Source: a virus. From it: a stretch of 64,000 bases of DNA. This document shows positions 1 to 64,000 of this stretch, one piece after another. The stretch covers positions 12,650-76,649 of the IMG/VR virus record IMGVR_UViG_3300045988_130114; one strand, 5' to 3'. The position numbers and the translations under genes were made by a program. The notes beneath the pieces were generated by a model. That model had not been told where the DNA came from. It made no database searches and worked only from the letters and a program-made list of their open reading frames with translations. Every line of letters starts with the position of its first letter. Positions within the stretch are counted from its first letter, which is position 1.

Positions 1-1
1 A

Positions 2-160
2 TATAAATGTGTCATCTGCGGTTCTTCTGATGACTTACAAATTGACCATATACATTCTGTATATTCCGTGATTAAAGGAAAATTTCCGATTGAAAAATTA
101 AACACAATAGAAAATTTGAGGACATTATGTAGGCATTGTAACGCATCAAAAATACCTTAA
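2..160 (+). CDS. HNH endonuclease, C-terminal fragment (5' end outside window)
   Basis: Frame 2 reads YKCVICGSSDDLQIDHIHSV...NLRTLCRHCNASKIP*. The CxxC...DH...N...CxxCN spacing is typical of HNH. Stop TAA at 158-160. Confidence 0.6.
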   Translation, partial: YKCVICGSSDDLQIDHIHSVYSVIKGKFPIEKLNTIENLRTLCRHCNASKIP

Positions 161-161
161 A

Positions 162-1196
162 ATGGGAAGGAATAAGAAGATCGGTCTTGATTATTTCCCT
201 TTTGATGTTGACTTTTTTCAGGACATAAAAATAAGAAAACTAATCAAGTACCAGCGTGGCAAGGCCGTCACTGTATATGCTCTCCTGCTTTGTCTTATCT
301 ATAAGAATGGGTATTACATGTTGTGGGACGAAGAGTTGCCCTTCATATTATCGGAACAAACCGGTTTTGAAGAAGCGTATATACAGGAGGTCGTCAGATG
401 TTGCCTGGCACTAGGGTTGTTTTCTAAAGAACTCTTTGATAAGGAAAAAGTTCTCACTTCAATCGGAATACAAGAACGCTATAAACGAATATGTGATGAT
501 TGCAGAAGAAAGTGTGAATTTTCAGAGTTTAACCTTATTTCTTCCGAAGAAAAGCGTATTTCTTCCGAAGAAAAGCCGATAACTTCCGAAGAAAGTACAC
601 AAAGTAAAGTAAAGGAAAGTAAAGAGAATATTATTATTCCCCCCACACCCCCCAAGGGGGTTGAGGATTTAGAAAAAGTTATTTCTGAAAAAGATCATGC
701 TTTGAATGAGGCTTTAGCTAAGATCAAGGAACTTGAAAAACAAAGTTCTCAAAACAAACCTGCAAAGCCCAAGCGGTCCAATGGACTAAATGCTAACGCT
801 CGCAAAGCCTTTGAGGAGCATTTCAGAAACACTTTTGGCGAAGAATATTACTGGACTGCCAAAGATGCCGGCAATATGTCCCAGTTACTTCGTAAGCTAA
901 CATTTTCACGGGAACAAAGACAGATGCCCGTTGATGATGCCTCTGTGTTGTACGCTCTCCAAGTATTCCTCACGTCCGTCAAGGATAGTTGGTTGCTGGA
1001 TAACTTTAGCGTAGCTAATATTAACTCGAAGTATAACGAAATCGTTTCTAAAGCAAAAAATGGAAATTCTGGAACAGGAGCTATCGGATCGTCTACAACA
1101 GGTTCAACAGAAAAATTCGTTTGCAGCAAAGCTGAAAAAGGAGCAGATCGGGAATCTGATAGAGCGCCACAGAAAGACTATTCTTCAAGATTTTGA
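162..1196 (+). CDS. DUF4373-type phage replication initiation protein
   Basis: N-terminus MGRNKKIGLDYFPFDVDFFQDIKIRKLI...YALLLCLIYKNGYY resembles the DUF4373 (Lin1244-like) domain common in Bacteroidales phages. It sits directly upstream of an AAA ATPase. Confidence 0.6.
   Translation: MGRNKKIGLDYFPFDVDFFQDIKIRKLIKYQRGKAVTVYALLLCLIYKNGYYMLWDEELPFILSEQTGFEEAYIQEVVRCCLALGLFSKELFDKEKVLTSIGIQERYKRICDDCRRKCEFSEFNLISSEEKRISSEEKPITSEESTQSKVKESKENIIIPPTPPKGVEDLEKVISEKDHALNEALAKIKELEKQSSQNKPAKPKRSNGLNANARKAFEEHFRNTFGEEYYWTAKDAGNMSQLLRKLTFSREQRQMPVDDASVLYALQVFLTSVKDSWLLDNFSVANINSKYNEIVSKAKNGNSGTGAIGSSTTGSTEKFVCSKAEKGADRESDRAPQKDYSSRF
536..598 (+). repeat. three tandem 21-bp direct repeats (core CTTCCGAAGAAA) inside the rep gene; candidate iterons
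   Basis: tatttcttccgaagaaaagcg / tatttcttccgaagaaaagcc / gataacttccgaagaaagtac read directly. These encode ISSEEKR-ISSEEKP-ITSEES. Confidence 0.7.
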
Positions 1197-1848
1197 ATAT
1201 GATTTGACGAATCCCAATGAGTTTTATGCCCATCGTGATTTTATCAAGTATATCGGGAATAACTATATGGGGCGTGAGTTCAGAGAGTTTGAAGTAGACG
1301 AAAACAACTCGAAAGTGTTGTCTTTCCTGCTTTACTACTTCAATGGATGCCGATATGCAGAACAGGTTTTCCCAGATGAAGATTATAAAATCCATAAAAA
1401 CCTGCTACTTGTCGGAGAACCCGGTACTGGTAAAACGATGCTGATGCAGATTTTTTCTGATTATTTACGATTGACTCATAATCCGAATACTTTTGAAAAT
1501 CTATCGGTTACTCAAATGATGAACTATTACAAGATGAATGGTCATATTGACCGACATACGTTCAATGAAGGACAATCGAAAGGATTTAAACCGGAACCGT
1601 TTAATATCTGTTTAAACGATATTGGGCTGGAAACAGAGAATCAGAAAAGTTATGGCACTAGTCTTAACAGTGTGATAGATGAATTTTTATATGCAAGATA
1701 TGAGATTTATCAGCAATTTGGTAAAATGTACCACATAACGAGTAATCTTGATGCAGAAGAATTTAAAAAACGTTTTGCTGATCGACTTGTTGACCGGTTT
1801 AAGAGTTTTAATCTCATTCCCCTTACAGGGAATAGTAGAAGGAAGTAA
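1060..1848 (+). CDS. AAA ATPase, DnaC/IstB-like helicase loader
   Basis: Walker A LLLVGEPGTGKTM and Walker B-like ICLNDIG, with position after the rep gene. The start is uncertain because the ORF overlaps the rep ORF by 137 nt. Confidence 0.6.
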   Translation: MEILEQELSDRLQQVQQKNSFAAKLKKEQIGNLIERHRKTILQDFEYDLTNPNEFYAHRDFIKYIGNNYMGREFREFEVDENNSKVLSFLLYYFNGCRYAEQVFPDEDYKIHKNLLLVGEPGTGKTMLMQIFSDYLRLTHNPNTFENLSVTQMMNYYKMNGHIDRHTFNEGQSKGFKPEPFNICLNDIGLETENQKSYGTSLNSVIDEFLYARYEIYQQFGKMYHITSNLDAEEFKKRFADRLVDRFKSFNLIPLTGNSRRK

Positions 1849-1962
1849 TTGATTATTAACAGGTTAATTAATTATAATGCCTTGCAAATAAGGAAAGTAA
1901 CGTTTGTTTACAAGCTGCAAAATAAGTAACTTTATACCTGTAAATCAAAAATTATATAAGTT

Positions 1963-2313
1963 ATGAAATCAAGCAACATTAAACGTTTAAAAAACTGTTC
2001 TTATTTTAAGGGATTTATTTATAAAGTTTATAGCCCCAATAAACCAAAAAGTTTTGATGACGAACTGTCGGCTATGGATTTTGCTAGTAAATTAAATGCT
2101 CCTTGTCGAGTAATTATTGCAGTCCAATTAACTTTTGATTCTATAAGTCAAAAAGAAGCATTCCTTATCGCTAATCAAGATTTAAGAAGTGATATTGTAA
2201 AGTCATCTAATTCTAGTCTTGAAGTCGATTGTTCCAACGCTTTATTTCTTTATGGGAAAATAGTAAATGCAATGTCTGGATTTAAGACTAAGTCAATGTT
2301 TGTAAATAAATAA
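1963..2313 (+). CDS. hypothetical protein
   Basis: 116-aa ORF in the co-directional gene array. No motif recognised. Confidence 0.45.
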   Translation: MKSSNIKRLKNCSYFKGFIYKVYSPNKPKSFDDELSAMDFASKLNAPCRVIIAVQLTFDSISQKEAFLIANQDLRSDIVKSSNSSLEVDCSNALFLYGKIVNAMSGFKTKSMFVNK

Positions 2314-2326
2314 AAACATAAGAGCA

Positions 2327-2470
2327 ATGAAAACAATTAGAAAATTAACAAAAAAAGAAGTGGTACTCAACAGGCTTACTCAATCTATTCTTATGCCTGT
2401 TATCTACCTACTAAATCACAAAACCAATAACCGAACAGATGATGATCCAAGGTTATCCAGTAATTTGTAA
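2327..2470 (+). CDS. small hypothetical protein (47 aa)
   Basis: ATG preceded by the recurrent ATAAGAGCAATGAAAAC start-context motif. Overlaps the 2439 ORF in another frame. Confidence 0.3.
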   Translation: MKTIRKLTKKEVVLNRLTQSILMPVIYLLNHKTNNRTDDDPRLSSNL

Positions 2471-2621
2471 CGGTATTCATTATCAGGGAAGATACCTGAA
2501 ACCAATATGTAAACGCTGCGAGTTATATACAAAAGCAAAGCAGCCATTTCATAAGTCATGGCGCATAAGTGGAATTGAAAAATGTATAATCAACTATGTT
2601 AGTAGGAACAACAAATCTTAA
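2439..2621 (+). CDS. small hypothetical protein
   Basis: 60-aa ORF with CxxC-like cysteines. Competes with the 2327 ORF. Confidence 0.3.
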   Translation: MMIQGYPVICNGIHYQGRYLKPICKRCELYTKAKQPFHKSWRISGIEKCIINYVSRNNKS

Positions 2622-2982
2622 TACGACTCTCAACCTGACGTATGTGTTGACAGATGTCGTAGAAACTCTTCTCCTTGACATGAGAAGTGAAATGAAAAAA
2701 CAGGGCTATGATTTGCGTTACGATGCCAAGCACAATTTCAACACGGCGATAGCAGCTATACGCCGGCTGAAGCAAGATGTAGACAAGACCCAGCTTTCTA
2801 CTCAGGAGAACTTCGGAAACGACTCAGACTGTCTCCTTGCCTTCATCAAGCTGCTGATAGATCGCTGCGGTGACGACGACAAGAAGATGTTCGCGTTCTA
2901 CAACTACATCAAAAGTTATCCTTCGCAGCTAGAGCTTGAGCTGTCTGACGAGAAGAGTGTATTTGCGCATATTTTTAATTGA
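2596..2982 (+). CDS. hypothetical protein
   Basis: 128-aa ORF in the co-directional array. Confidence 0.45.
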   Translation: MLVGTTNLNTTLNLTYVLTDVVETLLLDMRSEMKKQGYDLRYDAKHNFNTAIAAIRRLKQDVDKTQLSTQENFGNDSDCLLAFIKLLIDRCGDDDKKMFAFYNYIKSYPSQLELELSDEKSVFAHIFN

Positions 2983-2995
2983 TAACAAATCAATA

Positions 2996-3481
2996 ATGAA
3001 CAAAAAAATAATACTTGACGCTTGTTGTGGAAGCCGAATGTTTTGGTTTGACAAGAAGAATCCATACGTTCTCTTTCAAGATATTCGTGATGCCGAATAT
3101 GTTTTATGTGATGGTCGTAAGTTGGAAGTTCATCCTGATGTGGTTGCCGACTTTACAGCAATGCCATATTCGGACAGTTCTTTTAAACTTGTAGTCTTTG
3201 ATCCTCCACACCTTGATAATGCAAATGAGGGTGCATATATGGCTCAAAAATATGGAACGCTTCGACGGTTTAAATGGCAGGAAGATATAAAGAGGGGATT
3301 CAGCGAATGTATGCGAGTGCTTGAACCGAACGGAATACTGATTTTTAAATGGAACGAAACTCGTATTCCTGTAAGACGGATATTGGAGATAATCAATGAG
3401 CGGCCGTTATTCGGGCATAAGTCTGGAAAGGCATCTAAAACTCATTGGATGTGCTTTATGAAATTACCAATTAACGAATAA
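2996..3481 (+). CDS. small SAM-dependent (DNA) methyltransferase
   Basis: MNKKIILDACCGSRMFWF (motif I-like) and VVFDPPHL (motif IV, (D/N)PP(Y/F/H)-like). Start taken at the internal ATG 2996. Confidence 0.6.
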   Translation: MNKKIILDACCGSRMFWFDKKNPYVLFQDIRDAEYVLCDGRKLEVHPDVVADFTAMPYSDSSFKLVVFDPPHLDNANEGAYMAQKYGTLRRFKWQEDIKRGFSECMRVLEPNGILIFKWNETRIPVRRILEIINERPLFGHKSGKASKTHWMCFMKLPINE

Positions 3482-3491
3482 CACTATAGAT

Positions 3492-3827
3492 ATGAGTGAA
3501 ACCGAAATTTTGAAAGATCGAATAGAGAGCTTACAAGCTGCTCTTGTTGCAAAGGAAGAAACTCACAAAATAGAGATCTGTAAGCTAATAGAAATAGATT
3601 TGAATGATACTGTGAGTGTAGAATTAACAGAATGGGGAGCCACATATCTTAATGCGACGAATGCATTTAAGAAAATTGCTACTCCGCAGAAATGCCATTA
3701 TAAGACTGACTATAAAGCGGGTGATTGTTTACAAAACCAACTTTGGCAGTTAATATTGGAGTTTAAAGATGGGATTAGGTTTGATAAAGAGAAGGCTTTT
3801 AATAAGTTGACAAAAGTAATTAATTAA
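3492..3827 (+). CDS. hypothetical protein
   Basis: 111-aa ORF. Confidence 0.45.
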   Translation: MSETEILKDRIESLQAALVAKEETHKIEICKLIEIDLNDTVSVELTEWGATYLNATNAFKKIATPQKCHYKTDYKAGDCLQNQLWQLILEFKDGIRFDKEKAFNKLTKVIN

Positions 3828-3840
3828 TAACAATTAAAGT

Positions 3841-3996
3841 ATGAGCGAAATAGAATATATAGAACAACCAAAAGCGATAGCTAAACTTGTTCATAAGTCG
3901 ACCAAATCTATTATTCCAGTTTACAAACCATTAAATTGGTTTCAAAGACTAATGATAAGATGGTGTTTTGGGTTTAAATATGAAAGGATTAACTAA
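3841..3996 (+). CDS. small hypothetical protein (51 aa)
   Basis: Hand-translated MSEIEYIEQPKAIAKLVHKS...FKYERIN*. Below the ORF-track length cutoff. Confidence 0.3.
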   Translation: MSEIEYIEQPKAIAKLVHKSTKSIIPVYKPLNWFQRLMIRWCFGFKYERIN

Positions 3997-4009
3997 TAAC
4001 AATAGAGGT

Positions 4010-4192
4010 ATGAATAAAATAAAGAACCGTAGGCTTGCTCTACGAGCCTATAAAATCAGAGTCAAACAATACCCTTACAATAAGCCATTGATTGATAGAA
4101 ACAATCTAGCTTTTGTTCGTAAGGAAAATGACGGAAACCGATGTGATTGTTTCGGGCATTGGCGTAACTATTGGAATACAAGACCATTTTAA
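4010..4192 (+). CDS. small basic hypothetical protein
   Basis: Internal ATG (MNKIKNRRLALRAY...) of track ORF 3968..4192. Confidence 0.3.
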   Translation: MNKIKNRRLALRAYKIRVKQYPYNKPLIDRNNLAFVRKENDGNRCDCFGHWRNYWNTRPF

Positions 4193-4217
4193 TCATAACT
4201 AACTAGAAAGAAATCAA

Positions 4218-4694
4218 ATGAAAATATTAGTAAGTTTTTCCGGTGGTAAGGATTCGCAAGCCTGCTTGATCCAAGCTGCCAAACAATACGGAACCGATAA
4301 GATAGAAGCGGTATTCTGCGATACAGGCTGGGAACATCCCGATACCTATCAGCATATAACAGACGTTTGCACACAGATGGGCGTTAAATTGACAACGCTA
4401 AAATCAAAGTATGACTTCGTTTCTTTAGCAGTCTATAAAAAGCGGTTTCCCTCTACAAAAGCGAGATTTTGCACAGAAGAATTAAAGATGAAACCTATGA
4501 TTGATTATGTGCTATCCCTAAAGGATAGTTGCATTATCATTCAAGGGATCAGGGCGTCTGAAAGTGCATCACGAGCAAAGATGGAGCCTGAATGTATGTA
4601 CTTTAAAGAGTATTTCAAGAGAGTTCAGTATGTAGATAAAAAAGGGAGAGTTAAAGAGAAATGGGCGCAAGCTACCGTAGAAAAGAGGTCTTAG
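4218..4694 (+). CDS. PAPS reductase-like (N-type ATP pyrophosphatase) protein, N-terminal part of a split gene
   Basis: MKILVSFSGGKDSQACL carries the SGGxDS PP-loop motif. The ORF ends at 4694 while the expected C-terminal half continues in the -1 frame. Confidence 0.65.
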   Translation: MKILVSFSGGKDSQACLIQAAKQYGTDKIEAVFCDTGWEHPDTYQHITDVCTQMGVKLTTLKSKYDFVSLAVYKKRFPSTKARFCTEELKMKPMIDYVLSLKDSCIIIQGIRASESASRAKMEPECMYFKEYFKRVQYVDKKGRVKEKWAQATVEKRS

Positions 4695-5098
4695 AGTGGT
4701 GTAAACAATTTGATGCGTCTGTTAGTCGTCCCATTTTTGATAAATCGGCTCAATGGGTGATTGATTGCATACTCGATGCTGGGCAGCAACCAAATCCATT
4801 ATACAGAAAGGGGTGTTCCCGCGTTGGCTGTTATCCTTGCATCATGTGTCGGCAAATGGAAGTTGTCATATTGATGAAAGACGAACCAATGAAAATACGG
4901 CTGTTAGATGCTGAACATAAAATTGGAAGATCTTTTTTCTCTCCTGACTACATCCCTAAATATGCTTGTGCAAATGGTAAATATCCAATGGTTGAAGATG
5001 TGTTTAGGTATATAAGTGATAAAAATGCGACATTGGATATGTTCGAGCCTGAAGGCGGTTATGCTTGTATGAGCCTATTTCATGGGCTTTGCGAATAG
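4661..5098 (+). CDS. PAPS reductase-like protein, C-terminal part of a split gene
   Basis: NPLYRKGCSRVGCYPCIMC is the typical C-terminal Cys motif of this family. The frame is open only from 4655. Confidence 0.55.
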   Translation: MGASYRRKEVLEWCKQFDASVSRPIFDKSAQWVIDCILDAGQQPNPLYRKGCSRVGCYPCIMCRQMEVVILMKDEPMKIRLLDAEHKIGRSFFSPDYIPKYACANGKYPMVEDVFRYISDKNATLDMFEPEGGYACMSLFHGLCE

Positions 5099-5132
5099 AA
5101 GTTTAATTCAAAACAAAACAGAAAGGAATTAA

Positions 5133-5978
5133 ATGAAGATGCAATCTAAGATAGATTATTCCATAGCCTTACTTCGTAAATGCGAACAGATGGCACTTGA
5201 TTATGACCCGGAGGATGGCTTTTACTTAGCGTTCTCCGGTGGCAAGGATAGCCAAGTCCTTTATCACCTTGCGAAGATGGCAGGAGTAAAATTTAAGGCT
5301 CACATGAACCTTACGAGCATCGATCCACCCGAAGTTATCCGCTTTGTAAAACGGAACTACCCGGATGTGGAATTGATTAAACCAAAGATGTCTATCTATG
5401 ATATGGCTTTAAAAAAACACTTATTACCTACAAGAACAATCCGTTGGTGTTGCGCTGAATATAAAGAGATGTCCGGTGCTGGCAAGGTTACCTTGATTGG
5501 CATTAGAAAAGCAGAAAGCGTCCGGCGCTCTAAGCGTGAAGAGATTGAAATAAGCGGTCACAAATTTAGCGGCAACTTCGACCAATTCTCTGAACACAAA
5601 GAAAAGATGGTTACTTGCGTGGGAGGAAAGGATAAGATACTTGTTTCTCCGATAATTCACTGGACTGATAGGGACGTATGGCAGTTTTTGAATGGGAATA
5701 GCATAGAGCATTGCTCGTTGTATGATGAAGGCTATAAGCGCATCGGATGTATTCTCTGCCCAATGTCTAACTATAAGCAGAAGTTAAAAGATTATCAGCG
5801 CTTCCCCCATGTGAAACGTAAATGGATTCAGACCATACAAAAGTTGATTGATGCCGAATATGTCAACCACAACTTTACCGATGCAGAGTTTGGCTTTTAT
5901 TGGTGGATAAGCGATAAAGGTTTTGACCAATATTATGCAGACGAAGTACTGCAACAGAAAATAGAGTTTAACGTATAA
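5133..5978 (+). CDS. PAPS reductase-like protein (second paralogue)
   Basis: FSGGKDSQVLYHL PP-loop and C-terminal YKRIGCILCPM motif. Confidence 0.7.
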   Translation: MKMQSKIDYSIALLRKCEQMALDYDPEDGFYLAFSGGKDSQVLYHLAKMAGVKFKAHMNLTSIDPPEVIRFVKRNYPDVELIKPKMSIYDMALKKHLLPTRTIRWCCAEYKEMSGAGKVTLIGIRKAESVRRSKREEIEISGHKFSGNFDQFSEHKEKMVTCVGGKDKILVSPIIHWTDRDVWQFLNGNSIEHCSLYDEGYKRIGCILCPMSNYKQKLKDYQRFPHVKRKWIQTIQKLIDAEYVNHNFTDAEFGFYWWISDKGFDQYYADEVLQQKIEFNV

Positions 5979-5989
5979 CTAATTAAGAA

Positions 5990-6208
5990 ATGAACAAAAT
6001 AACAATTGAGATAACCGCTACAGGATGGACAACTACTGTAAGCATCAACGGTGAAACTTTTAGTGAGAAGTTTGAACGAACTTTCACAGGTGCAAAAAGC
6101 GTAGAAGGTAATTTGGAAGGAGTAGAACAGATTCCTGATGAAGTGATAGATGCCATTCAATCAAGTGCTTATTATGATTGCATGGCTGCTCTTAGAGATA
6201 TCGAATAA
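5990..6208 (+). CDS. hypothetical protein
   Basis: 72-aa ORF. Confidence 0.4.
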   Translation: MNKITIEITATGWTTTVSINGETFSEKFERTFTGAKSVEGNLEGVEQIPDEVIDAIQSSAYYDCMAALRDIE

Positions 6209-6237
6209 CTATCAAAAATTAAGAAAGGAACTAAAGT

Positions 6238-6447
6238 ATGACACAAGAAAAATTCATTGCATTGTCAAAGGAAAAGGTTGCAAAATTGAATAAAGGTTCA
6301 AAAGAAGCGGAAGAAGCATGGAGAGCCGGATATCTGTATTTAGCAGAACAGCTACGCATCAGTTTCAATAACAAGACACAACTTTACTTTTTAGAAGAAG
6401 TAGAAGAAATCGTCGAGGATTCTTACGAACTTGATGAATTTGAATAA
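6238..6447 (+). CDS. hypothetical protein
   Basis: 69-aa ORF. Confidence 0.4.
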   Translation: MTQEKFIALSKEKVAKLNKGSKEAEEAWRAGYLYLAEQLRISFNNKTQLYFLEEVEEIVEDSYELDEFE

Positions 6448-6464
6448 CGTATAATAATACGGAT

Positions 6465-6839
6465 ATGGACAAAAAAAAAGATATAACAAAGAGATATACA
6501 AAAATGGCATCAACCATTGAAGATGCTAAAATATACGATGGTCGCGGAACGTATGATTTATATGAGTGTGAAAAATGTGGTCGTAATAAAATTACCACAT
6601 ACGCAGACAAAGGTGTTACTCCCTTTATTATTGGATGTAGTTGTGGTGGGTTAATGCAACATACAAGGTCCTTTAAGAATGTGCCGGATTACATTCGAGT
6701 ATTTAGGTGGAAAAGACCTACACTTGAACAGACAATGAAGCTATCTAAAGGGATGATGGAACATGTTCTTAATGGAGGGCTGGTATTAGATATAGATGAT
6801 GAAGATTTAGAAGAAAGGAGGAAATATGAAGAATATTAA
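6465..6839 (+). CDS. hypothetical zinc-ribbon protein
   Basis: CEKCGRNK ... CSCGG cysteine pairs. An A9 tract follows the start codon. Confidence 0.45.
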   Translation: MDKKKDITKRYTKMASTIEDAKIYDGRGTYDLYECEKCGRNKITTYADKGVTPFIIGCSCGGLMQHTRSFKNVPDYIRVFRWKRPTLEQTMKLSKGMMEHVLNGGLVLDIDDEDLEERRKYEEY

Positions 6840-7056
6840 AGATTTAACAATCAAAGTAACTTATCGAGTTGGACTTGGAAATGTTGAAGTCCCTGATGAA
6901 GTTTATAATGAATTAGCTAAAGCCTATGATGAAGGTGGTGATGTACCTGAATGGGATGATGAGCTTGAAAACGCAAAAGAATGGCTTAGTGATAATATTC
7001 GAGAAGCGGATGCAATGGAATGGGAATATGAGATTGATGATTTTCAAAATGAATAA
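6826..7056 (+). CDS. acidic hypothetical protein
   Basis: 76-aa ORF rich in D/E. Confidence 0.4.
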   Translation: MKNIKDLTIKVTYRVGLGNVEVPDEVYNELAKAYDEGGDVPEWDDELENAKEWLSDNIREADAMEWEYEIDDFQNE

Positions 7057-7163
7057 TTAAAAAAATAAATTATGAAACAGACATTAGAAGAAGCAGCTAT
7101 ACAAGGAGCTCAAGGATATAATATAGTTAAAAGAATATTTATAAATCCGGATGGAGGAACAGC

Positions 7164-7517
7164 ATGAGAATAAAGAATAAACGAACAGGTGCTATGTATC
7201 AATCTGACACACTTGTAAAATCGTCAAGCGGATTTTTCTGGGATAAGAAAAACCAGATGGGGGCTATAAATTTACTTTTTACCGAAGATGATAGTTGGGA
7301 GGAAGAATCAGTGACTCCGTGGATCAGCGTAAAGAACAGGTTACCGCAAACAGATGATGACCTGTACATAGTGCTTGATGTTAGGATGAATCCTCCCGGA
7401 TGTGGAGTGTGTGATTTTAATCCTAAGACAGAGACTTGGATTGACTATGGTGGCAATATTGTGCGCCCTACCCATTGGATGCCAATTCCTCCTCTTGAAT
7501 CAAATGATAACGAATAA
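7164..7517 (+). CDS. DUF551-like phage protein
   Basis: WISVKNRLPQ...PTHWMPIPPL resembles the DUF551 signature. Confidence 0.45.
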   Translation: MRIKNKRTGAMYQSDTLVKSSSGFFWDKKNQMGAINLLFTEDDSWEEESVTPWISVKNRLPQTDDDLYIVLDVRMNPPGCGVCDFNPKTETWIDYGGNIVRPTHWMPIPPLESNDNE

Positions 7518-7538
7518 CAATAGAGAAAGGAACTAACT

Positions 7539-7832
7539 ATGGGATTTACAACACCATGTTTTATTAGAAAAAACACTGAAAGATTAAGAGAGTCTTTGAA
7601 ACGTTTAGGGATTAGACCACTTCTTTCTAATGAAAGATTAAATGCTATTGGAGACAACATTAAAGTATATCATGGGAGAGAAGCCGTTTTCTCTTGCTCC
7701 TATTCGCAGGAATTATATGGACATTTTCTTGATTGCGGGACAAATGAAAATTTATTTCTTGCTATTGCCGCATTAAGAGATGACACAGACCATAAAATAC
7801 CTTCAACATGTGGCACGAGACAGACCATATGA
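7539..7832 (+). CDS. hypothetical protein
   Basis: 97-aa ORF. Confidence 0.4.
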   Translation: MGFTTPCFIRKNTERLRESLKRLGIRPLLSNERLNAIGDNIKVYHGREAVFSCSYSQELYGHFLDCGTNENLFLAIAALRDDTDHKIPSTCGTRQTI

Positions 7833-7889
7833 TGAAATGTAACAAGGTTGAGACAATAAAATCATCAAATTAGATAAATTTATGACTAA

Positions 7890-7927
7890 AAGTGACACTT
7901 TATATGTCATATTTTGTATCTTTACAC
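7890..7927 (+). promoter_or_regulatory. phage promoter-family copy 1 (dyad GTGACA-N-TGTCA plus -7-like box TATCTTTA)
   Basis: aagtgacactttatatgtcatattttgtatctttacacc aligns with four other copies in the window. Confidence 0.45.
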
Positions 7928-7948
7928 CATAAAAATAAAAAAAGAGCA

Positions 7949-8353
7949 ATGAAAATTTACACAAGTTATTTCGGTAATAGCCGAAAATTAAAAGAAGCAG
8001 GAATTAAAATTATTTGCGTAGCTATTGGACGGCCAAGATTTATTAGTGGAGTACCACAAATGGTTAATGTGGCTCCAACAAGGTATATGATAAGTGCCGC
8101 ATGTTCCCATGATGAGTATCTTAGATTATACAACAATATTCTTGAAAGTCAAGATGCGAAGAAGGTGGTGGAGCAAATAAAGACATTAAGTGATGGCCAA
8201 GATGTTGCTCTATGCTGCTATGAGAAACCAGGTGATTTCTGCCATCGCCACATACTTGCAAAATGGCTTACCGAAAAGACTGGCATTGAAATCAAAGAGT
8301 TTGGAGTTGTTGAAAAGAAAGAACCTAAGTATGAACAAGCAAGTTTGTTCTAA
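7949..8353 (+). CDS. DUF488 domain protein
   Basis: MKIYTSYFGN...VALCCYEKPGDFCHRHILAKWL matches the DUF488 pattern. ATG preceded by AGAGCAATG. Confidence 0.55.
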   Translation: MKIYTSYFGNSRKLKEAGIKIICVAIGRPRFISGVPQMVNVAPTRYMISAACSHDEYLRLYNNILESQDAKKVVEQIKTLSDGQDVALCCYEKPGDFCHRHILAKWLTEKTGIEIKEFGVVEKKEPKYEQASLF

Positions 8354-8439
8354 AGATATGTGTGAGGCTTTTTATGGTTATGGATACACACGTCAATTGA
8401 AAACGGAAACCATTGGCAGCTTGGAATAGACAAGCAAAA

Positions 8440-8512
8440 GGTTGAATGGCGAAGTGATTAACGCAACGGTCCGCAAAACCGTTATTCGTGGGTTTGAATC
8501 CCACTTCAACCT
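8440..8512 (+). tRNA. tRNA-like gene, anticodon GCA (Cys), non-canonical C33 and TTTGAAT T-loop
   Basis: Hand fold: acceptor GGTTGAA/TTCAACC, anticodon stem ACGGT/ACCGT, loop CCGCAAA, T arm GTGGG-TTTGAAT-CCCAC. Confidence 0.55.
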
Positions 8513-8588
8513 CAAAGATAGAAATAACAACCGAAGTACAAGGCGATACTGTGGATTTTCTAATAAACGTTTTACAGACAGCCATATT

Positions 8589-8659
8589 GCGGAAATAGCT
8601 CATTGGTCAGAGCGTTGGCATTCCAGCCAAAGAGTGGGGTTCGATTCCCTGTTTCCGCT
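8589..8659 (+). tRNA. tRNA-like gene, Gly(UCC)-like with a 6-nt anticodon loop
   Basis: Hand fold: acceptor GCGGAAA/TTTCCGC, D arm GCTC-ATTGGTCA-GAGC, perfect anticodon stem TTGGC/GCCAA enclosing only ATTCCA, T loop TTCGATT. Confidence 0.5.
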
Positions 8660-8776
8660 CGAATGTCGTTCAAGCTGGCTGGTTGATTGGTATTATGGTA
8701 GATGTGCATAGTTCGATTTTATGCGTTACTCTGGTATCGGTCAATCTTACAGCGTGGGAAGACATGCAAATTTGTT

Positions 8777-8943
8777 GGTGGTATGGCGTAATTGGTATAC
8801 GCTAATCAAGATGTAAGGTGCAAAATTCCAGGATAACCGTTAATAACCAAACCGGAAACCTGCGAGACATCTTAGGAATGACTGAATTAAAAATCAGAAA
8901 GCCGCAAAAACTCCACCTGCAGGTTCGAATCCTGCTGCCACCA
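8777..8943 (+). ncRNA. over-length (167 nt) tRNA-like RNA gene
   Basis: 7-bp acceptor GGTGGTA/TGCCACC, D arm GCGT-AATTGGTAT-ACGC and T arm GCAGG-TTCGAAT-CCTGC. About 115 nt lie between the D and T arms. Confidence 0.4.
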
Positions 8944-8947
8944 CTAA

Positions 8948-9136
8948 GAGATAAAATGGTCATAGGGCGCTAAGACTAAATGAACGGAAATTCTAAGTGT
9001 ACATAAGAATGGATGTCATCAAGACCGGTGCTGTTAGTAACAGGTTGAGTAGTTTAAAGATCGTAGGATAGCCAATCTACGGACGAAAGCGAGAAAGCAG
9101 ACGATACTTGTGCAGGTTCGACTCCTGCTTATCTCT
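8948..9136 (+). ncRNA. over-length (189 nt) tRNA-like RNA gene
   Basis: 7-bp acceptor GAGATAA/TTATCTC and T arm GCAGG-TTCGACT-CCTGC. A large structured insert lies between the 5' arm and the T arm. Confidence 0.35.
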
Positions 9137-9209
9137 CAATGAAGAAATGGTTGATTTTGTATTTAAGCCTTCCTGGAATACGCCAGGAGGGCATTAAATC
9201 TAAATTAGT

Positions 9210-9223
9210 GTATGAAGTCATAC
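9210..9223 (+). promoter_or_regulatory. GTATGAAG-NNN-TAC hairpin/uORF motif, copy 1
   Basis: gtatgaagtcatac lies 23 nt upstream of the 9246 start. Confidence 0.4.
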
Positions 9224-9245
9224 ATAACTTGTAAAATATACTGAT

Positions 9246-10547
9246 ATGTTCCAAGGAACGACACCACCTGAAGTAAAACTGCTCCTTCAAGATATAATGA
9301 AAGGCGTAGAAAAGAAAGATGTTTTTATCGGATGTTCCGGTAATTTCACGACCGACAAAATTATGTCCAACATGGGATATACTGTACATTCCAATGATGT
9401 AAGCCTATATTCTAAGCTAATTTCTGATCTGCTGCTTGACACAAATACAGATATTGAAGTTGTAAATCCTGAATTACGTCTGGTTTTTGATACTTGGAAA
9501 GATACAAGATATAAAAATCTTGTTCAGGTAATGTTTGCCATGAGAGTATCAGGCTTTCATCAAAGAAAGAATGATTATCAGGAGGAAATGTTCAATTCGT
9601 TTATAGAGCAGGCTGACATTTATTATCACAATACCATATCGAAATTAGAAAAGGGTGCTTTGAATTTTAATATAAGCAGTTTCTTTTATGGCGATTTTTT
9701 TGACTTCCTAAAAAGTAAAAAAGGTAAGGGGATAGGTATTGCTTTTCCTCCCACTTATAAAGGAGGATATGAGAAGATGTTTAGCTATGTAGAAGATAGT
9801 TTTAGATATGTTCATGCTCCCTATAATGTATTTGACCCCAAAGAAGGTGGGGTGATGTTTAAATGTCTTCTTGAGAATGATGAAAACATCATCTATTCTG
9901 ATAGATATTTCCAGGAAATAAACGACTTCCTTGTTGGTAAGATAAACTTGGGGCCTGGTAAGAATCCGATATACACTTATTCTAGTGTAAAGCGGGATAA
10001 GCATTATTACATTGAACGTGATAAAAATATAAAGCCATCATGTATTCATATTTTGCCAATGGATTATGAATTTACAGATAGCACAGAAATATCAGCAAAG
10101 ATATGCCCAGTTAGTGATGTGAACTACTATAAAGCATTTTACATGGCAAATAAGGTTAACTATACAACTGGTGGGGACTTGGGATTGGTATTCATGGCTG
10201 ATGGAAAAGCGTTCGGTTTTTCTTCTTTTAGCAAAAAACTTTCTACTCTTGAGCAGATTTTTATGCGAAGCGATTTTGTTGTAAACTCAAATACTCAGAG
10301 ATTGAGTAAATTATTGATCATGCTTGTTAAGTCTCATAATGTAAGAATGCTGATTGCCCGAAAAATGGCTAACTACTACGATGGAGTGAAGACTACCGTG
10401 TACACAACAAGCCCAATTTCAATGAAATATAGAGGAGTATTTGATTTAGAACGCCGAGATGAAGGCAAGCTAATGTATTCTGCTAATTTTTTAGATGATT
10501 CATTAAAGGATTTATATAGATTATGGTTGAAAAAATACAAGAAGTGA
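9246..10547 (+). CDS. putative Dam/D12-like DNA adenine methyltransferase with C-terminal extension
   Basis: DVFIGCSGNFT...VHSNDVSLYSKLI (motif I region-like) and IAFPPTYKGGY (DPPY-like). The motif reading is weak and unsearched. Confidence 0.4.
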   Translation: MFQGTTPPEVKLLLQDIMKGVEKKDVFIGCSGNFTTDKIMSNMGYTVHSNDVSLYSKLISDLLLDTNTDIEVVNPELRLVFDTWKDTRYKNLVQVMFAMRVSGFHQRKNDYQEEMFNSFIEQADIYYHNTISKLEKGALNFNISSFFYGDFFDFLKSKKGKGIGIAFPPTYKGGYEKMFSYVEDSFRYVHAPYNVFDPKEGGVMFKCLLENDENIIYSDRYFQEINDFLVGKINLGPGKNPIYTYSSVKRDKHYYIERDKNIKPSCIHILPMDYEFTDSTEISAKICPVSDVNYYKAFYMANKVNYTTGGDLGLVFMADGKAFGFSSFSKKLSTLEQIFMRSDFVVNSNTQRLSKLLIMLVKSHNVRMLIARKMANYYDGVKTTVYTTSPISMKYRGVFDLERRDEGKLMYSANFLDDSLKDLYRLWLKKYKK

Positions 10548-11287
10548 AAGATGTTCATCTTATTCAGGGGAAACTGGATGATGTAAACAAGTTGATTGCT
10601 CCATATAAGTTAGCATATGTAAGCCCTATAAACGATTGTGTTCCGTTGGAGAAGAATGCTCACTATATGGAAAAAAGCACACTAGATAGACTAACAGCAA
10701 ATGTGGCTGAAGACGGTTTTTTATCTCAGCTCCCGTTTGCAATGAAACGAAATGACGGTAAATATCTCATTTTGTCGGGAAATCATCGCTTAAAAGCTGC
10801 TATTAAAGCTAAGTTGGAATATATTCTAATCTTGTATATTGAAGAGGTTGATAAAGATAAGCAGATTGCCTATGTGCTTAGTCATAATGCTTTAGTAGGC
10901 AAAGATGATGCTCAGATGCTTAAGGAGATTTATAGCGAGATGCGCACTATTGAAGCAAGAGAGTTTCCTGGTCTTAACGGCATTCAATTTATTGATACGG
11001 ATAAGATTCCCACGGTCTCTATTAATGATGGGGATATAGAGCTTACCGAAATGAAGTTCTTGTTTACTGAAAGCAGGAGCAATGATGTCAAAGCTGTTCT
11101 AGCGGAACTAGAAAAACAGAAAATATCTGCAAATAGTTCGATAGTTGTCGGCTCCTATGAAGAATTTATTAAGGTAGCTACAGAGGTTAAGAAAAAATTT
11201 AATATAAAAAGTAATACGGTGGCTTTTGCACGTATGATTGATATTTGCAAAGCCTTTTTGCTTGAACTGAAAGAAGAGGAGGTATAA
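10523..11287 (+). CDS. ParB N-terminal (ParB/Srx nuclease-like) domain protein
   Basis: YLILSGNHRLKAAIKA carries the GxHR motif. Located upstream of the terminase genes. Confidence 0.6.
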   Translation: MVEKIQEVKDVHLIQGKLDDVNKLIAPYKLAYVSPINDCVPLEKNAHYMEKSTLDRLTANVAEDGFLSQLPFAMKRNDGKYLILSGNHRLKAAIKAKLEYILILYIEEVDKDKQIAYVLSHNALVGKDDAQMLKEIYSEMRTIEAREFPGLNGIQFIDTDKIPTVSINDGDIELTEMKFLFTESRSNDVKAVLAELEKQKISANSSIVVGSYEEFIKVATEVKKKFNIKSNTVAFARMIDICKAFLLELKEEEV

Positions 11288-11288
11288 T

Positions 11289-11780
11289 ATGGCAGGGAGA
11301 GGTAGGCCCAAAATGGAGATTTCTCTTTATGATAAATATATAAAAGGGAAGGAAGATCTTATTATAGCAGACTGTAGGAATGGGGCTGACAATAAAGGTT
11401 TATGTGTGCGTCTTGGAATAGGACTTACTACGTTCAAAAGTATACTAAAGAAACATCCTGAAGTTATAGATTTGTTGAAGGAAGGTAAAGACGAAGCCGA
11501 CATGAAGGTAGAGAGTGCTCTATATAAACGAGCTATTGGCTATGATATTGAGGAAACTACAACTGAGGTGAAAATAGGAGAGGATGGATCTGGTCAAACG
11601 ACTGTGGTAAAGAAAACGAAAAAGCATGTCGCGGGAGATACAACAGCACAAATATTTTGGTTAAAAAATCGTAGACCAAATGAATGGAAAGATAAACAAG
11701 ATGTAAATGTTACTAATGATGATTGGGTAGATGCTTTAAAATCATTAACCAGTTCATATAAGAATGGTGACAAAGGATGA
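11289..11780 (+). CDS. terS: terminase small subunit
   Basis: Position directly before TerL. C-terminal TAQIFWLKNRRPNEWKD is typical of TerS families. N-terminal HTH-like region. Confidence 0.7.
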   Translation: MAGRGRPKMEISLYDKYIKGKEDLIIADCRNGADNKGLCVRLGIGLTTFKSILKKHPEVIDLLKEGKDEADMKVESALYKRAIGYDIEETTTEVKIGEDGSGQTTVVKKTKKHVAGDTTAQIFWLKNRRPNEWKDKQDVNVTNDDWVDALKSLTSSYKNGDKG

Positions 11781-13305
11781 AAAAAAGAAACTCATAAGTG
11801 AAATTATAGCGTATTGGTCGAAGGATTGGAATAAATTTGTCCGTGATGCATTATGCGCAAGATTAGATCGTGAGCAGCAAGCTATTATTGAGTCTGTCCA
11901 ACATAACCCCATGACTGCTGTTGCAAGTGGAACTGCTCGTGGAAAAGATTTTGTTGCGGCCTGTGCTTCGTTGTGTTTTATGTATCTTACTCCTAGATTT
12001 AATGAAAAAGGTGTGCTTGTTGGGAATACCAAGGTGGCCATGACAGCACCAACAGGGAGGCAAGTGAAAAATATTATGACTCCTGAAATCAGAAGGTTGA
12101 TTCGTGCAGCAAGGGCAAAGTTTCCTTTTTGTTGTCCAGGCAGATTGGTTGCTGATGACATAAGAACGGATTATGAAGAATGGTTTTTGACAGGATTTAA
12201 AGCAAATGACAACGCAACTGAATCATGGTCGGGATTTCATGCAGCAAATACCATGTTTGTTATCACGGAGGCATCAGGTATATCCGAAATTGTTTATAAT
12301 GCGATAGAAGGTAACTTACAGGGAAATTCTCGGATGCTCATAGTGTTTAATCCTAATATTACTACTGGATATGCATCTAGAGCCATGAAATCAGAACGTT
12401 TTGCTAAGTTTAGGCTTAGTTCTCTTAATGCGGAGAATGTGGTAAAAAAACAAGTTATAATTCCAGGTCAAGTAGATTATGAATGGGTAAAAGACAAAGT
12501 AATAAATTGGTGCTCTCCCATTCAGCAAACGGACTTTAATGAGGGAGAAGGCGATTTCAAATGGGAAGGTAGCCTATACCGACCTAATGATTTATTTCGA
12601 GTTAAGGTACTTGGTATGTTCCCAAAAGTTTCTGAAGATGTACTTATACCTTATGAATGGATAGAGATAGCAAACAGGAATTGGCAAGAATTACAAGCAA
12701 ACGGTTTCATTCCTGTTAAATCTTGCAAGTTAGGGGTTGACGTTGCCGGTATGGGACGAGACAATAGTGTGCTTTGTCCGAGATATGGAAACTATATTAC
12801 TCAATTTGAAGTGCATCAATCTGCTGGACGTGCGGATCACATGCATGTAGTAGGTATGACAATACCATATTTAAAGAAGAAGGGAGCAAAAGCATTTATT
12901 GATACGATAGGAGAGGGTGCAGGTGTCTATTCTCGTTTGTTGGAGGAAGAATTTACAAATGCTTTTTCATGTAAATATTCAGAAGGTGCGGATGGATTGC
13001 ATGATATTACCGGAGAATATGAATTTGCCAATATGCGAGCATATTTGTATTGGGCTTTGCGTGATTGGCTCAATCCTAAAAATGGATTTGGTGCAGCTTT
13101 ACCCCCATGTGATCAGTTGATGGAAGAAGCGACTGAAACTAAATGGAAGTTTCTTAGTAATGGAAAGATTATCATTGAGGCTAAAGAAGACATCAAAAAA
13201 CGTATCAAGCGTTCTCCTGACTATATGGATGCATTAGCGAATACATTCTATCCTAGGGATTACAGCTTTATTAGCGATGAAGAGCTGCTCAAAGATTTTT
13301 TGTAG
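11764..13305 (+). CDS. terL: terminase large subunit
   Basis: 513 aa, placed after TerS and before the head genes. ATPase-like N-terminus (VASGTARGKDF) and a nuclease-sized C-terminus. Confidence 0.8.
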   Translation: MVTKDEKKKLISEIIAYWSKDWNKFVRDALCARLDREQQAIIESVQHNPMTAVASGTARGKDFVAACASLCFMYLTPRFNEKGVLVGNTKVAMTAPTGRQVKNIMTPEIRRLIRAARAKFPFCCPGRLVADDIRTDYEEWFLTGFKANDNATESWSGFHAANTMFVITEASGISEIVYNAIEGNLQGNSRMLIVFNPNITTGYASRAMKSERFAKFRLSSLNAENVVKKQVIIPGQVDYEWVKDKVINWCSPIQQTDFNEGEGDFKWEGSLYRPNDLFRVKVLGMFPKVSEDVLIPYEWIEIANRNWQELQANGFIPVKSCKLGVDVAGMGRDNSVLCPRYGNYITQFEVHQSAGRADHMHVVGMTIPYLKKKGAKAFIDTIGEGAGVYSRLLEEEFTNAFSCKYSEGADGLHDITGEYEFANMRAYLYWALRDWLNPKNGFGAALPPCDQLMEEATETKWKFLSNGKIIIEAKEDIKKRIKRSPDYMDALANTFYPRDYSFISDEELLKDFL

Positions 13306-13369
13306 TTGTGTTTCTTTTAGTACCTTTGTAGCCGAAAACACTTCTTTTGTGTTTTCATTGCTCTTATGT

Positions 13370-13404
13370 GTGCTGGCTTGTGAAAGTCGGCACCATTTTT
13401 GTTT
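13370..13404 (+). terminator. putative intrinsic terminator after terL
   Basis: Hairpin GTGCTGG/TCGGCAC (with G-U pairs) followed by CATTTTTGTTT. Confidence 0.4.
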
Positions 13405-13542
13405 ATAGCAAAAGTTAAATCTTTGGTTATGAGTGTTTTATGACTAAAATAATTGTGTAAATATTTGGCTAATCCATTGATAATGAGTATCTTTACAATA
13501 CTAAAAGAAACCAATATTACTAACAATTAAAATATAAGAGCA

Positions 13543-13827
13543 ATGAAAGCAACAGACCTCTTCAATTATAGAAAAGAAGATTTTGAAACTATTGAATCAT
13601 TCTCAAAGAGAGTATATGAGACAGCAAAGAGATATAGAAGTTCTTTGCACTTTACACCACAAGAAAGCTATCACGTACTAACTATACTTGCGAAATATTA
13701 TAATGAGAACGTGTCTGACATCCTTTCTGCTATAAGAGACATTGAATTTAGATGTGCTTCAAAGAAATACAGAATACAGTGGGTAAAGTGTTTAGCAGAC
13801 CATTATTTGGTAATAGATAAAAGATAA
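13543..13827 (+). CDS. hypothetical protein
   Basis: 94-aa ORF. ATG preceded by ATAAGAGCAATG. Confidence 0.45.
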   Translation: MKATDLFNYRKEDFETIESFSKRVYETAKRYRSSLHFTPQESYHVLTILAKYYNENVSDILSAIRDIEFRCASKKYRIQWVKCLADHYLVIDKR

Positions 13828-13869
13828 GTTTAACCAGCAGGGCGAAAGCCCTGCGCAATATACACAATT

Positions 13870-14034
13870 ATGAAAACAGATTGGACAATAACAGTGATGA
13901 ATCCCAAAACAAGACGTGTAACAACTGAACGAATCCTCGGAACAGAGGAAAACCTTGCAGAATATGTGAGAACAATGGCTGAATCAGAATGGTTGATAAT
14001 ATCAATAAACAATACATTTGTTGAACTAAAATAA
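13870..14034 (+). CDS. small hypothetical protein (54 aa)
   Basis: Hand-translated MKTDWTITVMNPKTRRV...NTFVELK*. Confidence 0.3.
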   Translation: MKTDWTITVMNPKTRRVTTERILGTEENLAEYVRTMAESEWLIISINNTFVELK

Positions 14035-14152
14035 TAAGATTATGGACAAGAAAGAAATACAAGCAGCCTTTTGTCAAAGGGTAAACGACATCTATATGAA
14101 GCTAACAAGCGACTATAATAAAAATAGATATTGACAAAGAATACTAATATTT

Positions 14153-14176
14153 ACACCTAGGTGTACACCTGGGTGT
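14153..14176. promoter_or_regulatory. two abutting 12-bp palindromes ACACCTAGGTGT / ACACCTGGGTGT (operator-like)
   Basis: Read directly. They sit immediately after a TTGACA...TAATATTTAC promoter-like stretch. Confidence 0.55.
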
Positions 14177-14285
14177 AGGCTTGTTTTGTTTATTCTTTTG
14201 CACCTTTATCTCATTCGAGGTAGCGGTTTTCTTTTTCTATCATGGCAGGAATCGAAAACCTAAATGAAGCCAGTAGTTATGTATA

Positions 14286-14417
14286 ATGAAGGAAGAGATA
14301 ACCTTTGAAGCTATGCCTAAAGCAATAGCATACCTCATCACCAAAGTAGAGGATTTAGAGAAAGTTCTATTAGAAAAGAATGAAGCACCATCTGCACCAG
14401 TAGATAAATGGCGATAA
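14286..14417 (+). pseudogene. truncated N-terminal remnant of a Bacteroides HTH_17/excisionase-family gene (43 aa)
   Basis: MKEEITFEAMPKAIAYLITKVEDLEKVLL...DKW resembles the N-terminal leader of this family. It stops before the HTH. Confidence 0.35.
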
Positions 14418-14486
14418 ATTTACATCTGATGAAATAGTGGGTATTAAAGCTAAATTACAAAATTAGATACTCTTAAAGCGGCATTT

Positions 14487-14537
14487 AATAGCACTTAGTA
14501 GACACAAATAAAGTGGCTATTAAGTGCTATTTTTTTG
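14487..14537 (+). terminator. intrinsic terminator
   Basis: 11-bp perfect stem AATAGCACTTA/TAAGTGCTATT followed by a T-run (TTTTTT at 14531-14536). Confidence 0.7.
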
Positions 14538-14677
14538 TTTGATATTAGGTTAATTTTCTTGTTTATGTTTGCATTGTTCTTACAACGGTGATAGTTGGTA
14601 ACACCGTTTTGAATGAGCAAATAGGCAGAACCGACCAACGTTCTGCATTAAGGCTCTTCCATATAAAAACAAGAACA

Positions 14678-14953
14678 ATGGAAGAAAAGATTAATCAGAT
14701 TTTAGTTTATACCTTATTGGCAGCAAAGAACGTGCTGACATTGGATGATGTATCGCTATTAACTGGGCTTAGTAAAAGTCATTTGTATAAACTTACCTGT
14801 AATCGTCAAATACCGCACTACAAACCTAATGGAAAACAGTTGTACTTTGATCGTACTGAAATAGAAGCATGGATGAAGCAGGGGAAAGTGAATACTATTG
14901 ATGAAAGTGAACAGATGGCAGCTGTTTATTTAGCAAAGGCTTCAAGGAAGTAA
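14678..14953 (+). CDS. HTH_17 (MerR/excisionase-family) DNA-binding protein
   Basis: LTLDDVSLLTGLSKSHLYKLTCNRQIPHYKPNGKQLYFDRTEIEAWM. Start taken at internal ATG 14678. Confidence 0.65.
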   Translation: MEEKINQILVYTLLAAKNVLTLDDVSLLTGLSKSHLYKLTCNRQIPHYKPNGKQLYFDRTEIEAWMKQGKVNTIDESEQMAAVYLAKASRK

Positions 14954-15052
14954 GGAGGTAGGCTATGGAAAAAAAGAAAAAGGGCAGTCTCCACAACCAC
15001 CCAATTCCATGATGATGAGGCAAAGATAGAAAAAGAAAATGGAATAAACAAG

Positions 15053-15271
15053 GTGTACAATAATAAAGACGATTATTATTTTGATAGTTGTTCTTTTCAT
15101 CCGATTGGTACATTAGTGGACAGACAAGGACAAGAGATACTAACAGATAGGTACATTATAAGAGGTAGATATAATGATTTCGTCAAAGAGTTTGATCACA
15201 ATCCTACCGATCGAGAGATAAACAACGCTTTAGTTTTTAGATTTGGTCTCAATTCAGGTTTTTTAATGTAA
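15053..15271 (+). CDS. hypothetical protein
   Basis: 72-aa ORF. Confidence 0.35.
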   Translation: MYNNKDDYYFDSCSFHPIGTLVDRQGQEILTDRYIIRGRYNDFVKEFDHNPTDREINNALVFRFGLNSGFLM

Positions 15272-15624
15272 TTAATCCAACAGATTTCTGGATATCATAA
15301 TATACACGATTATGAAAGCAGATTTAGTTTTAATGATTAGCCCCGAATCCCCACTGATGAAGCAACTGGCAAAGTGTTGGGTAAGTTATGTACTATGTAC
15401 GACTTCTATACCATAGACAAAAGGTATGTCACGATACGGTATGATAAAACAAGTCTTGCAGTAGCTTATACGAGTGAAGAAAGATTGAATTTATCCAAGA
15501 AATGATAAAAAAATAATCGTAAATACTTTGTCAATCCAAATAATATTACTATATTTACATATATAAAAGAACTAATTAATACCCATCGCACGGGCGTGAG
15601 ACACACGTAGAAACTGTTTTTATT

Positions 15625-15933
15625 ATGGCAACTTACAGAATCATCGCAAAAACAAATGGCTACATTGCCAACAGAGACATCCAATTTAATGGTAGGACAG
15701 AAATAATCGTTGAAAGAGAATTGACTCTAAAAGAGGCTTATAAGATGCTTCTTGATATGTTCAATGAAAAGTATGCCGACAACGAAGAAGTAGGATACGC
15801 CGCCAACTGGGGTATTGCCGTTATCCGTTCACGCAAGTATGTGGATGGTGCTACACCTACATTCAGTGATGGTACCCGATCTTTCGATTGGGATGGAAGA
15901 AGCTATGTGATTGAAGCAGAAGAAGTAGAATAA
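15625..15933 (+). CDS. hypothetical protein
   Basis: 102-aa ORF preceded by a TTGTCA...TATATTTAC promoter-like stretch. Confidence 0.45.
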   Translation: MATYRIIAKTNGYIANRDIQFNGRTEIIVERELTLKEAYKMLLDMFNEKYADNEEVGYAANWGIAVIRSRKYVDGATPTFSDGTRSFDWDGRSYVIEAEEVE

Positions 15934-15978
15934 TAATTAATCTTATAAGCTGTGCTATCGGCATGACGGGCAAAGAAT

Positions 15979-16161
15979 ATGAAAATATTATATTGCAATA
16001 ACAGTGAATTACTTGAGATATTTGAAAGTAACAGTATTGAAATGATTTGTAATGAAGATATGCAAATTGAAATCTCAGATGAAGATGCTTTAAGAATTGG
16101 AACAATCGTAGATAAGTTTGCGCCTGCTGCAAGTGGCGATTATTCAATAGAAGATAAATAA
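15979..16161 (+). CDS. small acidic hypothetical protein
   Basis: 60-aa ORF. Confidence 0.35.
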   Translation: MKILYCNNSELLEIFESNSIEMICNEDMQIEISDEDALRIGTIVDKFAPAASGDYSIEDK

Positions 16162-16162
16162 T

Positions 16163-16570
16163 ATGACCAACAGATTTAAATTAGAACATAGTCAAGACCT
16201 GCCAAACTGGTGGGTCTTGACTGATATAGAGAACTTGATAGTATGTAAGTTTAAAGAACACGAGTTCAACGAAACTCAAAGGATTACCATTCTTGATGAT
16301 AGCAAGTATGCGAACAACTCGAATTGTGCCAACGAAATAGCGCACATCATGGCAGAGATGGGCGACTATATGTTTTCCCATTGGTATTCGATAGCTTTGC
16401 CTACACCAGTATTTGAGTTTCGGCAAGATGATAAAAATGATAGATTATTGCTTATTCGTAATAAATTTCCAAAGTATACTATTGAGATACAAGATGATTA
16501 TGATTTAAAGCAATTATCTGATGCCTTAAAAGCATGTGGTGAGTTTGTGAAAAAGGTATCTAAGCATTAG
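16163..16570 (+). CDS. hypothetical protein
   Basis: 135-aa ORF. Confidence 0.45.
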   Translation: MTNRFKLEHSQDLPNWWVLTDIENLIVCKFKEHEFNETQRITILDDSKYANNSNCANEIAHIMAEMGDYMFSHWYSIALPTPVFEFRQDDKNDRLLLIRNKFPKYTIEIQDDYDLKQLSDALKACGEFVKKVSKH

Positions 16571-16590
16571 ATAAAAATAAAGTTACTTAA

Positions 16591-16629
16591 AAGTCGCATT
16601 ATTATAGTCACTTTTATTATATTTGCACC
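16591..16629 (+). promoter_or_regulatory. phage promoter-family copy 2 (TATATTTG -7 box)
   Basis: aagtcgcattattatagtcacttttattatatttgcacc. The TAnnTTTG box lies at 16618-16625. Confidence 0.5.
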
Positions 16630-16726
16630 GTAGCATTTGATGCTAACGTGCTCCTTCACGTTTCCGGATAGTGCGTATTGTGCTATCCGGTTTTGGGGGG
16701 AGTATTTATATATGTTCAACTAATCA

Positions 16727-16744
16727 CCGTATGAAGAAGTACGG
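16727..16744 (+). promoter_or_regulatory. GTATGAAG-NNN-TAC hairpin/uORF motif, copy 2
   Basis: ccgtatgaagaagtacgg lies 9 nt upstream of the portal start. Confidence 0.45.
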
Positions 16745-16752
16745 AACAGCCT

Positions 16753-18153
16753 ATGGACGAAATTACCGCTATCTTAGACAATACCCGGCCCGTTGATAAT
16801 ATTATCAACGATTTAAAAGAAAAGTCTGTAACAGTCCCATCATGGGATAAACTTCTCAAAGACTACGAACCTACAGAGCATGAGATTGTATCTGACACAG
16901 TTACTCGTAAAGACAAAGTCCGTTCTAATGGAGATACAGAGAGAGCTTCGCGTATCTATATAGGGCTTGAAAAACTTCTCACCAAGCGAATGACTGAATT
17001 CATGTTCGCTATTCCGGTTAAACGTGTATATCATAACATAGAAGATAATGAAACCCGCCAAAGTATTGTGAAAGCAATTGAAGCGATATATAAGTATGCT
17101 CGTATTGATAGTGAAAATATTAAGCGAGGCAATGCTTACTTTGCTTCATGTGAAGTGTTCACCATTTGGTACACGGTCGAGAGTCCCAACACTCTATATG
17201 GCTTTAAAAGTAAATATAAGCTAAAATGCAAAACTTATTCACCAATGGACGGTGTTAGGTTATATCCTTTACTTGATGAACTTGGTGATATGATCGCAAT
17301 GTCTTTTGAGTACACTAGAAAGGTGAAAAATGAAGAAGTTACTTTCTTTGAAACATACACGTCAAACATCCATTATAAATGGAAACAACAGGGAAACGGC
17401 TGGGAATTAGTAAAATTAGAACCGGTCGTTATTATGAAAATCCCTGGAGTCTACACCTATCGTCCTGTTCCCATTTATCACGGTCTTTCCTATATCAGAA
17501 AAGAAATCGAATATACTCTGTCACGTAATAGCGATGTCATCGCATATAATTCCGCTCCTATCTTAAAAATAGCTGGTGGCATGAAAGGAGGAGAAGATAA
17601 AGGAGAAAGCCGTAGAGTTTACCGCGTAGAACAAAACGGGGATGTGTCTTATGTTTCATGGGCGCAATCTATCGAGGCGTTAAAATACCATGTAGACACC
17701 CTTGTTAAACTGTTCTGGTCACAATCCCAAATGCCGGATATTTCCTTTGAAAACATGAAGTCTCTTGGCAATATTGGATTTGATGCAAGGCAGACTTTAC
17801 TTACTGACGCTCATTTAAAGGTTGGAGATGAAAGTGGTGCATGGATAGAAACGTTTGAACGTGAATGTAGCGTAATCAGAGCTTTCTTGAAAATGATGAA
17901 TGTTTCTTGGAAAGATGAAGTAGATAATGTTGAGGTTGAGCATGTCATAACTCCGTTTATTCAAAATGATGAAAAGTCAGAAATAGAAAAGTGGGTTACG
18001 GCAAGTGGCGGAAAGGCAGTTGTCAGCCAATTAGAAGCCATCAAAAACTTAGGTATCTCTACTGATCCACAAGAAACTCTTTCCCAAATTCAAAAAGAAG
18101 ATGCAGAGGCTTCCAAAAGCAGGATAAGCAATATATTCGAACAATCGGAATAA
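16753..18153 (+). CDS. portal protein
   Basis: 466 aa. First gene of the head module and followed by a MuF-like protein. Confidence 0.7.
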   Translation: MDEITAILDNTRPVDNIINDLKEKSVTVPSWDKLLKDYEPTEHEIVSDTVTRKDKVRSNGDTERASRIYIGLEKLLTKRMTEFMFAIPVKRVYHNIEDNETRQSIVKAIEAIYKYARIDSENIKRGNAYFASCEVFTIWYTVESPNTLYGFKSKYKLKCKTYSPMDGVRLYPLLDELGDMIAMSFEYTRKVKNEEVTFFETYTSNIHYKWKQQGNGWELVKLEPVVIMKIPGVYTYRPVPIYHGLSYIRKEIEYTLSRNSDVIAYNSAPILKIAGGMKGGEDKGESRRVYRVEQNGDVSYVSWAQSIEALKYHVDTLVKLFWSQSQMPDISFENMKSLGNIGFDARQTLLTDAHLKVGDESGAWIETFERECSVIRAFLKMMNVSWKDEVDNVEVEHVITPFIQNDEKSEIEKWVTASGGKAVVSQLEAIKNLGISTDPQETLSQIQKEDAEASKSRISNIFEQSE

Positions 18154-18173
18154 CAATCTAAAATATAAATATT

Positions 18174-18464
18174 ATGGCAAAAACTGATGTACTAAAATTT
18201 AGTAAAGAAAAACAGGGTTATTCCTGTGAATTTATTTCTGTTGGTAAATGTGCAATACAGATAGACAGAGAAAAAAATGGGACGCTTATTATATACGCAA
18301 AGATAGAAGGAATGGAGTATGCACTATTGTACCAATACTCTTCCACTCAATTTAATGACAATGTTATTTTTGAGCTTGACGTACAAAAGGGGCTGTCCGT
18401 CAAAATAGTAAGTGAGGTAGGCGTCATGAGTGCAAAAATGGCTTATGAAGATGAAGGTTTATAG
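18174..18464 (+). CDS. hypothetical protein
   Basis: 96-aa ORF. Confidence 0.4.
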   Translation: MAKTDVLKFSKEKQGYSCEFISVGKCAIQIDREKNGTLIIYAKIEGMEYALLYQYSSTQFNDNVIFELDVQKGLSVKIVSEVGVMSAKMAYEDEGL

Positions 18465-18538
18465 CCTATCTGCCAAGTTGTAGAAAAGGTTTAGACTGCG
18501 TAAGTATATGTTTGTGCAGCTGGCTTAAATTAAATATA

Positions 18539-18886
18539 ATGAAGAAAAGAATATCAAATTGGCTTATTAGATTGGCAGAGAAGATCAATCCACAAGAACG
18601 ATTGAGGAGTATTGAAAGGATTGATAATTACGAAGCCAAGAAGTTAGGCATCTGTCTTGTCCGTACTAAAAAAGAAATCAAGGATTATCGTAAGAAGATG
18701 AAACTTGACGAAGGTTGGTCTAATCGGGAATCAGATGAAATGCTTATCAAAGAAGTAAAAAATGAAGTCCGCCAATCGATTATAAACTCTATCATTCAAA
18801 GAGGGTTGATAGAATATTATGTTGAAAAAGTCGGTGACGCACTTCATGTTACCGGTGAAATCAAAGTATATATCAAGAAAGAATAG
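18539..18886 (+). CDS. hypothetical protein
   Basis: Internal ATG (MKKRISNW...) of track ORF 18512..18886. Confidence 0.4.
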   Translation: MKKRISNWLIRLAEKINPQERLRSIERIDNYEAKKLGICLVRTKKEIKDYRKKMKLDEGWSNRESDEMLIKEVKNEVRQSIINSIIQRGLIEYYVEKVGDALHVTGEIKVYIKKE

Positions 18887-18887
18887 T

Positions 18888-19250
18888 ATGAAAGTTCCAA
18901 TAGATAATATAACTTTTGCTGAAAGTGAATATCATCGTGGAAATAAGATTTGGAAAGCCCAAACACTCTACGACTTTGCAAAAGCAAAAGAATACCCAGT
19001 GCTTAATATGCCACTATGGAATATAGACCTTACCGCTGAGCCATTTGAGTGTAATCAGCTTCATAGTTTCATTTTCCAATGCAAAAGAGTGAATCAATGT
19101 TCTCTTAAATACCCTATTATTCTTGATGAAGTAGGTCAAATTGCTGATGGCTATCATCGTTTATGCAAAGCTATATTAGAGGGTAAGGAAACAATTAAAG
19201 CTATTCGGTTATTGGAAATGCCGGCACCTGATAGAATTTTGGAGGAATAA
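18888..19250 (+). CDS. small ParB/Srx-like domain protein
   Basis: PIILDEVGQIADGYHRLCKAILEG carries the DGxHR motif. Start at internal ATG 18888. Confidence 0.5.
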   Translation: MKVPIDNITFAESEYHRGNKIWKAQTLYDFAKAKEYPVLNMPLWNIDLTAEPFECNQLHSFIFQCKRVNQCSLKYPIILDEVGQIADGYHRLCKAILEGKETIKAIRLLEMPAPDRILEE

Positions 19251-19376
19251 ATATGAAAAAACATGCAAAAGTCATTACAGTGGAATATGTGGTTCAAGAT
19301 TGTCCGATCTATGGTAAGATTATTGTAAAACATCATCTATATCCACAGACAGCAAAGATAAAAAGTATATGAAATA

Positions 19377-20414
19377 ATGGCAAAGCCTAAGATTCCAAAT
19401 CAGAAAAAGAAGTATCAAGAACTCAACGAGAGATTAAGCAGATATGTATCCCTCGTTGAGCAAATATACGATACACTGAATTTGGAAGCAGCCAAGGCTG
19501 TTTCACGCACTCAATATTCCTCCGATAGTGATAAACCGTTTAAATGGTCTGACTATCCTCAAACTAAAAAACAAATTGACGACATACAAAGACATTTCGT
19601 AGAAGATATAAACGCAATTATCTATCGCGGTACGACCGAAGAATGGAAAAATAGTAATGAAGCACAGGATTTGATAGCAAACAGAGTATTAAAAGCATAT
19701 AACGCACAAGTTGATAGAGAGAAATATAAAGTCTTGTATCAAACAAATTCAGATGCTCTGAAAGCATTCCAGAGTCGAAAAGATAAAGGGCTCAATATAT
19801 CTGCAAAACTTTGGCAGCAATCTATGATCTACAAAGAAGAATTGGAGGCTGCAATCTCATGCGCTATTAAAAAAGGAACTAGTGCTGTTACGTTGAGTAA
19901 GCAAATAAGCAAGTATTTACTTAATTTTCCATCACTGCAAAAAGATTATAAAAGCAAATATGGAAGTGCGGAACATATACAAGATTGTGAGTACAGATCT
20001 ATTCGTTTAGCCCGTTCAGAAATAAACATGGCTTATAGAACAGCCGAAAATGAACGTTGGAAGCAGATGGATTTTGTCGTAGGATACGAAATAAAATTGA
20101 GCTCATCACATCATAGTCGTATGCCTCATGGAGACATTTGTGATACTCTTGCAGGTAAATATCCAAAAGATTTCACATGGACAGGATGGCACCCGAATGA
20201 CTTATGTTATAAAGTTCCTATCCTCAAAACAGAAGAAGAATTCTGGGAATGGGATGGGCGTAGTGATTCCACAACTGAAAGCGTGAATGAAGTCAAGGAT
20301 GTGCCGGATGCATTCAAACAGTGGGTTGGCACAAATTCGAAACGCATAGTAGACGCAAAGAAGAAAGGCACTTTGCCATATTTTTTAAAGGATAACCCGT
20401 TATATCTTAAATAA
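19377..20414 (+). CDS. head morphogenesis protein (Mu F / SPP1 gp7 family)
   Basis: IRLARSEINMAYRTAE and GWHPNDLCY motifs, with position after the portal. Confidence 0.8.
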   Translation: MAKPKIPNQKKKYQELNERLSRYVSLVEQIYDTLNLEAAKAVSRTQYSSDSDKPFKWSDYPQTKKQIDDIQRHFVEDINAIIYRGTTEEWKNSNEAQDLIANRVLKAYNAQVDREKYKVLYQTNSDALKAFQSRKDKGLNISAKLWQQSMIYKEELEAAISCAIKKGTSAVTLSKQISKYLLNFPSLQKDYKSKYGSAEHIQDCEYRSIRLARSEINMAYRTAENERWKQMDFVVGYEIKLSSSHHSRMPHGDICDTLAGKYPKDFTWTGWHPNDLCYKVPILKTEEEFWEWDGRSDSTTESVNEVKDVPDAFKQWVGTNSKRIVDAKKKGTLPYFLKDNPLYLK

Positions 20415-20504
20415 TAACCACTGAGATGCAATTACACTTAGTTTCACGGCACAAGGTACAAGATTACTGCTGTTCGTGAGTTTATTATGATAGTTTAACA
20501 TGAA

Positions 20505-20544
20505 AAGTGGCATTTTTTAATGTCACTTTTATTACCTTTGTATC
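20505..20544 (+). promoter_or_regulatory. phage promoter-family copy 3 (TACCTTTG -7 box)
   Basis: aagtggcattttttaatgtcacttttattacctttgtatc. Confidence 0.5.
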
Positions 20545-20548
20545 AGAT

Positions 20549-20566
20549 GCGTATGAAGACGTACGC
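20549..20566 (+). promoter_or_regulatory. GTATGAAG-NNN-TAC hairpin/uORF motif, copy 3
   Basis: gcgtatgaagacgtacgc begins 9 nt after the -7 box. Confidence 0.45.
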
Positions 20567-20676
20567 CACAGAACTTGTCGTAAAGACTCATTGCTCTAAT
20601 GTTTAGTAAAGTTCTAGCGAATAGTCTGCTGGTATACGTGCTATGCAGGCTATTTTAGTAACTAAAACATTGTACA

Positions 20677-21396
20677 ATGGACAGAAAACAGCAAGTTTTT
20701 TTGAAACTGAAACCTAAAACGAAGGCGTTGGGGTTCAGTCAAAAGGAGCTAAAGGGTATCGCTGCTCAGATTGCCGATAACCTTACCTCCGCAGAAGATG
20801 CCTCAGATGAAGACGTAAATGCCGAAATCGATAAAGAGATTGAAGCTGCACTACGTTACTTACCTTTCGGCCAGTCACAGGCCAATCGCTTGCTTGATGA
20901 ATGGAAGAAAAATCACCCTGAAACAGATGACGACGACAACGATGACGATGATGACGACGACGGATCTTCGAACAATCAAAGACGTCAAACTGGTTCAAAT
21001 ACCAAAAATCCCAAAAACAGAGGAAAGAATGATGATACTCCGGAATGGGCTAAAGGTTTGGTTCAGACAGTACAAACACTGAATGACGAAATCGCAGCAT
21101 TGAAAGGTGAAAAAGTTACCACTACACGTAAAGAAAAGCTTGAATCCTTATTGAAAGACGCTGGTACATTCGGCACTCGTACCTTGAAATCCTTCAATAA
21201 GATGAAGTTTGAGAACGATGAAGAGTTTGAAGAATTCTATTCCGAAGTTGAGGAAGATTTGAGATCTTACAACCAGGAGCGTGCCGACGCGGGACTTTCT
21301 AGTTTAGGTAATCCTCCAGGTGCAGGAAGTAAGAAGCAAAAAAAAGATGAATTATTAACCGATGAAGAGGTCATAGCAATAGCTAATGGTCTTTAA
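20677..21396 (+). CDS. scaffolding protein
   Basis: Position between MuF and capsid. Charged, helix-prone sequence with a long acidic tract (TDDDDNDDDDDDDGSS). Confidence 0.55.
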   Translation: MDRKQQVFLKLKPKTKALGFSQKELKGIAAQIADNLTSAEDASDEDVNAEIDKEIEAALRYLPFGQSQANRLLDEWKKNHPETDDDDNDDDDDDDGSSNNQRRQTGSNTKNPKNRGKNDDTPEWAKGLVQTVQTLNDEIAALKGEKVTTTRKEKLESLLKDAGTFGTRTLKSFNKMKFENDEEFEEFYSEVEEDLRSYNQERADAGLSSLGNPPGAGSKKQKKDELLTDEEVIAIANGL

Positions 21397-21413
21397 TCAA
21401 AAGCAAATTAAAA

Positions 21414-21815
21414 ATGGGCGCAAAAGCTGATTTAGTAAACGAACAAGAAACAATCTTAACCGGAATGGATTCGATTGTTATTCGTAACTATTTAGGCGGA
21501 ATTATGAATGGTCGGACGCTAGATATGACTGGATTTAAACAGTCTGTGATCAAAGCTGGGCACATTGTTATCCGCAATACAGAAAACGATACTTATAAGC
21601 CAATGCCTGTTAATTCAGCAGGTACAGCCTACGAATCATTGCCAGGAAATCATGAATATGTTGGTGTTGTTGTTTGTTCCAAGCCTGCCGACAAACCATT
21701 CGTTGGTATCATGTATGCTGGCGAAGTGAATGACGTGGCAAGTCCTTATCCTATTGACAGCATCAAGGCTGCATTAAAAACGGCATTGCCACAACTAACT
21801 TTTTTACACGATTAA
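21414..21815 (+). CDS. head-associated structural protein (decoration-like?)
   Basis: 133-aa ORF between the scaffold and major capsid genes. Called from position only. Confidence 0.35.
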   Translation: MGAKADLVNEQETILTGMDSIVIRNYLGGIMNGRTLDMTGFKQSVIKAGHIVIRNTENDTYKPMPVNSAGTAYESLPGNHEYVGVVVCSKPADKPFVGIMYAGEVNDVASPYPIDSIKAALKTALPQLTFLHD

Positions 21816-21828
21816 AAGGAGGTGAAAG

Positions 21829-23166
21829 ATGAATGAATCATTATTTATTGAATTTGTAAGAAGAATATGGCCTAAATTGAGTCTATATGTGAAAGAAAAG
21901 ATCAATGGAACAAACAAGAATTTGACCTATCTTCACAAAACGATGCTTACTAAGGTATATTCTCCTGATCAAAAATGGGAAGGCACATCTGCTAATACTA
22001 CATATGTAGCTGCTGATATGGTAGCTATGGACTCTCCGCTTTCACCTAAAAAGCGAGATTCTATCGCACGGTCAAACGGGGAATTGCCTAAGATCGGAAT
22101 TAAAAAGATTCTAAGAGAGACTCAAATTAATGCCATCAACATTATGAGAGCTCATTTATCCAATGCCAGCACGGATGCAGCTAAGAAATCTGTCCTTAAC
22201 CGCATAATCACTCGCATGTTAGACGATGGAACGGCTTGCTCTATTGGTATTGATGAGAGAAATGAAGCAAATTTCCTTACAGGACTCTCCGATGGCATCA
22301 TCATTGTTGAGGGTGATGATGATAAAAATACTGGTATAGGTCTTCGTATTGATTATGGTTATTTGCCAGAACATAGCTTTGGTGTTGTTACTACTGGTGA
22401 AGTTACAGGAGATGATATTGAAAGAGTTATAAGTAAAGCTAACGATGATGATAACAGTATTTCAGTTATTATGCTGGCTTTATCTACATATAACAAAATG
22501 CGTCAGTCTCAATGGGCTAAAGAACTAGCTGCAAATTATCGAGGTCAAACCTTTGATAATGATACTAAGCTGCCTGTACCTACTTCTACATTATTTGATG
22601 AAGCGTTCTCTGACCAATATAACGGTATCTCATTCCTGAAAATTGACCGTTCAGTAACTTATGAAAAGAACGGTAAAAGGGTATCTTATAAACCGTGGAA
22701 TGCGAATAAATTGATATTTCTCCCTTCTGCTGATAATGTAGGTTCTTTTGTATGGGGAACTTTGGCTGAAGCGACTAATCCTGTTAATGGAGTTGAATAT
22801 ACTACCGTTGATGAATACAAGTTGATTAGCCGTTACTCTAAGACAGATCCGTTACAGGAATTTACAAACGGACAGGCTATTTGCTTACCGGTTATCGAAA
22901 ATGTAGATCAAATCTACTCTTTGGATATTCTAGAAGCTCAAGAGGTAAATACCACAGAAGAAGAAAAAGATACTTCTGACGTTAAGATTACAATCTGGGG
23001 AGCAACTTACAAAAAGCCGGAGTTTGTGACGGAATATAACAAGATTGCAGGCAAGAATCTGACTTCTACTGTTTCTGATGACAAACTCATTGCAGCAGTC
23101 AACAGATTGAACGATGCAGACGAAGAAGCATTGAAAAAGGCCGTTGAATCTCATAAAGCATCGTAA
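21829..23166 (+). CDS. major capsid protein
   Basis: 445 aa, placed after the scaffold and before the connector genes. Confidence 0.65.
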   Translation: MNESLFIEFVRRIWPKLSLYVKEKINGTNKNLTYLHKTMLTKVYSPDQKWEGTSANTTYVAADMVAMDSPLSPKKRDSIARSNGELPKIGIKKILRETQINAINIMRAHLSNASTDAAKKSVLNRIITRMLDDGTACSIGIDERNEANFLTGLSDGIIIVEGDDDKNTGIGLRIDYGYLPEHSFGVVTTGEVTGDDIERVISKANDDDNSISVIMLALSTYNKMRQSQWAKELAANYRGQTFDNDTKLPVPTSTLFDEAFSDQYNGISFLKIDRSVTYEKNGKRVSYKPWNANKLIFLPSADNVGSFVWGTLAEATNPVNGVEYTTVDEYKLISRYSKTDPLQEFTNGQAICLPVIENVDQIYSLDILEAQEVNTTEEEKDTSDVKITIWGATYKKPEFVTEYNKIAGKNLTSTVSDDKLIAAVNRLNDADEEALKKAVESHKAS

Positions 23167-23169
23167 GCA

Positions 23170-23508
23170 ATGAAGACAATTCAGCAAGCTCTCATAGACG
23201 AAATACATTATCCTATTCCAATGGGTTTTGTAGAGAATGTAATGATCAAACGTAAACTCAATGGATACGATGAGTTTAGCTGTGATATAGCTCATTCTAA
23301 CGAATATCAGGGTGCATTGGCTGATTGTCTTTGGTCTTTGATTCAGGCTATCAATTTCTCTGAGGCAGACAAGTCCTTTGGGGCTTTGTCCGATAAAGAT
23401 AAAGAACGTATATTATTACGTGTTAACTCCATCTACAATACTATTGGTGAGCCTTCGGTAGAACTGGAGGCAAAACCAATGGTATATGTAGGAGATTGTT
23501 TGTTGTAG
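23170..23508 (+). CDS. head-tail connector protein
   Basis: 112 aa. Called from position. Confidence 0.4.
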   Translation: MKTIQQALIDEIHYPIPMGFVENVMIKRKLNGYDEFSCDIAHSNEYQGALADCLWSLIQAINFSEADKSFGALSDKDKERILLRVNSIYNTIGEPSVELEAKPMVYVGDCLL

Positions 23509-23509
23509 T

Positions 23510-23836
23510 ATGGCAGTAATAAATAGAAATCCACACCGTTTACAATACTTAGTAGCTGTTCCTGGCTATGAAGATGAAAATGGAAATTATCATCCAGGTT
23601 CATCTGAATGGAAAGGCTCAATTCCTTGTGATGCCGTGCCTTCTGGGAAGGCGGAAGAAAGAGAGTTTGAGGATGGTGTTGTAAGAAGCTATTCATATAC
23701 GGTATGTCTTCCAAGCAATTGTCAAACCTTTACTATTGGTGACAGGGTTAAGATAAGTCTTCTCGGAGGAATTGAAAGGGAATTTGAAGTAAAAGGTTTC
23801 CATCGTTACCAACTTCAGTGCAAAATTTGGGTTTAG
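23510..23836 (+). CDS. head-tail adaptor / head closure protein
   Basis: 108 aa. Called from position. Confidence 0.4.
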   Translation: MAVINRNPHRLQYLVAVPGYEDENGNYHPGSSEWKGSIPCDAVPSGKAEEREFEDGVVRSYSYTVCLPSNCQTFTIGDRVKISLLGGIEREFEVKGFHRYQLQCKIWV

Positions 23837-23840
23837 TATT

Positions 23841-24302
23841 ATGGGCATAAGAATGACTACCAAGCTGGATGAAATTCATAAGGTTCTTATGAAAGAAGCA
23901 AATCGGGTTGAAAGGCTAACAATACGCGCTTTGTCTTACCTTGGGGAACAATGCGTTTCAAGAGTACGTAATAGAGGTGGTAATAAAAGTTGGTACGACC
24001 AGTCCGGTAACCTGCGCAGCTCAGTTGGCTATGTAATAGCTTATAACGGTAGTATTATCCAATACTCAGACTTTAATCAGATAAAGCAAGGCTCGGAAGG
24101 CGTAACTGTAGGTAAAAAGTTGGCAGAGGAACTTGTTAAGAGGTATTCCAGTGACTATGTACTTGTTATAGTTGCTGGAATGAACTATGCTGAATATGTG
24201 GAAAGGAAGGATAATAAGGACGTACTTGCATCAACGGAATTATGGGCAATAGACCAGGTTCCCAAGATGCTTGAGAAACTAAAAAGACAGATTGCTAAAT
24301 GA
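23841..24302 (+). CDS. HK97 gp10-like tail component
   Basis: 153 aa. Called from position and size. Confidence 0.4.
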   Translation: MGIRMTTKLDEIHKVLMKEANRVERLTIRALSYLGEQCVSRVRNRGGNKSWYDQSGNLRSSVGYVIAYNGSIIQYSDFNQIKQGSEGVTVGKKLAEELVKRYSSDYVLVIVAGMNYAEYVERKDNKDVLASTELWAIDQVPKMLEKLKRQIAK

Positions 24303-24721
24303 AATCGGACATTGAAATAGCTAAGTTTGTCTATCACAAAATTAAGGGCACAGACCTTGAAAGGAATGTTACCGGCAAATTAAGTGATAGAGGAAGACCA
24401 AACAAGTCAGACAAAGAGGATATTGTTATATCTGTACTTGCCAATGAAGGATGTGGCCAAATCCAAAGAGCTTATGTTAATGTCAATGTGTATGTCCGTG
24501 ATCTATGGAATTCGGAAACAAAGGCGTGGGAAAAAGATACTCTACGCGTAGGTAAGCTGTGTGAATTATGCAAATTCCTTATCTCCATACGAAAAGATGA
24601 ATACCACACAACCCCATCAAAATGTAGCCAAAAAACCAGTCCTACAAATACACCTTTTGAGGACGGACATACAGAACATTTCATTAATAACAAACTGTAC
24701 ATTGAGATAAATAACGAATAA
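24299..24721 (+). CDS. tail completion/terminator-like protein
   Basis: 140 aa. Called from position. Confidence 0.35.
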   Translation: MKSDIEIAKFVYHKIKGTDLERNVTGKLSDRGRPNKSDKEDIVISVLANEGCGQIQRAYVNVNVYVRDLWNSETKAWEKDTLRVGKLCELCKFLISIRKDEYHTTPSKCSQKTSPTNTPFEDGHTEHFINNKLYIEINNE

Positions 24722-24750
24722 GTATTAACTATATTAAGTGATATAGAACT

Positions 24751-25302
24751 ATGGCAGTAATCGGATGGGGTAAACCCCGAATTTTCGTAAAAGACTTGGA
24801 TGCTTCTTCGCCCAAATGGGAAGAGCTTCCTACACCCGTGGAAGATTCCACACAGTTGACAACAACAAAAGGCGACAAACAAGAAGCCAAAATTGAAGGT
24901 GGAGAAAATGAAGATGTCAAGTATGGTAAAAACACCTATGCCCTTGTACTCAACATACGTGCAGCAAAAGGCCGCAAAAGACCTATCAACGACAGTGATG
25001 GCGTAGTTGCTCACAATTATGCTGTTGCACTACAACCGGAAGATCCCGAAGTTCCTGGATTTTGTATGGAAAAGACAACAGTGTCAGTTGAAGATACGTT
25101 TACTAGTGCAGATGGTGGTGTGTGGGCATATACATTTGACGCTTTAAAATATGCCGCTGAAAAGAAACAAGTTCAATGGGGTAAAATTATTGTTACTCCT
25201 ACAACAGGATCATCTATTACAAAAATAGAGTGTGACCCGGACGACGAAGATGGTGATGGAGATAAGTTTGAAGTCGCCCCCAATTCCGGCTTAGGCGGAT
25301 AA
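24751..25302 (+). CDS. major tail protein
   Basis: 183 aa. Last gene before the chaperone and tape-measure region. Confidence 0.5.
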   Translation: MAVIGWGKPRIFVKDLDASSPKWEELPTPVEDSTQLTTTKGDKQEAKIEGGENEDVKYGKNTYALVLNIRAAKGRKRPINDSDGVVAHNYAVALQPEDPEVPGFCMEKTTVSVEDTFTSADGGVWAYTFDALKYAAEKKQVQWGKIIVTPTTGSSITKIECDPDDEDGDGDKFEVAPNSGLGG

Positions 25303-25502
25303 TTTACAATAGATATAGTTTAAACCTTTGTGCATCTGCTTTATAGATGCACACTTGCGGATTAAGCACACACAGGCGTGCGTCGCTCTACCAGAGTGAA
25401 GGGGATGGTGCAGGTCCATCAGTCCGCTCTAGGCTTTTTGTTCGAATCTGAAATAGGTGGTCTGTGAAGATAGCCAATTTGTTTTCTAAAAGGTAATAGT
25501 AT

Positions 25503-26219
25503 ATGATTGAAGATCGAAAAATAATAGAAATGAATATTGCTGATACCATAATGGAAAGGCCATACGGTTTTCGGGTTAATAAGCGACATTTTTATCTATA
25601 TCCAATAACATTAGGTAAAACATATCTACTTTCAAGGCTCATTGAAAGCCTTGATATGAAGGCTGATATTATTAAAGCAAACCCATATATGGAAGCATTA
25701 AGATTATGCCAAGAAAAAAAAGAGACTGTTTGCCAGCTATTATCTTACCATACGCTCAACAAGAAAGAAGAACTATTTAATAACAGAATTGTAAATAGTA
25801 GATGCCAGTTTTTGAGGAAAAATCTTTCAAATGAGGAAATGGCGCAACTTCTCGTTATGGTTCTTACTAAAGATAACACGGATGAGTTTATCAAATATTT
25901 CGGAATTGACCGGGAACGTAAAGAACTAGCTAAAGTTTCAATGATAAAAAACAAGAAAGGCAATTCCATCACTTTTTGCGGTAAAAGCGTATTTGGTTCT
26001 CTAATATTACCAGCATGTGAAAAACTCAACATGACTCCACAGCAGATTGTATGGGAAATTAGTTTTTCATTTCTTCAAATGTTGATGGCAGATGCTATTA
26101 CTTCCGTATATCTTACTGACGAAGAAAAGAAAGAAGCCCGTATTTCCAATGACAGGACATTTGTCAATGCAGACGACCCGAAAAATATGGAAAAGATAAA
26201 AGCTATGAGATGGGACTAA
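25503..26219 (+). CDS. tail assembly chaperone-like protein
   Basis: 238 aa between the major tail and tape-measure genes. Called from position only. Confidence 0.3.
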   Translation: MIEDRKIIEMNIADTIMERPYGFRVNKRHFYLYPITLGKTYLLSRLIESLDMKADIIKANPYMEALRLCQEKKETVCQLLSYHTLNKKEELFNNRIVNSRCQFLRKNLSNEEMAQLLVMVLTKDNTDEFIKYFGIDRERKELAKVSMIKNKKGNSITFCGKSVFGSLILPACEKLNMTPQQIVWEISFSFLQMLMADAITSVYLTDEEKKEARISNDRTFVNADDPKNMEKIKAMRWD

Positions 26220-26261
26220 ATACGACAAATAGAACAAAAGCTAGAAATAAAAGGTAAAAAA

Positions 26262-26292
26262 ATCACGAGGGTTATACAAAAACTCCCGTGAT
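26262..26292 (-). terminator. terminator hairpin between convergent genes
   Basis: ATCACG(A)GGG / CTCCCGTGAT stem, flanked by A7 on one side so that it reads T7 on the minus strand. Confidence 0.5.
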
Positions 26293-26328
26293 TTATCGGT
26301 GAAATAGAACAATTATATAATCATCTAA

Positions 26329-27201
26329 TTAGGAAACTATTTCTCCAGTATCCTTATTTAATATCAGATGGTATTTCTTTTTTTCTCCTATTTTAGTAGT
26401 GGCTTCAATGTCTAATATTACGTTATCTCCATCTAATGAATATGTGGATTTGTTGACTCTTATCTCTTCATCGGTGATGGGGACCTGCCAAATTAGATAT
26501 TTATCATATCTATACATTGAAATGTCAACACACACAACCATATTGTCATAGATGTATACCATATTATTGTAAGATATAGGTATGTAATTATTCCTTTCAA
26601 TTTCTTTAACCCATCTTTCAGCGCCTGGATCATTATTCCCAATCGTCTGCTTTAAATCACTATCCAATACTCCAATTTCATAAATTCCTGTTCTTGCAGT
26701 TTTATAAATGGCAATGTATTCTCCATACCAATCTGCTATTGCTTCCGGATAGAAGATCGTTTCTTCAAAACCAGAATAATATTCTTTGTCAAAATATTCT
26801 TTTTCAACAACCTTCCCATCTTTTATTTTCAAGATAAATTTATGTGGGTGATAAGCTATATCTGCGTATAAACTTACCAATATATAGAGATAATCATCCT
26901 TTTTCAAGGCACTTTGAAGGAAACACCCTTTGACTATGTATTCTCTCTTATCTCCAAACCCAAGATCATGGGTATAATTTTCTGCTTTATCTTTGATGGT
27001 AAACACCTTGTTCCCTGATTCATCAATAGCCTCTATATAGTAATCTCCTTCAAAGATATAAGCTTGTAGTTTTAGATCATCTATCGGGATAGCACTATCG
27101 ATTTGGTATTTTGGAAGATCTGGTTCATCTATAGGACTTTCATTTGAACTACAACTTGTTAATAGAATTATTGCTATGATAAAAAATGAAATCTTCTTCA
27201 T
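26329..27201 (-). CDS. lipoprotein (moron; superinfection-exclusion candidate)
   Basis: Signal peptide with lipobox MKKISFFIIAIILLTSCSS. AT-rich and on the opposite strand, inside the tail operon. Confidence 0.6.
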   Translation of the reverse strand: MKKISFFIIAIILLTSCSSNESPIDEPDLPKYQIDSAIPIDDLKLQAYIFEGDYYIEAIDESGNKVFTIKDKAENYTHDLGFGDKREYIVKGCFLQSALKKDDYLYILVSLYADIAYHPHKFILKIKDGKVVEKEYFDKEYYSGFEETIFYPEAIADWYGEYIAIYKTARTGIYEIGVLDSDLKQTIGNNDPGAERWVKEIERNNYIPISYNNMVYIYDNMVVCVDISMYRYDKYLIWQVPITDEEIRVNKSTYSLDGDNVILDIEATTKIGEKKKYHLILNKDTGEIVS

Positions 27202-27214
27202 AATTTGTTGGTTA

Positions 27215-28336
27215 TTATTCTCTCATTGCTATTTTAAGCGATTCTTCAAGTCTATCCGCATATTTGAATATGTCATCTATGCTATCAATTTGAATCCAGT
27301 CGCAACTTTTGTAGTTATCTACTGGTATTCCTATTTGCTTCTTCCTAGTTCCAATAGAAATACGACATATCCAATACCATTGGCTGTTGTCTAAGCTTAT
27401 AACGAAGTAACTTTTATAGTCTGTATAGGTGATTCGTGAAGCATCTACATTACGTCTAAGTATGCTTCTCACAATGTTATAAGCATCCATTTCCTCTTGT
27501 GTAGTGACTATCCCTGCTTCCTTGTCCATATAAACTACTCCTTCAGGTAGTTTGTTTTCTGCATTTTCTTTGGGGAGATTAGCTAAATTACTAGAAAAAT
27601 TAGTTGTGTCTTCGACCTGTTCGTCATTTTTCATTGCTGTATTAAGCCTTTCAGCTATGATATCATTTATTACAATAGACATTGACTTTTTTACAAGTGG
27701 GGTAAACATTTCAACTACCTTTTGTGTGATTTGCCCAGTTGTATATATTTGTTTTGCAAAGAATCTAACAAAATCAGATGTAGGAGATTGTATTTCTTTG
27801 TTGAAAATTTCCTTTATTTCCGTTGTGTATTTTAATTCATTTGCTGTGCTAAGAACATTGTCTTCATTGTAATAAGATTTGTGGAACTTTTTTAGTTGTT
27901 CTATGTCTGCATCAGATAGATCTAGCATATTTACAACTAAGAATGGCCTTTCATCCATGATATTAACCTTCTCCAAATCAGTATAGAAACGGTATTCTAT
28001 GCCATTGGTGAGAACTCCAAAGCGAGACTTAGAAGCTACGAAATATTTTTGTAGTTGGGTGTCATGCAGATTCAAGTCCTGCTTGCAATGCTTACACTCT
28101 ATAAGAAGTATCGGGTTTTCGTCCTTCATTATAGCATAGTCAATCTTTTCTCCCTTTTTTCTGATTAAGTCACAGTCCATTTCCGGAACAACTTCGAAAG
28201 GATTAAAGACGTCATACCCTAAAGAAGCTATCAATGGCATTATGAAAGCATTTTTTGTGGCTTCTTCTGTAGATATGCTATCTTTTTGTTTTTTTATGCG
28301 GTCTGACAGTTGTAAAATTTGATCCTTGAAATCCAT
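27215..28336 (-). CDS. HsdR N-terminal-like PD-(D/E)xK nuclease-domain protein
   Basis: N-terminus ...TEEATKNAFIMPLIASLGYD...KIDYAIMKDENPILLIECKH...FGVLTNGIEYRFY resembles the type I restriction HsdR_N_2 domain. About 220 further residues are of unknown function. Confidence 0.55.
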   Translation of the reverse strand: MDFKDQILQLSDRIKKQKDSISTEEATKNAFIMPLIASLGYDVFNPFEVVPEMDCDLIRKKGEKIDYAIMKDENPILLIECKHCKQDLNLHDTQLQKYFVASKSRFGVLTNGIEYRFYTDLEKVNIMDERPFLVVNMLDLSDADIEQLKKFHKSYYNEDNVLSTANELKYTTEIKEIFNKEIQSPTSDFVRFFAKQIYTTGQITQKVVEMFTPLVKKSMSIVINDIIAERLNTAMKNDEQVEDTTNFSSNLANLPKENAENKLPEGVVYMDKEAGIVTTQEEMDAYNIVRSILRRNVDASRITYTDYKSYFVISLDNSQWYWICRISIGTRKKQIGIPVDNYKSCDWIQIDSIDDIFKYADRLEESLKIAMRE

Positions 28337-28442
28337 ATTTTTACAGTTTTACAATAACGTTTGTACAAATGTATTTTATATAACAATACAAACAAAATTA
28401 AAGATAAAAAAATAATGTATTAAATATGTTTTTCTTATAATG

Positions 28443-28497
28443 GTGGACTAACTGCGTCATTTTTGTTATCTTTGTATTGCCGTGTAATGTTGCACGG
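28443..28497 (+). promoter_or_regulatory. phage promoter-family copy 4 (TATCTTTG) plus 5' hairpin CCGTG-N8-CACGG
   Basis: gtggactaactgcgtcatttttgttatctttgtattg followed by ccgtgtaatgttgcacgg. Confidence 0.5.
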
Positions 28498-28520
28498 AAC
28501 TATTTCTATCGAAAAGACTT

Positions 28521-31500
28521 ATGGCTGGATTACACTTTGATATCACTGGCGATAACTCCAACTTCATACGCAAATTACATGAATGTGAGAATGGAGTAAG
28601 AAACACTTCTAAACAAATAGAACAAAGTGGGTTAAGTATTGAAGATCTATTTAACCGTATGACTAAAGCTGCTGCTGCTTTTGGAGCGGGATTTACAGCG
28701 AAAGAGTTGATTTCAAATATTGCTCAAGTTCGCGGTGAGTTTCAACAATTGGAAGTTGCATTTAAGACAATGCTTGGCAGTGAGGATAAGGCGAATGCCC
28801 TCATGCAGCAATTAGTAAAAACGGCTGCTACCACTCCTTTTGACCTTCAAGGCGTAGCAAATGGAGCTAAACAACTCCTTGCTTATGGGGAAAATGTAGA
28901 AAATGTCAATGACGATTTGATACGTTTGGGTAATATTGCTGCTGGTTTATCCCAACCTCTTGGAGATATCGTTTATCTTTATGGTACTACAATGACCCAA
29001 GGTCGTTTATATACACAAGACCTCAATCAGTTCACTGGTCGTGGTATACCTATGATTCGCGAACTAGCAAAGCAATTTAATGTTGCGGAAAATAAAGTTA
29101 AGGGACTTGTTGAAGCCGGAAAGGTTGGTTTCCCGGAAGTTCAAAAGGTTATCATGTCACTTACTAATGAGGGCGGAACGTTCTACAACCTTATGCAAGA
29201 ACAGTCAAAGACGATTACTGGACAAATCTCTAACATAGAAGATGCTATTGCTACCATGTTCAACGAGATAGGCAAGGCTAACGAGGGCATCATTAACGAT
29301 GCTTTATCTGGAGTTTCCTACCTAGTTGAAAACTATGAGAAAGTGGGAAGAGTACTGTTAGAAATCGTAGGAACCTATGGAGCATATCGCACCGCCCTAA
29401 TGGTTACAAGTTCTTTGCAAGCTTTACAAGCATCAGGGATTATGGCTTTGACAGCAAAAGAAGCTGCTCACTATGGATGGTTAGTCTTAACTAAAAAGGC
29501 TCAAGATGCTTTGAATTTATCAATGCTAAAGAACCCGTATGTATTAGCTGCAGCTGCTGTTGCTGGATTGGCTTATGGCATTTATAAACTTGCTACAGCA
29601 GAGACTGAAACAGAAAGAGCCGTTCGCAAAACAAACGAAGCACTTGAAGCACAAAAGAATCATTATGAAAGTATAAAGAACAAAGCAAGTGAGCTATCAA
29701 ATACTTTAAGTAATGAATCCAAATCCACAGAAGAACGTTTCATTGCATATCGCCAATTACAGCGTTTAATGCCTGAAGTATTCCAAAATATGGATTGGGA
29801 AACTGCAAAACGAAAGACAAATGCGGAGCTTATTAAACTTGAGACCGATGAACTTTTAAGGCGGCAACGTATTGGCTTAAAGACTAAGGTTGTAATGTCT
29901 CAACAAAAAATACAAGGTCTGGAAAACAGTATAATTAAAACTGATAATAGAGGAGGGTATACGGGGGCATTGAAAGAAGATTTATCTGCTGCAAGAAAAG
30001 AACTTGAAATTTATACTAAAGCTTTAGATGATTTTGAGAAAGCAGACGAACAAGCTAAAAAGGATGCTAACAAGCCTACTGTCTACAATAAGGAATATTG
30101 GGAAGGGAAGAAGAAAGAAGCTGAAGATGCCCGAAATACTTTGGACGTTTCTAAAAAGAATTCCGATGAATGGAATAAATATACTAAACAAATACAAGAA
30201 GCGCAAAAACAAATAGATAAGTATTCGGACTCTAAGACAATCAATAATTATAACTCCATCATAGACCAGCAAAAGAAAATCTCCGAACTATTAGACAAGC
30301 AAACAACCGAAAGGAAGCGCAAGGAACAAGATCTGGAGAATCAACTTACCCAGTCTCGTATTGACGCTATGGCAGAGGGAGAAGCCAAGATTCGTGCACA
30401 ACGTGAATTGGATAACAAGAAGGAGATACAAGACTTAGAACGTCAACGGGAAGATTATATCCGAACGGAGATCGAGCTTCAGCGAAAGGCTTTTGATGAA
30501 CAGGAAAATTTGCGGGCGAAGCAGACTAAGTACTATAAGAAGAGAACGTTTGATCCGTCTACAGTGAAAGTAGATACGGCCGCTTTTGATAAAATTTTGA
30601 ATAATACTATTCTACGACAAGATATTTATCCTTATCAGGAAGAAATGAAATACTGGAATGAATATCTTAAAGAATATGGTACATTTCAACAAAAAAAAGC
30701 TGCCATAAACGAAGAATATAACTTTAAAATCAGTGAAGCTACCACCAAGGGCGCTAAGAAGTCCTTGGAAAAAGAGAAAGAAAATAAACTGAAGGAAGTT
30801 AGCTTTGAAGAACTAAAATCATCTATCAATTTTGCAAACATATTCGGAAACCTTGATGCTCAGTCTACCGAGGCACTGGTTAAGATGCGTGATAACCTGA
30901 AAGAGGTTATAAATAAAGCAGCTAAAGATATAAAACCTACTGATCTTAAAGCGTTGCAAGATGCCTTCAAAGAAATTGATCTAAAAATAACAGTACGTAA
31001 TCCCTTGGGAGAACTGAAAAATAGTGCAGATAATTATCGTAATGCTACATCTGCGGTAATCAAGGCTCAAGAGGATTTAAATACTGTTATTCAGGGAGGA
31101 GAGGTAATAACTAAAGTATATACCGATGAGAACGGAAAATTAACTACTAGATTACTGACTCTTACCCAAGCAGAAAATAACTTGGCCGCTGCTCAATCTA
31201 ACAGACAACAAGCCTTGTCTAAGTTAACTCAAGCGGCAAATTCTATCGGGCAAAAAGGTATGGAGGTTGTAAATGCTGGCAATGACGTTGTTGGAATGCT
31301 TGAAAACTTTGGGGTAAAGGTTCCAGAAGCCATAAGTAAGACTTTGGATGGTATAGGGCAGGTAATGAGTGGGCTGGAACGAATAGACTTAACCAAACCT
31401 TTTAGTGCTATCACAGGTGCAGTTAGCGTTTTGGCAGGCGTTGGGAATACTATTGCCGGATTATTCGGTTTTGGTGGTGCTGACTATTCTCGTTACAATG

Positions 31501-32609
31501 AAATGGTTGATGAGTATAACAAGTTAAATGAAATATGGGATGAGTTAATTGATAAGAAAAAAGAATACATAGATATGTCTTATGGTGATGAAGCGCGTAA
31601 AGCAGGAGAGGAAGCCATAGACCTAATTGGAAAGAAACTACAAAGCAATATAGAACTAGGTATAGAAAGGCTAAATAGTGGTGCTTCTGCAGGTTCTCAT
31701 TCTATTGGAGTGAGAATTCGTAAAAGTATGAGCAATGAGGGGTGGAGACAATGGGATGAATTTGCTCAATCAATAGGGATAGATCCAGATGCCATTGGCG
31801 GAAGGTTAACAGGTTTGTTCAGTTTGACGGCAGAACAATTATCTAAATTGCAAGAGGATGCTCCTACTTTCTGGGCTAAATTGGATGACGATGTAAAGGG
31901 ATATTTGCAGGATATAATCGACTGCAACGATGAAATTGAAAATATGAAAGAGCAACTGAAAGAAACTATGACCGGTGTCTCTTTTGATTCTTTTTATGAC
32001 AATTTCGTGTCTACTTTATCCGACATGGATAAGGATAGTAAGGATTTTGCAGATGATTTTGAGAATTATCTTAAAAATGCAATACTTTCTAATCTTATAG
32101 CTAATAAGTATAGAAATAAGATAGAGGCCTTGTATGATGACTGGGCGAATAAATCTGACAGCAATGGAGATGGTATTTTTGATTTAACATCTTCAGAAGC
32201 GGATGAGTTGAGAAAAGCGCAACAAGCGTTGGCTGAAGAGATGATCGCAGAACGTGATGCTATGGCAGAAGTTTTTGGGTGGACATCTTCTGCTTCTTCT
32301 CAGGAATCTTCCAAGAAAGGATTTGCTACAATGTCGCAAGATTCTGCAGATGAGTTGAATGGTCGTTTCACAGCCCTTCAGATCGCTGGTGAAGAAATCA
32401 AGAATCAAATGATAGCTGTCGTTATGGGGATAAACTCTCTCACAAGTATATCGTCTGTTGGAAATGAAGTGCTCAACAACATTTTAACCCAGCATGTCAT
32501 AACAAATAGTTATTTAGATGATATTGCCAAATATACGAAATTGCTAAATGATATAAAGACTGATATATCCGAAGTAAGAATTAATACTAAAGGACTCTCT
32601 ACTCGCTAA
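28521..32609 (+). CDS. tail tape measure protein
   Basis: 1362 aa. N-terminal core ...TMLGSEDKANALMQQLVKTAATTPFDLQGVANGAKQLLAYG is typical of the TP901-type TMP core. Long coiled-coil. Confidence 0.9.
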   Translation: MAGLHFDITGDNSNFIRKLHECENGVRNTSKQIEQSGLSIEDLFNRMTKAAAAFGAGFTAKELISNIAQVRGEFQQLEVAFKTMLGSEDKANALMQQLVKTAATTPFDLQGVANGAKQLLAYGENVENVNDDLIRLGNIAAGLSQPLGDIVYLYGTTMTQGRLYTQDLNQFTGRGIPMIRELAKQFNVAENKVKGLVEAGKVGFPEVQKVIMSLTNEGGTFYNLMQEQSKTITGQISNIEDAIATMFNEIGKANEGIINDALSGVSYLVENYEKVGRVLLEIVGTYGAYRTALMVTSSLQALQASGIMALTAKEAAHYGWLVLTKKAQDALNLSMLKNPYVLAAAAVAGLAYGIYKLATAETETERAVRKTNEALEAQKNHYESIKNKASELSNTLSNESKSTEERFIAYRQLQRLMPEVFQNMDWETAKRKTNAELIKLETDELLRRQRIGLKTKVVMSQQKIQGLENSIIKTDNRGGYTGALKEDLSAARKELEIYTKALDDFEKADEQAKKDANKPTVYNKEYWEGKKKEAEDARNTLDVSKKNSDEWNKYTKQIQEAQKQIDKYSDSKTINNYNSIIDQQKKISELLDKQTTERKRKEQDLENQLTQSRIDAMAEGEAKIRAQRELDNKKEIQDLERQREDYIRTEIELQRKAFDEQENLRAKQTKYYKKRTFDPSTVKVDTAAFDKILNNTILRQDIYPYQEEMKYWNEYLKEYGTFQQKKAAINEEYNFKISEATTKGAKKSLEKEKENKLKEVSFEELKSSINFANIFGNLDAQSTEALVKMRDNLKEVINKAAKDIKPTDLKALQDAFKEIDLKITVRNPLGELKNSADNYRNATSAVIKAQEDLNTVIQGGEVITKVYTDENGKLTTRLLTLTQAENNLAAAQSNRQQALSKLTQAANSIGQKGMEVVNAGNDVVGMLENFGVKVPEAISKTLDGIGQVMSGLERIDLTKPFSAITGAVSVLAGVGNTIAGLFGFGGADYSRYNEMVDEYNKLNEIWDELIDKKKEYIDMSYGDEARKAGEEAIDLIGKKLQSNIELGIERLNSGASAGSHSIGVRIRKSMSNEGWRQWDEFAQSIGIDPDAIGGRLTGLFSLTAEQLSKLQEDAPTFWAKLDDDVKGYLQDIIDCNDEIENMKEQLKETMTGVSFDSFYDNFVSTLSDMDKDSKDFADDFENYLKNAILSNLIANKYRNKIEALYDDWANKSDSNGDGIFDLTSSEADELRKAQQALAEEMIAERDAMAEVFGWTSSASSQESSKKGFATMSQDSADELNGRFTALQIAGEEIKNQMIAVVMGINSLTSISSVGNEVLNNILTQHVITNSYLDDIAKYTKLLNDIKTDISEVRINTKGLSTR

Positions 32610-32634
32610 TTCTAAACTGTAAAATATATATAAT

Positions 32635-33060
32635 ATGCCCAAAGGTGAACTTTTTATAAACAATAAAGATTCCTATGATAATTGGGGAATCAGTATGGAT
32701 ACATCTTCTTTATCAGCATTGATGACTCCTCCTCCTAATAAAGAGTTTATAGAGAATAAATCAAGACTAGAACATGGCAAGCGTGTAATAGCCGCTACCC
32801 CAAAAGTAGATGAGCGTAGTCTCACCTTAACCATTAATCTCACTGCTAAAAATGAAGATGAGTTTTTTGAAAAGTATGATAGCTTCTGTCAGGAATTGGC
32901 TACTGGTGTATTAAATATTAGGTCTAAATATCAGCCTAATATAGTTTATCGCACAATATATCTTTCATGCAATCAATTTACTCAGTTTATGAGGGGAATC
33001 GCCCACTTTTCATTAAAGATAGTAGAACCTAATCCTATGGATAGAAATATTAACGATTAG
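32635..33060 (+). CDS. distal tail protein (Dit-like)
   Basis: 141 aa immediately after the TMP. Confidence 0.45.
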   Translation: MPKGELFINNKDSYDNWGISMDTSSLSALMTPPPNKEFIENKSRLEHGKRVIAATPKVDERSLTLTINLTAKNEDEFFEKYDSFCQELATGVLNIRSKYQPNIVYRTIYLSCNQFTQFMRGIAHFSLKIVEPNPMDRNIND

Positions 33061-33098
33061 AATAACACTTTTAATGTCATTTTTTGTATTTTTGTATC
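33061..33098 (+). promoter_or_regulatory. phage promoter-family copy 5 (TATTTTTG -7 box)
   Basis: aataacacttttaatgtcattttttgtatttttgtatc. Confidence 0.5.
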
Positions 33099-33103
33099 AA
33101 ACA

Positions 33104-33121
33104 TCGTATGAAGGTATACGA
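33104..33121 (+). promoter_or_regulatory. GTATGAAG-NNN-TAC hairpin/uORF motif, copy 4
   Basis: tcgtatgaaggtatacga lies 6 nt upstream of the 33127 start. Confidence 0.45.
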
Positions 33122-33126
33122 AACTT

Positions 33127-35766
33127 ATGATAGACATCAAAGACATATCCGGCAACATTCGTTTTTCTACTTCTATCAACGAAGGATCAAAGCGGCACTT
33201 TCTTCTGATGAAGGAAGACTATATAACTTTGAAGTTTTCTCTTGCAGATCCTATCTACTTTCAACTAGGAGATGGTATAGATAACGAAATTGGCATGTTT
33301 GAGCTTGTAGATTTGTACAAGCCCACCTATAATTCTACGAGCGGTGGTTATGATTACGAACTCCGGCTGGACGCCTACTACTGGAAGTGGAAAAACAAGA
33401 AGTTTTTCTATACTCCGGAGAGTACCGGTCGCGAGGCGAGCTGGAACCTGACAGCCACTCTTGACGTTCATCTTAAAGTCTTCCTTGATAACCTGAAATC
33501 ACTCGGATACAAATATAGAGAAGAGGATTTTAAATATGAGATTGATACTACAGTTGAAAACACCTCCAAGCTCGTTTCATATGATAGCGTAAACCTGATT
33601 GATGCTCTTACCCAAATGGCGGAGACATGGGAGTGTGAATGGTGGATAACTGATAAGACAATTCATTTCGGACGTTGCGAATACAGCTCTCCCGTAGATT
33701 TCAAGGCCGGAGATTTGACAGATACTGAGGATGTAAACGTAAGCTCCATGCAATGTAGCGATAGTCAGACGGTTTTCGCTACTCGTGTTTATGCCTTTGG
33801 TTCAACGCGAAACATTCCTTCTACTTACCGTAAGAATCTTATTTTTGATGTCAAGCAGGCAAACGGTAGGGAAATATCCGATACGGCAAGACCGCTTGAT
33901 GTAAAGTATTTCCCAAGTCGCGTCGTTCACAAAGAAGAGTATTCGGTAAAGGAAAGTATAGGTAGTGGCAGTTTTACTGCTTCTTATGTAGAATGGACGC
34001 ATGACACTGATATCGTAGCTTCGTTACCTGCAGGGGATTATAAGGTTTCATCAGGAGATGGCATATCAATTAATGTATCCACAGTTATTCCTTCAATCGG
34101 ATCAGGACGTTCTTTTCTTCCTGCCGGTGATTATGTTTTGAGGGCATCTTATGTCTATAAATTATCTGGTGTAACTAAAGAAGTTTCTATAGGTAATCAA
34201 ACGGTTACCTTATCCCAAGAGCAGCAGTACGAAGTCTCTGCTGTGTTTGCTGTCGCTTCTTCTTTGCAGATTGAAGGAAATGCTACTGATTTAAAGATCA
34301 GGATATACGCACATGTCCCATCCCGTGAATCCTCTATTCTGAATGATTCTTTCTCGGCTTATGTTTCGTATGATATAACTCTATTCAAAGGATCGTCAGC
34401 AGATGCTACAGTGACCTTTCTTTCCGGACTAAATTCGGGCAAGACATTCTCCTGTGTATATAATCCGGACCATTTAATCGGTGATTCCGCTAACGTAATA
34501 CAATTACCTAGCGGAGTAACGGCCTCGCTCGGTGATAGATATACAATTGACAACATCATTAAGGGAAAGGTGCCTGACAGCTACTTTAGTAAAGATGACA
34601 AGGAGCTTACTTTAAATGGTGTGGTCCAGAAACGTCTTATGCTCCCGGAGGAAGTTCCTTATGTGGATGCTTACCGTTATAGTCCTATAGGAGAACGTAT
34701 ATACATTGGTGAAACTCATTATGATGACAATAATAATGTGGAGATGTCGCAGGAAGAAGCTGTAGAGGGAATTGTCATCTTTGAAGATGAACATCCCAAA
34801 TATGTCGGCACATTATCAAATGTAACATACCGGGAGGAAGATGAACTTGACGAGGACGACAATCCAACCGGAGACAAGTATCGTATCTATACGTTCAAGG
34901 ATGCAGGGTTGAAGAATTTTACAAATGACTTCCGGCTGGACGGAGAAAGTTTCCGCTTGACCTTTCAGACGGGCAAACTCGCCGGCCTGGACTTTGAGTT
35001 ACTTCTGCAGGAGAGTGATGATTCCGGTGCCACTTTCGAAATTGTGCGTAATGAGGATTACGGCCGTTACCTTCCTGATGACATTTTGTTTCCTGCTGAT
35101 TCTGACACATATGTTCTTTATGGTTTTGATACGGCTTATGTCTCAGAAGAATTGATTCCGGAGGCCGAAGATGAGTTATTGAAAAAGGCAAAAGACTATG
35201 TAAAGAAGTCTATGATTGATCCTTCCACCTACGACTGTGATATGGACCCTGAGTTCATCTATAATAATGGGAATGTTATCACCTATGAGGTGGGAGACAA
35301 AGTAAACTTGATCAATAAGGCTTTCTTTCCTAAAAGCAGACAATCCAGAATAATTGGTTTTGAGTGGCCGCTGGATATTCCTTACGATCATCCAATTTAT
35401 ACGGTTGGAGAGACTGCCTCATATTCGCGTATAGGCGAGATAGAGAGCAAACTTGATTCTCTTACATACAAGGGACAGGCATATACCGGTTCTGTGTCAG
35501 GAAGTGGAGGAACGAGTATATATCTCATTGGTTTGAATGACAAGACTGTTCCTACGGATCGCAATACATTTTCGGCAAAAAGAATTATTGATGAGATTGA
35601 ACGTCGCTCCCTTAGCAGCATTGAAGATGACAAAGCAGAAGGATTGATAACTTTCGGTAAGGGATTTGTGTCGGAAGGATTTTCTGCAGCTAACGGTGGC
35701 CTTGTAGTTCGTGGCGGAGAATTGATAGAAGAAGTTGAAGATTCATTGATTGAAGAATTAGAATAA
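33127..35766 (+). CDS. tail hub / tail-associated (Tal-like) protein
   Basis: 879 aa, placed after Dit. Confidence 0.5.
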   Translation: MIDIKDISGNIRFSTSINEGSKRHFLLMKEDYITLKFSLADPIYFQLGDGIDNEIGMFELVDLYKPTYNSTSGGYDYELRLDAYYWKWKNKKFFYTPESTGREASWNLTATLDVHLKVFLDNLKSLGYKYREEDFKYEIDTTVENTSKLVSYDSVNLIDALTQMAETWECEWWITDKTIHFGRCEYSSPVDFKAGDLTDTEDVNVSSMQCSDSQTVFATRVYAFGSTRNIPSTYRKNLIFDVKQANGREISDTARPLDVKYFPSRVVHKEEYSVKESIGSGSFTASYVEWTHDTDIVASLPAGDYKVSSGDGISINVSTVIPSIGSGRSFLPAGDYVLRASYVYKLSGVTKEVSIGNQTVTLSQEQQYEVSAVFAVASSLQIEGNATDLKIRIYAHVPSRESSILNDSFSAYVSYDITLFKGSSADATVTFLSGLNSGKTFSCVYNPDHLIGDSANVIQLPSGVTASLGDRYTIDNIIKGKVPDSYFSKDDKELTLNGVVQKRLMLPEEVPYVDAYRYSPIGERIYIGETHYDDNNNVEMSQEEAVEGIVIFEDEHPKYVGTLSNVTYREEDELDEDDNPTGDKYRIYTFKDAGLKNFTNDFRLDGESFRLTFQTGKLAGLDFELLLQESDDSGATFEIVRNEDYGRYLPDDILFPADSDTYVLYGFDTAYVSEELIPEAEDELLKKAKDYVKKSMIDPSTYDCDMDPEFIYNNGNVITYEVGDKVNLINKAFFPKSRQSRIIGFEWPLDIPYDHPIYTVGETASYSRIGEIESKLDSLTYKGQAYTGSVSGSGGTSIYLIGLNDKTVPTDRNTFSAKRIIDEIERRSLSSIEDDKAEGLITFGKGFVSEGFSAANGGLVVRGGELIEEVEDSLIEELE

Positions 35767-35767
35767 T

Positions 35768-38700
35768 ATGGCAATACTAAGTAACGGTAAGTTCTACGGA
35801 TTTCTTTGTTCTGTGAAAGCGACAGGACGTAAGTTGTCGAACGGCGTAAAGGAATACGTCGAAGACTTCGTGTCCGGATTTGCCGGTCATGGATGGAAGC
35901 TGTGGGAGTATATCAAGGGCAAATGGAAGCTGGAGATAGACAGTCTTGTTGTTCGCGAGACAATGGTCGTTTTTGAGCTTCTTATTCAGAAGATCCGCGC
36001 GGTGAAGGGTGCACTGGGTATCACTCAGGCATGCGGCCGTATAAAGACTGCCACGCTGGATGAGTCCGGACAAAACTGGCTGGTCACCATAGAGGATGAG
36101 ATGTCTTTTGTCGCACACGATTTCATCCGGTGCCAGGATTGGACGAATGGTACCCTTAAAGGCTATTGGGTCGAGATATCCGAAATACGCAAGATTGACG
36201 GTGTTGATACAATCGTCATACCTGTCAGTGAGTTCACCGGCGGTATAGGTTACACAGACGGCATGGAGGCTGTTGATCCGGCATTGTCGGGTATGACTAC
36301 TCCGGCTGTCAGTGATGAGATTGTCCAGTTCGGTAACTCGAAGGATGTAAATCGTCAGAGTGCGATCTATCTGCATGCCGATGAAGGTGGACAGCCTGCA
36401 ATCGATATTCTGTTTGGTATCAACAGCAAAAGTTTTGCCGGTTGTACGAAAATCCGTATGGGCGGTGATATTCCCGGAACAGACGGGCTTAAGGGTTTCT
36501 ATTGCGAAAATGGTATGATCAAAGGTACAGACTCTAAAGGGCATGTCGTTTACTGTATCTATCCGGACGGTACTGCTGAGTTTGGAGACGGATCAGCCCG
36601 ATTTGCTACAGATAGATCAGGTCACATAGCCGGAGGTGCCATTTCGTGGTATTGGGACGCATCGAAAAAAAAATATGTGTGCTCCATGAAGGGAGTGGTT
36701 CTAACGTGGGATAATCTGGACGAGGAAGCAAAGGAGAATCTAAAGGGCGAACCGGGTAAAGATGGACAGCCCGGTACGGATGGCAAACCGGGTACTGACG
36801 GTAAAGACGGTACAAGCCTCATTTTTATGGGGGAATTCTCTTCTGCTCCGGCAAATCCTCAGAACGGATACTGGTATCGTAATACTACCGACAAGAAATG
36901 CTACGTATACCAGGATGGCGCATGGTATGTGATGACTGAGGATGGAAAGAATGGTCTTGACGGCGAAGGAAGTATTTCTGCTGATCTTGACGATGAAATG
37001 CAGTCTGTAGCTTGCTCTCTGGACGGGACAGTGGTATTCGGTTTGCCCATCACAACAACATTCTCTATGTTCTACGGAACAACCGAGCTTCCTCTTGATT
37101 CTCTTTCTGTAGGTAGCATTACAGGCGTGACAGCAACGGCTGATCGTAGCACGGGGATAGTTAAGGTTACAGCTATTACTGCTACGGTGGCTGATGTAAT
37201 TCGTATACCCATAACGGGACGGGTAACATACAAAGGTTCTCAATATGAACGTACCCTGCATTTATCGATAAACAAAGTGAAGCCGGGGGAGAATGGAGAG
37301 AATGGGACCGACGGAACAAATGGTCAGAACGCGGTCATTTACTCGCTTCAGCCATCGACCAATATCATAAAGAGAGATGCTGACGGGAACAGTGATGTCT
37401 CGAATATATCCTGCCGGGTAATGAAGACCGACGGAGCTTCTACTGTCGTATCCTCTCTGCCGGTTGGCTACTCAATGGATTATATTATAGACTCAGGGAA
37501 TGCGACTAGCTATACTCCGGATAAGCAAATATCCGTCTCCGGGATAACAGATAAGATACAGTTCCGGCTTTACAATGAAACATCGGGAGTAGTACTGATC
37601 GACCGCGAAACGATTGCTGTTGTCTCAGACGGGAAGAAGGGGCTTGACGGTATAAATGGTGAAGATGGTAAAGACGGGCTCAGTATTACGTGGAAAGGGG
37701 ATTTATCAAGCGCTCCTGCCAATCCTCAAAAAAACTGGGCTTATCGCAATACCAGTAATGGTATCGTCTATATCTATAACGGCACCGCTTGGGAGTTGAT
37801 GGTTGCGGACGGTCAGGACGGAACAGATGGTACTGACGGCACGGATGGCCTGAGTGTTTTCATTACATACCATGACAGCGAAGATGAGCCATCCCGTCCG
37901 ACCGGAAGCGGGACAAGCGGAGGATGGCATACTAACGCTACAAAAGATGTTGTCTGGATTTCTCAGAAGGTCGCTTCAAGCGCTTCTTCCGGCACATGGG
38001 GTGATCCTATACGATTCAAGGGATTGCCGGGAAAATATACGGAACTACGGTATAAGTATGCTTTCGGAAAGCCTGCTACGCCTACCGGTACAAATCCGGC
38101 AGGATGGTCCCTTTCTCCGGATCGGGAGGATATTACCTTCTCGTATTCGGGTAACTTTACAAAAGACGGTGATTACTATGTCTCTCCATCTCCTACATCT
38201 CATTCCTCGACATACAAGCAAAGGGTGTCATTTACGACAAGAAGAGCTAATCAGATGATACATATAGAGATTGATGTATCATCCGAGCAGAACTACGACA
38301 AAGGTATCGTAGAAGCCCTTGATACATCATATAGCAGTTCCAACGAACATGCCTGGGAGGGAAGTGGAGTAACCAATGCGGTGGTGGATATTGCAGTGCC
38401 TACAGCCGGCAGTCACTTTGTTGAAATTGTATACACGAAAGACAGCAGCACAAGTAATAACGAGGACAGAGTCAAGTTCCGTATGCTCGATCCTACTACC
38501 TGTTGGTATTCCACCGCAGTGATTGATAGTAAAACAACTCCTTCCTGGAGCGAACCTGTCATATTCCCAACGGACTCCAAGACCGAGGAGCAGGTTTACC
38601 TGCTTGCAAAGTCTAAGCGTAATGTTATTGACCTCCCGACATCCAACGAATACGTTAACGAATACATTGGTGATGCTTCTGAATACAGTAGCTCAAAATT

Positions 38701-39982
38701 CTATTCGGCAGGTAACATAGTAAAATACAATAATGTATACAAGGTAGCTATTCAGGCGCATTCGGGGATTGCTCCGACCAATGAAGCATACTGGGAAGAT
38801 GTGCTATGGTGGGTGGATAATCCTCGTGGCGCATCGGAAACTTATCCTTATGAGTACACTTGTGAACGTACTCTACAGGATGGAAAGTGGGGAGAGTATA
38901 AGAATTATCACCTGTTTGGGCATTACGGGAAGGACGGCGAACCGGGAGAGGATGCAAATCTCCTTCCCTGGGTAGAAGATTGGAACAATAATAAAACAGA
39001 AATAGGTGGAGAATACCTTATTTCACCTAAGATATTTTCTGGAACCAAGGATAGCAGTGGGAAACTGACCGGTATTGCATTAGGAAGAGATTGTATTACA
39101 GTCGATGGAGAGAAAAGAACGGGAATCTTTGCTCTTGTGGGTGGAAATATTGTATTTAAACTTGACCCAATATCCGAAGAGTATGAGTTTCAGGGTAGTG
39201 TGGTGGCAGATTCAATTACAATGAAAGATTTTGCACATCTTTCACAGGCTATATTTAAAGGAGACTTTATGTTCTCTCAACAAGGAATAGATGCTGATGG
39301 GAATCCAACCTCCAATTATCAAGAATTTAATCAGGAAAATCCGCAGGGTGGGAATTTTAAACCTAATCTGGCATTCAATCTTAAAACAGGGGATCAATAT
39401 TCGAATGGGGGACATGTATATGGATTTGCGACCAATACTCCTATACAAGCTAATGGTACTTCAGTAGATCCCGACAAGGTTGCTTACAGTAAAGTGAACA
39501 TATTATTTAGCGGAACTTCTTCCTTGCGTTTGCCTAATGATAAGAAGTTTGATGGAGTTGAATTCACAATTGTAAGTACTGCTTCCCGATCATTTGATGG
39601 TAGTGCAAATATTTATAGGGAAGGTGGAGGAGATACTAATTACTCAGCTACAGGTATACACTACAAAGGTGTAGAAATTAGGACGTGCTATATGAGATCG
39701 GAAGGGTCATTTATAAGGTTGATCGCTCATTGGAACGGTTCTAAATTAAAATATTACGTAGTCGGTCATAGTGATAATTTTGTCATGATTGAGCCTATTT
39801 TAAACACTCAAGGAGCAAGTGCAACACTGGGTATATGGTTTGTAGATCGAGTTTATACATCAAGTACTAGCATGCGAGTCTATTATAACGATATTAATTT
39901 ATTCTTATTTATGCTCAACGTGTATAGTGGAAAAGACGCTCCTAATACTGGTGGTTTAAACTTTACTTCTCCAAGTAGTTGA
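35768..39982 (+). CDS. tail fibre protein with collagen-like repeats
   Basis: 1404 aa. Gly-X-Y runs (GEPGKDGQPGTDGKPGTDGKDG, GINGEDGKDG, GQDGTDGTDGTDG) are each followed by a repeated SSAPANPQ...YRNT module. Confidence 0.7.
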   Translation: MAILSNGKFYGFLCSVKATGRKLSNGVKEYVEDFVSGFAGHGWKLWEYIKGKWKLEIDSLVVRETMVVFELLIQKIRAVKGALGITQACGRIKTATLDESGQNWLVTIEDEMSFVAHDFIRCQDWTNGTLKGYWVEISEIRKIDGVDTIVIPVSEFTGGIGYTDGMEAVDPALSGMTTPAVSDEIVQFGNSKDVNRQSAIYLHADEGGQPAIDILFGINSKSFAGCTKIRMGGDIPGTDGLKGFYCENGMIKGTDSKGHVVYCIYPDGTAEFGDGSARFATDRSGHIAGGAISWYWDASKKKYVCSMKGVVLTWDNLDEEAKENLKGEPGKDGQPGTDGKPGTDGKDGTSLIFMGEFSSAPANPQNGYWYRNTTDKKCYVYQDGAWYVMTEDGKNGLDGEGSISADLDDEMQSVACSLDGTVVFGLPITTTFSMFYGTTELPLDSLSVGSITGVTATADRSTGIVKVTAITATVADVIRIPITGRVTYKGSQYERTLHLSINKVKPGENGENGTDGTNGQNAVIYSLQPSTNIIKRDADGNSDVSNISCRVMKTDGASTVVSSLPVGYSMDYIIDSGNATSYTPDKQISVSGITDKIQFRLYNETSGVVLIDRETIAVVSDGKKGLDGINGEDGKDGLSITWKGDLSSAPANPQKNWAYRNTSNGIVYIYNGTAWELMVADGQDGTDGTDGTDGLSVFITYHDSEDEPSRPTGSGTSGGWHTNATKDVVWISQKVASSASSGTWGDPIRFKGLPGKYTELRYKYAFGKPATPTGTNPAGWSLSPDREDITFSYSGNFTKDGDYYVSPSPTSHSSTYKQRVSFTTRRANQMIHIEIDVSSEQNYDKGIVEALDTSYSSSNEHAWEGSGVTNAVVDIAVPTAGSHFVEIVYTKDSSTSNNEDRVKFRMLDPTTCWYSTAVIDSKTTPSWSEPVIFPTDSKTEEQVYLLAKSKRNVIDLPTSNEYVNEYIGDASEYSSSKFYSAGNIVKYNNVYKVAIQAHSGIAPTNEAYWEDVLWWVDNPRGASETYPYEYTCERTLQDGKWGEYKNYHLFGHYGKDGEPGEDANLLPWVEDWNNNKTEIGGEYLISPKIFSGTKDSSGKLTGIALGRDCITVDGEKRTGIFALVGGNIVFKLDPISEEYEFQGSVVADSITMKDFAHLSQAIFKGDFMFSQQGIDADGNPTSNYQEFNQENPQGGNFKPNLAFNLKTGDQYSNGGHVYGFATNTPIQANGTSVDPDKVAYSKVNILFSGTSSLRLPNDKKFDGVEFTIVSTASRSFDGSANIYREGGGDTNYSATGIHYKGVEIRTCYMRSEGSFIRLIAHWNGSKLKYYVVGHSDNFVMIEPILNTQGASATLGIWFVDRVYTSSTSMRVYYNDINLFLFMLNVYSGKDAPNTGGLNFTSPSS

Positions 39983-40024
39983 GTTTTGTTCAATGTATAA
40001 CAACAAAGAATCAAGATAATATAT

Positions 40025-40321
40025 ATGCGAGCAAAAGGTACAATAATCAAGTTGGCAATCTCCATCGACCTCCCTTCAGGACTGACGATGGATGATGTGG
40101 ACTTCCAATGCCGCTTCTTTGTCTTCTCCGCCTCACAGGTGATAGAGAAGTCTCAGATGGTACGCATTAATGAGAACAGCTACAGCTGCTATGTTGACAC
40201 TAAGATTATCGGATCGGGGGAAATCTGGCTGGAGACTACGGCTTACCTTCCTGATTCCGACTATGAAGGCGGAACAAGAGTAGAGGTAGATAAGATGAAT
40301 ACCGGTATAAAGACAGTGTAA
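40025..40321 (+). CDS. hypothetical structural protein
   Basis: 98-aa ORF in the fibre region. Confidence 0.4.
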   Translation: MRAKGTIIKLAISIDLPSGLTMDDVDFQCRFFVFSASQVIEKSQMVRINENSYSCYVDTKIIGSGEIWLETTAYLPDSDYEGGTRVEVDKMNTGIKTV

Positions 40322-40322
40322 A

Positions 40323-40571
40323 ATGGGATGTATATCTGTACATATCGAGGCTGTCAAGGGCATTGGAAATGTCTCGGCCAAAGCTGATGAGATGAAGGTT
40401 TCCGCTTCGGCAACGGGCATGAAGGTGTCGATAGGGGTTGTCTGTGATGTTGGTAAACAGGCTTATCTAAAAGTTGACCCTGATTACATATGGCTGGTGC
40501 CTTCGAACAACTTTGAGGATAACGTCGATGTGTTGTCCAATGTGGTATGGCATGCTGTGCAGGAAGAATGA
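40323..40571 (+). CDS. hypothetical protein
   Basis: 82-aa ORF. Confidence 0.35.
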   Translation: MGCISVHIEAVKGIGNVSAKADEMKVSASATGMKVSIGVVCDVGKQAYLKVDPDYIWLVPSNNFEDNVDVLSNVVWHAVQEE

Positions 40572-40611
40572 TATAGTTAATTGATTTGTTTTATTTAAAT
40601 TTTGTATTATT

Positions 40612-41220
40612 ATGGCAAAACCTAGTTGGTTAAAATTAAATCCGTCTACCGGATCAGGTAACGGGACAATTGCAAATAGCGCAGACGCTCACACTGGGCG
40701 TACTGCTCGTACAGGAACAGTAACGGTGACCGGTGTCGGTGTATCCACTCCTTCGACCTATAAGGTAACTCAGTCACCGAAGTCTGAGTTTGCTTCCTTT
40801 GATAATGGTTCTGAGATGTCTGCTCCTAAAACAGCAGGAACAGTGACCGTCGAGGGTAAAACAAACTCTTCGAAATTGACGTTTGCGTGGGCGGGAAGCG
40901 TAACAGATGTTACCTTGCCTGCAAAGTATAGCGCGAATGGAACGCAGATTAACAATGCGGCTACTATTACCGGTGACCCGGGAGCTACTGCGGAATTTCC
41001 TTTCTCTATCGAGTTGGAGTTTCCTAAAAACGATACTATCGAAGAGGTCGTTAGAACCTTAAAGGTGACGGCCAATGGCGGACAGGCTGCTCAGATTGCT
41101 ATCAAACAGGCTGCCGGTGATGCTACATTGTCTGTTTCTCCGGCGGAAATTACTATTCCTCAGAGTGGATCTGCTGTATCCGTCAATGTTACGTCTAACA
41201 CTTCTTGGACTGCCGCATAA
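40612..41220 (+). CDS. BACON-like domain protein
   Basis: ...GRTARTGTVTVTG...STYKVTQS and ...SVSPAEITIPQSGSAVSVNVTSNTSWTA resemble BACON repeats. Confidence 0.45.
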   Translation: MAKPSWLKLNPSTGSGNGTIANSADAHTGRTARTGTVTVTGVGVSTPSTYKVTQSPKSEFASFDNGSEMSAPKTAGTVTVEGKTNSSKLTFAWAGSVTDVTLPAKYSANGTQINNAATITGDPGATAEFPFSIELEFPKNDTIEEVVRTLKVTANGGQAAQIAIKQAAGDATLSVSPAEITIPQSGSAVSVNVTSNTSWTAA

Positions 41221-41492
41221 TGAGCATGCAAATTCCTTGGAAAGAAGGAGAAGGCAACATCGTTATCACTCCCGGTTCAAATGGAACCGCAAGCGTGTCA
41301 AGCGATGTTGCCAACGAAGGACTTGACAGGGAGCAGACTGTTGTGTTTAGGACAACTAATAGTGGAGTACAGGCATCTGTCTCCACTACCATCTCCCAAA
41401 TAGGCAAGAGACAGGCATTTGCTGTTGCTGAAGGACGTTTCTTGTTGTCAGATGGAAGTACGTTTAATGTGATTAAAAAAGAGTTTGCATGA
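41220..41492 (+). CDS. small BACON-like domain protein
   Basis: EGNIVITPGSNGT...GLDREQTVVFRTTN...VSTTISQ. The ATG overlaps the preceding TAA. Confidence 0.35.
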   Translation: MSMQIPWKEGEGNIVITPGSNGTASVSSDVANEGLDREQTVVFRTTNSGVQASVSTTISQIGKRQAFAVAEGRFLLSDGSTFNVIKKEFA

Positions 41493-41890
41493 GTGATTAT
41501 AATAGCGGATTTACAGGGGATAGAGTTGTAGAATTGCTGAACATGATTCCCGACTTGGCAAAGGCAGACTTGTCTAACGCTATGACTGTATCCTTGGGCA
41601 TGAACGGATATGCTAAGTTTAATAATGGTTTATTGATTCAGTGGGGATACAAGTCAAGCTCAAGCAACGACACCTATGTGTATTTACCACTATCATTTTA
41701 TAATACCAGTTATGTTCCTGTGATTACCTACTACGAACCGGGCAGCGGTATGAATGTTGTTTCTGGTTTTATAATATCGGTAGGTACAAACCTTTTTAGA
41801 ATGCGTAGTAGATATACCGTTGGGGATAGTAATGGTACTGGCGCGGGAACTAATCCTTTTTATTGGATAGCCGTTGGGCGTTGGAAATAA
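41489..41890 (+). CDS. tail fibre C-terminal (gp53-like) domain protein
   Basis: NGYAKFNNGLLIQWGY...YVYLPLSFYNTSY pattern. Confidence 0.45.
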   Translation: MSDYNSGFTGDRVVELLNMIPDLAKADLSNAMTVSLGMNGYAKFNNGLLIQWGYKSSSSNDTYVYLPLSFYNTSYVPVITYYEPGSGMNVVSGFIISVGTNLFRMRSRYTVGDSNGTGAGTNPFYWIAVGRWK

Positions 41891-41898
41891 ATAATATT

Positions 41899-42432
41899 AT
41901 GGCAAAATATTGGAAACAAGGATTCTACGATGAGCCACAAGAAGGTTCAGTAGAGATAACGGAAGAATACTGGCAGGAGTTGCTGGACGGTCAGTCATCC
42001 GGAAAGGAAATAAGGGAGAACGAAAGCGGCTATCCCGTATTGGTTGATCATGAGTATACCCTTGATGAACTAAAAGAGATGAAGATAGCGGATATTAATG
42101 CTTATGACAAGTCAGACGCTGTGAATTCATTCACTCTCTCCGGAAAGAGAATGTGGCTTACCAAAGAGGACCGCGTAGGTCTTGTTAACTCAATCAATAT
42201 TGAGAAGCAGGCCGGAAGACTGGATACCGTTTTATGGTTTGATGCGGTAAAGTATACGATACCTGTTTCAAGTGCTCTCCTTATGCTGAACTCATTAGAG
42301 TTATATGCTCTTGATTGCTATAATGTGACGCAGCAGCATATTGCTTTCGTTCGGGGATTGCAGACGGGAGAGGAAGTCGAGTCTTACAACTACAAGACCG
42401 GTTATCCGAATAAACTAGAGTTTTCATTATAA
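41899..42432 (+). CDS. DUF4376-like tail fibre assembly/accessory protein
   Basis: MAKYWKQGFYDE...IADINAYDKSDAVNSFTLSGKRMWL. Internal ATG 41899. Confidence 0.45.
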   Translation: MAKYWKQGFYDEPQEGSVEITEEYWQELLDGQSSGKEIRENESGYPVLVDHEYTLDELKEMKIADINAYDKSDAVNSFTLSGKRMWLTKEDRVGLVNSINIEKQAGRLDTVLWFDAVKYTIPVSSALLMLNSLELYALDCYNVTQQHIAFVRGLQTGEEVESYNYKTGYPNKLEFSL

Positions 42433-42444
42433 ACAGATAAAACT

Positions 42445-42942
42445 ATGATTTTGGCAATACTATCATTATTGGTTTTCGCATCTTATGTTGGTGTGATGAT
42501 TTACAAGACAAAGGGTATCCCTTATTCTATTTCCGATACCTATTACATTCTGAGTAACAGGTATTGGTTCGGTATATGCATGATTCTCCCGTCTTTGTTG
42601 TTGCTTCCGGCCGCATTGGATGCAAGTACAGAAAACAGTCAGTTCCTGATCTTTCTTTCTGTAGCCGGAATGATTGTATTGGGAGTATCCCCGAATTTTA
42701 AAGGAGCACACAAGAAAGCTCATATAGCCGGCGCGGTGATGTCGCTTGTATTCTCCCAAATATGGGTAGGATGCAATTCGTGGTATTGGCTGCTGCTATG
42801 GGCTGCATTTCTGATCTACGCGATAACGTTTGTAGTCAAGAATTGGTCCGGAAACCTTATATGGGACCTGACGGCATGCAAATCGATGTTCTGGATTGAG
42901 TTAATTTCATTGCTAACCGTTTACTTGACTTGTTTGCTATGA
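42445..42942 (+). CDS. multi-pass membrane protein
   Basis: Five or so hydrophobic segments. Confidence 0.45.
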   Translation: MILAILSLLVFASYVGVMIYKTKGIPYSISDTYYILSNRYWFGICMILPSLLLLPAALDASTENSQFLIFLSVAGMIVLGVSPNFKGAHKKAHIAGAVMSLVFSQIWVGCNSWYWLLLWAAFLIYAITFVVKNWSGNLIWDLTACKSMFWIELISLLTVYLTCLL

Positions 42943-43391
42943 AGGAAGCTATAGTACATACAACTACAGGCGGATTTGCGGCAATCGCTACCGCATTTGT
43001 TTCCGAGTCATTGCAGAATATGATTCCGTGGCTGATTGTATCATGCGCGGTAATCCTTTGTGATCTTCTCTTCGGTGTCAGAAAAAGTATGCTAATGGGT
43101 GAAAAAGTCAGATTCTCTCGTGCAATTCGCGCTACTATGGGAAAGATGGTTACTTATTTTGCTTTTGTCTGCATGGTCTGCATGATCACTGTGGCAAGTC
43201 ATAGCGAATATCCTATCGATGTATATTCCTGCTTATTGGTATGCTTTATTGAAGGGTGTTCGATTGTCGGCAATATATTGAAACCAAAGGGGATCAATAT
43301 AAATGTAATTGGAGCTTTGGGAGTCTTTGGAAAGAAGGTGTTCAAGGTTGATAAAGAAGATGTGAAGGAGATTATAGAAAAGGAGAAGTAA
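42930..43391 (+). CDS. holin (phage_holin_4-like)
   Basis: Several TM segments and ...FIEGCSIVGNILKPKG, as in the toxin-secretion/phage-lysis holin family. Lies near the endolysin. Confidence 0.55.
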   Translation: MFAMKEAIVHTTTGGFAAIATAFVSESLQNMIPWLIVSCAVILCDLLFGVRKSMLMGEKVRFSRAIRATMGKMVTYFAFVCMVCMITVASHSEYPIDVYSCLLVCFIEGCSIVGNILKPKGININVIGALGVFGKKVFKVDKEDVKEIIEKEK

Positions 43392-43399
43392 GTATGAAT

Positions 43400-43852
43400 T
43401 TATACACTATTATTTATGTTCTTCCCTTTTTGCTTTTTATCATACTCTATGCATTTGCGGAGAATAAGCCCAAAAATGGCAAAAGGAGTGTAAAGAATCG
43501 CAGAAGCTTGAAGAAACGTAGTTAAAGCATGTTCATATCCTAGGATGTAATCTGAAGGAGATATAAGTAATTTAGACGATGTCACTAATATGGGAAGAAT
43601 TAGTATAAAGGCTTCTAGTTTGTATCTTCTTTTTGATATAGAAGAACATAGACATAACCATATAAAAGAAAAGTAAATGGATAATATAGAAGAAGTTGCC
43701 GTAAATATGATTTGCAAATATACATCGAGAGATTTAAACTCTGGTATATATAAATACAAAATAGAAAAGCATAGTGGCAGTTGTATGCAAAATCCTGTAA
43801 ATACATTCTTTTGTTCAGCGTTATAGCTTTTTATTAATTCTGAAATATCCAT
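43400..43852 (-). CDS. membrane protein (reverse-strand moron in the lysis cassette)
   Basis: 150 aa, about 4 TM segments, AT-rich. Confidence 0.45.
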   Translation of the reverse strand: MDISELIKSYNAEQKNVFTGFCIQLPLCFSILYLYIPEFKSLDVYLQIIFTATSSILSIYFSFIWLCLCSSISKRRYKLEAFILILPILVTSSKLLISPSDYILGYEHALTTFLQASAILYTPFAIFGLILRKCIEYDKKQKGKNINNSV

Positions 43853-43896
43853 AGGTGTATCATTTTTTGCAAAAGTAATAAATTATAAAATAGAAA

Positions 43897-44166
43897 ATGA
43901 ATATGATAAATAAAATCAGCGCACTAGCCGGCAAGCTTCTATCCATGATAGGCATAGACGGCATGGTCCACATTATAGTATGCCAGAATTTGGTTATGTG
44001 GCTATCAAAATATATTCCGCTATGGTTAGCGGTCGCTATAACCGTTGCGATCTTTATTCTGAAGGAAATATACGACAAGTATTGTAAGAAAAGCGAGTTT
44101 TCCATCAAGGATATTATCTGTGATTGCGGAGGTTTGGCGTTGGGAGTATTAACATTAATTTTATAG
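43897..44166 (+). CDS. small membrane protein (holin/antiholin-like)
   Basis: 89 aa with 2-3 TM segments, directly upstream of the endolysin. Confidence 0.45.
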   Translation: MNMINKISALAGKLLSMIGIDGMVHIIVCQNLVMWLSKYIPLWLAVAITVAIFILKEIYDKYCKKSEFSIKDIICDCGGLALGVLTLIL

Positions 44167-44178
44167 GAGGAAACATAT

Positions 44179-44697
44179 ATGGCAGATGTGAAGAAATTGG
44201 CACCGTTTATTCTAAAATGGGAAGGCGGTTTCGTTAATGATCCGGATGATTTGGGAGGTGCTACTAATATGGGTGTAACAATCGCTACCTATGAGGCGTA
44301 TTGTAGAAAGAAAGGCTATCCTAAACCGACTATAGAGAGACTAAAGAATCTTTCCAAGGAGGAATGGACAGAGATATTGAAAACTATGTACTGGGATAGA
44401 TGGAAGGCAGACGAGATCAAGTCTCAGTCGGTCGCTAATATTTTAGTTGATTGGATATGGGCCTCCGGTATTCATGGTATCAAGATTCCGCAGGAATTGG
44501 TTGGTGTAATGCCGGACGGAATTGTCGGACCAAAAACTATAGCGGCAGTTAATTCTAAGAATCCACGCGAGTTATTCGATCGTATCAAGATTGCCCGCTT
44601 CGATTTTATAGAAGATATCTGCCGGAAGCGTCCCGCAAACAACAAGTTCAAACGCGGATGGTTGAACAGAGTTAACGATATCAAATTTGAATCATAA
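44179..44697 (+). CDS. endolysin, GH108 lysozyme with PG-binding domain
   Basis: [25 protein letters not shown] signature. Confidence 0.85.
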
Positions 44698-44714
44698 TAA
44701 GAGGAGGAACAATC

Positions 44715-44996
44715 ATGAAATCAACAGTTATAACCTTCACAAAGGGTGAGAAGAATTATGTAAGCGATGCCGTTCAGGTAAATTCTGCGGAAGTAGGATT
44801 GCAGATTACATTTGAAAAAGGCGGTAAACTTTGGGTGTATATAAGCTATGACGGGCAGAATTACTCTTCAGTGGACAGCAGAAACTACACAAAAGACTTT
44901 GCTCGTTCGATTGTCGGTTGTATCCCTGGACAGTATCTCAAAATCGAATGTGAAACAGAACCGGTAAAGGCTTCTATCTTTGAATCGGAAGAATAA
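44715..44996 (+). CDS. hypothetical protein
   Basis: 93-aa ORF. Confidence 0.4.
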   Translation: MKSTVITFTKGEKNYVSDAVQVNSAEVGLQITFEKGGKLWVYISYDGQNYSSVDSRNYTKDFARSIVGCIPGQYLKIECETEPVKASIFESEE

Positions 44997-47533
44997 TGGA
45001 CGCAATAGGATTAAATCCAATTAAGCTTGATGCGATAGGGCTTGATCCTATTCGCATGAATGCGATACGCTTAGGAGTTCCGGGAGCTTCTTCCGGTTCC
45101 GCCCGTCCCTACATCGACCCCGACTTGCTCAAGCACGTCAAGATGGCCATCTCCACCTGGGGCAAGTCCAACGACGACCCCGACCGGGCAATCTTGAAGG
45201 ACTTGTCCGGCAACGGGAACGACATGCGCCTGCTGAACTTCGGATTTGCAGAGGGCAGTGGATATGGGCTGTATGGAACTGATTTTACTACTTATCAAAC
45301 TGTTCCTGCCTCTGTAGAAGTTGTTAGAACACATAATAAACTATCTGCTACAAATCATGGCATTATAGGTCATATGATTATCTATAAAACCATTGAAGAT
45401 TCTTCTAGTTATCCGGATACTCCTGCTTTTAAAATAAAAGTTACTAATTTAACTAGCGAATTAAGATACTTTTATGTTAGTGAGACCAATACGGCTATCA
45501 GAACTTCAATTGCTATTACTTCTGATGGAGTGTATGATTTGCCTGAATCTAAGAATACATTATTTAATGGCACAGAACCTATTAATATTGGATTCTCAAC
45601 ATCCGCCGGCGGTTCTGTTACTATCGAGCAACTCCCCGACTTCGAAGGCTGGCTATGTACAGACGGAGTAGACGACATAATCGAGTCCGTCAAGCCCGTC
45701 TCTGAGATGTTGGAGGGTAGCAATGAGATTACGGTGGTGAGTATTATTCATCAGATATCAACTCCAAATACCAATAATTATACTAATGTAATTAGAACTA
45801 AAGCTGATTCTTATGGTGTTTCTATCGCAGTAGGGAAAGATGTAAGCAATGGTAAAACAGGAATATATGGATATACGGTAAAAGAAGGTAGTGCTACTAT
45901 TATTAATTCAATATTAGGAGATAAAGCTGATTATACCCTTAGATACAACAATATTAATGCAAATATTGATTCTAAATTTTTTGTACAGGGTTGGTATCTT
46001 AATGGAAGTTACAGAGAATTATCTCAGATCGCTTACGCCGGAGGCTTCATCGCCAACAAAGTCCTGACCACCGACGAAATCAATCAGATCATCTCCTATT
46101 TCAACTTGGACCGTCCGGGACAGATTATCAAGCCTCAGTTGTACTACAACATCAAGAAGCAGGGTATCACAAACGAGAACCACGCAGAGTTCAACGATCA
46201 GTTGATTGACTTTGTAGGAGGTCACAACATTCAGCTAAACAATATCGGCTGGGAAGGAGAGAGTGGTATCAATAGCTATCCTGTAATTTTCGGTGTTAAT
46301 AAGACTTGGAATGCTCAAGGTAGTAAAGAGGATGATAAATATTATATTTATACTAGTAGTGCTAATAAGTATAATATTACACAAATTAAAATTAGTAGTT
46401 CTTTATTTTATAGTTATATAAAAAGGAATGGAGAGTTAACTAGTGATAATAAAGATATACCATCTTTTAAACTTAAAGTAACTGGATTAGACTATGATAA
46501 ATTTTACTTAGCTTATTATTATTTAAAATCATCAGATGTAGAAGTTAAGAATGTTACTAATATTACTTCTGATGGAATTTATGAATTGCCTAAATCGTTT
46601 GCTAGTGACGGAAGTTTAACTGAAACTAATTCTTACATAGGATTAAGTTTTATTAGAAAATCAGCTAATATTCCTGATGTAGTAAAAAATGTAAATGTTA
46701 CCATCGAAGTCCTCCCCACCATCGAACACGCTCTCAGCCTAGACGGAATCAACGACTTCGGCAAGGTAACCGGTCTCCCTGTTTTGAAGGACTATACGGT
46801 AGTGGCTCTTCGTAAATGGTTATATGGTGATTCTGTAACAAGTACTGAAACTGGCTCTATTGTTTCTAAATGTAAAGTTGGTAATAACGGTGCTTTTATT
46901 TTAGAACAGACGTTTAATCGAAATCCTTCTCGCTCTAGCACCTTTTCTTTTGGCACAATTAACTCGTTGATGAGTAACGATAAGTTGAACGAAGAATCAT
47001 TTACTTATCAAACTAAATATAGTTATAACGGGGAGACTATAGTATCTGGTTCCGGTGTTGATGGTGACTCCATGTGGCTAGGAACGATTAGAGACGGTGA
47101 TGCTCGTTTCTCTAAACTTGCATTATGGTCTCTCATGCTCTTCCCCTACAGTCTCTCCGAGTTCCTGTTGGAACGCCAACTGAGAAAGTACAAGGCAGGA
47201 ACGCTATATCCGGATATGATTGAGTTCAGACCGATTGTAAAGAGTAACATCCCTTACTCTTCAATCTCCTACTCAGTTAATCCAGGAGAATACATTGTCG
47301 AAGGTAGCGCAGTAACTATCACCATAACCTTGTCAAATGCTTCTGATAAACTGGTCGGTGTATCATCCAACGCCATCAGCGACATATCCACCTCTGGAGA
47401 CAATGGTGTCTATGAAGTAACCGGAAAGGTCGCCAAGTCTCCTCAGAAGATCAGCATAGTTATCTCCAGCTACTTGACAATGTTAGGTAACGAGACTTTA
47501 ATTTCGAATAAAAAATTAATTAAAAACGAATAA
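44996..47533 (+). CDS. receptor-binding / fibre-like protein with internal duplication and mosaic composition
   Basis: 845 aa. Two copies of a PxFK(I/L)KVT(N/G)L...ITSDG(V/I)Y(D/E)LP(E/K)S module, each followed by IE(Q/V)LP...DG(V/I)(D/N)D (LamG-like). Confidence 0.5.
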   Translation: MDAIGLNPIKLDAIGLDPIRMNAIRLGVPGASSGSARPYIDPDLLKHVKMAISTWGKSNDDPDRAILKDLSGNGNDMRLLNFGFAEGSGYGLYGTDFTTYQTVPASVEVVRTHNKLSATNHGIIGHMIIYKTIEDSSSYPDTPAFKIKVTNLTSELRYFYVSETNTAIRTSIAITSDGVYDLPESKNTLFNGTEPINIGFSTSAGGSVTIEQLPDFEGWLCTDGVDDIIESVKPVSEMLEGSNEITVVSIIHQISTPNTNNYTNVIRTKADSYGVSIAVGKDVSNGKTGIYGYTVKEGSATIINSILGDKADYTLRYNNINANIDSKFFVQGWYLNGSYRELSQIAYAGGFIANKVLTTDEINQIISYFNLDRPGQIIKPQLYYNIKKQGITNENHAEFNDQLIDFVGGHNIQLNNIGWEGESGINSYPVIFGVNKTWNAQGSKEDDKYYIYTSSANKYNITQIKISSSLFYSYIKRNGELTSDNKDIPSFKLKVTGLDYDKFYLAYYYLKSSDVEVKNVTNITSDGIYELPKSFASDGSLTETNSYIGLSFIRKSANIPDVVKNVNVTIEVLPTIEHALSLDGINDFGKVTGLPVLKDYTVVALRKWLYGDSVTSTETGSIVSKCKVGNNGAFILEQTFNRNPSRSSTFSFGTINSLMSNDKLNEESFTYQTKYSYNGETIVSGSGVDGDSMWLGTIRDGDARFSKLALWSLMLFPYSLSEFLLERQLRKYKAGTLYPDMIEFRPIVKSNIPYSSISYSVNPGEYIVEGSAVTITITLSNASDKLVGVSSNAISDISTSGDNGVYEVTGKVAKSPQKISIVISSYLTMLGNETLISNKKLIKNE

Positions 47534-47534
47534 T

Positions 47535-49175
47535 ATGGAAAAGATATTTGATATAGCAAAGGACTCCGAAAAGTCGTGGGGAGTCATTGCGCAAGGGATA
47601 GATGGGAATTTTGAGGAGTTAAGCCTCAAAGTGGACGGAACGCGGAGGATTACTGGTAAGGATTTCTATAATGGACTGTATGAGTATGGAACCGGTATCA
47701 AGGATAGCAGGTATAATGTTGTATGTGGCCCATTGAAAATTTCTGTAGGAGAAAAAATAAACATTGTTCCTTCTGGTACAACAAAAATGGGAGCAAGAAT
47801 ATTCGACAGCGAGAATCTCACCAATGCGACTACGTTGAAGAATACAATTGATATATTATCAGAATACGAATATATTTCAGAATTTGACGGATATATTCTT
47901 TTTAGCGCAAACGACACAAGAGGTGTTGTTATTTCTGCTGAAACATGCACAGTTTCAATTTCGCTTGTCAACAATTTAACAGATAAGATAAACGACAAGA
48001 TTGAAAAGTTAGAAGAAGAAGTTTCAAATTTAGATATTAATATATGTTGCACTCCATTTTCTCACGTAAATACGACGATAGTAAACGATTGCCAGCATAG
48101 CGATTCGTATGAATTGTCAAACGGAGAAATTGACGCAACAAACAAACTGCTTTGGAATCATTCGTTGCATATAAACAACGGAAATGTTGTGTTTAAGATA
48201 AATCCTATTAACCTTGTTGACAATGTTTTATCGTTAAAGATGATGATAAATAGCATTGCATCAAGCGAAAAAAGCGTAGAGGTTAAGATATATAACAACA
48301 CAGAGTCAAACAATTACTATGTTTATGAATTGATGCGGGCAAACGTCAACACTGTATATGGCACATGGCGTGAATACACAATACCATCACTTGCGTATTG
48401 GTATAAAAATGGAAATTCTGTCAATCTAGAGAGTATCGACAGAATATCTATCAGTGGAGTTAATTGCGATTTTAATGTACAGTATGTAGGAATTAAGTCA
48501 AATAGACTGAAAAAAGGTATTGTGACATTTACATTTGACGACGGCTATAAGTCACAAGCTCTTGCTATGAAGGCTCTCGCAGAAAGAGGATTGAGCGGAA
48601 CTATCTTTGCAATAAAGGATACTTTTAGCTATGGCGATGATAGTGAATACCTCAACTTAAATGGATTTAGAGAAGTTGTTGATAAATATAACGCTGATAT
48701 AGAGTGTCACGGAGCATCATCATTTGATGATATGTCAGACGATAATGAATTGGCTACGTATATGCAGCAAACGAAACAAATGCTTATTGATAACGGACTT
48801 GGAAAGGGAGACTATATGGCATATCCAAATGGATTCCACTCTGATCGAGTTGTCAACATTGCGAAAAGATTCTTTAAGGCATGCCGAACAATCCAGAATT
48901 ATATACCGATGGAAACCTATCCCCCGTATGATTTGTATCGAATAAGAGCGTACAGTAATATCAAGTCATCAAGTACAGACAAGATTAAACAGCTTATTGA
49001 CAGGTCTGTAGCTTCTGGGGCATGGCTTATTTTAGTATATCATAAAATTGAAGATGGAGAAACGGGGATGTATTGCAGCCTTGAGTCATTAGAGGAAGTA
49101 ATTGACTATGCTGTCAATTCGGGTATTAGGATTATGAACTTTAAGGATGTCTTTGAATCTGGAGTCGTTATTTAA
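47535..49175 (+). CDS. tail-associated protein with C-terminal polysaccharide deacetylase (NodB) domain
   Basis: GIVTFTFDDGYKSQ...LSGTIFAI...CHG motifs. Confidence 0.6.
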   Translation: MEKIFDIAKDSEKSWGVIAQGIDGNFEELSLKVDGTRRITGKDFYNGLYEYGTGIKDSRYNVVCGPLKISVGEKINIVPSGTTKMGARIFDSENLTNATTLKNTIDILSEYEYISEFDGYILFSANDTRGVVISAETCTVSISLVNNLTDKINDKIEKLEEEVSNLDINICCTPFSHVNTTIVNDCQHSDSYELSNGEIDATNKLLWNHSLHINNGNVVFKINPINLVDNVLSLKMMINSIASSEKSVEVKIYNNTESNNYYVYELMRANVNTVYGTWREYTIPSLAYWYKNGNSVNLESIDRISISGVNCDFNVQYVGIKSNRLKKGIVTFTFDDGYKSQALAMKALAERGLSGTIFAIKDTFSYGDDSEYLNLNGFREVVDKYNADIECHGASSFDDMSDDNELATYMQQTKQMLIDNGLGKGDYMAYPNGFHSDRVVNIAKRFFKACRTIQNYIPMETYPPYDLYRIRAYSNIKSSSTDKIKQLIDRSVASGAWLILVYHKIEDGETGMYCSLESLEEVIDYAVNSGIRIMNFKDVFESGVVI

Positions 49176-49232
49176 CGTAAGTCAACTACTTAAGATAACT
49201 CAATATTAACTGACTTGTTATAAAAAGCAATT

Positions 49233-49505
49233 ATGAAATACACTGTATTCCCAACAATTGACTTGCAAGAGGTTCCTCAAGAGGAGATAGACAAGCGTAA
49301 CCTTGTACCTCGCAAGAGCGTAAATGAAAGTAAAACTTTGATGAAATGCCAGCACTATGCTGAGTTATTTCCTCATAAGATGATTAAGACTATTGCTGAT
49401 GACGGAACGGAAGAGCTATCTTTTCCTTATCCTACCTATGAAGGCGAAGAGTTGAATACTTTATTATCCGGTCCGGAGTGGTCATCAAGTGAAAGTATCA
49501 TATGA
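49233..49505 (+). CDS. hypothetical protein
   Basis: 90-aa ORF. Confidence 0.4.
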   Translation: MKYTVFPTIDLQEVPQEEIDKRNLVPRKSVNESKTLMKCQHYAELFPHKMIKTIADDGTEELSFPYPTYEGEELNTLLSGPEWSSSESII

Positions 49506-49966
49506 AATCTCTCCCTTGGATATTAGTCTGCCTGCTTGTATGCGTGGTCGTGTGGATGCGTTGTAATCCGCACGATCCATCAACGGTGTACATTAAGGGA
49601 GATACTGTACGTATCCGGGATACGATAAGAGACACCATTCCCATACCGGTAAAGGAAACTCTGAAGCGTACCGATACGGTGTATTTGCCGATTATAGTAG
49701 ATACCACTACCGACAGAACCGTAGAAGGCGATTCGGTTCCGGTACTTATACCGATAACAAGCAAGGAGTATAAGACTGATGATTACCGGGCAGTGGTTAG
49801 CGGTTATAAGCCCAGCCTTGACTTTATGGAAGTCTACAGAGAAAAGGAAATCATTACTCTAAAACCAAAGCAAAAACACTGGGGGCTTGGCCTGCAAGTA
49901 GGCTACGGTTATCCAGGTGGATTGTATGTCGGTGGTGGAGTAAGTTATAATTTATTTATGTGGTAA
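49502..49966 (+). CDS. membrane-anchored protein (spanin-like?)
   Basis: N-terminal hydrophobic anchor MKSLPWILVCLLVCVVVW and Gly/Tyr-rich C-terminus. Confidence 0.35.
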   Translation: MKSLPWILVCLLVCVVVWMRCNPHDPSTVYIKGDTVRIRDTIRDTIPIPVKETLKRTDTVYLPIIVDTTTDRTVEGDSVPVLIPITSKEYKTDDYRAVVSGYKPSLDFMEVYREKEIITLKPKQKHWGLGLQVGYGYPGGLYVGGGVSYNLFMW

Positions 49967-50334
49967 TACCGGCACTATCTTCACAGACCGTTTCCGGTAT
50001 GAAAAGTTTAAGTTGTATTTATATAACAATTTCCATTGGAAAAAGGTTTATTAAGAAAGGAGGACAAAATGAGACATTAATTGATTATTAAGCACTAAGT
50101 TATCCGGTAAAGTAGAAGGCCGGTTATCATAACAAATGTAACTCTTTTGGGGGATAGAGTAAAAAAGAACCCCCAACACTGAAAGTTGACGCCAATCGAA
50201 CTTTTTAGCATACCAAAAGCATACATAGGTAGTGTCGGGGGTATAATATCCTTAACATTCCTATATATGCTTTTGTTTATTTGGTACTGAGTACGATTGG
50301 CAAAGGCAAAAGTACAACAAAAAATTAAATTACT

Positions 50335-50631
50335 ATGTGTAAGTCAGAGATTTTTGCCGAGATTCTAAATATTGTTGGGAAAGAAACTGAAGTTTCTACT
50401 GAATTGATCCTTTCATCAAGTAAAGTTACTGAAGTTGTTGACGCCCGTTCTATTGTAGTATTCTTCCTCACTGAATACGGGCTATATCCTGAACAAATAG
50501 CGACTTTGCTTCACAAGACATCCGCTAGTATCCGTTATCTTATATCTACTTTTGAAAGCCGTAAACTGGCAAACAAAATGATTGCAATATATCTGCAAAA
50601 TATTCGCAAATCGCTTGAAAATGAGCTCTGA
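50335..50631 (+). CDS. DnaA C-terminal-like HTH protein
   Basis: SSSKVTEVVDARSIVVFFLTEYGLYPEQIATLLHKTSASIRYLIS resembles the DnaA domain IV pattern. Confidence 0.4.
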   Translation: MCKSEIFAEILNIVGKETEVSTELILSSSKVTEVVDARSIVVFFLTEYGLYPEQIATLLHKTSASIRYLISTFESRKLANKMIAIYLQNIRKSLENEL

Positions 50632-50700
50632 TTTACCGTATTTCTATTATATACTTTTGTGATGCGGTTAATATTGACCGTGTTATAATTGTATATCAAT

Positions 50701-51678
50701 ATGAGTGAAACAAAGACTTACGTTTTCCCGGAGTCAGGCGGGAACGGTGGCGGTAGTGGAATGATGGCCATGCTGGCTCCTCTATTGCAGCAGAAAGGAA
50801 TTGATCCGAACTTGTTGGTAGCTATGAATGGCAAGAACAACAATAGCGGCTTCGGTGGGGAAGGATCATGGTTTATATGGGTGATTTTTTTGTTTTTCCT
50901 TATGGGATGGGGAAACAATGGAAATGGATGGGGAAACAATGGCGGCGGCAACAACGCAGGCGGAATCCCTAATCTTATCAACAACGATGCAGGAAGGGAG
51001 TTGCTTATGAGTGCTATCCAGGGAAATGGTCAGGCTATCAATACGCTGGCTACCAATTTGAATTGCTCTGTAGGGCAAATTCAACAGTCTATCAACAGCG
51101 TCATGACGCAGATTCAGGGAGTAGGCAACCAAATCGGGATGTCTTCACAGCAGATTATCAACTCCGTGCAAGCTGGTAACTGTCAAATAGCACAAGCAAT
51201 CGCAGACTGTTGCTGCAAGACGCAGAATGCTATTACTACGCAAGGCTATGAAAGTCAGTTGGCTATCTGCAACCAGACTAATACCTTGGTGAACACGGCC
51301 AACCAGAACACCCTGTCATTACGTGACGGAGCAACCGCAAATACAAATGCTATTTTGGGGAAACTGGATGCAATGCAGAATCAGGCCTTACTGGACAAGA
51401 TCGATGCGCTTCGTGAGGCTAAATCAGCTTTGCAAACTCAGTTATCACAGGAACATCAAACATCGACATTCGGGCAAATGATTGGTCAGGCAACAGCTCC
51501 TCTGGGTGCTGCTTTAGGTGATCTCAGTTCGCGCCTGGCAAAAATCGAGTGTAAACAACCAGAGACTGTTACTGTTCCTTACAGTCCTATTGCGGCAGTT
51601 CCCAACTGTGTAGCATACCAATACGGCTTGTATGGTGGTTTCAATCCTTACGCTGCCGGTAATGGCTTTTGGGGTTAA
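50701..51678 (+). CDS. Gly/Asn/Gln-rich membrane protein with Cys cluster
   Basis: One TM segment (WFIWVIFLFFLMGW), GNNGNGWGNNGGGNNAGG, CCCK and Q/N-rich helical repeats. Confidence 0.5.
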   Translation: MSETKTYVFPESGGNGGGSGMMAMLAPLLQQKGIDPNLLVAMNGKNNNSGFGGEGSWFIWVIFLFFLMGWGNNGNGWGNNGGGNNAGGIPNLINNDAGRELLMSAIQGNGQAINTLATNLNCSVGQIQQSINSVMTQIQGVGNQIGMSSQQIINSVQAGNCQIAQAIADCCCKTQNAITTQGYESQLAICNQTNTLVNTANQNTLSLRDGATANTNAILGKLDAMQNQALLDKIDALREAKSALQTQLSQEHQTSTFGQMIGQATAPLGAALGDLSSRLAKIECKQPETVTVPYSPIAAVPNCVAYQYGLYGGFNPYAAGNGFWG

Positions 51679-51696
51679 TAGAGGAAGGAGGCTATT

Positions 51697-52038
51697 ATGG
51701 CAGTATATCCTTTCCAATTTGTAAACCGTAGGGGTTCTGCGGCTATATCAACCTCGGGAGTAACGGTCAATACTGCTAATGTGGTGTTTTCCTTTCCCAA
51801 CCACGCCTTTGTTAACGCATGGTATAGAGGGACAATATACATCGACATTGCCCAAGCGGTACCTACCGGAACAACCGGCACGCTTCCTGTTCTGTTTGAG
51901 ACCAATGGAGCTACCCAGGCGGTCACTAAATATAATGGAGAAGCTCTGACTGCGGCAGACATTCCCGGTACTGGTGTGTATGAGTTCTGGTTTGACCGTG
52001 CTACCAACACGTTGCAGATTATGACCGGAGTAGTTTAA
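51697..52038 (+). CDS. hypothetical protein
   Basis: 113-aa ORF, beta-rich by eye. Confidence 0.45.
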   Translation: MAVYPFQFVNRRGSAAISTSGVTVNTANVVFSFPNHAFVNAWYRGTIYIDIAQAVPTGTTGTLPVLFETNGATQAVTKYNGEALTAADIPGTGVYEFWFDRATNTLQIMTGVV

Positions 52039-52087
52039 AAACAACAATGGGCGGGAGCAATCCCGCTCCTTAAAGAGTTAATTAATT

Positions 52088-52621
52088 ATGCCTTTTCAGA
52101 ATTTAAGAACAAACAGCGAGTTCTTTGTCCTTCATAGGGACGGTACTCCATATATAGAAGTAGGATCTGTAGCCGGGGTTTCCAATCCTGTGCCGGAGTT
52201 TATGCAACAACCTCTTCCCTATGGGCAGCCCCCGAGAATGGTGGTTGATATAACAATCAAGGTCGGGGAGCAGACGGTGACTTTCCAAAAGATACCGGCA
52301 ATGTCTGACATTGCTGATGCAAACTTTCCCGGAGGTGGGAATATGGTAATATCCGGCTCAAGGGAATCGATGAATGCGGAAGTTGCCGCCATGCGCAACC
52401 GCTCTTCGGAGATATTGGGCAGTGTTGATCATCATCGTTCCGTCATAGAGTCATGCGACAAGATGCTTCAGGTCCTTAATCCTGAATTTGCAGAACGCCA
52501 GCGTCAGGAAGCGGAAAATAAAGCGCTTCGGCAAGAACTTAGCGAATTGAAGGCTATGATGGCTGATTTCTTCAAGTCTTCTGAAAAGACATCTGGTAGT
52601 AACAATTCTAAAAAACAATAG
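52088..52621 (+). CDS. hypothetical protein with C-terminal coiled coil
   Basis: 177-aa ORF. Confidence 0.45.
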   Translation: MPFQNLRTNSEFFVLHRDGTPYIEVGSVAGVSNPVPEFMQQPLPYGQPPRMVVDITIKVGEQTVTFQKIPAMSDIADANFPGGGNMVISGSRESMNAEVAAMRNRSSEILGSVDHHRSVIESCDKMLQVLNPEFAERQRQEAENKALRQELSELKAMMADFFKSSEKTSGSNNSKKQ

Positions 52622-52622
52622 T

Positions 52623-52892
52623 ATGATGATGATTGAGATTTCCGAGAGCAAGGTCGAGAAAATGTCCGACTACGCTGAAAAGATGCTTAAATACGGTGGT
52701 AAGCTGATGCAATGCATCGAAGAATTATCCGGTGGTGAAAGCATGGGAAGACGTGAACGTTATTATGACGATGACGACGACCGCTATGACGAGATGGGTG
52801 AACGTGGTGATTATGGTGGCGGTTCCGGTCGTGGCGGCTATGGCGAAAGACGCGGCGTACGTGGTACAGGACGCTATTCCCGTTATCGTTAA
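52623..52892 (+). CDS. Asp-run / RGG-rich small protein
   Basis: RERYYDDDDDRYDEMGERGDYGGGSGRGGYGERRGVRGTGRYSRYR. Confidence 0.45.
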   Translation: MMMIEISESKVEKMSDYAEKMLKYGGKLMQCIEELSGGESMGRRERYYDDDDDRYDEMGERGDYGGGSGRGGYGERRGVRGTGRYSRYR

Positions 52893-52942
52893 TGTTTAAT
52901 TAGGGGGTGGATCATTTCTACTCCCTATAACTTTATTTAATC

Positions 52943-53365
52943 ATGAGGAGAGAACCTTTGGATATAAGAGATAGAAGACCGGAAGAAATGGAAGCTTACT
53001 TGTCTAACTTCGGTTGGCATTTCAATAAGAAAATGTGCGAGTTTGCAGTGTCGCTCATGAAAAAGCTTAATCCTTCTACCGGTAAAAAAGAGCGGATTGA
53101 ACCGATATCGAAAGAGAAAGTAGATGAGTTGCTTACCCGCTATGGCATAAAGCTTGAAAATAATGCGCTATATGATTATGTTTATGTAGCCAACATGGGT
53201 AAGGCAGATTATCTGAAGTCATCTATTCCCGACGAAGCGCATTTGGCTCTTTATATAAAGGATACAATTGATGACCCTGATGCTCCTGACGGGGCAACGA
53301 TGAGAAGATGGTATGCGACAATGATTGCTGCCGGAGAACCTATTGAATGGGACGAAACGCTTTGA
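52943..53365 (+). CDS. hypothetical protein
   Basis: 140-aa ORF. Confidence 0.45.
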   Translation: MRREPLDIRDRRPEEMEAYLSNFGWHFNKKMCEFAVSLMKKLNPSTGKKERIEPISKEKVDELLTRYGIKLENNALYDYVYVANMGKADYLKSSIPDEAHLALYIKDTIDDPDAPDGATMRRWYATMIAAGEPIEWDETL

Positions 53366-53368
53366 TGA

Positions 53369-53803
53369 ATGATACGACAACGGTTTGCATTACCCAAGTA
53401 TGAATGGAGCTGCATGGTATATTATGCAGTAGATACATATTATACAGAGGAAATACTGGATAATATGCATTCCATCGGTTGCGACGGTGATATGCTTCGT
53501 ACTGCGTATGAGAATATTAGCTCCGGCAATTTGAATACCGGAGTTACTTATTCCAACTTCGGCACCCGGGAAACAGTAATGGTCATTGCCCTTACTTCGT
53601 CCCCAAAGGAATTTGCCAAGTCCTGGCGGCATGAATGCGGGCACATGGCTACTCATATTTGCCAGGCGTTCGGTATAGACCCTTACGGGGAGGAAATTCA
53701 GTATATCGGAGATGATATCATCGAAAAGACATGGGAGTATGCTAAGACATTGTTATGTGAGTGTGACTGCTGTAAAAACAAGGTCAAACATTTAATACGC
53801 TAA
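53369..53803 (+). CDS. HExxH-motif protein (putative metallopeptidase-like)
   Basis: WRHECGHMATH plus a C-terminal CECDCC cluster. Confidence 0.4.
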   Translation: MIRQRFALPKYEWSCMVYYAVDTYYTEEILDNMHSIGCDGDMLRTAYENISSGNLNTGVTYSNFGTRETVMVIALTSSPKEFAKSWRHECGHMATHICQAFGIDPYGEEIQYIGDDIIEKTWEYAKTLLCECDCCKNKVKHLIR

Positions 53804-53806
53804 TCC

Positions 53807-53971
53807 ATGAAGAATAAAGAAATTAAGAAAGCATTAAAGAGTGATACGCCTATCAACAGTATGTATGCTCTTATTCCAGGCAATAGGTTGCAGGCTTTCA
53901 AAAAGTTTGCCTCCCGATTTGGATTTACTGAAGAACGAATAAAAACAGTGCTCGAAAATGAGAAACGATAA
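53807..53971 (+). CDS. small hypothetical protein (54 aa)
   Basis: Hand-translated MKNKEIKKALKSD...VLENEKR*. Confidence 0.3.
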   Translation: MKNKEIKKALKSDTPINSMYALIPGNRLQAFKKFASRFGFTEERIKTVLENEKR

Positions 53972-54215
53972 GCTGGACATATTGCTTGAACAGGCCGACG
54001 ACCGGTATCACTCGGATTTCTGCCGGCTCCTGCTTGTGATGCTATGGAACGCCTAGAAAGGTGGTTGTATTGGCTGATTCCTCTTGCAATTATTGCAAGG
54101 GTTATATCTTTGTGTGTATAATTGATATTGTAACTTGATGAGTGTAAAACATATAAAATAATCTATTTTTTATTGCAATTTATCTTCTACCTTTTGCAGA
54201 TACAAATTAAATTCA

Positions 54216-54223
54216 TACATTTG
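54216..54223 (+). promoter_or_regulatory. Bacteroides-type -7 box TACATTTG
   Basis: Exact TAnnTTTG match upstream of the NYN gene. Confidence 0.45.
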
Positions 54224-54237
54224 CAGCACATGATTAT

Positions 54238-54300
54238 GCCTTTGGCTTACGTTTGTCCCCCTCTTGATAATGGGCATGCCTAACCAAAGGCCATTTTTTT
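54238..54300 (+). promoter_or_regulatory. terminator-like hairpin plus T7 tract in the 5' leader of the NYN gene (attenuator candidate)
   Basis: GCCTTTGG (54238-45) pairs with CCAAAGGC (54284-91), followed by T7 at 54294-54300. ATG at 54306. Confidence 0.35.
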
Positions 54301-54305
54301 ATTTT

Positions 54306-55013
54306 ATGAAAACGCGTCCAAATACATCGTACACAGAAACCCCTATAAGAGTTGCCATATTAATTGATGGTGGGTATTTTATAAAACGCTATAATGCAAT
54401 GTATAATAAGTCCGGCAAAAAGACAGCATTAACTATTGCCAATGATTTATATACTATATCCCATTCTCATGTAGGGAAAAATAATTATTTATATCGCATT
54501 TTTTATTATGATTGTGTACCATTCGCCAAAAAGATACATAATCCTGTCTCTAATAAATGTATAGACTTTTCTAAAACAGAAGAGGCTATCCGCAGAAGTG
54601 AGTTAATAAACGAACTTAAGAAAAAGAGAAAAGTCGCTCTGCGTCTAGGTAATATTAAGGAAAGCAAAAGATGGCTTTTCTATGATAACACAATGAGAAA
54701 ATTATTAAAGAAAGAGATTTCTCTTGATGACATTAATGCGGATGACGTATATTATGAATTGCGTCAAAAGGGGATTGATATGAAAATTGGTGTTGACATC
54801 GCTTCTTTATCTTTAAAAGGTTTTGTAGATAAAATCGTTCTTATTTCTGGAGATTCAGATTTTGTCCCTGCTGCAAAATTGGCTAGACGTGAAGGGATTG
54901 ATTTTGTTCTTGATCCTATGCATTGCGAACATATCGAAAATGATCTATATGAACATATTGATGGATTAAAAAGTATACCTTTATATCATCAGAAAGATGC
55001 AAAGAAAAAATAG
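54306..55013 (+). CDS. NYN (LabA/PIN-like) domain protein
   Basis: IRVAILIDGGYF...GIDMKIGVDIASL...IVLISGDSDFVPAAKLARREG. The start is uncertain (TTG 54264 and ATG 54270, 54276 or 54306). Confidence 0.65.
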   Translation: MKTRPNTSYTETPIRVAILIDGGYFIKRYNAMYNKSGKKTALTIANDLYTISHSHVGKNNYLYRIFYYDCVPFAKKIHNPVSNKCIDFSKTEEAIRRSELINELKKKRKVALRLGNIKESKRWLFYDNTMRKLLKKEISLDDINADDVYYELRQKGIDMKIGVDIASLSLKGFVDKIVLISGDSDFVPAAKLARREGIDFVLDPMHCEHIENDLYEHIDGLKSIPLYHQKDAKKK

Positions 55014-55051
55014 CTCCTTTCCATTTATAACGCCTCTTTTAAAATGGAATT

Positions 55052-55080
55052 GCCCGGCATACAACATGCTGGGCTTTTTT
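55052..55080 (+). terminator. intrinsic terminator
   Basis: GCCCGGCAT/ATGCTGGGC stem followed by T6. Confidence 0.7.
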
Positions 55081-55105
55081 GTACCTTTGCCGAAAATTAA
55101 AAATC

Positions 55106-55348
55106 ATGGAAGAAAACAAATACGACCAAGAATCGATCAGAGAGCTGCTCTCATGGGCGCAGAATACATTAAATAACAAGACCTACCCGGAAGGAGAGTT
55201 GGTCCTGGACAAATGCATCAAAGTAATAGACTGCAAAAGTCATATAGAGGCAATGATCCAGATGATCTCTAAGAACTGGGAGAATCCGACGTTTTACCCG
55301 ACGATTGACATGTTCCGGAGATTTAGAGAGAAACTGGAAGAAATATAA
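55106..55348 (+). CDS. small hypothetical protein (80 aa)
   Basis: Own TACCTTTG box at 55082-55089. MEENKYDQESIRELLSWAQ... Confidence 0.45.
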   Translation: MEENKYDQESIRELLSWAQNTLNNKTYPEGELVLDKCIKVIDCKSHIEAMIQMISKNWENPTFYPTIDMFRRFREKLEEI

Positions 55349-55438
55349 TGCATTTTTCCTACATTTGTAGTGCCAACAATAAAATTACCAAAAGTAGTAG
55401 GATACTTCCTACTTAAATCTATCCAGTTTTTGTGTAAA

Positions 55439-55461
55439 AAGGCAGCTTATTAGGCTGCCTT
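55439..55461 (-). terminator. integrase terminator hairpin
   Basis: AAGGCAGC/GCTGCCTT stem, with a T-run after it on the minus strand. Confidence 0.55.
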
Positions 55462-56711
55462 TATGTTTTCATCAACATTATATCTGCTTTCATCTCTATA
55501 TACTCTTTATATTTGCTTGGATTATTTATATAGTCAATAACTCTTTTAATAGCTATTTCCGCTTGCTTAAATCTCGTTTTAGCATAGTACCTGACAATGC
55601 CTCTGCTTTTATCTGAATGAGCAAGGCAGTAGTCTATCACATTGTCTGGTATTCCTAAGTCAAATGCGTATTGAGCAAATGACTTTCTGGCAGAATAAAA
55701 TACAACTTTTTCCTTTATTCCTACCTCCTTTGCAAGCTCAGAAATAGACCTGCATATGTATCTTGAGAAATTGTGATAAGAAAACTTATATCCGAAATCC
55801 AATTTCTTTGTTTTGTTGTTTATCCATTTGTCTATTATTTCTTTTGCTGGATCAGTAATAGGAAGTAAGCAATGTTGTTCTGTTTCAGTTTTAAGCTTCG
55901 TTTTAATTCTTACATAATCTACTTTATCGCTAGTAAAACGAGTATTCATCAAATCTATTAAGTTCATTCCACCGAGATAAAAAGAAAGCATAAAAACATC
56001 CCTTGCCACAATATACTTTTTTTCTTTGGGATTACTATTTCTTATCATATTAAGACTTTCTAAGGCTATATCTACTTCTTTAATTGGAGATTTAGGGATT
56101 TTCTTATAAGCAAACGGATGTATTTCGTATCTCACAGAACCAGAGTTTATATTTCTATTGATCACCGCTTTTATTTGAGACATCATCATTCCTATTGTTG
56201 TGTTCCCTATGTTTTTTTTCGTTTTCAGATATCTTGAGAATCCGTCAATAATATTGGGTGTTATATCTGACATGGGTATTTCTCCTCTTGTAAATTCTGT
56301 GAAGTATCTGCAGCTCCTTTCAATCAATACTGCATAACTTTCCCTACCTTCGGAATTTAGTTCATCTATAAATAAGGAGCACGCTTTTTGATATGTAATA
56401 TTCTGTTTGTCTTTTATTTTTGAGTCAGAAACTAATATATCTTTGATTTGTTTGCAAGAATAAAGAGATTGATGTTTTATTTCATCAAGTTTATTCTGCA
56501 TATCATTCATCATGTTTCTTAGTTTTGAATTTATAATTGAAGCATCCGGACGTTTTGTTACCTGTCCATCCTTAAATTGCGAAAGGTTGTCGATTATAAA
56601 ACGTGTTACAATATAACATGTTTCCTTCTTATGACATACAGCTATTCTTATTTTATGCCTTCCGTCCTTTAAAACTTTTGCTTTGAAGATTGTAAGTTTA
56701 ATAGTTGCCAT
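55461..56711 (-). CDS. int: tyrosine site-specific integrase (Bacteroides phage-integrase type)
   Basis: N-terminal arm-binding-like MATIKLTIFKAKVLKDGRHKIRIAV. Catalytic-region motifs ARKSFAQY, CLAHS and IVRYY. Confidence 0.9.
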   Translation of the reverse strand: MATIKLTIFKAKVLKDGRHKIRIAVCHKKETCYIVTRFIIDNLSQFKDGQVTKRPDASIINSKLRNMMNDMQNKLDEIKHQSLYSCKQIKDILVSDSKIKDKQNITYQKACSLFIDELNSEGRESYAVLIERSCRYFTEFTRGEIPMSDITPNIIDGFSRYLKTKKNIGNTTIGMMMSQIKAVINRNINSGSVRYEIHPFAYKKIPKSPIKEVDIALESLNMIRNSNPKEKKYIVARDVFMLSFYLGGMNLIDLMNTRFTSDKVDYVRIKTKLKTETEQHCLLPITDPAKEIIDKWINNKTKKLDFGYKFSYHNFSRYICRSISELAKEVGIKEKVVFYSARKSFAQYAFDLGIPDNVIDYCLAHSDKSRGIVRYYAKTRFKQAEIAIKRVIDYINNPSKYKEYIEMKADIMLMKT

Positions 56712-56729
56712 AATAGATTAAAATTTAAA

Positions 56730-56751
56730 GGATAAGTTTTGGATAAGTTTT
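56730..56751. repeat. tandem 11-bp direct repeat GGATAAGTTTT x2 (arm-type site candidate)
   Basis: Read directly, immediately upstream of the int start. Confidence 0.6.
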
Positions 56752-56753
56752 TT

Positions 56754-56769
56754 TGTCCACCACTGGACA
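56754..56769. promoter_or_regulatory. palindrome TGTCCA-CCAC-TGGACA
   Basis: Read directly between int and the tRNA-derived core. Confidence 0.5.
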
Positions 56770-56867
56770 ATTTTTCCTTTTTTTTAATCTATAAATTGAA
56801 GATCTCGTAAATGAAAACGGAAACCTAAGTTGTTAAATACAAGATAATTAATAGGTTCCCGTTTTAG

Positions 56868-56909
56868 AGCCGCTAGCCAGACTTGAACTGGCGACCTACG
56901 CGTTACGAA
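56868..56909 (-). other. attP-like core: 3' portion of a tRNA-Thr(CGT) gene
   Basis: The reverse complement reads TTCGTAA (anticodon loop), CGCGT, AGGTC, GCCAG-TTCAAGT-CTGGC, TAGCGGC, T. The 5' anticodon-stem strand is absent, so only the 3' part is present. Confidence 0.6.
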
Positions 56910-56994
56910 TGTTTCTCCAAAATATAGGATAACAATCTGATAATAAAAATGATAACTTGGCGCTATTATGTGGTGAAGATAAGTTTTTGAACAT

Positions 56995-57255
56995 TTATTC
57001 GTCAAACATCTCTCCCTTTCCTAAAATAATCCACTCGACAGATACTTTGTAATCTTTATGTAAATAAACGATCCACTCTGGCTTTAGTATATGTTTGTCG
57101 GGATAGAATTTTACACAGTTTACATTCCAACGATGCAAATTATTGTTTCTAGTGAAAGTTTGAAGCCCTCGTATTTTTTTTTGGGCTTTCAAGGTTTCTA
57201 TAGCTTCAAAGAAACGCTTGCTTATAGCGATTCCTTCTTCTGATATTATTGCCAT
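56995..57255 (-). CDS. HTH-like DNA-binding protein downstream of the repressor
   Basis: C-terminal VSVEWIILGKGEMFDE resembles the WLLxGxGxMF tail of XRE-type HTH domains. Internal ATG 57255. Confidence 0.45.
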   Translation of the reverse strand: MAIISEEGIAISKRFFEAIETLKAQKKIRGLQTFTRNNNLHRWNVNCVKFYPDKHILKPEWIVYLHKDYKVSVEWIILGKGEMFDE

Positions 57256-57256
57256 T

Positions 57257-57788
57257 TTATTTAATATTTTGGTTCTTTGTATCTTGCATTGAAATATCCG
57301 ACCCACTTACATGAACACATCTTGCAGTATTTTCCTGCTGGGCAAGAAATTTTTTATTTTGTTCCTGCATGGATTCGATTGTTCTTTGCTGTGACAACAC
57401 GGTTTCAGTAAGTCTTGATATCTGTTCAAAAACTTCTCTGCTCATAGAAATGGAATCACTTTTACCTTCCAGTTTTTGTTCTATTAGTTCTTCTAAAATC
57501 TTTTCTTTTAGCTTCTCTTTATTACTTCCAGAAATACCCTTTTCTATAATTCCAGCTACCGCATCGTATTTTTTAAACATAGGTACATCAGCACCAGATA
57601 ACCATCCTGTTGTGAGGTGATACTTATCCTCTATTATTTTTTTTGTATACATCCTTGAAAGCTGTAACTCCATTCTCTATTCTTGAATAGGTATTCTGAC
57701 CGACCTTAAGTAGATCAGCCATTTGCTGTTGCGTCATGTTCATGTGAATTCTGAACTGTTTCAGCCTGTTTTCTTCTCCATTATCCAT
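57257..57788 (-). CDS. CI/XRE-type repressor, reading frame interrupted at an A8 tract
   Basis: 57788-57624 encodes MDNGEENRLKQFRIHMNMTQQQMADLLKVGQNTYSRIENG...YKKNNRG*. The natural continuation (IIEDKYHLTTGWLSGADVPMF..., track ORF 57257..57673) lies in the +1 frame after the A8 tract (T8 on + strand, 57637-57644). Confidence 0.6.
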
Positions 57789-57899
57789 ACAAGTGATTTT
57801 TATTGTCCATTTTAAGGATATTTAAATATAAAAACATTCATTTTACCCTCAAAATGGATATATTTGCATTGCAATTAATTATATAACACTACAAAGATA

Positions 57900-58154
57900 A
57901 TGAAAGATGATTTAAAAACAACCAAAAAGCTTTGTGAAGGTGATAAAATAACCTTAAAGGACTATTATTCAAATCTTCCAAATGCTACTCATCCCAAAAC
58001 TGAGTTTATCAACGAGGTGATAAAAAAGACAGGAGTGTCTTTTACTGCTGTAAGAAACTGGGTTGTATATGGAATGAAACCTAATAACCCAGAACATATC
58101 GCTGCCCTTTCTGAAATAACAGGGATATCTCCTGAAAATCTATGGTCCGACTAA
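57900..58154 (+). CDS. Cro-like HTH protein
   Basis: Divergent from the repressor. KKTGVSFTAVRNWVVYGMKP looks like an HTH. Confidence 0.55.
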   Translation: MKDDLKTTKKLCEGDKITLKDYYSNLPNATHPKTEFINEVIKKTGVSFTAVRNWVVYGMKPNNPEHIAALSEITGISPENLWSD

Positions 58155-58155
58155 A

Positions 58156-58722
58156 ATGTGTGGAATGATGAAGGATTTGGAGTTTTACATATTTGAAGAT
58201 GAGCTTTGGTGCATGTTTCCTGACGGAAGCAATAAACCGATAACAGATAAAGAAACTGTTCTTGTGAAAGATATCCTCGAACGTATAAGGGAGTGTTATC
58301 CTGAAGCGTATAAAGCATTAATGGAATGTTATAGCAGAAGCTCGCAGAATATCCCATACTTTCAATTTCTTATGGTAAATAGATTTTGCAAGTGCAATTT
58401 TGGAGAGTTGGATAATACTAGCAGGGATATAGATAAAAAAGGTGGATTCAATTTTGAACGTGTGAGATGTCCTATGCGTGGTGAATGCAGATATGAGGGC
58501 GTTATTTGCTGTCCACAATTCAACTGCCGTATATCAGATGCGGAAATGAGAGTTATGCAGTTGGTATATGAAGGAGCTAATAACGAAGAGATTGCAGAAA
58601 AACTCTATCTCTCCCCCCATACTGTGAAAAATCATATTAAGTCAGTGTATATCAAACTTGGTATTCATGAAAAATCAGAGTTTATTCAATACGCGTACAA
58701 GAACAACCTTTTTAAAGATTAG
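58156..58722 (+). CDS. LuxR/GerE-type transcriptional regulator with Cys-rich N-domain
   Basis: ISDAEMRVMQLVYEGANNEEIAEKLYLSPHTVKNHIKSVYIKLG. N-terminal CPMRGECRYEGVICCPQFNC. Confidence 0.8.
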   Translation: MCGMMKDLEFYIFEDELWCMFPDGSNKPITDKETVLVKDILERIRECYPEAYKALMECYSRSSQNIPYFQFLMVNRFCKCNFGELDNTSRDIDKKGGFNFERVRCPMRGECRYEGVICCPQFNCRISDAEMRVMQLVYEGANNEEIAEKLYLSPHTVKNHIKSVYIKLGIHEKSEFIQYAYKNNLFKD

Positions 58723-58727
58723 ATACA

Positions 58728-58934
58728 ATGTTGAATGAGGATGTATTAAAGATAGTTCTCAATGATAAAACTTTTAGCCAACGTGAAGCTGAAGAAATAG
58801 TAGGAAGTAGAGGACGTTTGTTCAAATTGATAGGCTCGGGCGGTATTCGTGCTGAAAAGATACCCTTTAATCGTCAAAATGGAAGATGGTACTGCAATGC
58901 CTATGATGTTATCAAAAACGCATCTTTAAAATAA
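58728..58934 (+). CDS. small hypothetical protein
   Basis: 68-aa ORF. Confidence 0.4.
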   Translation: MLNEDVLKIVLNDKTFSQREAEEIVGSRGRLFKLIGSGGIRAEKIPFNRQNGRWYCNAYDVIKNASLK

Positions 58935-59049
58935 CTGATAATCAAATAGTTATATCAAGTTAAAGACGAAATATTTACAGATGAATCATTTGTTTAAAAG
59001 TAAAAAATAAAGTAGTTTTACAACATAATTAAAAGATAATCAATCAGTT

Positions 59050-59214
59050 ATGAAAAAGACTCCGTTAGTAACAATTTGGATTTTATCCTTTATTCTCATG
59101 GTAATTTATGAAGACCCTTACAAGATTATGTTTTGGATCTCATTTGCTGTATTCGCTTGGTGCTCCGTGTATATTGGAAAACATAATAAAAGATTTGAGC
59201 ATGAATACGAGTAA
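59050..59214 (+). CDS. small membrane protein (54 aa)
   Basis: Hand-translated MKKTPLVTIWILSFILMVIYEDPYKIMFWISFAVFAWCSVYIGK... Confidence 0.35.
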   Translation: MKKTPLVTIWILSFILMVIYEDPYKIMFWISFAVFAWCSVYIGKHNKRFEHEYE

Positions 59215-59398
59215 ATCTCCGTATGTAATCCAAGGAATCACCCTGATAACATATAGTGGAAGAAAACTGCCTCTTACAATTGTGGAGAAGGAGATTATAG
59301 ATATTCCCATCAGATTGACGAAAAACAAAATACTTGATGCTTTTGCTTCAATGAAAGATAAGCCTGTCGATGTGAAACTAAAAGTGAAATACATATAA
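59201..59398 (+). CDS. small hypothetical protein
   Basis: Internal ATG of track ORF 59108..59398. Confidence 0.35.
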   Translation: MNTSKSPYVIQGITLITYSGRKLPLTIVEKEIIDIPIRLTKNKILDAFASMKDKPVDVKLKVKYI

Positions 59399-59415
59399 AA
59401 GTGTACATAAGAGCA

Positions 59416-59595
59416 ATGAAAACAAAAGAAGAATTATTAGCAATGGGTCATGAAGACTTGGCTTCACTTACATATAAAATAATGTATGAGCAATGTCTCC
59501 TTGAGAATAAGGAAAAAGAAAACAAAAGATTAAGAGAAATACTTGACGCTATTGGTGTTACGTATGAAAGATTCAAATCTGAATTCCATGAATAA
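59416..59595 (+). CDS. small hypothetical protein
   Basis: ATG preceded by ATAAGAGCAATG. Confidence 0.4.
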   Translation: MKTKEELLAMGHEDLASLTYKIMYEQCLLENKEKENKRLREILDAIGVTYERFKSEFHE

Positions 59596-59848
59596 TGAAT
59601 TACAGCAATTAGAAGCAGAGTTGAAAAAGGTGGAATCTAGCAACCTTGAATATCTTCCCGAATATGGATATTCAAGGAAAGAGGAAATAATCCAGCTTAT
59701 CAAAGAGGATATATCTGAAGTCAAAAAAGAAATCAATAAAAGACTAAAGTTATACTCTTCTGGTATTTCATCAGGATATACAGAGAAAAGCTTAGAAGAA
59801 GAGAGGACTGGCCTTTGTCTAATGCAGGGGTTGGCGAGATATTGTTAA
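59588..59848 (+). CDS. small coiled-coil protein
   Basis: The ATG overlaps the previous stop (ATGAATAATG). Confidence 0.4.
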   Translation: MNNELQQLEAELKKVESSNLEYLPEYGYSRKEEIIQLIKEDISEVKKEINKRLKLYSSGISSGYTEKSLEEERTGLCLMQGLARYC

Positions 59849-59867
59849 ACTTTAAAATATTAGAGCA

Positions 59868-60635
59868 ATGGAAGAAAACAAATTAACAAAACAGGAAAAT
59901 GATGCATTGGCAATGTTTGGTAAAGGCAAAACCATTTATCAAGTTGCAGGTAACGACGTGGCATTATCATTTGATATTGTACGTAACTATTTGACTAAAG
60001 GTAATGGGCAGGTATCTGATCAAGATATTGTTCAGTTTATTAGTATTTGTAAATTCAACCAGCTTAATCCATTCTTGAACGAAGCATTTCTTGTTAAGTT
60101 CGGACAACAGCCGGCACAGATGATTGTCAGCAAGGAAGCGTTTTTCAAACGTGCTGACGCTAGTGAACAATACGAAGGCTTCAAAGCGGGCATCATTATT
60201 ATTAGAGATAACCAGATTGTAGAGGTAGAAGGCTGTTTTTATAATGAAAAGACAGATGTACTTGTAGGGGGATGGTGTGAAGTTTACCGATCTGACCGCA
60301 AATTTCCGATTGTAGCAAAAGTTAATCTTTCCGAATATGACAAAAAGCAATCTATATGGAATGAAAAAAAATCCACTATGATTTCCAAGATAGCCAAAGT
60401 CCAGGCATTGCGTGAAGCTTTCCCGGCCCAACTAGGTGCAATGTATACACAAGAAGAGCAAGAAGTTAAATTTACCGAATATGAAGATGTCACAGACAAA
60501 GAAGATAAGGGTAAAAAAATAGCAGAAATTGCTGCTAAGGCCGCAGGAGTGGAAGAGCAACCTAAACCGGAACAACCGGTAAATCAGTCTCAAAATAATA
60601 CAAGTAATAAACCGGTTCAAAAAACATTATTATAA
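59868..60635 (+). CDS. recT: RecT-family single-strand annealing protein
   Basis: KFNQLNPFLNEAFLVKFG...SKEAFFKRA...KIAKVQALREAFP. Followed by a YqaJ-type exonuclease. Confidence 0.8.
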   Translation: MEENKLTKQENDALAMFGKGKTIYQVAGNDVALSFDIVRNYLTKGNGQVSDQDIVQFISICKFNQLNPFLNEAFLVKFGQQPAQMIVSKEAFFKRADASEQYEGFKAGIIIIRDNQIVEVEGCFYNEKTDVLVGGWCEVYRSDRKFPIVAKVNLSEYDKKQSIWNEKKSTMISKIAKVQALREAFPAQLGAMYTQEEQEVKFTEYEDVTDKEDKGKKIAEIAAKAAGVEEQPKPEQPVNQSQNNTSNKPVQKTLL

Positions 60636-61321
60636 TGGAAATATTAGAAGGTAACGGTCAGCATTCTCTTTCATGGTTTAGACAACGCATAGGCAAAATT
60701 AGTGGTTCAAATGTCGGATTACTTATGAAAAGCAGCAGAAACGGCATATTTAGTGATACTGCTAAAAGTTATATTTTTCAAGTTGCGGCAGAGCGAGCTA
60801 TGAATCCTGAAATAGTAAATGATGATATTGCATTTACAGAATACTTATCTGCTGTAAATGTAGAAAGTAAAGCTATGCGTTTTGGAACAGAGCAAGAGGC
60901 AAATGCACGTGATTTGTATTCTAAGTTAACGGGAAGGCATATTGTAGAAGTGGGGTCGTGTAAGCACCCCACTATTCCTAACTTTGCAAGTAGTCCTGAT
61001 GGCTTCTTTTATGATGAAGAATTGGGAGAACGGGCATGTATTGAGATAAAATGCCCTTCTCAAAATACTTTCATGAAGTATAAAAGTGAAGTATACGACA
61101 ATGACTCTTTGCTTCAAGTAAAATATGAATACTTTTATCAGTGTATGGCTCACATGATGTGTTGTAATGCAAACTGGACTGATTTTGTTGTATATAATCC
61201 TTTTCAAATAGATCCTATTCACATTGTTCGTATACTACCAGACGAAAAGGTTTTTGCAGAAATGGAAAAGCGTATCAGAATGGCGGACGATATTATTGAC
61301 CAAATAGCGGATATAGAATAA
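60635..61321 (+). CDS. YqaJ/lambda-Exo-like exonuclease
   Basis: ISGSNVGLLM, SSPDGF and IEIKCP motifs (PD-(D/E)xK). Confidence 0.75.
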   Translation: MEILEGNGQHSLSWFRQRIGKISGSNVGLLMKSSRNGIFSDTAKSYIFQVAAERAMNPEIVNDDIAFTEYLSAVNVESKAMRFGTEQEANARDLYSKLTGRHIVEVGSCKHPTIPNFASSPDGFFYDEELGERACIEIKCPSQNTFMKYKSEVYDNDSLLQVKYEYFYQCMAHMMCCNANWTDFVVYNPFQIDPIHIVRILPDEKVFAEMEKRIRMADDIIDQIADIE

Positions 61322-61779
61322 TGGGCGATTCATTGATAAAAGAAACTCAACTCCAGCGTATTATACGAAAAACAGGTAGAAAACCATGTGAATGCAAATG
61401 TTCATTATGCAAAATGCAATGCCATACTCCTTGTTTAGGAACCCCGCAAGATATTGAGAAATTGATAGATGCGGGTTATTCAGACCGGTTACTCCCCACT
61501 CTTTGGGGAGCCGGAATGATAATGGGGGTTATTGATTTCCCAGTTCCTATGATCCAAATTGCATCGGGCGATAATTATTGTTCATTCTTTCATGATGGCT
61601 TATGTGAACTTCATGATAAGAGATTAAAACCTACAGAAGGTCGTTTATCTCATCATTCCACCAGTGTTGATAATTTCAAAGCATCAAAAAGCATAGCATG
61701 GAATGTCGCAAAGGAATGGCTTTCAGTAGATAATGCAGAGGTGATAGAACGTATTGTTGATAAACTAAATAAAAAATAG
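61321..61779 (+). CDS. Cys-rich (metal-binding) protein
   Basis: CECKCSLCKMQCHTPC cluster. Confidence 0.4.
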   Translation: MGDSLIKETQLQRIIRKTGRKPCECKCSLCKMQCHTPCLGTPQDIEKLIDAGYSDRLLPTLWGAGMIMGVIDFPVPMIQIASGDNYCSFFHDGLCELHDKRLKPTEGRLSHHSTSVDNFKASKSIAWNVAKEWLSVDNAEVIERIVDKLNKK

Positions 61780-61783
61780 AGCA

Positions 61784-62698
61784 ATGGAAACACAATTAGC
61801 AATCCAAGAAAGAGACCTAGAACTGGTTGTTAGTGAAAAGACACTCGGTAGCCTTACTACCAATGCCAAGCAAATTAGAGACATTGTAATGGTAAATTTG
61901 CCGAAGTACGATATATCTAACTACAACGATGATAATATCGATCAGGCAAAGAAAGATAAAGCAGCTCTTAATAAAGCAGCGAAAACTCTTAACGCCAAAC
62001 GTCTTGAAATTGAGAAAGAGTTCATGAAACCTTTCATAGAATTTAAAGATGTGGTAAACGATACAGTGAAGCTTATCGGAGAATGTTCTGCTAAGATTGA
62101 TGCTGTAGTAAAACAGAACGAGCAGCAATATAAGGAAAAGAAAAAAGCAAACATTAAAACCTATTTTGATGGCATGAACACCAATCTTGTAGATTTTAAC
62201 AAAGTATTCAAGCAGGAATGGTTAAACAAGACTGCGAGCATGAAGTCTGTTTGCAGTGATATTGATGCCATATTTGCTAAAGTTGACAATGAGATATCTA
62301 CGCTGAAAGGTTTTGGTGAAGATTTTGATGTTATTCGTACCTATTATATGGATACACTTAACATCACATCCACCATCCAATATGCCAACCGATTGAAAGA
62401 GCAACGTGAGCGAGCTAGGGCCGCGGAAGAAGCCCGAATTAAGTCGGAACAAGAAAAGCAACAAGCGGAAGAAGCTCGTAAAGCTGTTGAAGCAGAACAA
62501 TCCAAAACACGTCCGGTCAATCCATTTGCGATGGCAAATCAAAAAGCTGACGAACAAGTACCTTTTATCCAATCTAGGACACAACAAACTGAATTATTAA
62601 CGAGAGCTTTCAAGGTCACTACTACACGTGAACTGATTATTGCCCTTGGTGACTTCATGAATGAAAAAGGTATTGATTTTGATAAAATAGAATTATAA
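61784..62698 (+). CDS. DUF1351-like recombination-module protein
   Basis: 304 aa, coiled-coil rich, placed after RecT/Exo. ATG preceded by AGAGCAATG. Confidence 0.35.
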   Translation: METQLAIQERDLELVVSEKTLGSLTTNAKQIRDIVMVNLPKYDISNYNDDNIDQAKKDKAALNKAAKTLNAKRLEIEKEFMKPFIEFKDVVNDTVKLIGECSAKIDAVVKQNEQQYKEKKKANIKTYFDGMNTNLVDFNKVFKQEWLNKTASMKSVCSDIDAIFAKVDNEISTLKGFGEDFDVIRTYYMDTLNITSTIQYANRLKEQRERARAAEEARIKSEQEKQQAEEARKAVEAEQSKTRPVNPFAMANQKADEQVPFIQSRTQQTELLTRAFKVTTTRELIIALGDFMNEKGIDFDKIEL

Positions 62699-62724
62699 TT
62701 TATAAACGTTTAAATCGTGAAAAT

Positions 62725-63480
62725 ATGGATAAAGTAGTGGCACACGTATATGAATCATACGATTATGATAAATTTCATATCATGGATAAAGGGAATAGGG
62801 ATATTACCCATTCCGAAAAAATTGCAAGACAAATGGGAGAATAATTTCTATTTACAGTAATTATCGTTAATGATAAATATGAAATCATAGACGGACAAAA
62901 TAGGTATCTTGCATCAAAACTGTTAGGAAAGCCGATACGATATGTAATAGCCGAAGGTTACGGAATAAAAGAAACTCGACTTTACAATATGGAAACAAAA
63001 AATTGGCAGAAAAAAGATTTCATAAAATCTTTTGCAGACGAAGGGAAGGAAGAATACCTAAAATTTGCTGAGTTTCAAAAACGTTATAGTGATTTCCCCT
63101 CTTCTGTGTGTGAGTTTTTGCTTCGATTATCAATGTGTAATGATTACTCAGATAAGAGGTGCAAAAATACATTTAAATCTGTTCAAAGAGGCTTGTTTGT
63201 TATAGATGATTATAAACGTTCGTGTGAAGTTGCTGACATTGTTCTCTCATACAAACCATTCTGCGAAGGTCAGCGTCATCCTATCTATAAAAGAAAAGAG
63301 TTTGTTTCTGCAATAATCAAACTTTCGAGATTAAAGGAATTTGACAATAAATTAGTTTTAAAGAAAATAAATCTTAATCCGCGTGCATTTGTACCGTGTA
63401 TATCTTCCGATGAATATATTCGTATGATAGAAGATATAGTTAATTATAAAAATAAAAATAGAATCAGATTCAATGTATGA
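62725..63480 (+). pseudogene. ParB-N (DGQNR) domain gene with a single in-frame TAA at 62842-62844
   Basis: The same frame reads MDKVVAHVYESYDYDKFHIMDKGNRDITHSEKIARQMGE * FLFTVIIVNDKYEIIDGQNRYLASKLLGKPIRYVI...METKNW... (track ORF 62989..63480). Confidence 0.55.
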
Positions 63481-63794
63481 GTGAAACTGGAAAAGAATAC
63501 GGACTATTTGTAAAACAGCGAAGAGAAGAACGGTATAGCCAATTTGTAACCTCAATTCTCCCTGCTATCAAATCTTTAGGCTATGAAGTTATTCAACGAA
63601 ATGATTATGGGTTCGAATTCATTGTTCCTAAGAAAGGATTTGGCTGGGTTATATTCTATCCCAAAGGTAATAGGTTATTATTATGTAAGCAAAATAAATG
63701 GCTATACGGTGGTTTCTCTTGGATTCGCAAACATATACTTAAAAACAATGGAAGTATGCAAAACAGATGTGCAGACCGTTATTCGGCTTCGTGA
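63477..63794 (+). CDS. hypothetical protein
   Basis: 105-aa ORF. Confidence 0.4.
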   Translation: MSETGKEYGLFVKQRREERYSQFVTSILPAIKSLGYEVIQRNDYGFEFIVPKKGFGWVIFYPKGNRLLLCKQNKWLYGGFSWIRKHILKNNGSMQNRCADRYSAS

Positions 63795-63912
63795 TAAGAG
63801 TGCAGAATTAATTAATGAATATTGTAAGAAGCCCTGCGAACTTGATAAAGCAAGACAAGCCAAAAAGCTAAGTAAAAAATTAAAAAAGAAAATATACAAT
63901 GGAAAAGAATGA
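63748..63912 (+). CDS. small basic hypothetical protein
   Basis: Internal ATG (MEVCKTDVQTV...) of track ORF 63583..63912. Confidence 0.3.
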   Translation: MEVCKTDVQTVIRLRDKSAELINEYCKKPCELDKARQAKKLSKKLKKKIYNGKE

Positions 63913-64000
63913 AATTTTAAATAGCGACTGTGCTGTCCGCCGCAATGCCGCCGGTAATCCCAACACTCCGGTCGATACCCTTGTCGAACTGTCGAAAGAT
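63899..64000 (+). CDS. leucine-rich-repeat-variant/HEAT-like protein, N-terminal fragment (continues beyond window)
   Basis: MEKNEILNSDCAVRRNAAGNPNTPVDTLVELSKD. The segment is visibly GC-rich. Confidence 0.4.
   Translation, partial: MEKNEILNSDCAVRRNAAGNPNTPVDTLVELSKD

Follow-up and report, generated by a model that had tools for sequence, protein, structure and literature searches.

Two tandem tRNA-like genes and their detection

The window, that is, the whole stretch of DNA analysed here, comprises 64,000 nt of IMG/VR record IMGVR_UViG_3300045988_130114 (positions 12,650 to 76,649). Its plus strand contains two tRNA-like RNA genes, El1 (8777-8943, 167 nt) and El2 (8948-9136, 189 nt), separated by 4 nt (Table 1). 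Both have a covarying 7-bp acceptor stem closed by the RNA ends and followed by a discriminator base, and the canonical tRNA features present include a TTCRANY T loop and a D arm with G18G19. The 7-bp acceptor stems, the near-identical T arms, the D arm of El1 and the 4-nt gap had been read from the sequence in a preliminary description, and covariation supports the stems. The spacer is 4 nt long in 35 of 35 cases with a Leu-type element 5' of El2.

Neither gene was called by ARAGORN, with or without introns, or by Rfam at the gathering threshold, in agreement with the earlier failure to place a canonical anticodon arm in either element. With introns of 0-300 nt allowed, ARAGORN returned a single spurious low-score call, and Rfam at E<=10 matched T-arm fragments alone, with no intron or ribozyme among the matches. 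These searches, among the checks proposed in the preliminary description, gave no clean match to a described intron or RNA family. The Rfam tRNA model (RF00005) matched seven related elements, representing six insert types, end to end with 31-42 bits (gathering score 29); the anticodon arm is mostly or fully deleted in four of the six Infernal alignments shown, and unpaired in a fifth (L240). A canonical 5-bp anticodon stem with a 7-nt loop, 1 nt after the D stem, was not found in El1 or El2, where the candidate anticodon loops are 8 nt long and lie 70-80 nt away from that place. We also considered AATCA (positions 27-31) paired with a TGATT further downstream as an anticodon stem, but rejected it, since this pairing is confined to the L001 type and lacks covariation by eye.

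The leader hairpin preceding El1 has a counterpart, GCGTG/CACGC, at the equivalent position of one relative (L066), and the true tRNA-Cys of the window has the same sort of leader hairpin (8419-8435). The minimum free energy (MFE) fold of 8661-8776 pairs the 8752-8767 stretch with 8663-8676, not as a local hairpin. For the 45-nt leaders of 137 relatives the median MFE is -14.8, compared with -6.7 for shuffled sequences. Among 137 distinct upstream regions, 32 of the 42 occurrences of an exact TAnnTTTG box lie 50-59 nt 5' of G1; judged by its sequence, this is a phased Bacteroides -7 promoter box in the relatives. Downstream of the L001-type element, an intrinsic-terminator-like hairpin with a U tract was noted by eye. 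No partner gene could be singled out, because no protein gene is consistently adjacent (the most frequent neighbour, NinG, occurs in 46 of 138 contexts).

Table 1. Positions of El1, El2 and their structural parts in the window.
Feature	Position	Strand	Remarks
Leader hairpin	8752..8767	+	GCGTG-GGAAGA-CATGC, then AAATTTGTT, then G1 of El1
El1	8777..8943	+	tRNA-Leu-like RNA gene with type A insert
El1 acceptor stem	8777-8783 with 8936-8942	+	GGTGGTA/TGCCACC; 6 Watson-Crick pairs and one U.G
El1 D arm	8786..8802	+	GCGT-AATTGGTAT-ACGC; tRNA-Leu type: A14, A15, G18G19, A20a
El1 linker	8803..8808	+	TAATCA, 3' of D stem; final A opens H1
El1 domain	8808..8873	+	at anticodon-arm position; helices H1, H2, H3
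El1 H1	8808-8814 with 8867-8873	+	AAGATGT/ACATCTT; 100% of cells paired, 2 pairs changed on both sides
El1 GGTG	8817..8820	+	H1/H2 bulge; putative pseudoknot partner of CACC 8914-8917
El1 H2	8826-8832 with 8859-8866	+	TTC-CAGG/CCTG-C-GAG, C8863 bulged; 99.4% paired, 3 pairs changed on both sides
El1 H3	8837-8839 with 8853-8855	+	CCG/CGG; 98.6% paired, 1 pair changed on both sides
El1 clamp	8875..8903	+	GG/CC (8875-8876 with 8902-8903) around H4
El1 H4	8882-8897	+	hairpin CTGA-ATTAAAAA-TCAG; 2 pairs changed on both sides
El1 tail	8904..8918	+	GCAAAAACTCCACCT; A/C-rich, conserved; last U adjoins T stem
El1 T arm	8919..8935	+	GCAGG-TTCGAAT-CCTGC; 98.2% paired, 2 pairs changed on both sides
El1 discriminator	8943	+	A
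Spacer, El1 to El2	8944..8947	+	CTAA
El2	8948..9136	+	tRNA-like RNA gene; family distinct from that of El1
El2 acceptor stem	8948-8954 with 9129-9135	+	GAGATAA/TTATCTC; 7 Watson-Crick pairs
El2 D arm	8957..8978	+	TGGTC-ATAGGGCGCTAA-GACTA; invariant in relatives
El2 extended arm	8980..9019	+	at anticodon-arm position; helix b, internal loop, hairpin a
El2 helix b	8980-8985 with 9015-9019	+	ATGA(A)C/GTCAT; one pair varies C-G/U-A/U.G
El2 internal loop	between helix b and hairpin a	+	GGAA/TGGA
El2 hairpin a	8990-8994 with 9006-9010	+	ATTCT/AGAAT; 2 pairs changed on both sides
El2 apical loop	8995..9005	+	AAGTGTACATA, 11 nt, with palindrome TGTACA 8998-9003
El2 swappable domain	9031..9100	+	closed by helix c
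El2 helix c	9031-9034 with 9097-9100	+	CTGT/GCAG; 100% paired, 3 of 4 pairs changed on both sides
El2 hairpin	9062-9081	+	CGTAGG-ATAGCCAA-TCTACG, inside helix c domain
El2 T arm	9112..9128	+	GCAGG-TTCGACT-CCTGC; stem 100% paired, 3 pairs changed on both sides
El2 discriminator	9136	+	T; U or A in relatives

Covariation and exchange of the inserts

Alignment of 23 relatives of El1 showed 94.8% of cells paired overall, compared with 30-44% after sliding of the 3' partner; none of 500 shuffles reached the observed pairing, and 17 pairs changed on both sides across the frame and the corrected internal fold. For El2, with 21 relatives, 98.8% of cells are paired (32-49% when slid), with changes on both sides in 14 pairs. 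Such double changes affect six of the seven acceptor pairs and two of the five T-stem pairs of El1, while the four tested pairs of the El2 D stem (8958-8961/8974-8977) are 100% paired and do not vary. The acceptor, D and T arms of both elements are therefore real, beyond chance, and the covariation check suggested by the preliminary description supports the acceptor and T-arm pairings. Thermodynamic folding alone gave a z of -2.75 for El1 and only -0.48 for El2.

The D arm and T arm of El1 are separated by 116 nt, compared with about 32 in tRNA-Leu. The extra material amounts to ~77-110 nt; the El1 domain 5' of H4 takes 77 nt. The linker TAATCA is invariant in 23 El1-family sequences and shared with four further insert types. 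Helix H1, proposed earlier from the window sequence, is kept and appears as AGTATGT/ACATACT in three relatives, and the small hairpin H4 also stands. The inner helices AGGT/ACCT and TTCCAGG/CCGGAA of the same proposal were 77% paired, without double changes and not above shuffles, and were dropped. GGTG and CACC are 98.9% paired, varying between G-C and G-U only, with no double changes; El1 has a three-helix domain with a probable pseudoknot to the tail 5' of the T arm. The loop of H4 is 8 nt long in the window and reads YUUAAAA(A) or AUAGCCAA in relatives. Within the tail, CCGCAAAAAC is invariant across relatives bar L205, which has AAAGAC. Because the helices covary and many unpaired bases (e.g. 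TAATCA, GGTG, GATAAC and CCGCAAAAAC) are invariant or nearly so, we consider the inserts functional. By eye, GGTG occupies the position that GATAGG/CCTATC or GAGTGG/CCACTC takes as closing helix in other insert types. Also by eye, a helix ends 2-3 nt 5' of the T stem in most insert types read, which is the end position of a long variable arm.

In El2, hairpin a and the CGTAG/CTACG hairpin of the preliminary description were supported; the proposed CTGTT/AACAG pairing (63% paired, no covariation) was not, and CTGT pairs with GCAG in helix c instead. The interior of the helix c domain is exchanged for at least three other modules in relatives, and other modules take the place of the AUARCCAA hairpin in 6 of 21 aligned variants. 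The palindrome of the apical loop occurs in relatives as TGCGCA and GCGCGC, and is broken in one variant (TGTAGA); this hints at a possible kissing-loop dimer site. Palindromic tetraloops of other insert types occur at about the frequency expected by chance and were therefore left out as evidence. One of these types, L309, has a GCGC-tetraloop hairpin at the anticodon position.

Relatives of El1 and El2 are numerous in contigs of gut phages and also occur in genomes of Bacteroides and Parabacteroides, with copies in Parabacteroides segnis BX2 and Parabacteroides sp. AM08-6; well over a hundred contigs carry them altogether (at least 116 stretches in each of two of three scans). The frame GGTGGTA...TACCACC holds most of at least 23 unrelated insert clusters of 39-169 nt, and the type A insert of El1 was found in 8 different frames. 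The tRNA frame and the insert are each under purifying selection with covariation, and recombine independently. The window encodes an integrase; by this gene and the prophage copies, the carrier phages are temperate phages of Bacteroidales. In INPHARED, El1 was matched only by an unannotated fecal scaffold (MT838892) and El2 by no record, and the family is absent from Rfam 15 and from the literature searched by topic and by exact sequence strings. El1 and El2 are members of a very large and apparently undescribed family of chimeras whose inserts are swapped between phages.

Proposed function and alternatives

We tentatively propose that El1 and El2 are non-decoding, tRNA-processed scaffold RNAs in which the inserts are the functional part, possibly leucylated and possibly engaged in phage-host conflict; this account has somewhat less than an even chance of being right. 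A tRNA mimic, perhaps a decoy against tRNA-targeting defences, or a tRNA-scaffolded RNA had already been suggested, and a mimic or scaffold fits a frame and insert that are conserved, covarying and independently recombining. The elements would be natural 'tRNA scaffold' chimeras that retain the parts read by the maturation machinery, namely an acceptor stem of 7 bp, a discriminator and a T arm, together with the D arm and its G18G19/T-loop elbow. Since these parts are kept, RNase P cleavage, 3' trimming, CCA addition and tRNA-like stability would be expected. In place of the anticodon arm they carry a larger conserved fold, in El2 an extended arm ending in a palindromic loop, with a further module at the variable-arm position. 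The inserted domain would do the work, and the tRNA frame would present it.

El1, which keeps the whole bacterial LeuRS identity set, may in addition be leucylated. A14, A15, G18G19 and A20a do not vary; of 66 frames, 62 have A73 and 65 have the U 5' of the T stem. The LeuRS identity features used for this comparison (A73, A15-U48, G18G19, A20a and the D/T-loop tertiary pairs; PMC9976931) are matched by the sequences of El1 and its superfamily. E. coli tRNA-Leu without its anticodon and variable arms is still charged (PMC9976931), and deletion of the anticodon stem-loop costs only 2.5-fold in affinity for Aquifex LeuRS (PMC2377443). El2 has a different D arm, and its position 73 is U or A, so charging cannot be general. 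As for the insert, our guess is that it binds or titrates a factor of the host or of a rival phage, for example one recognising class II tRNAs. Binding or titration in conflict appears most likely because identical frames swap their inserts, which diversify fast in temperate Bacteroidales phages; a role in conflict is a guess from diversity and analogy. Septu and retron-Eco7 cut tRNA-Tyr in its variable loop, with phage tRNAs serving as resistant supplements or decoys, and provide a precedent for conflict over class II tRNAs (PMC13096335).

Several other accounts were weighed. El1 and El2 could be decoding tRNAs with expansions, El1 being a tRNA-Leu(UAA) with H4 as its anticodon arm and the 77-nt domain between D arm and H4, and El2 being tRNA-Gly(GCC)-like, with 8-nt loops that read four bases or shift frame. 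The H4 stems covary, and 12 of 23 distinct El1 relatives have the loop UUUAAAA, which we take to be the anticodon loop of E. coli tRNA-Leu(UAA), or CUUAAAA, which retains the U33-UAA-A37A38 pattern; El2 of the window combines U73 with a loop containing GCC. As the YUUAAAA loop fits the Leu frame in about half of the El1 family, we regard a decoding role as possible, though unlikely. The window copies have 8-nt loops (AUUAAAAA and AUAGCCAA), the El2-type loop AUAGCCAA occurs on a Leu frame in four El1 relatives, and the El2 hairpin is missing in the six variants noted above, with a discriminator of U or A. Moreover, H4 has only 4 bp, its distance being 70-80 nt to the D stem and 20-30 nt to the T stem, and in most other insert types no hairpin is a candidate for an anticodon arm. 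Removal of the extra RNA by a new self-splicing or protein-dependent route, leaving a normal tRNA, would correspond to the unusual intron-containing tRNA considered in the preliminary description, and we judge it improbable. The occurrence of one insert in different frames does resemble intron mobility, a T arm is nested within the inserts of L237 and L332, and the Lak megaphages of Prevotella are reported to have tRNAs with 'enigmatic introns', one of them tRNA-like itself (PMC6784885). However, no insert-free allele of the frame was found among 62 distinct phage sequences or 185,579 species genomes, the at least 23 unrelated inserts are too diverse for one self-splicing ribozyme class, no intron or ribozyme of Rfam was matched even at E<=10, and the intron mode of ARAGORN gave nothing sensible. 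Excision leaves no canonical anticodon arm in most types, and no excision yielded a cloverleaf with such an arm. To our knowledge, bacteria have no tRNA splicing endonuclease (EndA) of the sort that cuts the bulge-helix-bulge motif of archaeal/eukaryal-type tRNA introns; as the hosts are Bacteroidales, we also count this against introns. Group I introns, with a P1-P9 core of usually 200 nt or more, had been doubted on size from the outset, and are rejected on the ~77-110 nt of extra material, its position outside any anticodon loop and the lack of an Rfam match.

A further proposal, suggested by the sequence and in our view a long shot, is that the host LeuRS leucylates El1-type RNAs, which would then work through the charged end off the normal decoding path, as a mini-tmRNA-like rescuer or tagger or a private Leu donor, with the insert choosing the partner. 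In its explicit form, El1 would be a leucine-charged mini-tmRNA-like RNA that combines a tRNA-like domain with a pseudoknot and a short reading frame, or an orthogonal Leu donor for a non-ribosomal transferase, which we hold to be very improbable. The Leu identity set is conserved, and the large domain exits the core at or near the variable-arm position, where helix 2 of tmRNA likewise exits in tmRNA-SmpB structures. A short frame in El1 (GCA AAA TTC CAG GAT AAC CGT TAA TAA, 8820-8846) starts beside the pseudoknot strand and stops in the H3 loop, with a stop at codon 8 or 9 in 20 of 23 relatives by eye. Against this, its substitutions have compensating changes in RNA helices and show no enrichment at the third position of codons, the stop is lost in L166 and L050, and the first codon is GCA or GAA; the 7-codon frame was rejected as coding by eye, since its changes track RNA pairing. 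The tmRNA models of ARAGORN and Rfam matched the T arm alone (9-10 bits), the D stem is full, and G3.U70 is absent, pair 3-70 being U-A, A-U or G-C (scored unpaired in the five L001-type rows, where the alignment shifts the acceptor stem by one register). Of 138 contexts, only 3 have a DAM-like+GNAT gene beside the elements. Antisense or immunity RNAs processed by RNase P, in the manner of P1/P7 C4 or P4 CI, whose variable loops would pair with phage transcripts and set immunity specificity, would suit temperate phages with an integrase and prophage copies, and a tRNA-like frame with hypervariable inserts fits specificity diversification. We nevertheless find this quite improbable: the longest complementary matches of 66 elements to the flanking 4 kb on either side have a median of 10 nt, compared with 9.4 nt for shuffled sequences, complementarity of El1 and El2 to the whole 64-kb window equals that of shuffled controls, an inverted-repeat scan found nothing touching the elements, and the Rfam C4 model was not matched. 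Shorter pairings (6-8 nt) and targets in the host would be compatible with these results. Decaying tRNA pseudogenes or a chance likeness without function would explain why standard tRNA finders call neither gene and why the folding energy of El2 is ordinary. Such an origin is refuted in practice because the El1 and El2 families covary strongly in both frame and inserts; the spread over more than a hundred contigs and the phased promoter box in relatives also speak against it.

Should El1 and El2 be scaffolds whose inserts are the effectors, they would constitute a large natural library of RNA modules on a tRNA scaffold, and a new layer of phage-host conflict. [quoted passage not shown] The genes are abundant in temperate phages of Bacteroides and Parabacteroides, dominant human gut bacteria, and the 'tRNA islands' of phages thus hold genes passed over by tRNA finders and standard annotation.

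Comparison with known systems

Known tRNA-like non-coding RNAs include tmRNA, YrlA, C4 and mascRNA; a single conserved tRNA frame bearing dozens of interchangeable structured domains was found neither in Rfam 15 nor in the literature searched. In tmRNA (SsrA), a chargeable tRNA-like domain is built from the two RNA ends, an anticodon is lacking, and a large body with a pseudoknot exits beside the T arm; the topology of El1 is similar, with a putative pseudoknot whose helix shows no double change. tmRNA differs in its Ala pair G3.U70, in its length of ~350 nt (167-189 nt here) and in the D stem, which is full in El1 and El2. Its tag frame with resume codon and stop has no convincing counterpart in El1, and neither the ARAGORN tmRNA model nor RF00023 was matched. 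The C4 RNAs of P1/P7 and the CI RNA of P4 are small RNAs of temperate phages that RNase P releases from tRNA-like precursors and whose variable loops determine immunity specificity; they have about 70-77 nt, act on cis targets beside the gene, and belong to Proteobacteria. For El1 and El2, in contrast, target complementarity is at chance level and these RNAs have no Rfam match. In YrlA the RNA ends form a Ro-binding stem and the tRNA-like module is internal, whereas the ends of El1 and El2 form the acceptor stem. YrlA, a bacterial Y-RNA-like RNA, is likewise a non-coding RNA with a tRNA-like module and is also found in phages (PMC4201824). No Rsr/TROVE gene was found among the annotated frequent neighbour families, and no YrlA or Y RNA model of Rfam was matched.

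The Lak megaphage tRNAs (PMC6784885) are likewise encoded by over-length tRNA genes in Bacteroidales phages, with highly conserved extra sequence. They were typed with an anticodon and an anticodon-loop intron by the eukaryotic mode of tRNAscan-SE (PMC6784885), whereas El1 and El2 have no anticodon-loop arm of this kind and are set apart from them by description. Of tRNA-Leu and the minimal LeuRS substrates (PMC9976931, PMC2377443), El1 keeps A73, A14, A15, G18G19, A20a, the U 5' of the T stem and the T-loop, but not a canonical anticodon arm. The ncRNA arrays of UG27 reverse transcriptases in Bacteroidota prophages contain units of ~149-167 nt that are diverse in sequence and conserved in structure, with a pseudoknot (bioRxiv 10.64898/2026.09.22.753630). 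These units are hairpin-based, not described as tRNA-like, and located beside the reverse transcriptase and two accessory genes; a relation was rejected, as no reverse transcriptase was found among the annotated ORFs of the window or the frequent neighbour families. The closest match in way of working is the engineered tRNA scaffold of Ponchon and Dardel (PMC3753655), in which an arbitrary structured RNA takes the place of the anticodon arm, while processing and stability are ensured by the acceptor, D and T arms. That scaffold is a laboratory design, while El1 and El2 are natural; El1 has a Leu-type class II frame with a second module at the variable-arm position, and a probable pseudoknot between its two modules.

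Two covarying families of tRNA-like elements

El1 and El2, two neighbouring over-length tRNA-like RNA genes, represent two covarying families with a shared frame (acceptor, D and T arms), exchangeable inserts (an extra folded domain at the position of the anticodon arm) and phased promoters. The feature is real, and bigger than the preliminary description reported. ARAGORN called neither element, nor did Rfam at the gathering threshold. With introns allowed, ARAGORN gave nothing sensible for either, and Rfam at E ≤ 10 returned just tmRNA fragments of 9–10 bits from the T arms.

Tabulated positions of tRNAs, elements and helices in the window
Feature	Position	Description
tRNA-Cys	8440-8513	normal; upstream of El1/El2
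Odd tRNA	8589-8660	upstream of El1/El2; ARAGORN 'tRNA-???', Rfam tRNA 54 bits
El1	8777-8943	acceptor stem GGTGGTA/TGCCACC; discriminator A
El1 D arm		GCGT-AATTGGTAT-ACGC
El1 H1	8808-8814 with 8867-8873	23-sequence alignment
El1 H2	8826-8832 with 8859-8866	single bulged C; same alignment
El1 H3	8837-8839 with 8853-8855	C-G or A-U in same alignment
El1 H4	8882-8897	small hairpin
El1 T arm		GCAGG-TTCGAAT-CCTGC
El2	8948-9136	4 bases downstream of El1; acceptor stem GAGATAA/TTATCTC; discriminator T
El2 helix b	8980-8985 with 9015-9019	21-sequence alignment
El2 hairpin a	8990-9010	reached from helix b via GGAA/UGGA internal loop
El2 helix c	9031-9034 with 9097-9100	closes second domain
El2 hairpin	9062-9081	inside helix-c domain
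El2 T arm		GCAGG-TTCGACT-CCTGC
tRNA 3' half	56862-56900 (-)	T arm GCCAG-TTCAAGT-CTGGC; acceptor strand TAGCGGC

The El1 fold was judged on an alignment of 23 distinct sequences. The acceptor stem, D arm and T arm are read in the sequence as originally given, and 6/7 acceptor and 2/5 T-stem pairs are doubly changed in the alignment. Covariation was also found in H4, and the central pair of H2 is G-C, U-A or A-U. Overall, 94.8% of cells are paired, versus 30–44% with the 3' partner slid; 17 pairs are changed on both sides, and 0/500 shuffles match the observed value. The folding energy is unusual (z −2.75). Two helices proposed earlier, AGGT/ACCT and TTCCAGG/CCGGAA, found no support in El1 relatives. 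In a putative pseudoknot, GGUG in the H1/H2 bulge is complementary to CAC(C/U) directly 5' of the T arm (98.9% paired, with variation limited to G-C/G-U); this pairing was equated by eye with the helix that closes other insert types (GAUAGG/CCUAUC, GAGUGG/CCACUC). Among the many unpaired bases that vary little or never in the family are UAAUCA, GAUAAC and CCGCAAAAAC.

For El2, the acceptor and T arms and the gap after El1 were likewise read in the sequence, and the fold covaries across 21 sequences, with 98.8% of cells paired versus 32–49% slid and 14 pairs changed on both sides; the folding energy is not unusual (z −0.48). Helix b begins 1–2 bases past the D stem, the expected start of an anticodon stem. 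The earlier local CTGTT/AACAG hairpin was not supported. In relatives, at least three other modules take the place of what helix c encloses, which makes the AUAGCCAA hairpin dispensable. Hairpin a carries an 11-nt loop with the palindrome UGUACA (variants UGCGCA and GCGCGC), which resembles the HIV-1 dimerisation loop, AAGCGCGCA; this is no more than a hint of a kissing dimer.

A shared frame with exchangeable inserts

An exact 23-mer of the El1 insert (type A) matched 45 IMG/VR contigs, and two looser patterns revealed further, more diverged copies. In INPHARED, a single unannotated fecal scaffold matches the insert (88% identity); its acceptor and T arm differ. The El2 D-arm pattern matched at least 116 contigs, with 40 complete distinct sequences among the matches listed. 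Scanning with El1's acceptor 5' strand and D arm alone also matched at least 116 contigs; among the 62 distinct sequences listed, the identical frame bears wholly different inserts, and no normal tRNA-Leu with El1's frame was present. With a stricter detector, the count was 66 distinct elements, whose inserts (39–169 nt) group into 23 clusters; A73 is present in 62 of the elements and a U directly before the T stem in 65. Type A was seen in eight different frames.

Seven related elements, of six insert types, align end to end with the Rfam tRNA model at 31–42 bits, the anticodon arm being mostly or fully deleted in four of the six alignments shown and unpaired in a fifth. In most types read by eye, a helix stops 2–3 nt 5' of the T stem, matching the end of a class II variable arm. 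Nested tRNA-like T arms occur in the inserts of L237 (about 3502-3655; GAAGG-TTCGAAT-CCTTC) and L332 (about 4200-4420; GGTGGGTTCGAGTCCCC); L332 comes from a Chloroflexota MAG, and the frame is therefore not restricted to Bacteroidales. The insert type of L228 (3393-3578) and its relatives L247, L280 and L297 has a run of 7, 8, 9 or 10 G depending on the contig, reflecting either real length variation or homopolymer sequencing error.

Promoters, leaders and genomic setting

Among 137 distinct upstream regions, 32 of 42 exact occurrences of TAnnTTTG, the Bacteroides -7 box consensus, lie 50–59 nt upstream of the first base of the element. The 45-nt leaders are structured (median MFE −14.8 versus −6.7 kcal/mol shuffled), and upstream of tRNA-Cys (at 8419-8439), of El1 (at 8752-8776) and of most relatives stands a hairpin with an A-rich run after it. 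The leader-hairpin loop in many relatives is the 12-mer TCTGTGAAGATA, which has further exact matches in the window at 25461-25472 (+) and 49976-49987 (-), with ~0.01 expected for a random 12-mer, and may be a regulatory motif. The L001-type element has a terminator-like hairpin and U tract downstream. All 35 cases of El2 preceded by a Leu-type element have a 4-nt spacer; El2 alone, behind its own leader, is commoner.

The window is temperate-phage DNA that carries genes for replication, terminase, portal, integrase and RecT. In the single genome scan, copies turned up in genomes and MAGs of Bacteroides and Parabacteroides; ARAGORN calls none of these copies. The odd tRNA carries a Gly identity set (G1-C72, C2-G71, G3-C70, U73, anticodon-like UCC) and an anticodon loop, AUUCCA, of just 6 nt. 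The spacer between it and El1 (8661-8776) gives a long hairpin on folding (MFE −40.3 kcal/mol, z −4.2), topped by the T-loop-like GUUCGAU. At the corresponding place, a proper T arm (GAAAGG-TTCGATT-CCTTTC) is present in relative L345; the spacer may be another degenerate tRNA-like element. The tRNA 3' half adjoins the integrase (55461-56711, -) and is likely the attP core by which the phage would integrate into a tRNA gene.

Around the tRNA island (4218-5978, 7892-8353, 9246-11287) lies what looks like a DNA modification module, with split PAPS-reductase/QueC-like ORFs, DUF488, a DAM-like and phage GNAT fusion, and a ParB-like nuclease; the DAM-GNAT gene adjoins such elements in only 3/138 contexts. 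Two minus-strand genes (26329-28336), one with an HSDR_N restriction-endonuclease-like domain, lie within the plus-strand structural module and are probably moron or defence cargo.

Alternative identities and possible role

A group I intron is ruled out by size, position and the absence of an Rfam match. A spliced intron of any kind is improbable: no insert-free alleles were found, the unrelated inserts are too numerous, and excision leaves no anticodon arm in most insert types. Family-wide, El1 and El2 are probably not decoding tRNAs, the loops being 8 nt or swapped and the El2 hairpin dispensable; for El1, decoding keeps a small probability, as half of the relatives carry YUUAAAA at H4, a genuine loop of tRNA-Leu(UAA) type. 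In El1-family variants L093 (877-1038, -) and L203 (4510-4675), the H4 loops CUUUAAA and UUUUAAA would, from their sequence, read as anticodon UUA, ochre-suppressor-like, not UAA.

With its putative pseudoknot, El1 is alike in topology to tmRNA, which is ruled out on defining features (no G3·U70, a full D stem, no detection); a 7-codon frame, GCA...TAA TAA, adjoins the putative pseudoknot strand, and its substitutions follow RNA pairing, not codons. Searches of the flanking ±4 kb of 66 elements, and of the whole window for El1 and El2, revealed no antisense targets above chance. Across 138 contexts there was no constant protein neighbour, and no reverse transcriptase was seen among the annotated ORFs of the window or the frequent neighbour families. 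Arrays of UG27 ncRNAs were lately described from Bacteroidota prophages (bioRxiv 10.64898/2026.09.22.753630); because no reverse transcriptase was found, no link is drawn.

We tentatively regard El1 and El2, with slightly less than even confidence, as tRNA-like non-coding RNAs in which a natural tRNA scaffold carries modular inserts. In such RNAs, the frame would provide for processing by RNase P and at the 3' end, for CCA addition and for stability. The D loop of the El1 family retains A14, A15, G18G19 and A20a; the bases retained by the El1-type frame are the E. coli LeuRS identity set (PMC9976931), and tRNA-Leu is charged even when it lacks the anticodon arm and the variable arm (PMC9976931; PMC2377443). 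El1-type RNAs might thus possibly be leucylated. The inserts could conceivably serve to bind, or to titrate out, a factor of the host or of a rival phage, and their rapid exchange in temperate phages suggests a role in conflict. There is precedent in defence systems that cleave the class II tRNA variable loop and are countered by phage tRNAs (PMC13096335).

Follow-up and report, generated by a model that had tools for sequence, protein, structure and literature searches.

The HsdR protein of type I restriction enzymes carries an N-terminal nuclease domain with D...ExK and QxxxY motifs, and the same domain and motifs are found in a 373-aa protein encoded by a temperate Bacteroides siphovirus. 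Unlike HsdR, the phage protein has no SF2 helicase/translocase (no helicase family matched it or any of 109 relatives) and no HsdM or HsdS neighbours, the adjacent genes being a lipoprotein gene and tail genes, and it cannot act as a translocating type I enzyme. No HsdR chain was found in the PDB, even with a nuclease profile built from 109 sequences. Type IV and type IIG nucleases provide another comparison: they too consist of one polypeptide in which a PD-(D/E)xK domain is combined with an extra non-catalytic domain, with no cognate methylase. Some relatives of the 373-aa protein match the type IIG N-terminal nuclease models of PADLOC, and one matches Mrr_cat; family-wide, the only PADLOC matches are those of the nuclease domain to type IIG and type I models. 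The likeness is, however, limited to this domain, the C-terminal domain matching no known modified-DNA reader, and a modification dependence of the enzyme is pure conjecture.

Other described systems resemble the locus in the placement or the nature of its genes. The morons of phage immunity regions, such as rexAB of lambda, sieA/sieB of P22 and BstA, share with eight phages of the nuclease family the logic of a gene located with or beside the repressor. They have no sequence relationship to the nuclease (one family member shows a marginal BstA match, E = 0.003), and in the DNA analysed here the gene is part of the tail module and is remote from the repressor gene's side. Llp of T5, Cor of phi80 and N15 and Ltp of the Streptococcus phage TP-J34 are, like the product of the gene that follows the nuclease gene, phage-borne lipid-anchored envelope proteins, in its case with a predicted prophage-type expression unit. 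This product, of 290 aa, is much larger and has no homology to them, and its predicted β-propeller fold is not known to be common to these exclusion lipoproteins. Identification as a Cor-like exclusion protein was rejected, the match to PHROG 1119 spanning the signal peptide only (aa 1-27, E = 0.01). Temperate phages and satellites have hotspots for defence genes or morons, for example those of P2/P4 (PMC13586616), which are fixed positions with conserved flanks at which unrelated accessory genes are swapped among similar elements. The present locus shares these properties. It differs in that its slot takes almost exclusively small exported proteins or lipoproteins, not recognisable defence systems, and in that the slot lies directly behind a conserved nuclease gene with which it has a predicted promoter in common.

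In the 64-kb window, the whole stretch of DNA analysed, two minus-strand ORFs separated by 13 bp (27215-28336, 373 aa, and 26329-27201, 290 aa) are inserted among structural genes, every neighbouring one of which is on the plus strand, as the earlier note had reported. The cassette is flanked on the left by the gene of a 238-aa protein (25503-26219, +) and on the right by that of the 1362-aa tape measure protein (28521-32609, +; Pfam TMP_3, E = 1e-24). The left-hand gene had been taken for a tail chaperone; the protein matches PHROG 11996, a family with no assigned function, and the gene is called chaperone-like here by position only. The description of the island as AT-rich also holds in part. 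Its GC content (0.322, against a window mean of 0.379) is modestly low, at the 1st percentile among 2.3-kb windows, and values are clearly lower in the lipoprotein gene (GC3 0.271) and in the intergenic region 28337-28520 (184 bp, GC 0.245), but the nuclease gene has the GC3 of the tape measure gene (0.318 and 0.313, respectively). In a distant relative, L268, the chaperone homolog (52% identical) and the tape measure gene are 61 bp apart with nothing between them. The cassette can therefore be regarded as an autonomous antisense insertion, or moron, in the tail module, in agreement with the initial interpretation: it has a promoter and a terminator of its own, both predicted, its orientation is independent of that of the flanking operon, and it is absent from this related phage. 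Both ORFs are real genes, as is seen from their homologs, hundreds in all, and from purifying selection (dN/dS of 0.08-0.09 in the nuclease gene and of 0.17-0.28 in the lipoprotein gene). No catalogued phage represents this prophage lineage, and a megablast search of the locus against catalogued phages gave no match; in Bacteroides and Phocaeicola of the human gut, however, the lineage is abundant, and a single variant of one of its proteins can be found on 400-850 contigs. Genes for a PAPS-reductase-like protein (5133-5978) and for a Dam-like/GNAT fusion (9246-10547) are also present in this phage.

The promoter, the nuclease gene, the lipoprotein gene and the terminator together form a single predicted transcription unit on the minus strand. 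The predicted promoter (28366-28396, -) is of the Bacteroidetes sigma-ABfr type (TTTG-N19-TAcaTTTG), precedes the ATG of the nuclease gene by about 30 nt and probably drives transcription of the cassette. Ten full matches to this consensus occur in the window where four are expected, and none of 100 shuffles reached ten. A divergent promoter region had been proposed at 28337-28520, and the full consensus is indeed present there on the minus strand, with a -7 box (TAtcTTTG, 28467-28474) on the plus strand. This box and a 7-bp hairpin (28480-28497) are located just upstream of the tape measure start (28467-28497, +), and might possibly be involved in re-initiation or regulation of tail transcription beyond the insertion. 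At the opposite end of the cassette, the hairpin placed at 26262-26292 in the earlier note was recovered as part of a predicted intrinsic terminator (26253-26294, -), in which a 13-bp interrupted stem (26260-26294) is followed by U7 (26253-26259) on the minus-strand RNA. Its score is modest (MFE -14.7 kcal/mol, z = -1.95), and on the plus strand it is followed by no more than a short T-run. In sister prophages, the terminator sequence is conserved and borders the cassette on its downstream side.

The 373-aa protein is, on the basis of profile matches and homologs, a stand-alone HsdR_N-type PD-(D/E)xK endonuclease (27215-28336, -) of the PHROG 4225 family, the members of which are named 'type I restriction enzyme HsdR N-terminal domain-containing protein' at NCBI (~350-380 aa). 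The match to phrog_4225 ('endonuclease'; E = 5.4e-128) is full-length, residues 1-370 aligning with positions 2-354 of the 357 in the profile, and the architecture is that of the family: length, domain order and catalytic residues are as in the proteins of Porphyromonas, Fusobacterium, Streptococcus, Enterococcus, Clostridium, Corynebacterium and Klebsiella phages. The family name is an annotation only, and no tested function for the family was found in the literature. The HsdR_N-type domain recognised by the earlier note from its sequence motifs is detected by Pfam above the gathering thresholds, with 54.7 bits for PF04313 (HSDR_N; cutoff 25.1) and 37.2 for PF13588 (HSDR_N_2; cutoff 25), and a match of this type is obtained with all 109 family representatives as well. 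It extends over aa 1-135 (27932-28336, -) and includes the catalytic E24/E25, K28, D66 and E80-x-K82, then Q94..Y98 and T110-N111-G112; the motifs quoted at the outset correspond to D66, E80-x-K82 and T110-N111-G112. The active site is intact (D66, E80-C-K82) and highly conserved. Among 132 representatives less than 50% identical to each other, D66 and E80 are 100% conserved and K82 and E24 99% conserved, and the catalytic residues show no variation either in a set of 109 sequences or in 11 phage proteins that represent five phyla.

The remainder of the protein comprises a middle region (aa 136-240; 27617-27931, -), conserved according to its profile and probably helical according to a low-confidence model, a variable and gap-rich linker (aa 241-272; 27521-27616, -; column identity 0.06-0.15, gaps 17-78%) and a conserved C-terminal domain (aa 273-373; 27218-27520, -) with conserved residues T279, E282, D306, Y310 and R325. 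Neither the middle region nor the C-terminal domain has a Pfam or PDB match with the 109-sequence profile; PDB sequence searches with the single protein and with this profile returned only spectrin PH (E = 0.12) and Cas4 (E = 0.64). A minority of relatives match aa 1-245 only, other sequence replacing the C-terminal domain there. The idea that this domain is a degenerate copy of the nuclease domain, since both start with a T-(T)-E-E helix, was discarded (hhalign probability 0.3%). The domain is a candidate DNA- or target-recognition module, an assignment that is a guess because the AlphaFold2 model of the nuclease (alignment of 15 sequences, 80-97% identical) has a pLDDT of only 35; the model was left unused.

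The nuclease family is large: a threshold of E ≤ 1e-3 gives 4,958 representatives and one of E ≤ 1e-30 gives 1,078 clusters, with lengths of 340-390 aa in almost every case. It is carried by at least 594 species-representative genomes, is common in bacterial chromosomes outside prophages, and is found in 19 of 50,697 catalogued phage records. The 130 nuclease-neighbour genes from 77 species genomes represent 153 Pfam families; no partner recurs, synteny is not conserved, and methyltransferases are absent from the 25 commonest of these families. Across six phyla, two positions recur, one immediately behind the prophage repressor and the other within tail modules. The gene is directly downstream of and co-directional with a CI-type repressor, sometimes with ImmA, in eight phages (Fusobacterium, Acetoanaerobium, Streptococcus, Enterococcus, Corynebacterium, Klebsiella, Clostridium and E. 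coli STEC379), and lies in the tail or baseplate module in Porphyromonas phages, where it is beside HicAB, and in E. coli C3. An amidoligase gene is close to the Porphyromonas phage copy. In more distant Bacteroidales phages, the nuclease gene directly precedes a homolog of orf56995, which is integrase-adjacent in the window. Repressor-adjacent and tail-module positions are typical of morons that are expressed in lysogens. An N-terminal TerD fusion, present in four of ten long family members, hints at a conflict system. In free-living Bacteroidota, the gene is often located among housekeeping genes (NadA, LeuRS, FtsW), not in prophages or defence islands, and a non-defence cellular role is therefore possible. 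Literature on 'HsdR-like' PICI genes and on lysogen expression of BV01/Salyersviridae contained nothing relevant. Neither gene of the cassette had initially been recognised as part of a named defence system, and a search of PADLOC-DB v2.0.0 leads to the same view: the nuclease matched only mad2 (20.2 bits over aa 61-151) and the lipoprotein had no match. No PADLOC model or paper was found that covers either gene.

The 290-aa protein (26329-27201, -) has a signal peptide (aa 1-16) and, as noted earlier, a lipobox (LLTS-C17; MKKISFFIIAIILLTS-C17), the Cys17 of which is invariant in 32 homologs. The lipoprotein assignment is based on this motif because the Pfam LPAM_1 score is below threshold (15.2 vs 20). 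The mature part is a predicted β-propeller (AF2 model, pLDDT 86, pTM 0.81). All Foldseek matches are β-propellers, at TM 0.3-0.45, with BtuK1 among them (TM 0.32); assignment to a specific fold family was dropped, these values indicating a generic propeller likeness only. Foldseek gave no fold-level match to a known exclusion protein, and tblastn against catalogued phages gave no match. Host lipoproteins are known to change phage susceptibility in B. thetaiotaomicron (10.1101/521070). The surface-export signal of the lipoproteins of this species is CS(D/E)2, at positions +2 to +4 (PMC6222051). It is absent here, the protein reading C-S-S-N-E-S and the family consensus C-S-S-S-E-D. The earlier designation as a surface lipoprotein is thus not established, and the orientation of the protein is uncertain because acidic residues start only at +5.

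The composition of the slot was surveyed in 46 related prophages, sampled by anchoring on the chaperone gene. The nuclease fills it in 45, the sole empty one being the distant L268. The 290-aa lipoprotein family is present in three of the 45 occupied slots; in the others, the position downstream of the nuclease is taken by unrelated exported-protein genes, and at least ten unrelated cassette families, with no detectable homology among them, are found there. Homology to prophages with other cassettes stops at about 27179-27217 and resumes at about 26313-26324, and the segment exchanged for unrelated genes in sister prophages corresponds to 26314-27179 (-). These breakpoints show that the lipoprotein ORF is exchanged as a separate cassette. 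The exchanged genes are almost exclusively those of small exported proteins or lipoproteins, and a domain scan of eight alternative cassettes matched DUF4468 and BDI_0842 only. Conversely, an HsdR_N gene is located within 4 kb in eight of 33 lipoprotein loci and is lacking in the other 25. The pairing of nuclease and lipoprotein as a two-gene module, put forward in the earlier note, does not survive this co-occurrence survey. Since the slot swaps unrelated cassettes and the lipoprotein mostly occurs without the nuclease, the two genes appear to be separate add-ons that are functionally independent and do not form a paired defence system.

The preferred explanation, to which a little more than an even chance is given, is an antisense moron operon of two independent genes, namely a fixed solitary prophage nuclease and an exchangeable slot for envelope proteins. 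The fixed element would be made up of the HsdR_N-type catalytic domain, the middle region and the C-terminal domain, the last serving as the putative substrate-recognition part. The lack of a helicase, methyltransferase or specificity partner, together with the lysogen-type placement, suggests that it is most likely a single-protein nuclease that would cleave foreign DNA on entry. It would be either a restriction enzyme that depends on modification (type IV-like) or a nuclease of the abortive type that has to be triggered. The downstream slot would act as a recombination-prone landing pad at which unrelated exported-protein genes swap. Its present occupant would be an outer-membrane-anchored β-propeller lipoprotein, which may face the periplasm because the canonical surface-export motif is absent. 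It would most likely change the lysogen's envelope, either so as to mask a receptor or block injection (superinfection exclusion) or with some effect on host fitness. Both genes would be expressed in lysogens, and their position makes a defence or exclusion role plausible for both. A more ambitious version is offered tentatively and is rather doubtful: PHROG 4225 would represent a widespread single-protein immunity nuclease, present in at least six phyla and recognising foreign or modified DNA with its C-terminal domain, and the commonest Bacteroides/Phocaeicola prophages of the human gut would carry it in a two-layer immunity locus, the slot behind it being a rapidly diversifying hotspot of envelope proteins that keep out competing phages.

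Other explanations have to be weighed against that of two independent genes. In a joint defence system, the lipoprotein would sense or block infection, the cytoplasmic nuclease would be the effector, and the exported protein would be an exchangeable specificity module. The common transcription unit predicted for the two genes, with its 13-bp spacer, would be consistent with this, as would the order of nuclease then exported protein, which is kept even in L267 (chaperone 48% identical), and the fact that nearly every cassette of the slot is exported. Such a system is nevertheless very improbable. The cassette families, at least ten, have no detectable homology to one another, outside the lineage the nuclease occurs without an exported neighbour, in repressor operons or among housekeeping genes, most lipoprotein loci (25 of 33) are nuclease-free, and it is not evident how a nuclease in the cytoplasm would communicate with a lipoprotein located beyond the inner membrane. 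The near-fixation of the nuclease (45 of 46) and its divergence roughly in step with the lineage could also be explained by a function that serves the phage itself and not the lysogen, such as degradation of host or competitor DNA in lytic growth, processing in recombination or packaging, or the restriction half of a system with phage modification enzymes. Strong purifying selection can be read in the same way, as can the PAPS-reductase-like protein and Dam-like/GNAT fusion of the same phage and the amidoligase of the Porphyromonas phage. However, a nuclease in the service of the phage is unlikely. The gene lies on the opposite strand, with its own predicted promoter of host type, inside the late operon; in eight other phages it is part of the repressor/integrase transcription unit and of neither an early nor a late lytic operon; no methyltransferase or modification neighbour recurs in 77 genomes; and the gene is common in bacterial chromosomes outside prophages.

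Free-standing homing endonucleases have a nuclease-linker-small C-terminal domain architecture, which that of the 373-aa protein resembles. As a selfish element of this type, the nuclease would benefit neither phage nor host, and the slot would collect hitch-hiking morons. Its insertion between conserved structural genes, seen in this phage as well as in Porphyromonas phages and E. coli C3, its sporadic occurrence in catalogued phages (19 of the 50,697 records) and its heterogeneous neighbourhoods in bacterial chromosomes are in line with such behaviour. Presence/absence polymorphism is typical of homing genes among close relatives, but none is observed within the lineage, where the only empty slot is that of the distant L268, and the nuclease diverges (55-98%) in rough parallel with the flanking gene. 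Unrelated temperate phages repeatedly and specifically carry the gene behind the repressor, which argues for selection for lysogenic expression, and a dN/dS of ~0.09 across a long divergence argues for sustained nuclease function; a homing element is thus quite improbable. Much the same low probability is given to a cellular DNA-repair or housekeeping nuclease picked up by prophages, with a lipoprotein that would be a host-fitness factor, in nutrient binding or colonisation, and not an exclusion protein. The presence of the family in at least 594 species-representative genomes, often beside NadA, LeuRS and FtsW, speaks for this possibility, and β-propeller lipoproteins of Bacteroides include nutrient binders such as BtuK1. 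However, the distribution is patchy with no conserved synteny, TerD fusions and placement in prophage immunity regions are typical of conflict systems, and the fold match of the lipoprotein to nutrient binders is non-specific (TM ~0.3).

Within the explanation of two independent genes, if the nuclease is a defence enzyme, it would constitute a compact single-gene system in temperate phages of at least six phyla and would help to explain phage-phage competition in the gut. The selection of at least ten unrelated exported proteins at one position points to lysogenic conversion of the Bacteroides envelope. The cassette slot thus represents a natural experiment, which bears on phage susceptibility, on the content of outer-membrane vesicles and possibly on host interaction. 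Should neither gene have a phenotype, the locus would still be a clean example of modular moron exchange.

The window represents the genome or prophage of a temperate siphovirus. Its plus strand carries replication genes, the large terminase (11764-13305), an SPP1-type portal (16753-18153), the major capsid protein (21829-23166), the tape measure (28521-32609) and genes for distal tail or fibre proteins, and its minus strand a Bacteroidetes-type tyrosine integrase (55461-56711). Two minus-strand ORFs, encoding a nuclease of 373 aa (27215-28336) and a lipoprotein of 290 aa (26329-27201) and separated by 13 bp, sit between a 238-aa gene (25503-26219) and the tape measure, as an earlier note had described. 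That note called the left flank a tail chaperone; the 238-aa gene does adjoin the island, but it matches PHROG 11996 and is chaperone-like by position only. The predicted terminator and divergent promoter region are both present. The minus-strand RNA carries a 13-bp interrupted hairpin followed by U7 at ~26260-26294, 3' of the lipoprotein ORF, and in the 184-bp region 5' of the island ORFs (GC 0.245) minus-strand positions 28366-28396 fit the Bacteroidetes promoter consensus, TTTG-N19-TAcaTTTG, in full. This consensus has 10 matches in the 64 kb against 4 expected, a number reached by no shuffle. With a GC content of 0.322 against 0.379 for the window, the island lies in the 1st percentile of 2.3-kb windows. 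The description of the island as AT-rich is nevertheless softened, as at third codon positions the nuclease gene (GC3 0.318) equals the tape measure (0.313) and distinct AT-richness is confined to the lipoprotein gene (0.271) and the intergenic region. On the plus strand, a -7 box, TAtcTTTG (28467-28474), lies 5' of a GC-rich 7-bp hairpin (CCGTGTAATGTTGCACGG, 28480-28497) located 24 nt upstream of the tape-measure start codon; this hairpin may regulate tail-gene transcription across the insertion.

The proposed association of the two ORFs in one system is contradicted by the variability of the partner. The same slot is occupied by both a B. thetaiotaomicron-type (95% identity) and a P. dorei-type (80%) nuclease, each followed by an unrelated secreted protein of 165 aa. 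In IMG/VR loci anchored on the nuclease, the downstream genes encode lipoproteins of 105, 164, 166, 167, 231-234, 237, 242, 273 or 290 aa and also Sec-signal proteins of 165 and 228 aa. Clustering at the 66 loci with the nuclease-chaperone arrangement gave nine real, mutually unrelated families, and a tenth cassette family was found at another locus, L267. When loci were sampled independently through the chaperone-like gene, 46 slots could be assessed, 45 of which contain the nuclease. Its partner is the 165-aa Sec-signal protein at 22 loci, the 105-aa lipoprotein at 12, the 242-aa lipoprotein at four, the 290-aa lipoprotein of the window at three and a 234-aa lipoprotein at one; three have no recognised partner. 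The slot is empty in a distant relative (L268), where 61 bp separate the chaperone homolog from the tape measure. Conversely, an HsdR_N gene is absent within 4 kb at 25 of the 33 loci anchored on the lipoprotein, which there follows other lipoprotein or secreted-protein genes or lies in an immunity region. DNA homology with prophages bearing other cassettes ends at ~27179-27217, an interval spanning the nuclease stop and the first signal-peptide codons, and resumes at ~26313-26324, past the lipoprotein stop but before the terminator. The lipoprotein ORF is therefore a discrete cassette exchanged between conserved flanks, and the nuclease and lipoprotein are not a system.

The lipoprotein has a signal peptide and the lipobox recognised earlier, LLTS-C17, with a cysteine invariant in 32 homologs. 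The family is small (57 clusters, every source being Bacteroides-type); no homolog was matched in catalogued phages, and no profile library gave a match. Its dN/dS is 0.17-0.28. The AlphaFold2 model is all-beta and confident (pLDDT 86, pTM 0.81), and all significant Foldseek matches are beta-propellers, but with TM-scores of only 0.3-0.45. The predicted fold class is clearly beta-propeller, and no specific fold family could be named from Foldseek. The signal for surface export defined experimentally in B. thetaiotaomicron is CS(D/E)2 (PMC6222051). Since the lipoprotein reads C-S-S-N-E, the motif lends no support to the surface location attributed to it; CS(D/E)2 is present in several of the alternative cassettes, one of them starting C-S-D-D-N-E. 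In nuclease-less phages, members of the lipoprotein family are usually preceded by another lipoprotein of similar size (283-288 aa, '...NGFSCNIDFNEENY...'), which gives tandem arrays of exported-protein genes (L036, L040, L044, L047, L048, L050 and L057-L059).

The nuclease belongs to PHROG 4225 ('endonuclease'), which it matches end to end (E = 5e-128), and to Pfam HSDR_N. The HsdR_N-like domain assigned to it from sequence is borne out by above-threshold matches to HSDR_N (54.7 bits) and HSDR_N_2 (37.2 bits) and by conserved catalytic residues. Among 1.84 billion cluster representatives, searched exhaustively, relatives number 4,958 at E<=1e-3 and 1,078 at E<=1e-30. Almost every one has 340-390 aa and matches over its full length; in a minority the match is limited to residues 1-245, indicating that their C-terminal module has been exchanged. 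Among 132 representatives sharing pairwise <50% identity, D66, E80, Y98, G112 and D128 are 100% conserved and K82, E24, K28 and Q94 99% conserved. The nuclease domain (residues 1-135) is followed by a conserved middle region (136-240), a gap-rich linker (241-272) and a conserved C-terminal domain (273-373; conserved residues T279, E282, D306, Y310 and R325). No Pfam family or PDB chain is matched by the middle or the C-terminal part, even with a 109-sequence profile, and direct comparison rejected the C-terminal part as a copy of the nuclease domain. A structure predicted from a shallow alignment is unreliable (pLDDT 35). In the prophage lineage, dN/dS is 0.08-0.09. Lacking a motor domain and M or S partners, the nuclease is no type I R subunit. 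It matches no PADLOC system; the PADLOC models returned nothing beyond resemblance of the nuclease domain to type IIG and type I enzymes and a 20-bit mad2 match. The earlier note did not recognise the pair as a named defence system either. An N-terminal TerD domain is fused to the complete nuclease module in four of ten unusually long members (P0281, P0294, P0304 and P0309), and another (P0243) has a sub-threshold SeqA C-terminal-like tail (20 bits).

The nuclease is encoded in 19 of 50,697 catalogued phage records, with hosts among Bacteroidota, Fusobacteriota, Bacillota, Actinomycetota and Pseudomonadota. In eight inspected contexts (Fusobacterium FNU_1P, Acetoanaerobium ANDSL2_ph1, Streptococcus IPP25, Enterococcus EG-TP1, Corynebacterium Juicebox, Klebsiella KpF5, Clostridium CWou-2020a and an E. 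coli STEC379 prophage) it is directly downstream of a CI-type repressor and co-directional with it, sometimes with an ImmA protease and usually en route to the integrase. Lacticaseibacillus P7.1 shows the same gene order, all genes being annotated as hypothetical. In Porphyromonas phages the nuclease adjoins HicAB a few genes ahead of the tape measure, and in E. coli C3 it is inserted within a baseplate module. In more distant Bacteroidales phages (57-62% identity; L109, L112, L117 and L118) it lies directly 5' of a homolog of orf56995, a small minus-strand ORF beside the window's integrase (56995-57306, '...ISKRFFEAIETLKAQKKIRG...') without a Pfam family; this homology ties the nuclease to the lysogeny module in phages of that type. 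At least 594 GTDB species representatives have a homolog. In 77 of them, the 130 immediate neighbours are spread over 153 Pfam families, with frequent housekeeping genes, no recurrent partner and no methyltransferase among the 25 commonest families. Overall, these findings describe the nuclease as a solitary, mobile, single-gene module, which temperate phages repeatedly position where prophage-expressed genes sit. One 67.7-kb record, IMGVR_UViG_3300045988_136686, has two copies (L092 and L100), 68% and 67% identical to the window's nuclease and followed by different small lipoproteins of 167 and 164 aa; only one of them occupies the chaperone/tape-measure slot.

Other features of the window phage include a tRNA-Cys (GCA) gene (8440-8513) and, 75 nt further, a second tRNA-like gene (8589-8660) with an abnormal two-base anticodon, 'tc' (ARAGORN). 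Another isolated minus-strand ORF within the plus-strand late region (43400-43852) encodes a hydrophobic 150-aa protein of multi-pass membrane appearance without a Pfam match and is a candidate second moron. The 345-aa head-morphogenesis protein (19377-20414) also matches the PHROG 'Bxa ADP-ribosyl transferase', but only over profile positions 242-375 of 869, a stretch that head-morphogenesis PHROGs match too; comparison of the PHROG profiles identified no ADP-ribosyltransferase domain.

The island is best read as a moron operon: the nuclease stays in place, and the position downstream of it is a landing pad using its promoter and terminator. The likeliest reading, with about an even chance of being right, is that the nuclease acts alone in the lysogen against DNA entering the cell, in a restriction-like or abortive manner, and uses its C-terminal domain for recognition. 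Because it is solitary, it would have either to read something that host DNA lacks, for instance a modification, or to be kept inactive until a trigger arrives. For the lipoprotein, the likeliest effect is a change to the lysogen envelope, which may serve exclusion or host fitness; in B. thetaiotaomicron, host lipoproteins are known to modify phage susceptibility (10.1101/521070).

The window phage also encodes a PAPS-reductase-domain protein (5133-5978) and a protein in which a 'phage DNA adenine methylase-like domain 1' is fused to a phage GNAT-like domain (9246-10547; PF22555 and PF22559). Such genes typically belong to phage DNA modification. Their connection to the nuclease is possible but unsupported, and a nuclease serving the phage's own cycle, possibly with these genes, is unlikely. 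Somewhat less probable still, and about equally so, are a selfish homing-type nuclease and a housekeeping nuclease accompanied by a fitness lipoprotein. A true two-component system is the least credible of these readings.

The locus is a new form of two known kinds of element, the prophage moron and the hotspot of accessory-gene exchange. Two traits are unusual: almost all of the exchanged genes encode small exported proteins, and the slot is attached to a nuclease that is conserved but uncharacterised. This nuclease is nearly fixed in a prophage lineage found very often in gut metagenomes as well as in Bacteroides and Phocaeicola genomes; the only relatives of this lineage among catalogued phages are the unannotated faecal metagenome fragments MT835773 and MT836345. 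The idea of a paired system fails, and the nuclease and the lipoprotein each become a well-defined, testable candidate.

Follow-up and report, generated by a model that had tools for sequence, protein, structure and literature searches.

Eight open reading frames, g1 to g8, occupy positions 50335-53971 on the + strand of the window (the whole 64,000-nucleotide stretch of viral DNA analysed here), and the question they raise is to what kind of genetic unit they belong and what it does for the phage. The first-pass annotation had described them, at coordinates that our analysis confirmed, as a self-contained but orphan cassette. When loci drawn from IMG/VR and 56 species genomes, Bacteroidales in almost every case, were compared, the order g2-g3-g4-(g5)-g6-g7 was collinear in nearly all of the 184 viral loci and 56 genome loci. 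Among the carriers are temperate phages of about 45-75 kb, a B. uniformis phage of 74 kb that forms plaques, members of three Crassvirales families and contigs of up to 168 kb, and operon synteny is strict across these unrelated lineages of gut Bacteroidales phages, the crAss-like ones included. At 90% identity the g2 family alone falls into more than 5,563 clusters, and in nearly all related loci surveyed for co-occurrence g2-g7 keep strictly to this order, so that the genes are not orphans, while their presence in unrelated lineages and at varied genomic positions bears out a self-contained cassette. At 50335-54101 the window carries a copy of this self-contained operon, which is widespread among Bacteroidales phages and has g2-g7 as its core; g8 (54 aa; 53807-53971, +), which was found in only a subset of the cassettes (75 of the 184 loci) and is 57% identical to its counterpart in the B. 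uniformis phage C3_41T2LP, is an optional extra.

The elevated G+C content of the cassette had been interpreted as a sign of horizontal acquisition. The rise itself is real, with a G+C content of 0.454 in g2-g7 vs 0.379 in the whole window, a GC3 of 0.45-0.48 in g2-g5 vs about 0.30-0.35 in the head and packaging genes, and only 3.2% of same-length windows equally G+C-rich, but it has parallels in the window: the tail-fibre region (about 34-39 kb) equals or exceeds the cassette in G+C content (maximum 0.475). In all of 27 diverse loci the G+C content of the operon exceeded that of its own flanks (mean +5.3 points, Wilcoxon p = 5.6e-6), and its absolute value tracked each host genome from 0.32 to 0.57, indicating that the shift is intrinsic to the genes and does not constitute evidence of recent acquisition. 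A cassette that was recently acquired and is peculiar to this phage, as the local G+C rise and a promoter and terminator of its own might suggest, is moreover at odds with the ubiquity and synteny of the operon and with its presence at the same place in nearly all integrase-matched relatives of the window phage. Likewise, a search around the cassette in the window revealed no flanking repeats or scars of the proposed insertion event, and we regard such an origin as very improbable.

The cassette had also been credited with its own promoter box and closing hairpin. A TACTTTTG box that matches the Bacteroides-type -7 element TAnnTTTG is indeed present on the + strand 41 nt before the g2 ATG, although at 50652-50659, 12 nt away from the originally assigned 50664-50671. 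The TAnnTTTG motif is weakly enriched window-wide (92 matches vs 70 +/- 8 expected). A -7 box occurs 36-81 nt upstream of g2 in 15 of the 27 diverse homologous loci and is essentially absent before g3-g7 (0-1 of 27 loci), a distribution that shows, at the level of motifs, a predicted host-type promoter of the operon's own before g2. The closing hairpin proved to be real and is located at 54081-54101 (+), where a 9-bp stem with a 3-nt loop is followed by the T-rich tail TTATATCTTT, which makes it a weak site of predicted terminator-like character. A further hairpin with an 11-bp stem separates g5 from g6 (52901..52927, +), and an inverted repeat of 16 nt (94% complementary, 30-nt spacer) at 50214..50275, which follows the DUF6808 gene and precedes g1, may act as terminator or operator. 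The g1 product (98 aa; 50335-50631, +) is an HTH protein resembling DnaA domain IV in profile matches (a sub-threshold 26.6 bits to Bac_DnaA_C, under the cutoff of 31.5; E = 1e-6 to the NCBIfam DnaA C-terminus) and keeps the VDAR motif. Its gene lies upstream of g2 in 103 of the 184 loci, a different small HTH gene takes this position in other lineages, and g1 is a putative local regulator of the operon.

The genomic surroundings link the operon to lysis genes in some phages. It directly follows the holin/endolysin genes in cr4_1 and cr116_1, relatives of the window phage show the order endolysin-DUF6808-g1-g2...g7-integrase, and a prophage-like contig, whose g2 homologue is held by NCBI under B. 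fragilis, has holin-amidase-...-g1-g2...g8. The neighbours of the cassette in C3_41T2LP are recombination genes and not lysis genes, and only about 2 of the 27 diverse loci have an endolysin within three ORFs of the cassette. The lysis cluster of the window itself consists of a Phage_holin_4_1 protein gene (42930-43391) and a GH108 endolysin gene (44179-44697), and no Rz/Rz1-type spanin was recognisable in it. The DUF6808 gene (154 aa; 49502..49966, +; PF20647, 88 bits), a frequent companion of the cassette that precedes g1-g2 in at least 69 of the 184 loci, directly follows the endolysin gene in integrase-anchored relatives and may be a lysis-module gene; its product carries a membrane anchor at the N-terminus and a Gly/aromatic C-terminal tail. 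The G+C content of this gene, directly upstream of the cassette, is 0.447.

The time at which the operon acts can be approached through stop-codon-recoded phages, in which the cassette genes use the late code. In-frame TAG codons in these genes align with Q, accounting for up to 10 of the 16 Q codons in g4, and in other recoded phages the cassette genes carry in-frame TGA. Since Borges et al. (bioRxiv 10.1101/2021.08.26.457843) associate in-frame recoded stops with structural and lysis genes of the late phase, the many TAG or TGA codons indicate that the cassette genes are late genes. This bears on whether the operon is a moron in the Hendrix/Juhala sense, that is, an autonomously expressed prophage element for superinfection exclusion, defence or counter-defence, or a surface change of the lysogen or infected cell. 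The promoter, the terminator-like hairpin and a G+C content unlike that of the neighbours are classical hallmarks of such elements, one gene product is a membrane protein, and the cassette often sits at the variable prophage end by the integrase, where other relatives instead carry HicAB or DUF6978 and DUF1828/1829 genes. However, Crassvirales are not thought to form lysogens (review PMC10136315), and the operon is conserved there and written in late alternative code, so that a prophage-expressed role cannot be the shared function. In addition, a PADLOC search of the cassette returned no matches, and a strict order of six genes that has persisted through deep divergence is not typical of morons or anti-defence genes. 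The G+C excess is intrinsic and, unlike that of a moron, no foreign signature. A moron is thus an unlikely explanation.

The gene products themselves fit no standard named phage module, as had been noted from the start: searches of Pfam, PHROGs, NCBIfam and PADLOC with g1-g8 yielded only DUF7841, unnamed PHROGs and the sub-threshold DnaA-C HTH match, and thus no ordinary virion or lysis function. PDB and Foldseek-PDB searches likewise gave no function for the operon proteins, and sequence and fold searches linked no component to a known lysis protein. The most informative layout is that of g2 (50701..51678, +; alternative start 50689; phrog_16490, E = 9e-68), which, when read from the ATG at 50701, encodes 325 aa and is 100% identical to the database protein P0001. 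It contains GNNGNGWGNNGGG and a CCCK cluster, and begins with about 55 conserved residues, followed by the transmembrane (TM) segment WFIWVIFLFFL, a G/N-rich linker, an amphipathic helical region (about aa 99-280) that holds an invariant CCC and is strongly periodic (3.5 residues) over aa 99-175 and 253-280, then a Pro-rich segment and lastly a Gly/aromatic tail. Hydropathy analysis predicts this single TM segment, and the family-wide positive-inside bias, which is weak, slightly favours an N-in/C-out orientation. Comparison of g2 with the PDB gave only coiled-coil noise.

We tentatively explain the operon as a late module whose proteins act on the cell envelope at the time of lysis or egress. 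In such a module, the TM helix would fix g2 in the inner membrane and leave the conserved N-terminus in the cytoplasm, while the N/Q-rich helical domain with its CCC, Pro-rich stretch and Gly/aromatic tail would extend into the periplasm and help to breach or fuse the envelope, or time that step. The soluble partners, namely the knob-like beta-sandwich g3, the barrel and coiled-coil protein g4, the RGG-tailed acidic g5 and the DUF7841 protein g6, would assemble on g2 or regulate it, and the HExxH protein g7 might act as a protease that processes or inactivates a component. In layout, g2 is similar to an i-spanin with an o-spanin-like tail fused onto it, or to a large holin of the T4 type. With the spanins (Rz/Rz1 of lambda, unimolecular gp11 of T1) it shares an inner-membrane anchor, a long coiled-coil-like helical domain, conserved Cys residues, the C-terminal Pro-rich and Gly/aromatic segments and late expression, often just downstream of holin/endolysin genes, and lysis cassettes are also swapped between unrelated phages. 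In contrast to spanins, g2 has neither a lipoprotein partner nor a lipobox, its topology would be the reverse of that of a u-spanin, it is two to three times as long as Rz with an extra conserved N-terminal domain, and it comes in a fixed set with five soluble proteins for which spanin systems have no counterpart, without detectable sequence or fold similarity. T4 holin T, a class III holin that acts with the antiholins RI and RIII in lysis inhibition, similarly combines a single TM segment and late action with a cytoplasmic N-terminal tail, which in g2 might be the docking site of soluble regulators, and with a large domain outside the cytoplasm that has conserved Cys; however, g2 matches no holin family, its partners are unrelated to RI and RIII, and the window already encodes a holin.

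The models of g3 and g4 bear on a possible virion role. The all-beta g3 protein (113 aa; 51697-52038, +; phrog_31654) was modelled by AlphaFold2 with eight strands (pLDDT 78), and the model superposes on the ends of long fibre proteins in BFVD (Foldseek E = 1e-4 to 1e-2, TMq about 0.5), suggesting a fold like that of the knob at the C-terminus of phage tail fibres and receptor-binding proteins, such as the T7 gp17 tip; since these knobs are its only structural relatives, the model points towards a virion role. The g4 model (177 aa; 52088-52621, +; phrog_28898; pLDDT 82) has a six-stranded small beta-barrel and three helices, of which the last is long, C-terminal and coiled-coil-like; its profile matched only coiled coils in the PDB, those at the C-terminus being trimeric, and Foldseek-PDB returned nothing below E = 0.1. 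An accessory virion module, in which g2, g3 and g4 would form a fibre- or adhesin-like appendage of coiled-coil shaft and knob, or in which late proteins would be packaged and ejected, with the hydrophobic segment of g2 entering the membrane of the next host, g7 as processing protease and g5 interacting with nucleic acid, is the main rival reading, possible if doubtful. It would suit the Crassvirales cassette, which lies inside the late structural/lysis block, and the 'PolyVal metallopeptidase superfamily' label given by the depositors to the g7 homologue of C3_41T2LP, a domain class that Iyer and colleagues reportedly proposed in 2017 in virion-delivered polyvalent proteins. Lone g2-like genes adjoin tail-protein genes in vir215 and vir335. 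The depositors' labels 'viral fiber' and 'spike' on g2 homologues go back to coiled-coil similarity that is not significant. Members of the g3 family (226 representatives, 100-170 aa) are almost without exception stand-alone, with no shaft or virion-attachment domain and no sequence-level link to fibre proteins, and the g3 model gave no significant PDB match (top hits Pa193 and Mu fibres). Moreover, podovirus-like crAss phages share this operon with tape-measure-bearing phages such as that of the window, which is unusual for a part that must dock on a specific virion, and the operon has its own promoter and regulator and a variable position that includes the prophage end. The cassette was not found in the cultured crAss001, crAss002 and DAC15, the first of which we take from ICTV taxonomy to share a subfamily with the cassette-bearing cr116_1; L291 carries a natural deletion of g2-g3, and in L295 the cassette is replaced. 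The cassette is thus absent from close relatives with the same virion type and is not a core virion part.

The remaining core proteins are soluble. The 89-aa g5 (52623-52892, +), with homologues in 139 of the 184 loci, has an N-terminal helix, the acidic run DDDDD and a conserved basic, RGG-rich tail, YGERRGVxGTGRYSRYR(R). The 140-aa g6 (52943-53365, +; phrog_38431) belongs to DUF7841 (PF25223, 115.7 bits, cutoff 25.2), with at least 585 loci in IMG/VR. Fusions join these proteins: cr4_1 gp15 combines DUF7841 with a tail analogous to that of g5, and one crAss-like virus protein pairs a g3-like domain with DUF7841. The 144-aa g7 (53369-53803, +) has the motif HECGH and a C-terminal CxC/CC Cys cluster, and all of 14 diverse homologues keep residues H88, E89, H92 and E108; it is a putative Zn metallopeptidase, which in its small size, HExxH with downstream Glu and Cys cluster is similar to minimal zincins (SprT-like, ImmA/IrrE, MPTase-PolyVal) but reaches no significant Pfam, NCBIfam or PDB profile. 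None of g3-g7 has a signal peptide or lipobox, and the operon contains no o-spanin lipoprotein; a spanin-like periplasmic machine consequently leaves five of the six core genes unexplained. These features would agree with a membrane-tethered cytoplasmic scaffold, in which g2 is oriented N-out/C-in and its coiled coil and Cys cluster, perhaps metal-binding, organise late assembly, DNA handling or release together with a g3-g7 complex on the inner face. The Arg immediately C-terminal of the TM segment in several g2 homologues, the C-terminal GCGC motifs that accompany the invariant CCC and would suit cytoplasmic metal binding, the RGG-type tail of g5 and the fusions, which argue for a soluble complex, are consistent with it. 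However, the charge bias of the g2 family slightly favours N-in, profile searches detected no nucleic-acid-binding or assembly domain, and none of the searches found a precedent, which makes the scaffold quite unlikely.

Weighed against the envelope module are the topology of g2, which the weak charge bias and the Arg residues leave not established, and the DUF6808 protein, which adjoins the endolysin where g2 does not and could itself be the spanin analogue. In summary, action at the envelope appears, if only tentatively, the most likely of several readings, and this operon of Bacteroidales phages probably serves a late, membrane-linked function.

The eight plus-strand ORFs listed in the first-pass annotation were recovered exactly, at 50335-53971, between a DUF6808 gene (49502-49966) and an NYN-domain gene (LabA-like nuclease, 54264-55013). 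They encode g1 (an HTH protein), g2 (a membrane protein), g3 (a beta protein), g4 (a barrel/coiled-coil protein), g5 (an RGG-tailed protein), g6 (a DUF7841 protein), g7 (an HExxH protein) and g8 (54 aa), with g2-g7 as the conserved core. The surrounding window belongs to a Bacteroides-type tailed phage or prophage that encodes a terminase, a portal, a major head protein, a 1,362-aa tape-measure protein and tail-fibre-like proteins. Its holin gene (42930-43391), which is separate from g2, and its GH108 endolysin gene (44179-44697) lie upstream of the cassette, and a DUF6965 gene (55079-55348) lies between the cassette and a tyrosine integrase gene on the opposite strand (55461-56711). Two small membrane proteins of the lysis cluster, each with a TM segment, could be antiholin or other lysis accessory proteins: one of 43 aa whose tail is highly basic (43394-43525) and one of 89 aa (43897-44166). 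The endolysin gene is separated from the DUF6808 gene by genes for an 845-aa protein without a family match (44996-47533) and a 546-aa protein that ends in a polysaccharide deacetylase domain (47535-49175), both probably capsule-modifying tail-fibre or depolymerase genes; in relatives the endolysin gene adjoins DUF6808. Elsewhere in the window, a tRNA-Cys gene stands beside a second tRNA-like gene with an abnormal two-base anticodon call (8440-8513 and 8589-8660), and a 345-aa minor head/morphogenesis protein (19377-20414) matches a PHROG named 'Bxa ADP-ribosyl transferase' (E = 1e-70). Since this match is confined to positions 242-375 of the 869-position profile, and head-morphogenesis PHROGs match the protein as well, the matched part is probably not the ADP-ribosyltransferase, and the predicted protein probably carries no toxin domain.

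The cassette had been regarded as orphan, a view refuted by existing PHROG profiles for g2, g3, g4 and g6, by the Pfam family DUF7841 for g6 and by collinear copies elsewhere. By tblastn and blastn, copies with unchanged gene order were identified in the cultured Bacteroides phage C3_41T2LP and in the 151-kb phage csAssE-Sib, as well as in crAss-like phages of three families, represented by cr271_1 (Intestiviridae), cr4_1 (Suoliviridae) and cr116_1 (Steigviridae). Relatives of g6 occur in at least 585 IMG/VR stretches and relatives of the cr116_1 g2 homologue in at least 588, and the g2 family comprises more than 5,563 clusters at 90% identity in the protein database, all unnamed. A species-genome collection yielded 56 loci, almost all from Bacteroidales, with genera including Bacteroides, Phocaeicola, Prevotella/Segatella, Parabacteroides, Alistipes, Paraprevotella and Leyella; matches in MAGs labelled Clostridium, Bifidobacteriaceae, Methanobacteriaceae, Vibrio and others are probably mis-binned phage contigs and were not taken to indicate a wider host range. 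Isolate genomes with the cassette include those of Paraprevotella xylaniphila YIT 11841, Parabacteroides segnis BX2 and Leyella stercorea An906. Across the loci found with jackhmmer and hmmsearch the order g2-g3-g4-(g5)-g6-g7 is kept almost without exception, with g1 as an upstream neighbour in 103 of 184 loci and DUF6808 in 69, and with g8 in 75. That six genes keep a strict order in phages with little else in common implies one multi-protein function that is strongly selected. We rejected the idea that the set is a microvirus, an inovirus or another small integrated virus, since it contains no capsid, replication or packaging gene and all its genes are small.

Nearly all phages whose integrase is 72-100% identical to that of the window carry the cassette beside the integrase gene. 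Rare variants among them are L291, with a g2-g3 deletion, L295, with DUF6978 plus DUF1828/1829 genes instead, and L249, in which the cassette is replaced by HicAB and an architecturally similar but non-homologous gene set. A 261-aa protein of L249 (TM, GRG-rich stretch, helices, CCC) was considered as a divergent g2 and rejected (hhalign probability 0.4%), as was its 167-aa neighbour as a g4 homologue, again by hhalign; both are at most analogues. The NYN and DUF6965 genes are present in only some integrase-matched relatives, HicAB or DUF6978 plus DUF1828/1829 taking their place in others, and the slot between cassette and integrase is therefore one for variable cargo. Genes resembling g2 (phrog_16490) also occur apart from g3-g7 in two gut viruses, vir215 (NC_092586.1; L185) and vir335 (BK063680.1; L186), whose records give Methanomassiliicoccales as host; in both they adjoin a tail-protein gene (phrog_5302), and in vir215 also a gene for a DGR-type reverse transcriptase. 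Either this host assignment is wrong, or the g2 family is used more widely and independently of the cassette.

The higher G+C content that had been read as a mark of horizontal acquisition is real in the window (0.454 for g2-g7 versus 0.379 for the whole), and GC3 of g2-g5 is 0.45-0.48 against about 0.30-0.35 for the head genes. An equally high G+C is reached in only 3.2% of windows of the same length, which fall either within the cassette or within the tail-fibre region (34-39 kb). As a sign of recent import, however, the shift did not hold, since the cassette exceeded its flanks in every one of 27 dereplicated loci (mean +0.053, Wilcoxon p = 5.6e-6) and its absolute G+C, ranging from 0.32 to 0.57, tracked that of the surrounding genome; the shift is therefore a property of the operon. 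No convincing flanking repeats or att-like scars were found around the cassette, and Rfam gave no match. The TACTTTTG box was present, although at 50652-50659, 12 nt from where it had first been placed, and the closing hairpin was found at 54081-54101. Among 27 diverse loci, 15 have the Bacteroides -7 element TAnnTTTG at 36-81 nt ahead of the g2 ORF, but it precedes each of g3-g7 in no more than one and g1 in none of 11; g2-g7 are therefore an operon whose host-type promoter is conserved. Ahead of this operon there is usually a small DNA-binding protein, an excisionase-type HTH protein or an antirepressor in other phages and g1 here, which matches the DnaA C-terminus below threshold in Pfam (Bac_DnaA_C, PF08299; 26.6 bits, cutoff 31.5, E = 6e-6) and at E = 1e-6 in NCBIfam, with a conserved VDAR motif. 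Two further DNA elements were noted. In the gap between the DUF6808 gene and g1, two almost fully complementary 16-nt arms set 30 nt apart make up an inverted repeat (50214-50229/50260-50275), which may be a late-operon terminator or a g1 operator, and between g5 and g6 a hairpin with an 11-bp stem (52901-52927) might divide the operon into two units, g2-g5 and g6-g8.

With its own promoter, its own terminator-like hairpin and atypical G+C, the cassette has the local anatomy of a moron, and a moron or exclusion role would fit this setting. However, late-code copies in crAss-like and recoded lytic phages speak against it, and against expression from the repressed prophage, as the shared function, and we regard a moron or exclusion role as improbable. 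In TAG- and TGA-recoded phages (L083, L146-L151, L153, L155, L157-L160, L191, L192, L199, L201, L202, L216, L222 and L229) recoded stops are numerous within the reading frames of the cassette genes. The in-frame TAG codons align with Gln of the window proteins, and g4 is especially rich in recoded stops, up to 10 of its 16 Gln codons being TAG; the upstream DUF7841 gene of cr4_1-type phages has none. This pattern has been tied to late structural and lysis genes (Borges et al., bioRxiv 10.1101/2021.08.26.457843). Taken together, a portable syntenic operon with late code around a membrane protein, and its absence from close relatives of the same virion type, point to a non-core, late function.

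As to what this function may be, we tentatively rank first an action at the envelope during lysis or egress, because g2 has a spanin- or holin-T-like layout, the cassette recurs behind lysis genes and the window's lysis cluster contains no recognisable Rz/Rz1-type spanin. The cassette follows holin and endolysin genes in cr4_1, in cr116_1, in several relatives of the window and in a prophage-like contig with a g2 homologue listed by NCBI under B. fragilis. This position varies: in C3_41T2LP the cassette lies beside recombination genes, and among the 27 diverse loci an integrase gene adjoins it in 7, with an endolysin gene within three ORFs in only about 2. The 325-aa g2 begins with a conserved stretch of about 55 aa containing the invariant D35-P36, followed by one TM segment (about aa 56-70), a G/N-rich linker, two regions of strong helical amphipathic periodicity (aa 99-175 and 253-280), the first including the invariant CCC at 170-172, a Pro-rich stretch and a Gly/aromatic tail that reads GCGCNNYWG in many homologues; flanking-charge bias weakly favours an N-in/C-out topology. 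An i-spanin consists of an N-terminal TM domain and a periplasmic coiled-coil domain, its o-spanin partner is a small lipoprotein of the outer membrane that carries a lipobox and whose gene lies within, overlaps or adjoins the i-spanin gene, and a unimolecular spanin of the T1 gp11 type combines an N-terminal lipoprotein signal with a C-terminal TM domain. With one TM segment and helical periodicity across aa 99-280, g2 may be i-spanin-like in its predicted topology, but it also has an additional 55-aa N-terminal domain and a length of 325 aa. Among the translated ORFs within and near g2, none combines a signal peptide with a lipobox Cys. Unlike in T1 gp11, the TM segment of g2 is N-proximal and its C-terminal Gly/aromatic tail has no TM segment; holin families in Pfam and PHROG gave no match to g2.

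Two points weigh against the envelope reading, namely that it leaves five soluble partners unexplained and that DUF6808 is just as good a candidate for a spanin-like role. With a membrane anchor at its N-terminus, the DUF6808 protein ends in a Gly/aromatic tail (…GLGLQVGYGYPGGLYVGGGVSYNLFMW); its gene is G+C-rich, as is the cassette, and the start of this gene and the stop of a 90-aa ORF (49233-49505) overlap. In relatives DUF6808 comes directly after the endolysin gene and ahead of g1, and it may therefore be what actually serves these phages as a spanin-like or outer-membrane-acting lysis protein. Neither g4 nor g2 could be equated with the 'spanin' family of Borges et al., as gene spacing in cr4_1 is at least as compatible with the gene that follows g4; that gene likewise lacks a TM segment. 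A stronger form of the envelope reading, that g2-g7 are a previously unrecognised late machine of Bacteroidales phages that executes or times final envelope disruption or egress in place of Rz/Rz1-type spanins, is more doubtful. In such a scheme a bitopic, fusion-protein-like g2 with its soluble partners would act as executor or timer of the final envelope step, and the machine would be common to crAss-like and temperate gut phages.

By our estimate, an accessory virion role is only slightly less likely than envelope action, although still unlikely, and draws on the coiled coils and on the knob-like fold supported by the g3 model. The AlphaFold2 model of g3 is an eight-stranded beta-sandwich (pLDDT 78) that matches the C-terminal ends of many long fibre or receptor-binding proteins in BFVD (E = 1e-4 to 1e-2, TMq about 0.5); at sequence level, the family stands alone, without a shaft, in essentially every one of 226 representatives. 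Also matched was a 294-aa crAss-like protein annotated with DUF7841 (A0A8S5LXP6), which suggests a predicted g3-like domain joined to DUF7841. In the g4 model (pLDDT 82), three helices follow a small barrel of six strands, and Foldseek searches of the PDB with the g3 and g4 models gave no match below E = 0.1. The C-terminal end of g5 is conserved as YGERRGVxGTGRYSRYR(R), g6 is a clear DUF7841 member (PF25223; 115.7 bits, gathering threshold 25.2, E = 1.7e-33), and gp15 of cr4_1 (L083:4297-4923) fuses DUF7841 to a g5-like acidic/RGG tail. A 164-aa database protein, P0379, joins g3 to the C-terminal half of g7 and is probably a deletion chimera. In g7, H88, E89, H92 and E108 are invariant in 14 diverse homologues, which gives the HExxH motif and third ligand of a zincin and, by this signature, a putative metallopeptidase; window g7 had no profile match to MPTase-PolyVal, SprT-like or Peptidase_M78, and single family members reached only E = 0.016-0.06 to Reprolysin_3 or SprT-like. 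The translations of g3-g8 contain no export signals. That the proteins form a cytoplasmic membrane-tethered scaffold is a minor alternative, which we consider quite unlikely.

In line with the first-pass annotation, family scans of all eight proteins assigned no function and thus no standard named phage module. Pfam, PHROGs, NCBIfam and PADLOC returned for g1-g8 only DUF7841, unnamed PHROGs and the sub-threshold DnaA-C match, a Pfam scan of each member of the g7 and g3 alignments added nothing, and in PADLOC the neighbouring NYN gene alone matched, with none of g1-g8 at E <= 0.01. Profiles of g2, g3, g4, g6 and g7 against PDB sequences gave coiled-coil noise only; for g2 these were non-significant matches such as coronavirus HR1 (E = 0.07), which account for the public 'spike' and 'fiber' labels. 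The labels 'outer capsid protein/viral fiber', 'spike glycoprotein' and 'RNA polymerase sigma factor/ubiquitin-like' on family members are misleading and are corrected here. The families are already catalogued in PHROGs and Pfam; since no feature tested for spanins, holins, defence systems or named peptidase families gave a clear match, with only DUF7841 membership and the HExxH signature borne out, and the literature searched contained no description of the module as a unit, we rate it as outside the known kinds of system, in the sense of uncharacterised rather than of a new mechanism.

The operon ranks with the more widely shared gene sets of Bacteroidales phages in the human gut, with all components annotated as 'hypothetical'. 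A plaque-forming carrier exists in Meggiephage C3-41T2LP on B. uniformis (PMC9727126), and the question is therefore directly testable. If the proteins are virion-borne, they would constitute a portable adhesin or ejection kit. If instead the lysis or egress function is true, it would bear on how Bacteroidales phages breach the host envelope, and might bear on the frequent failure of cultures with such phages to clear.
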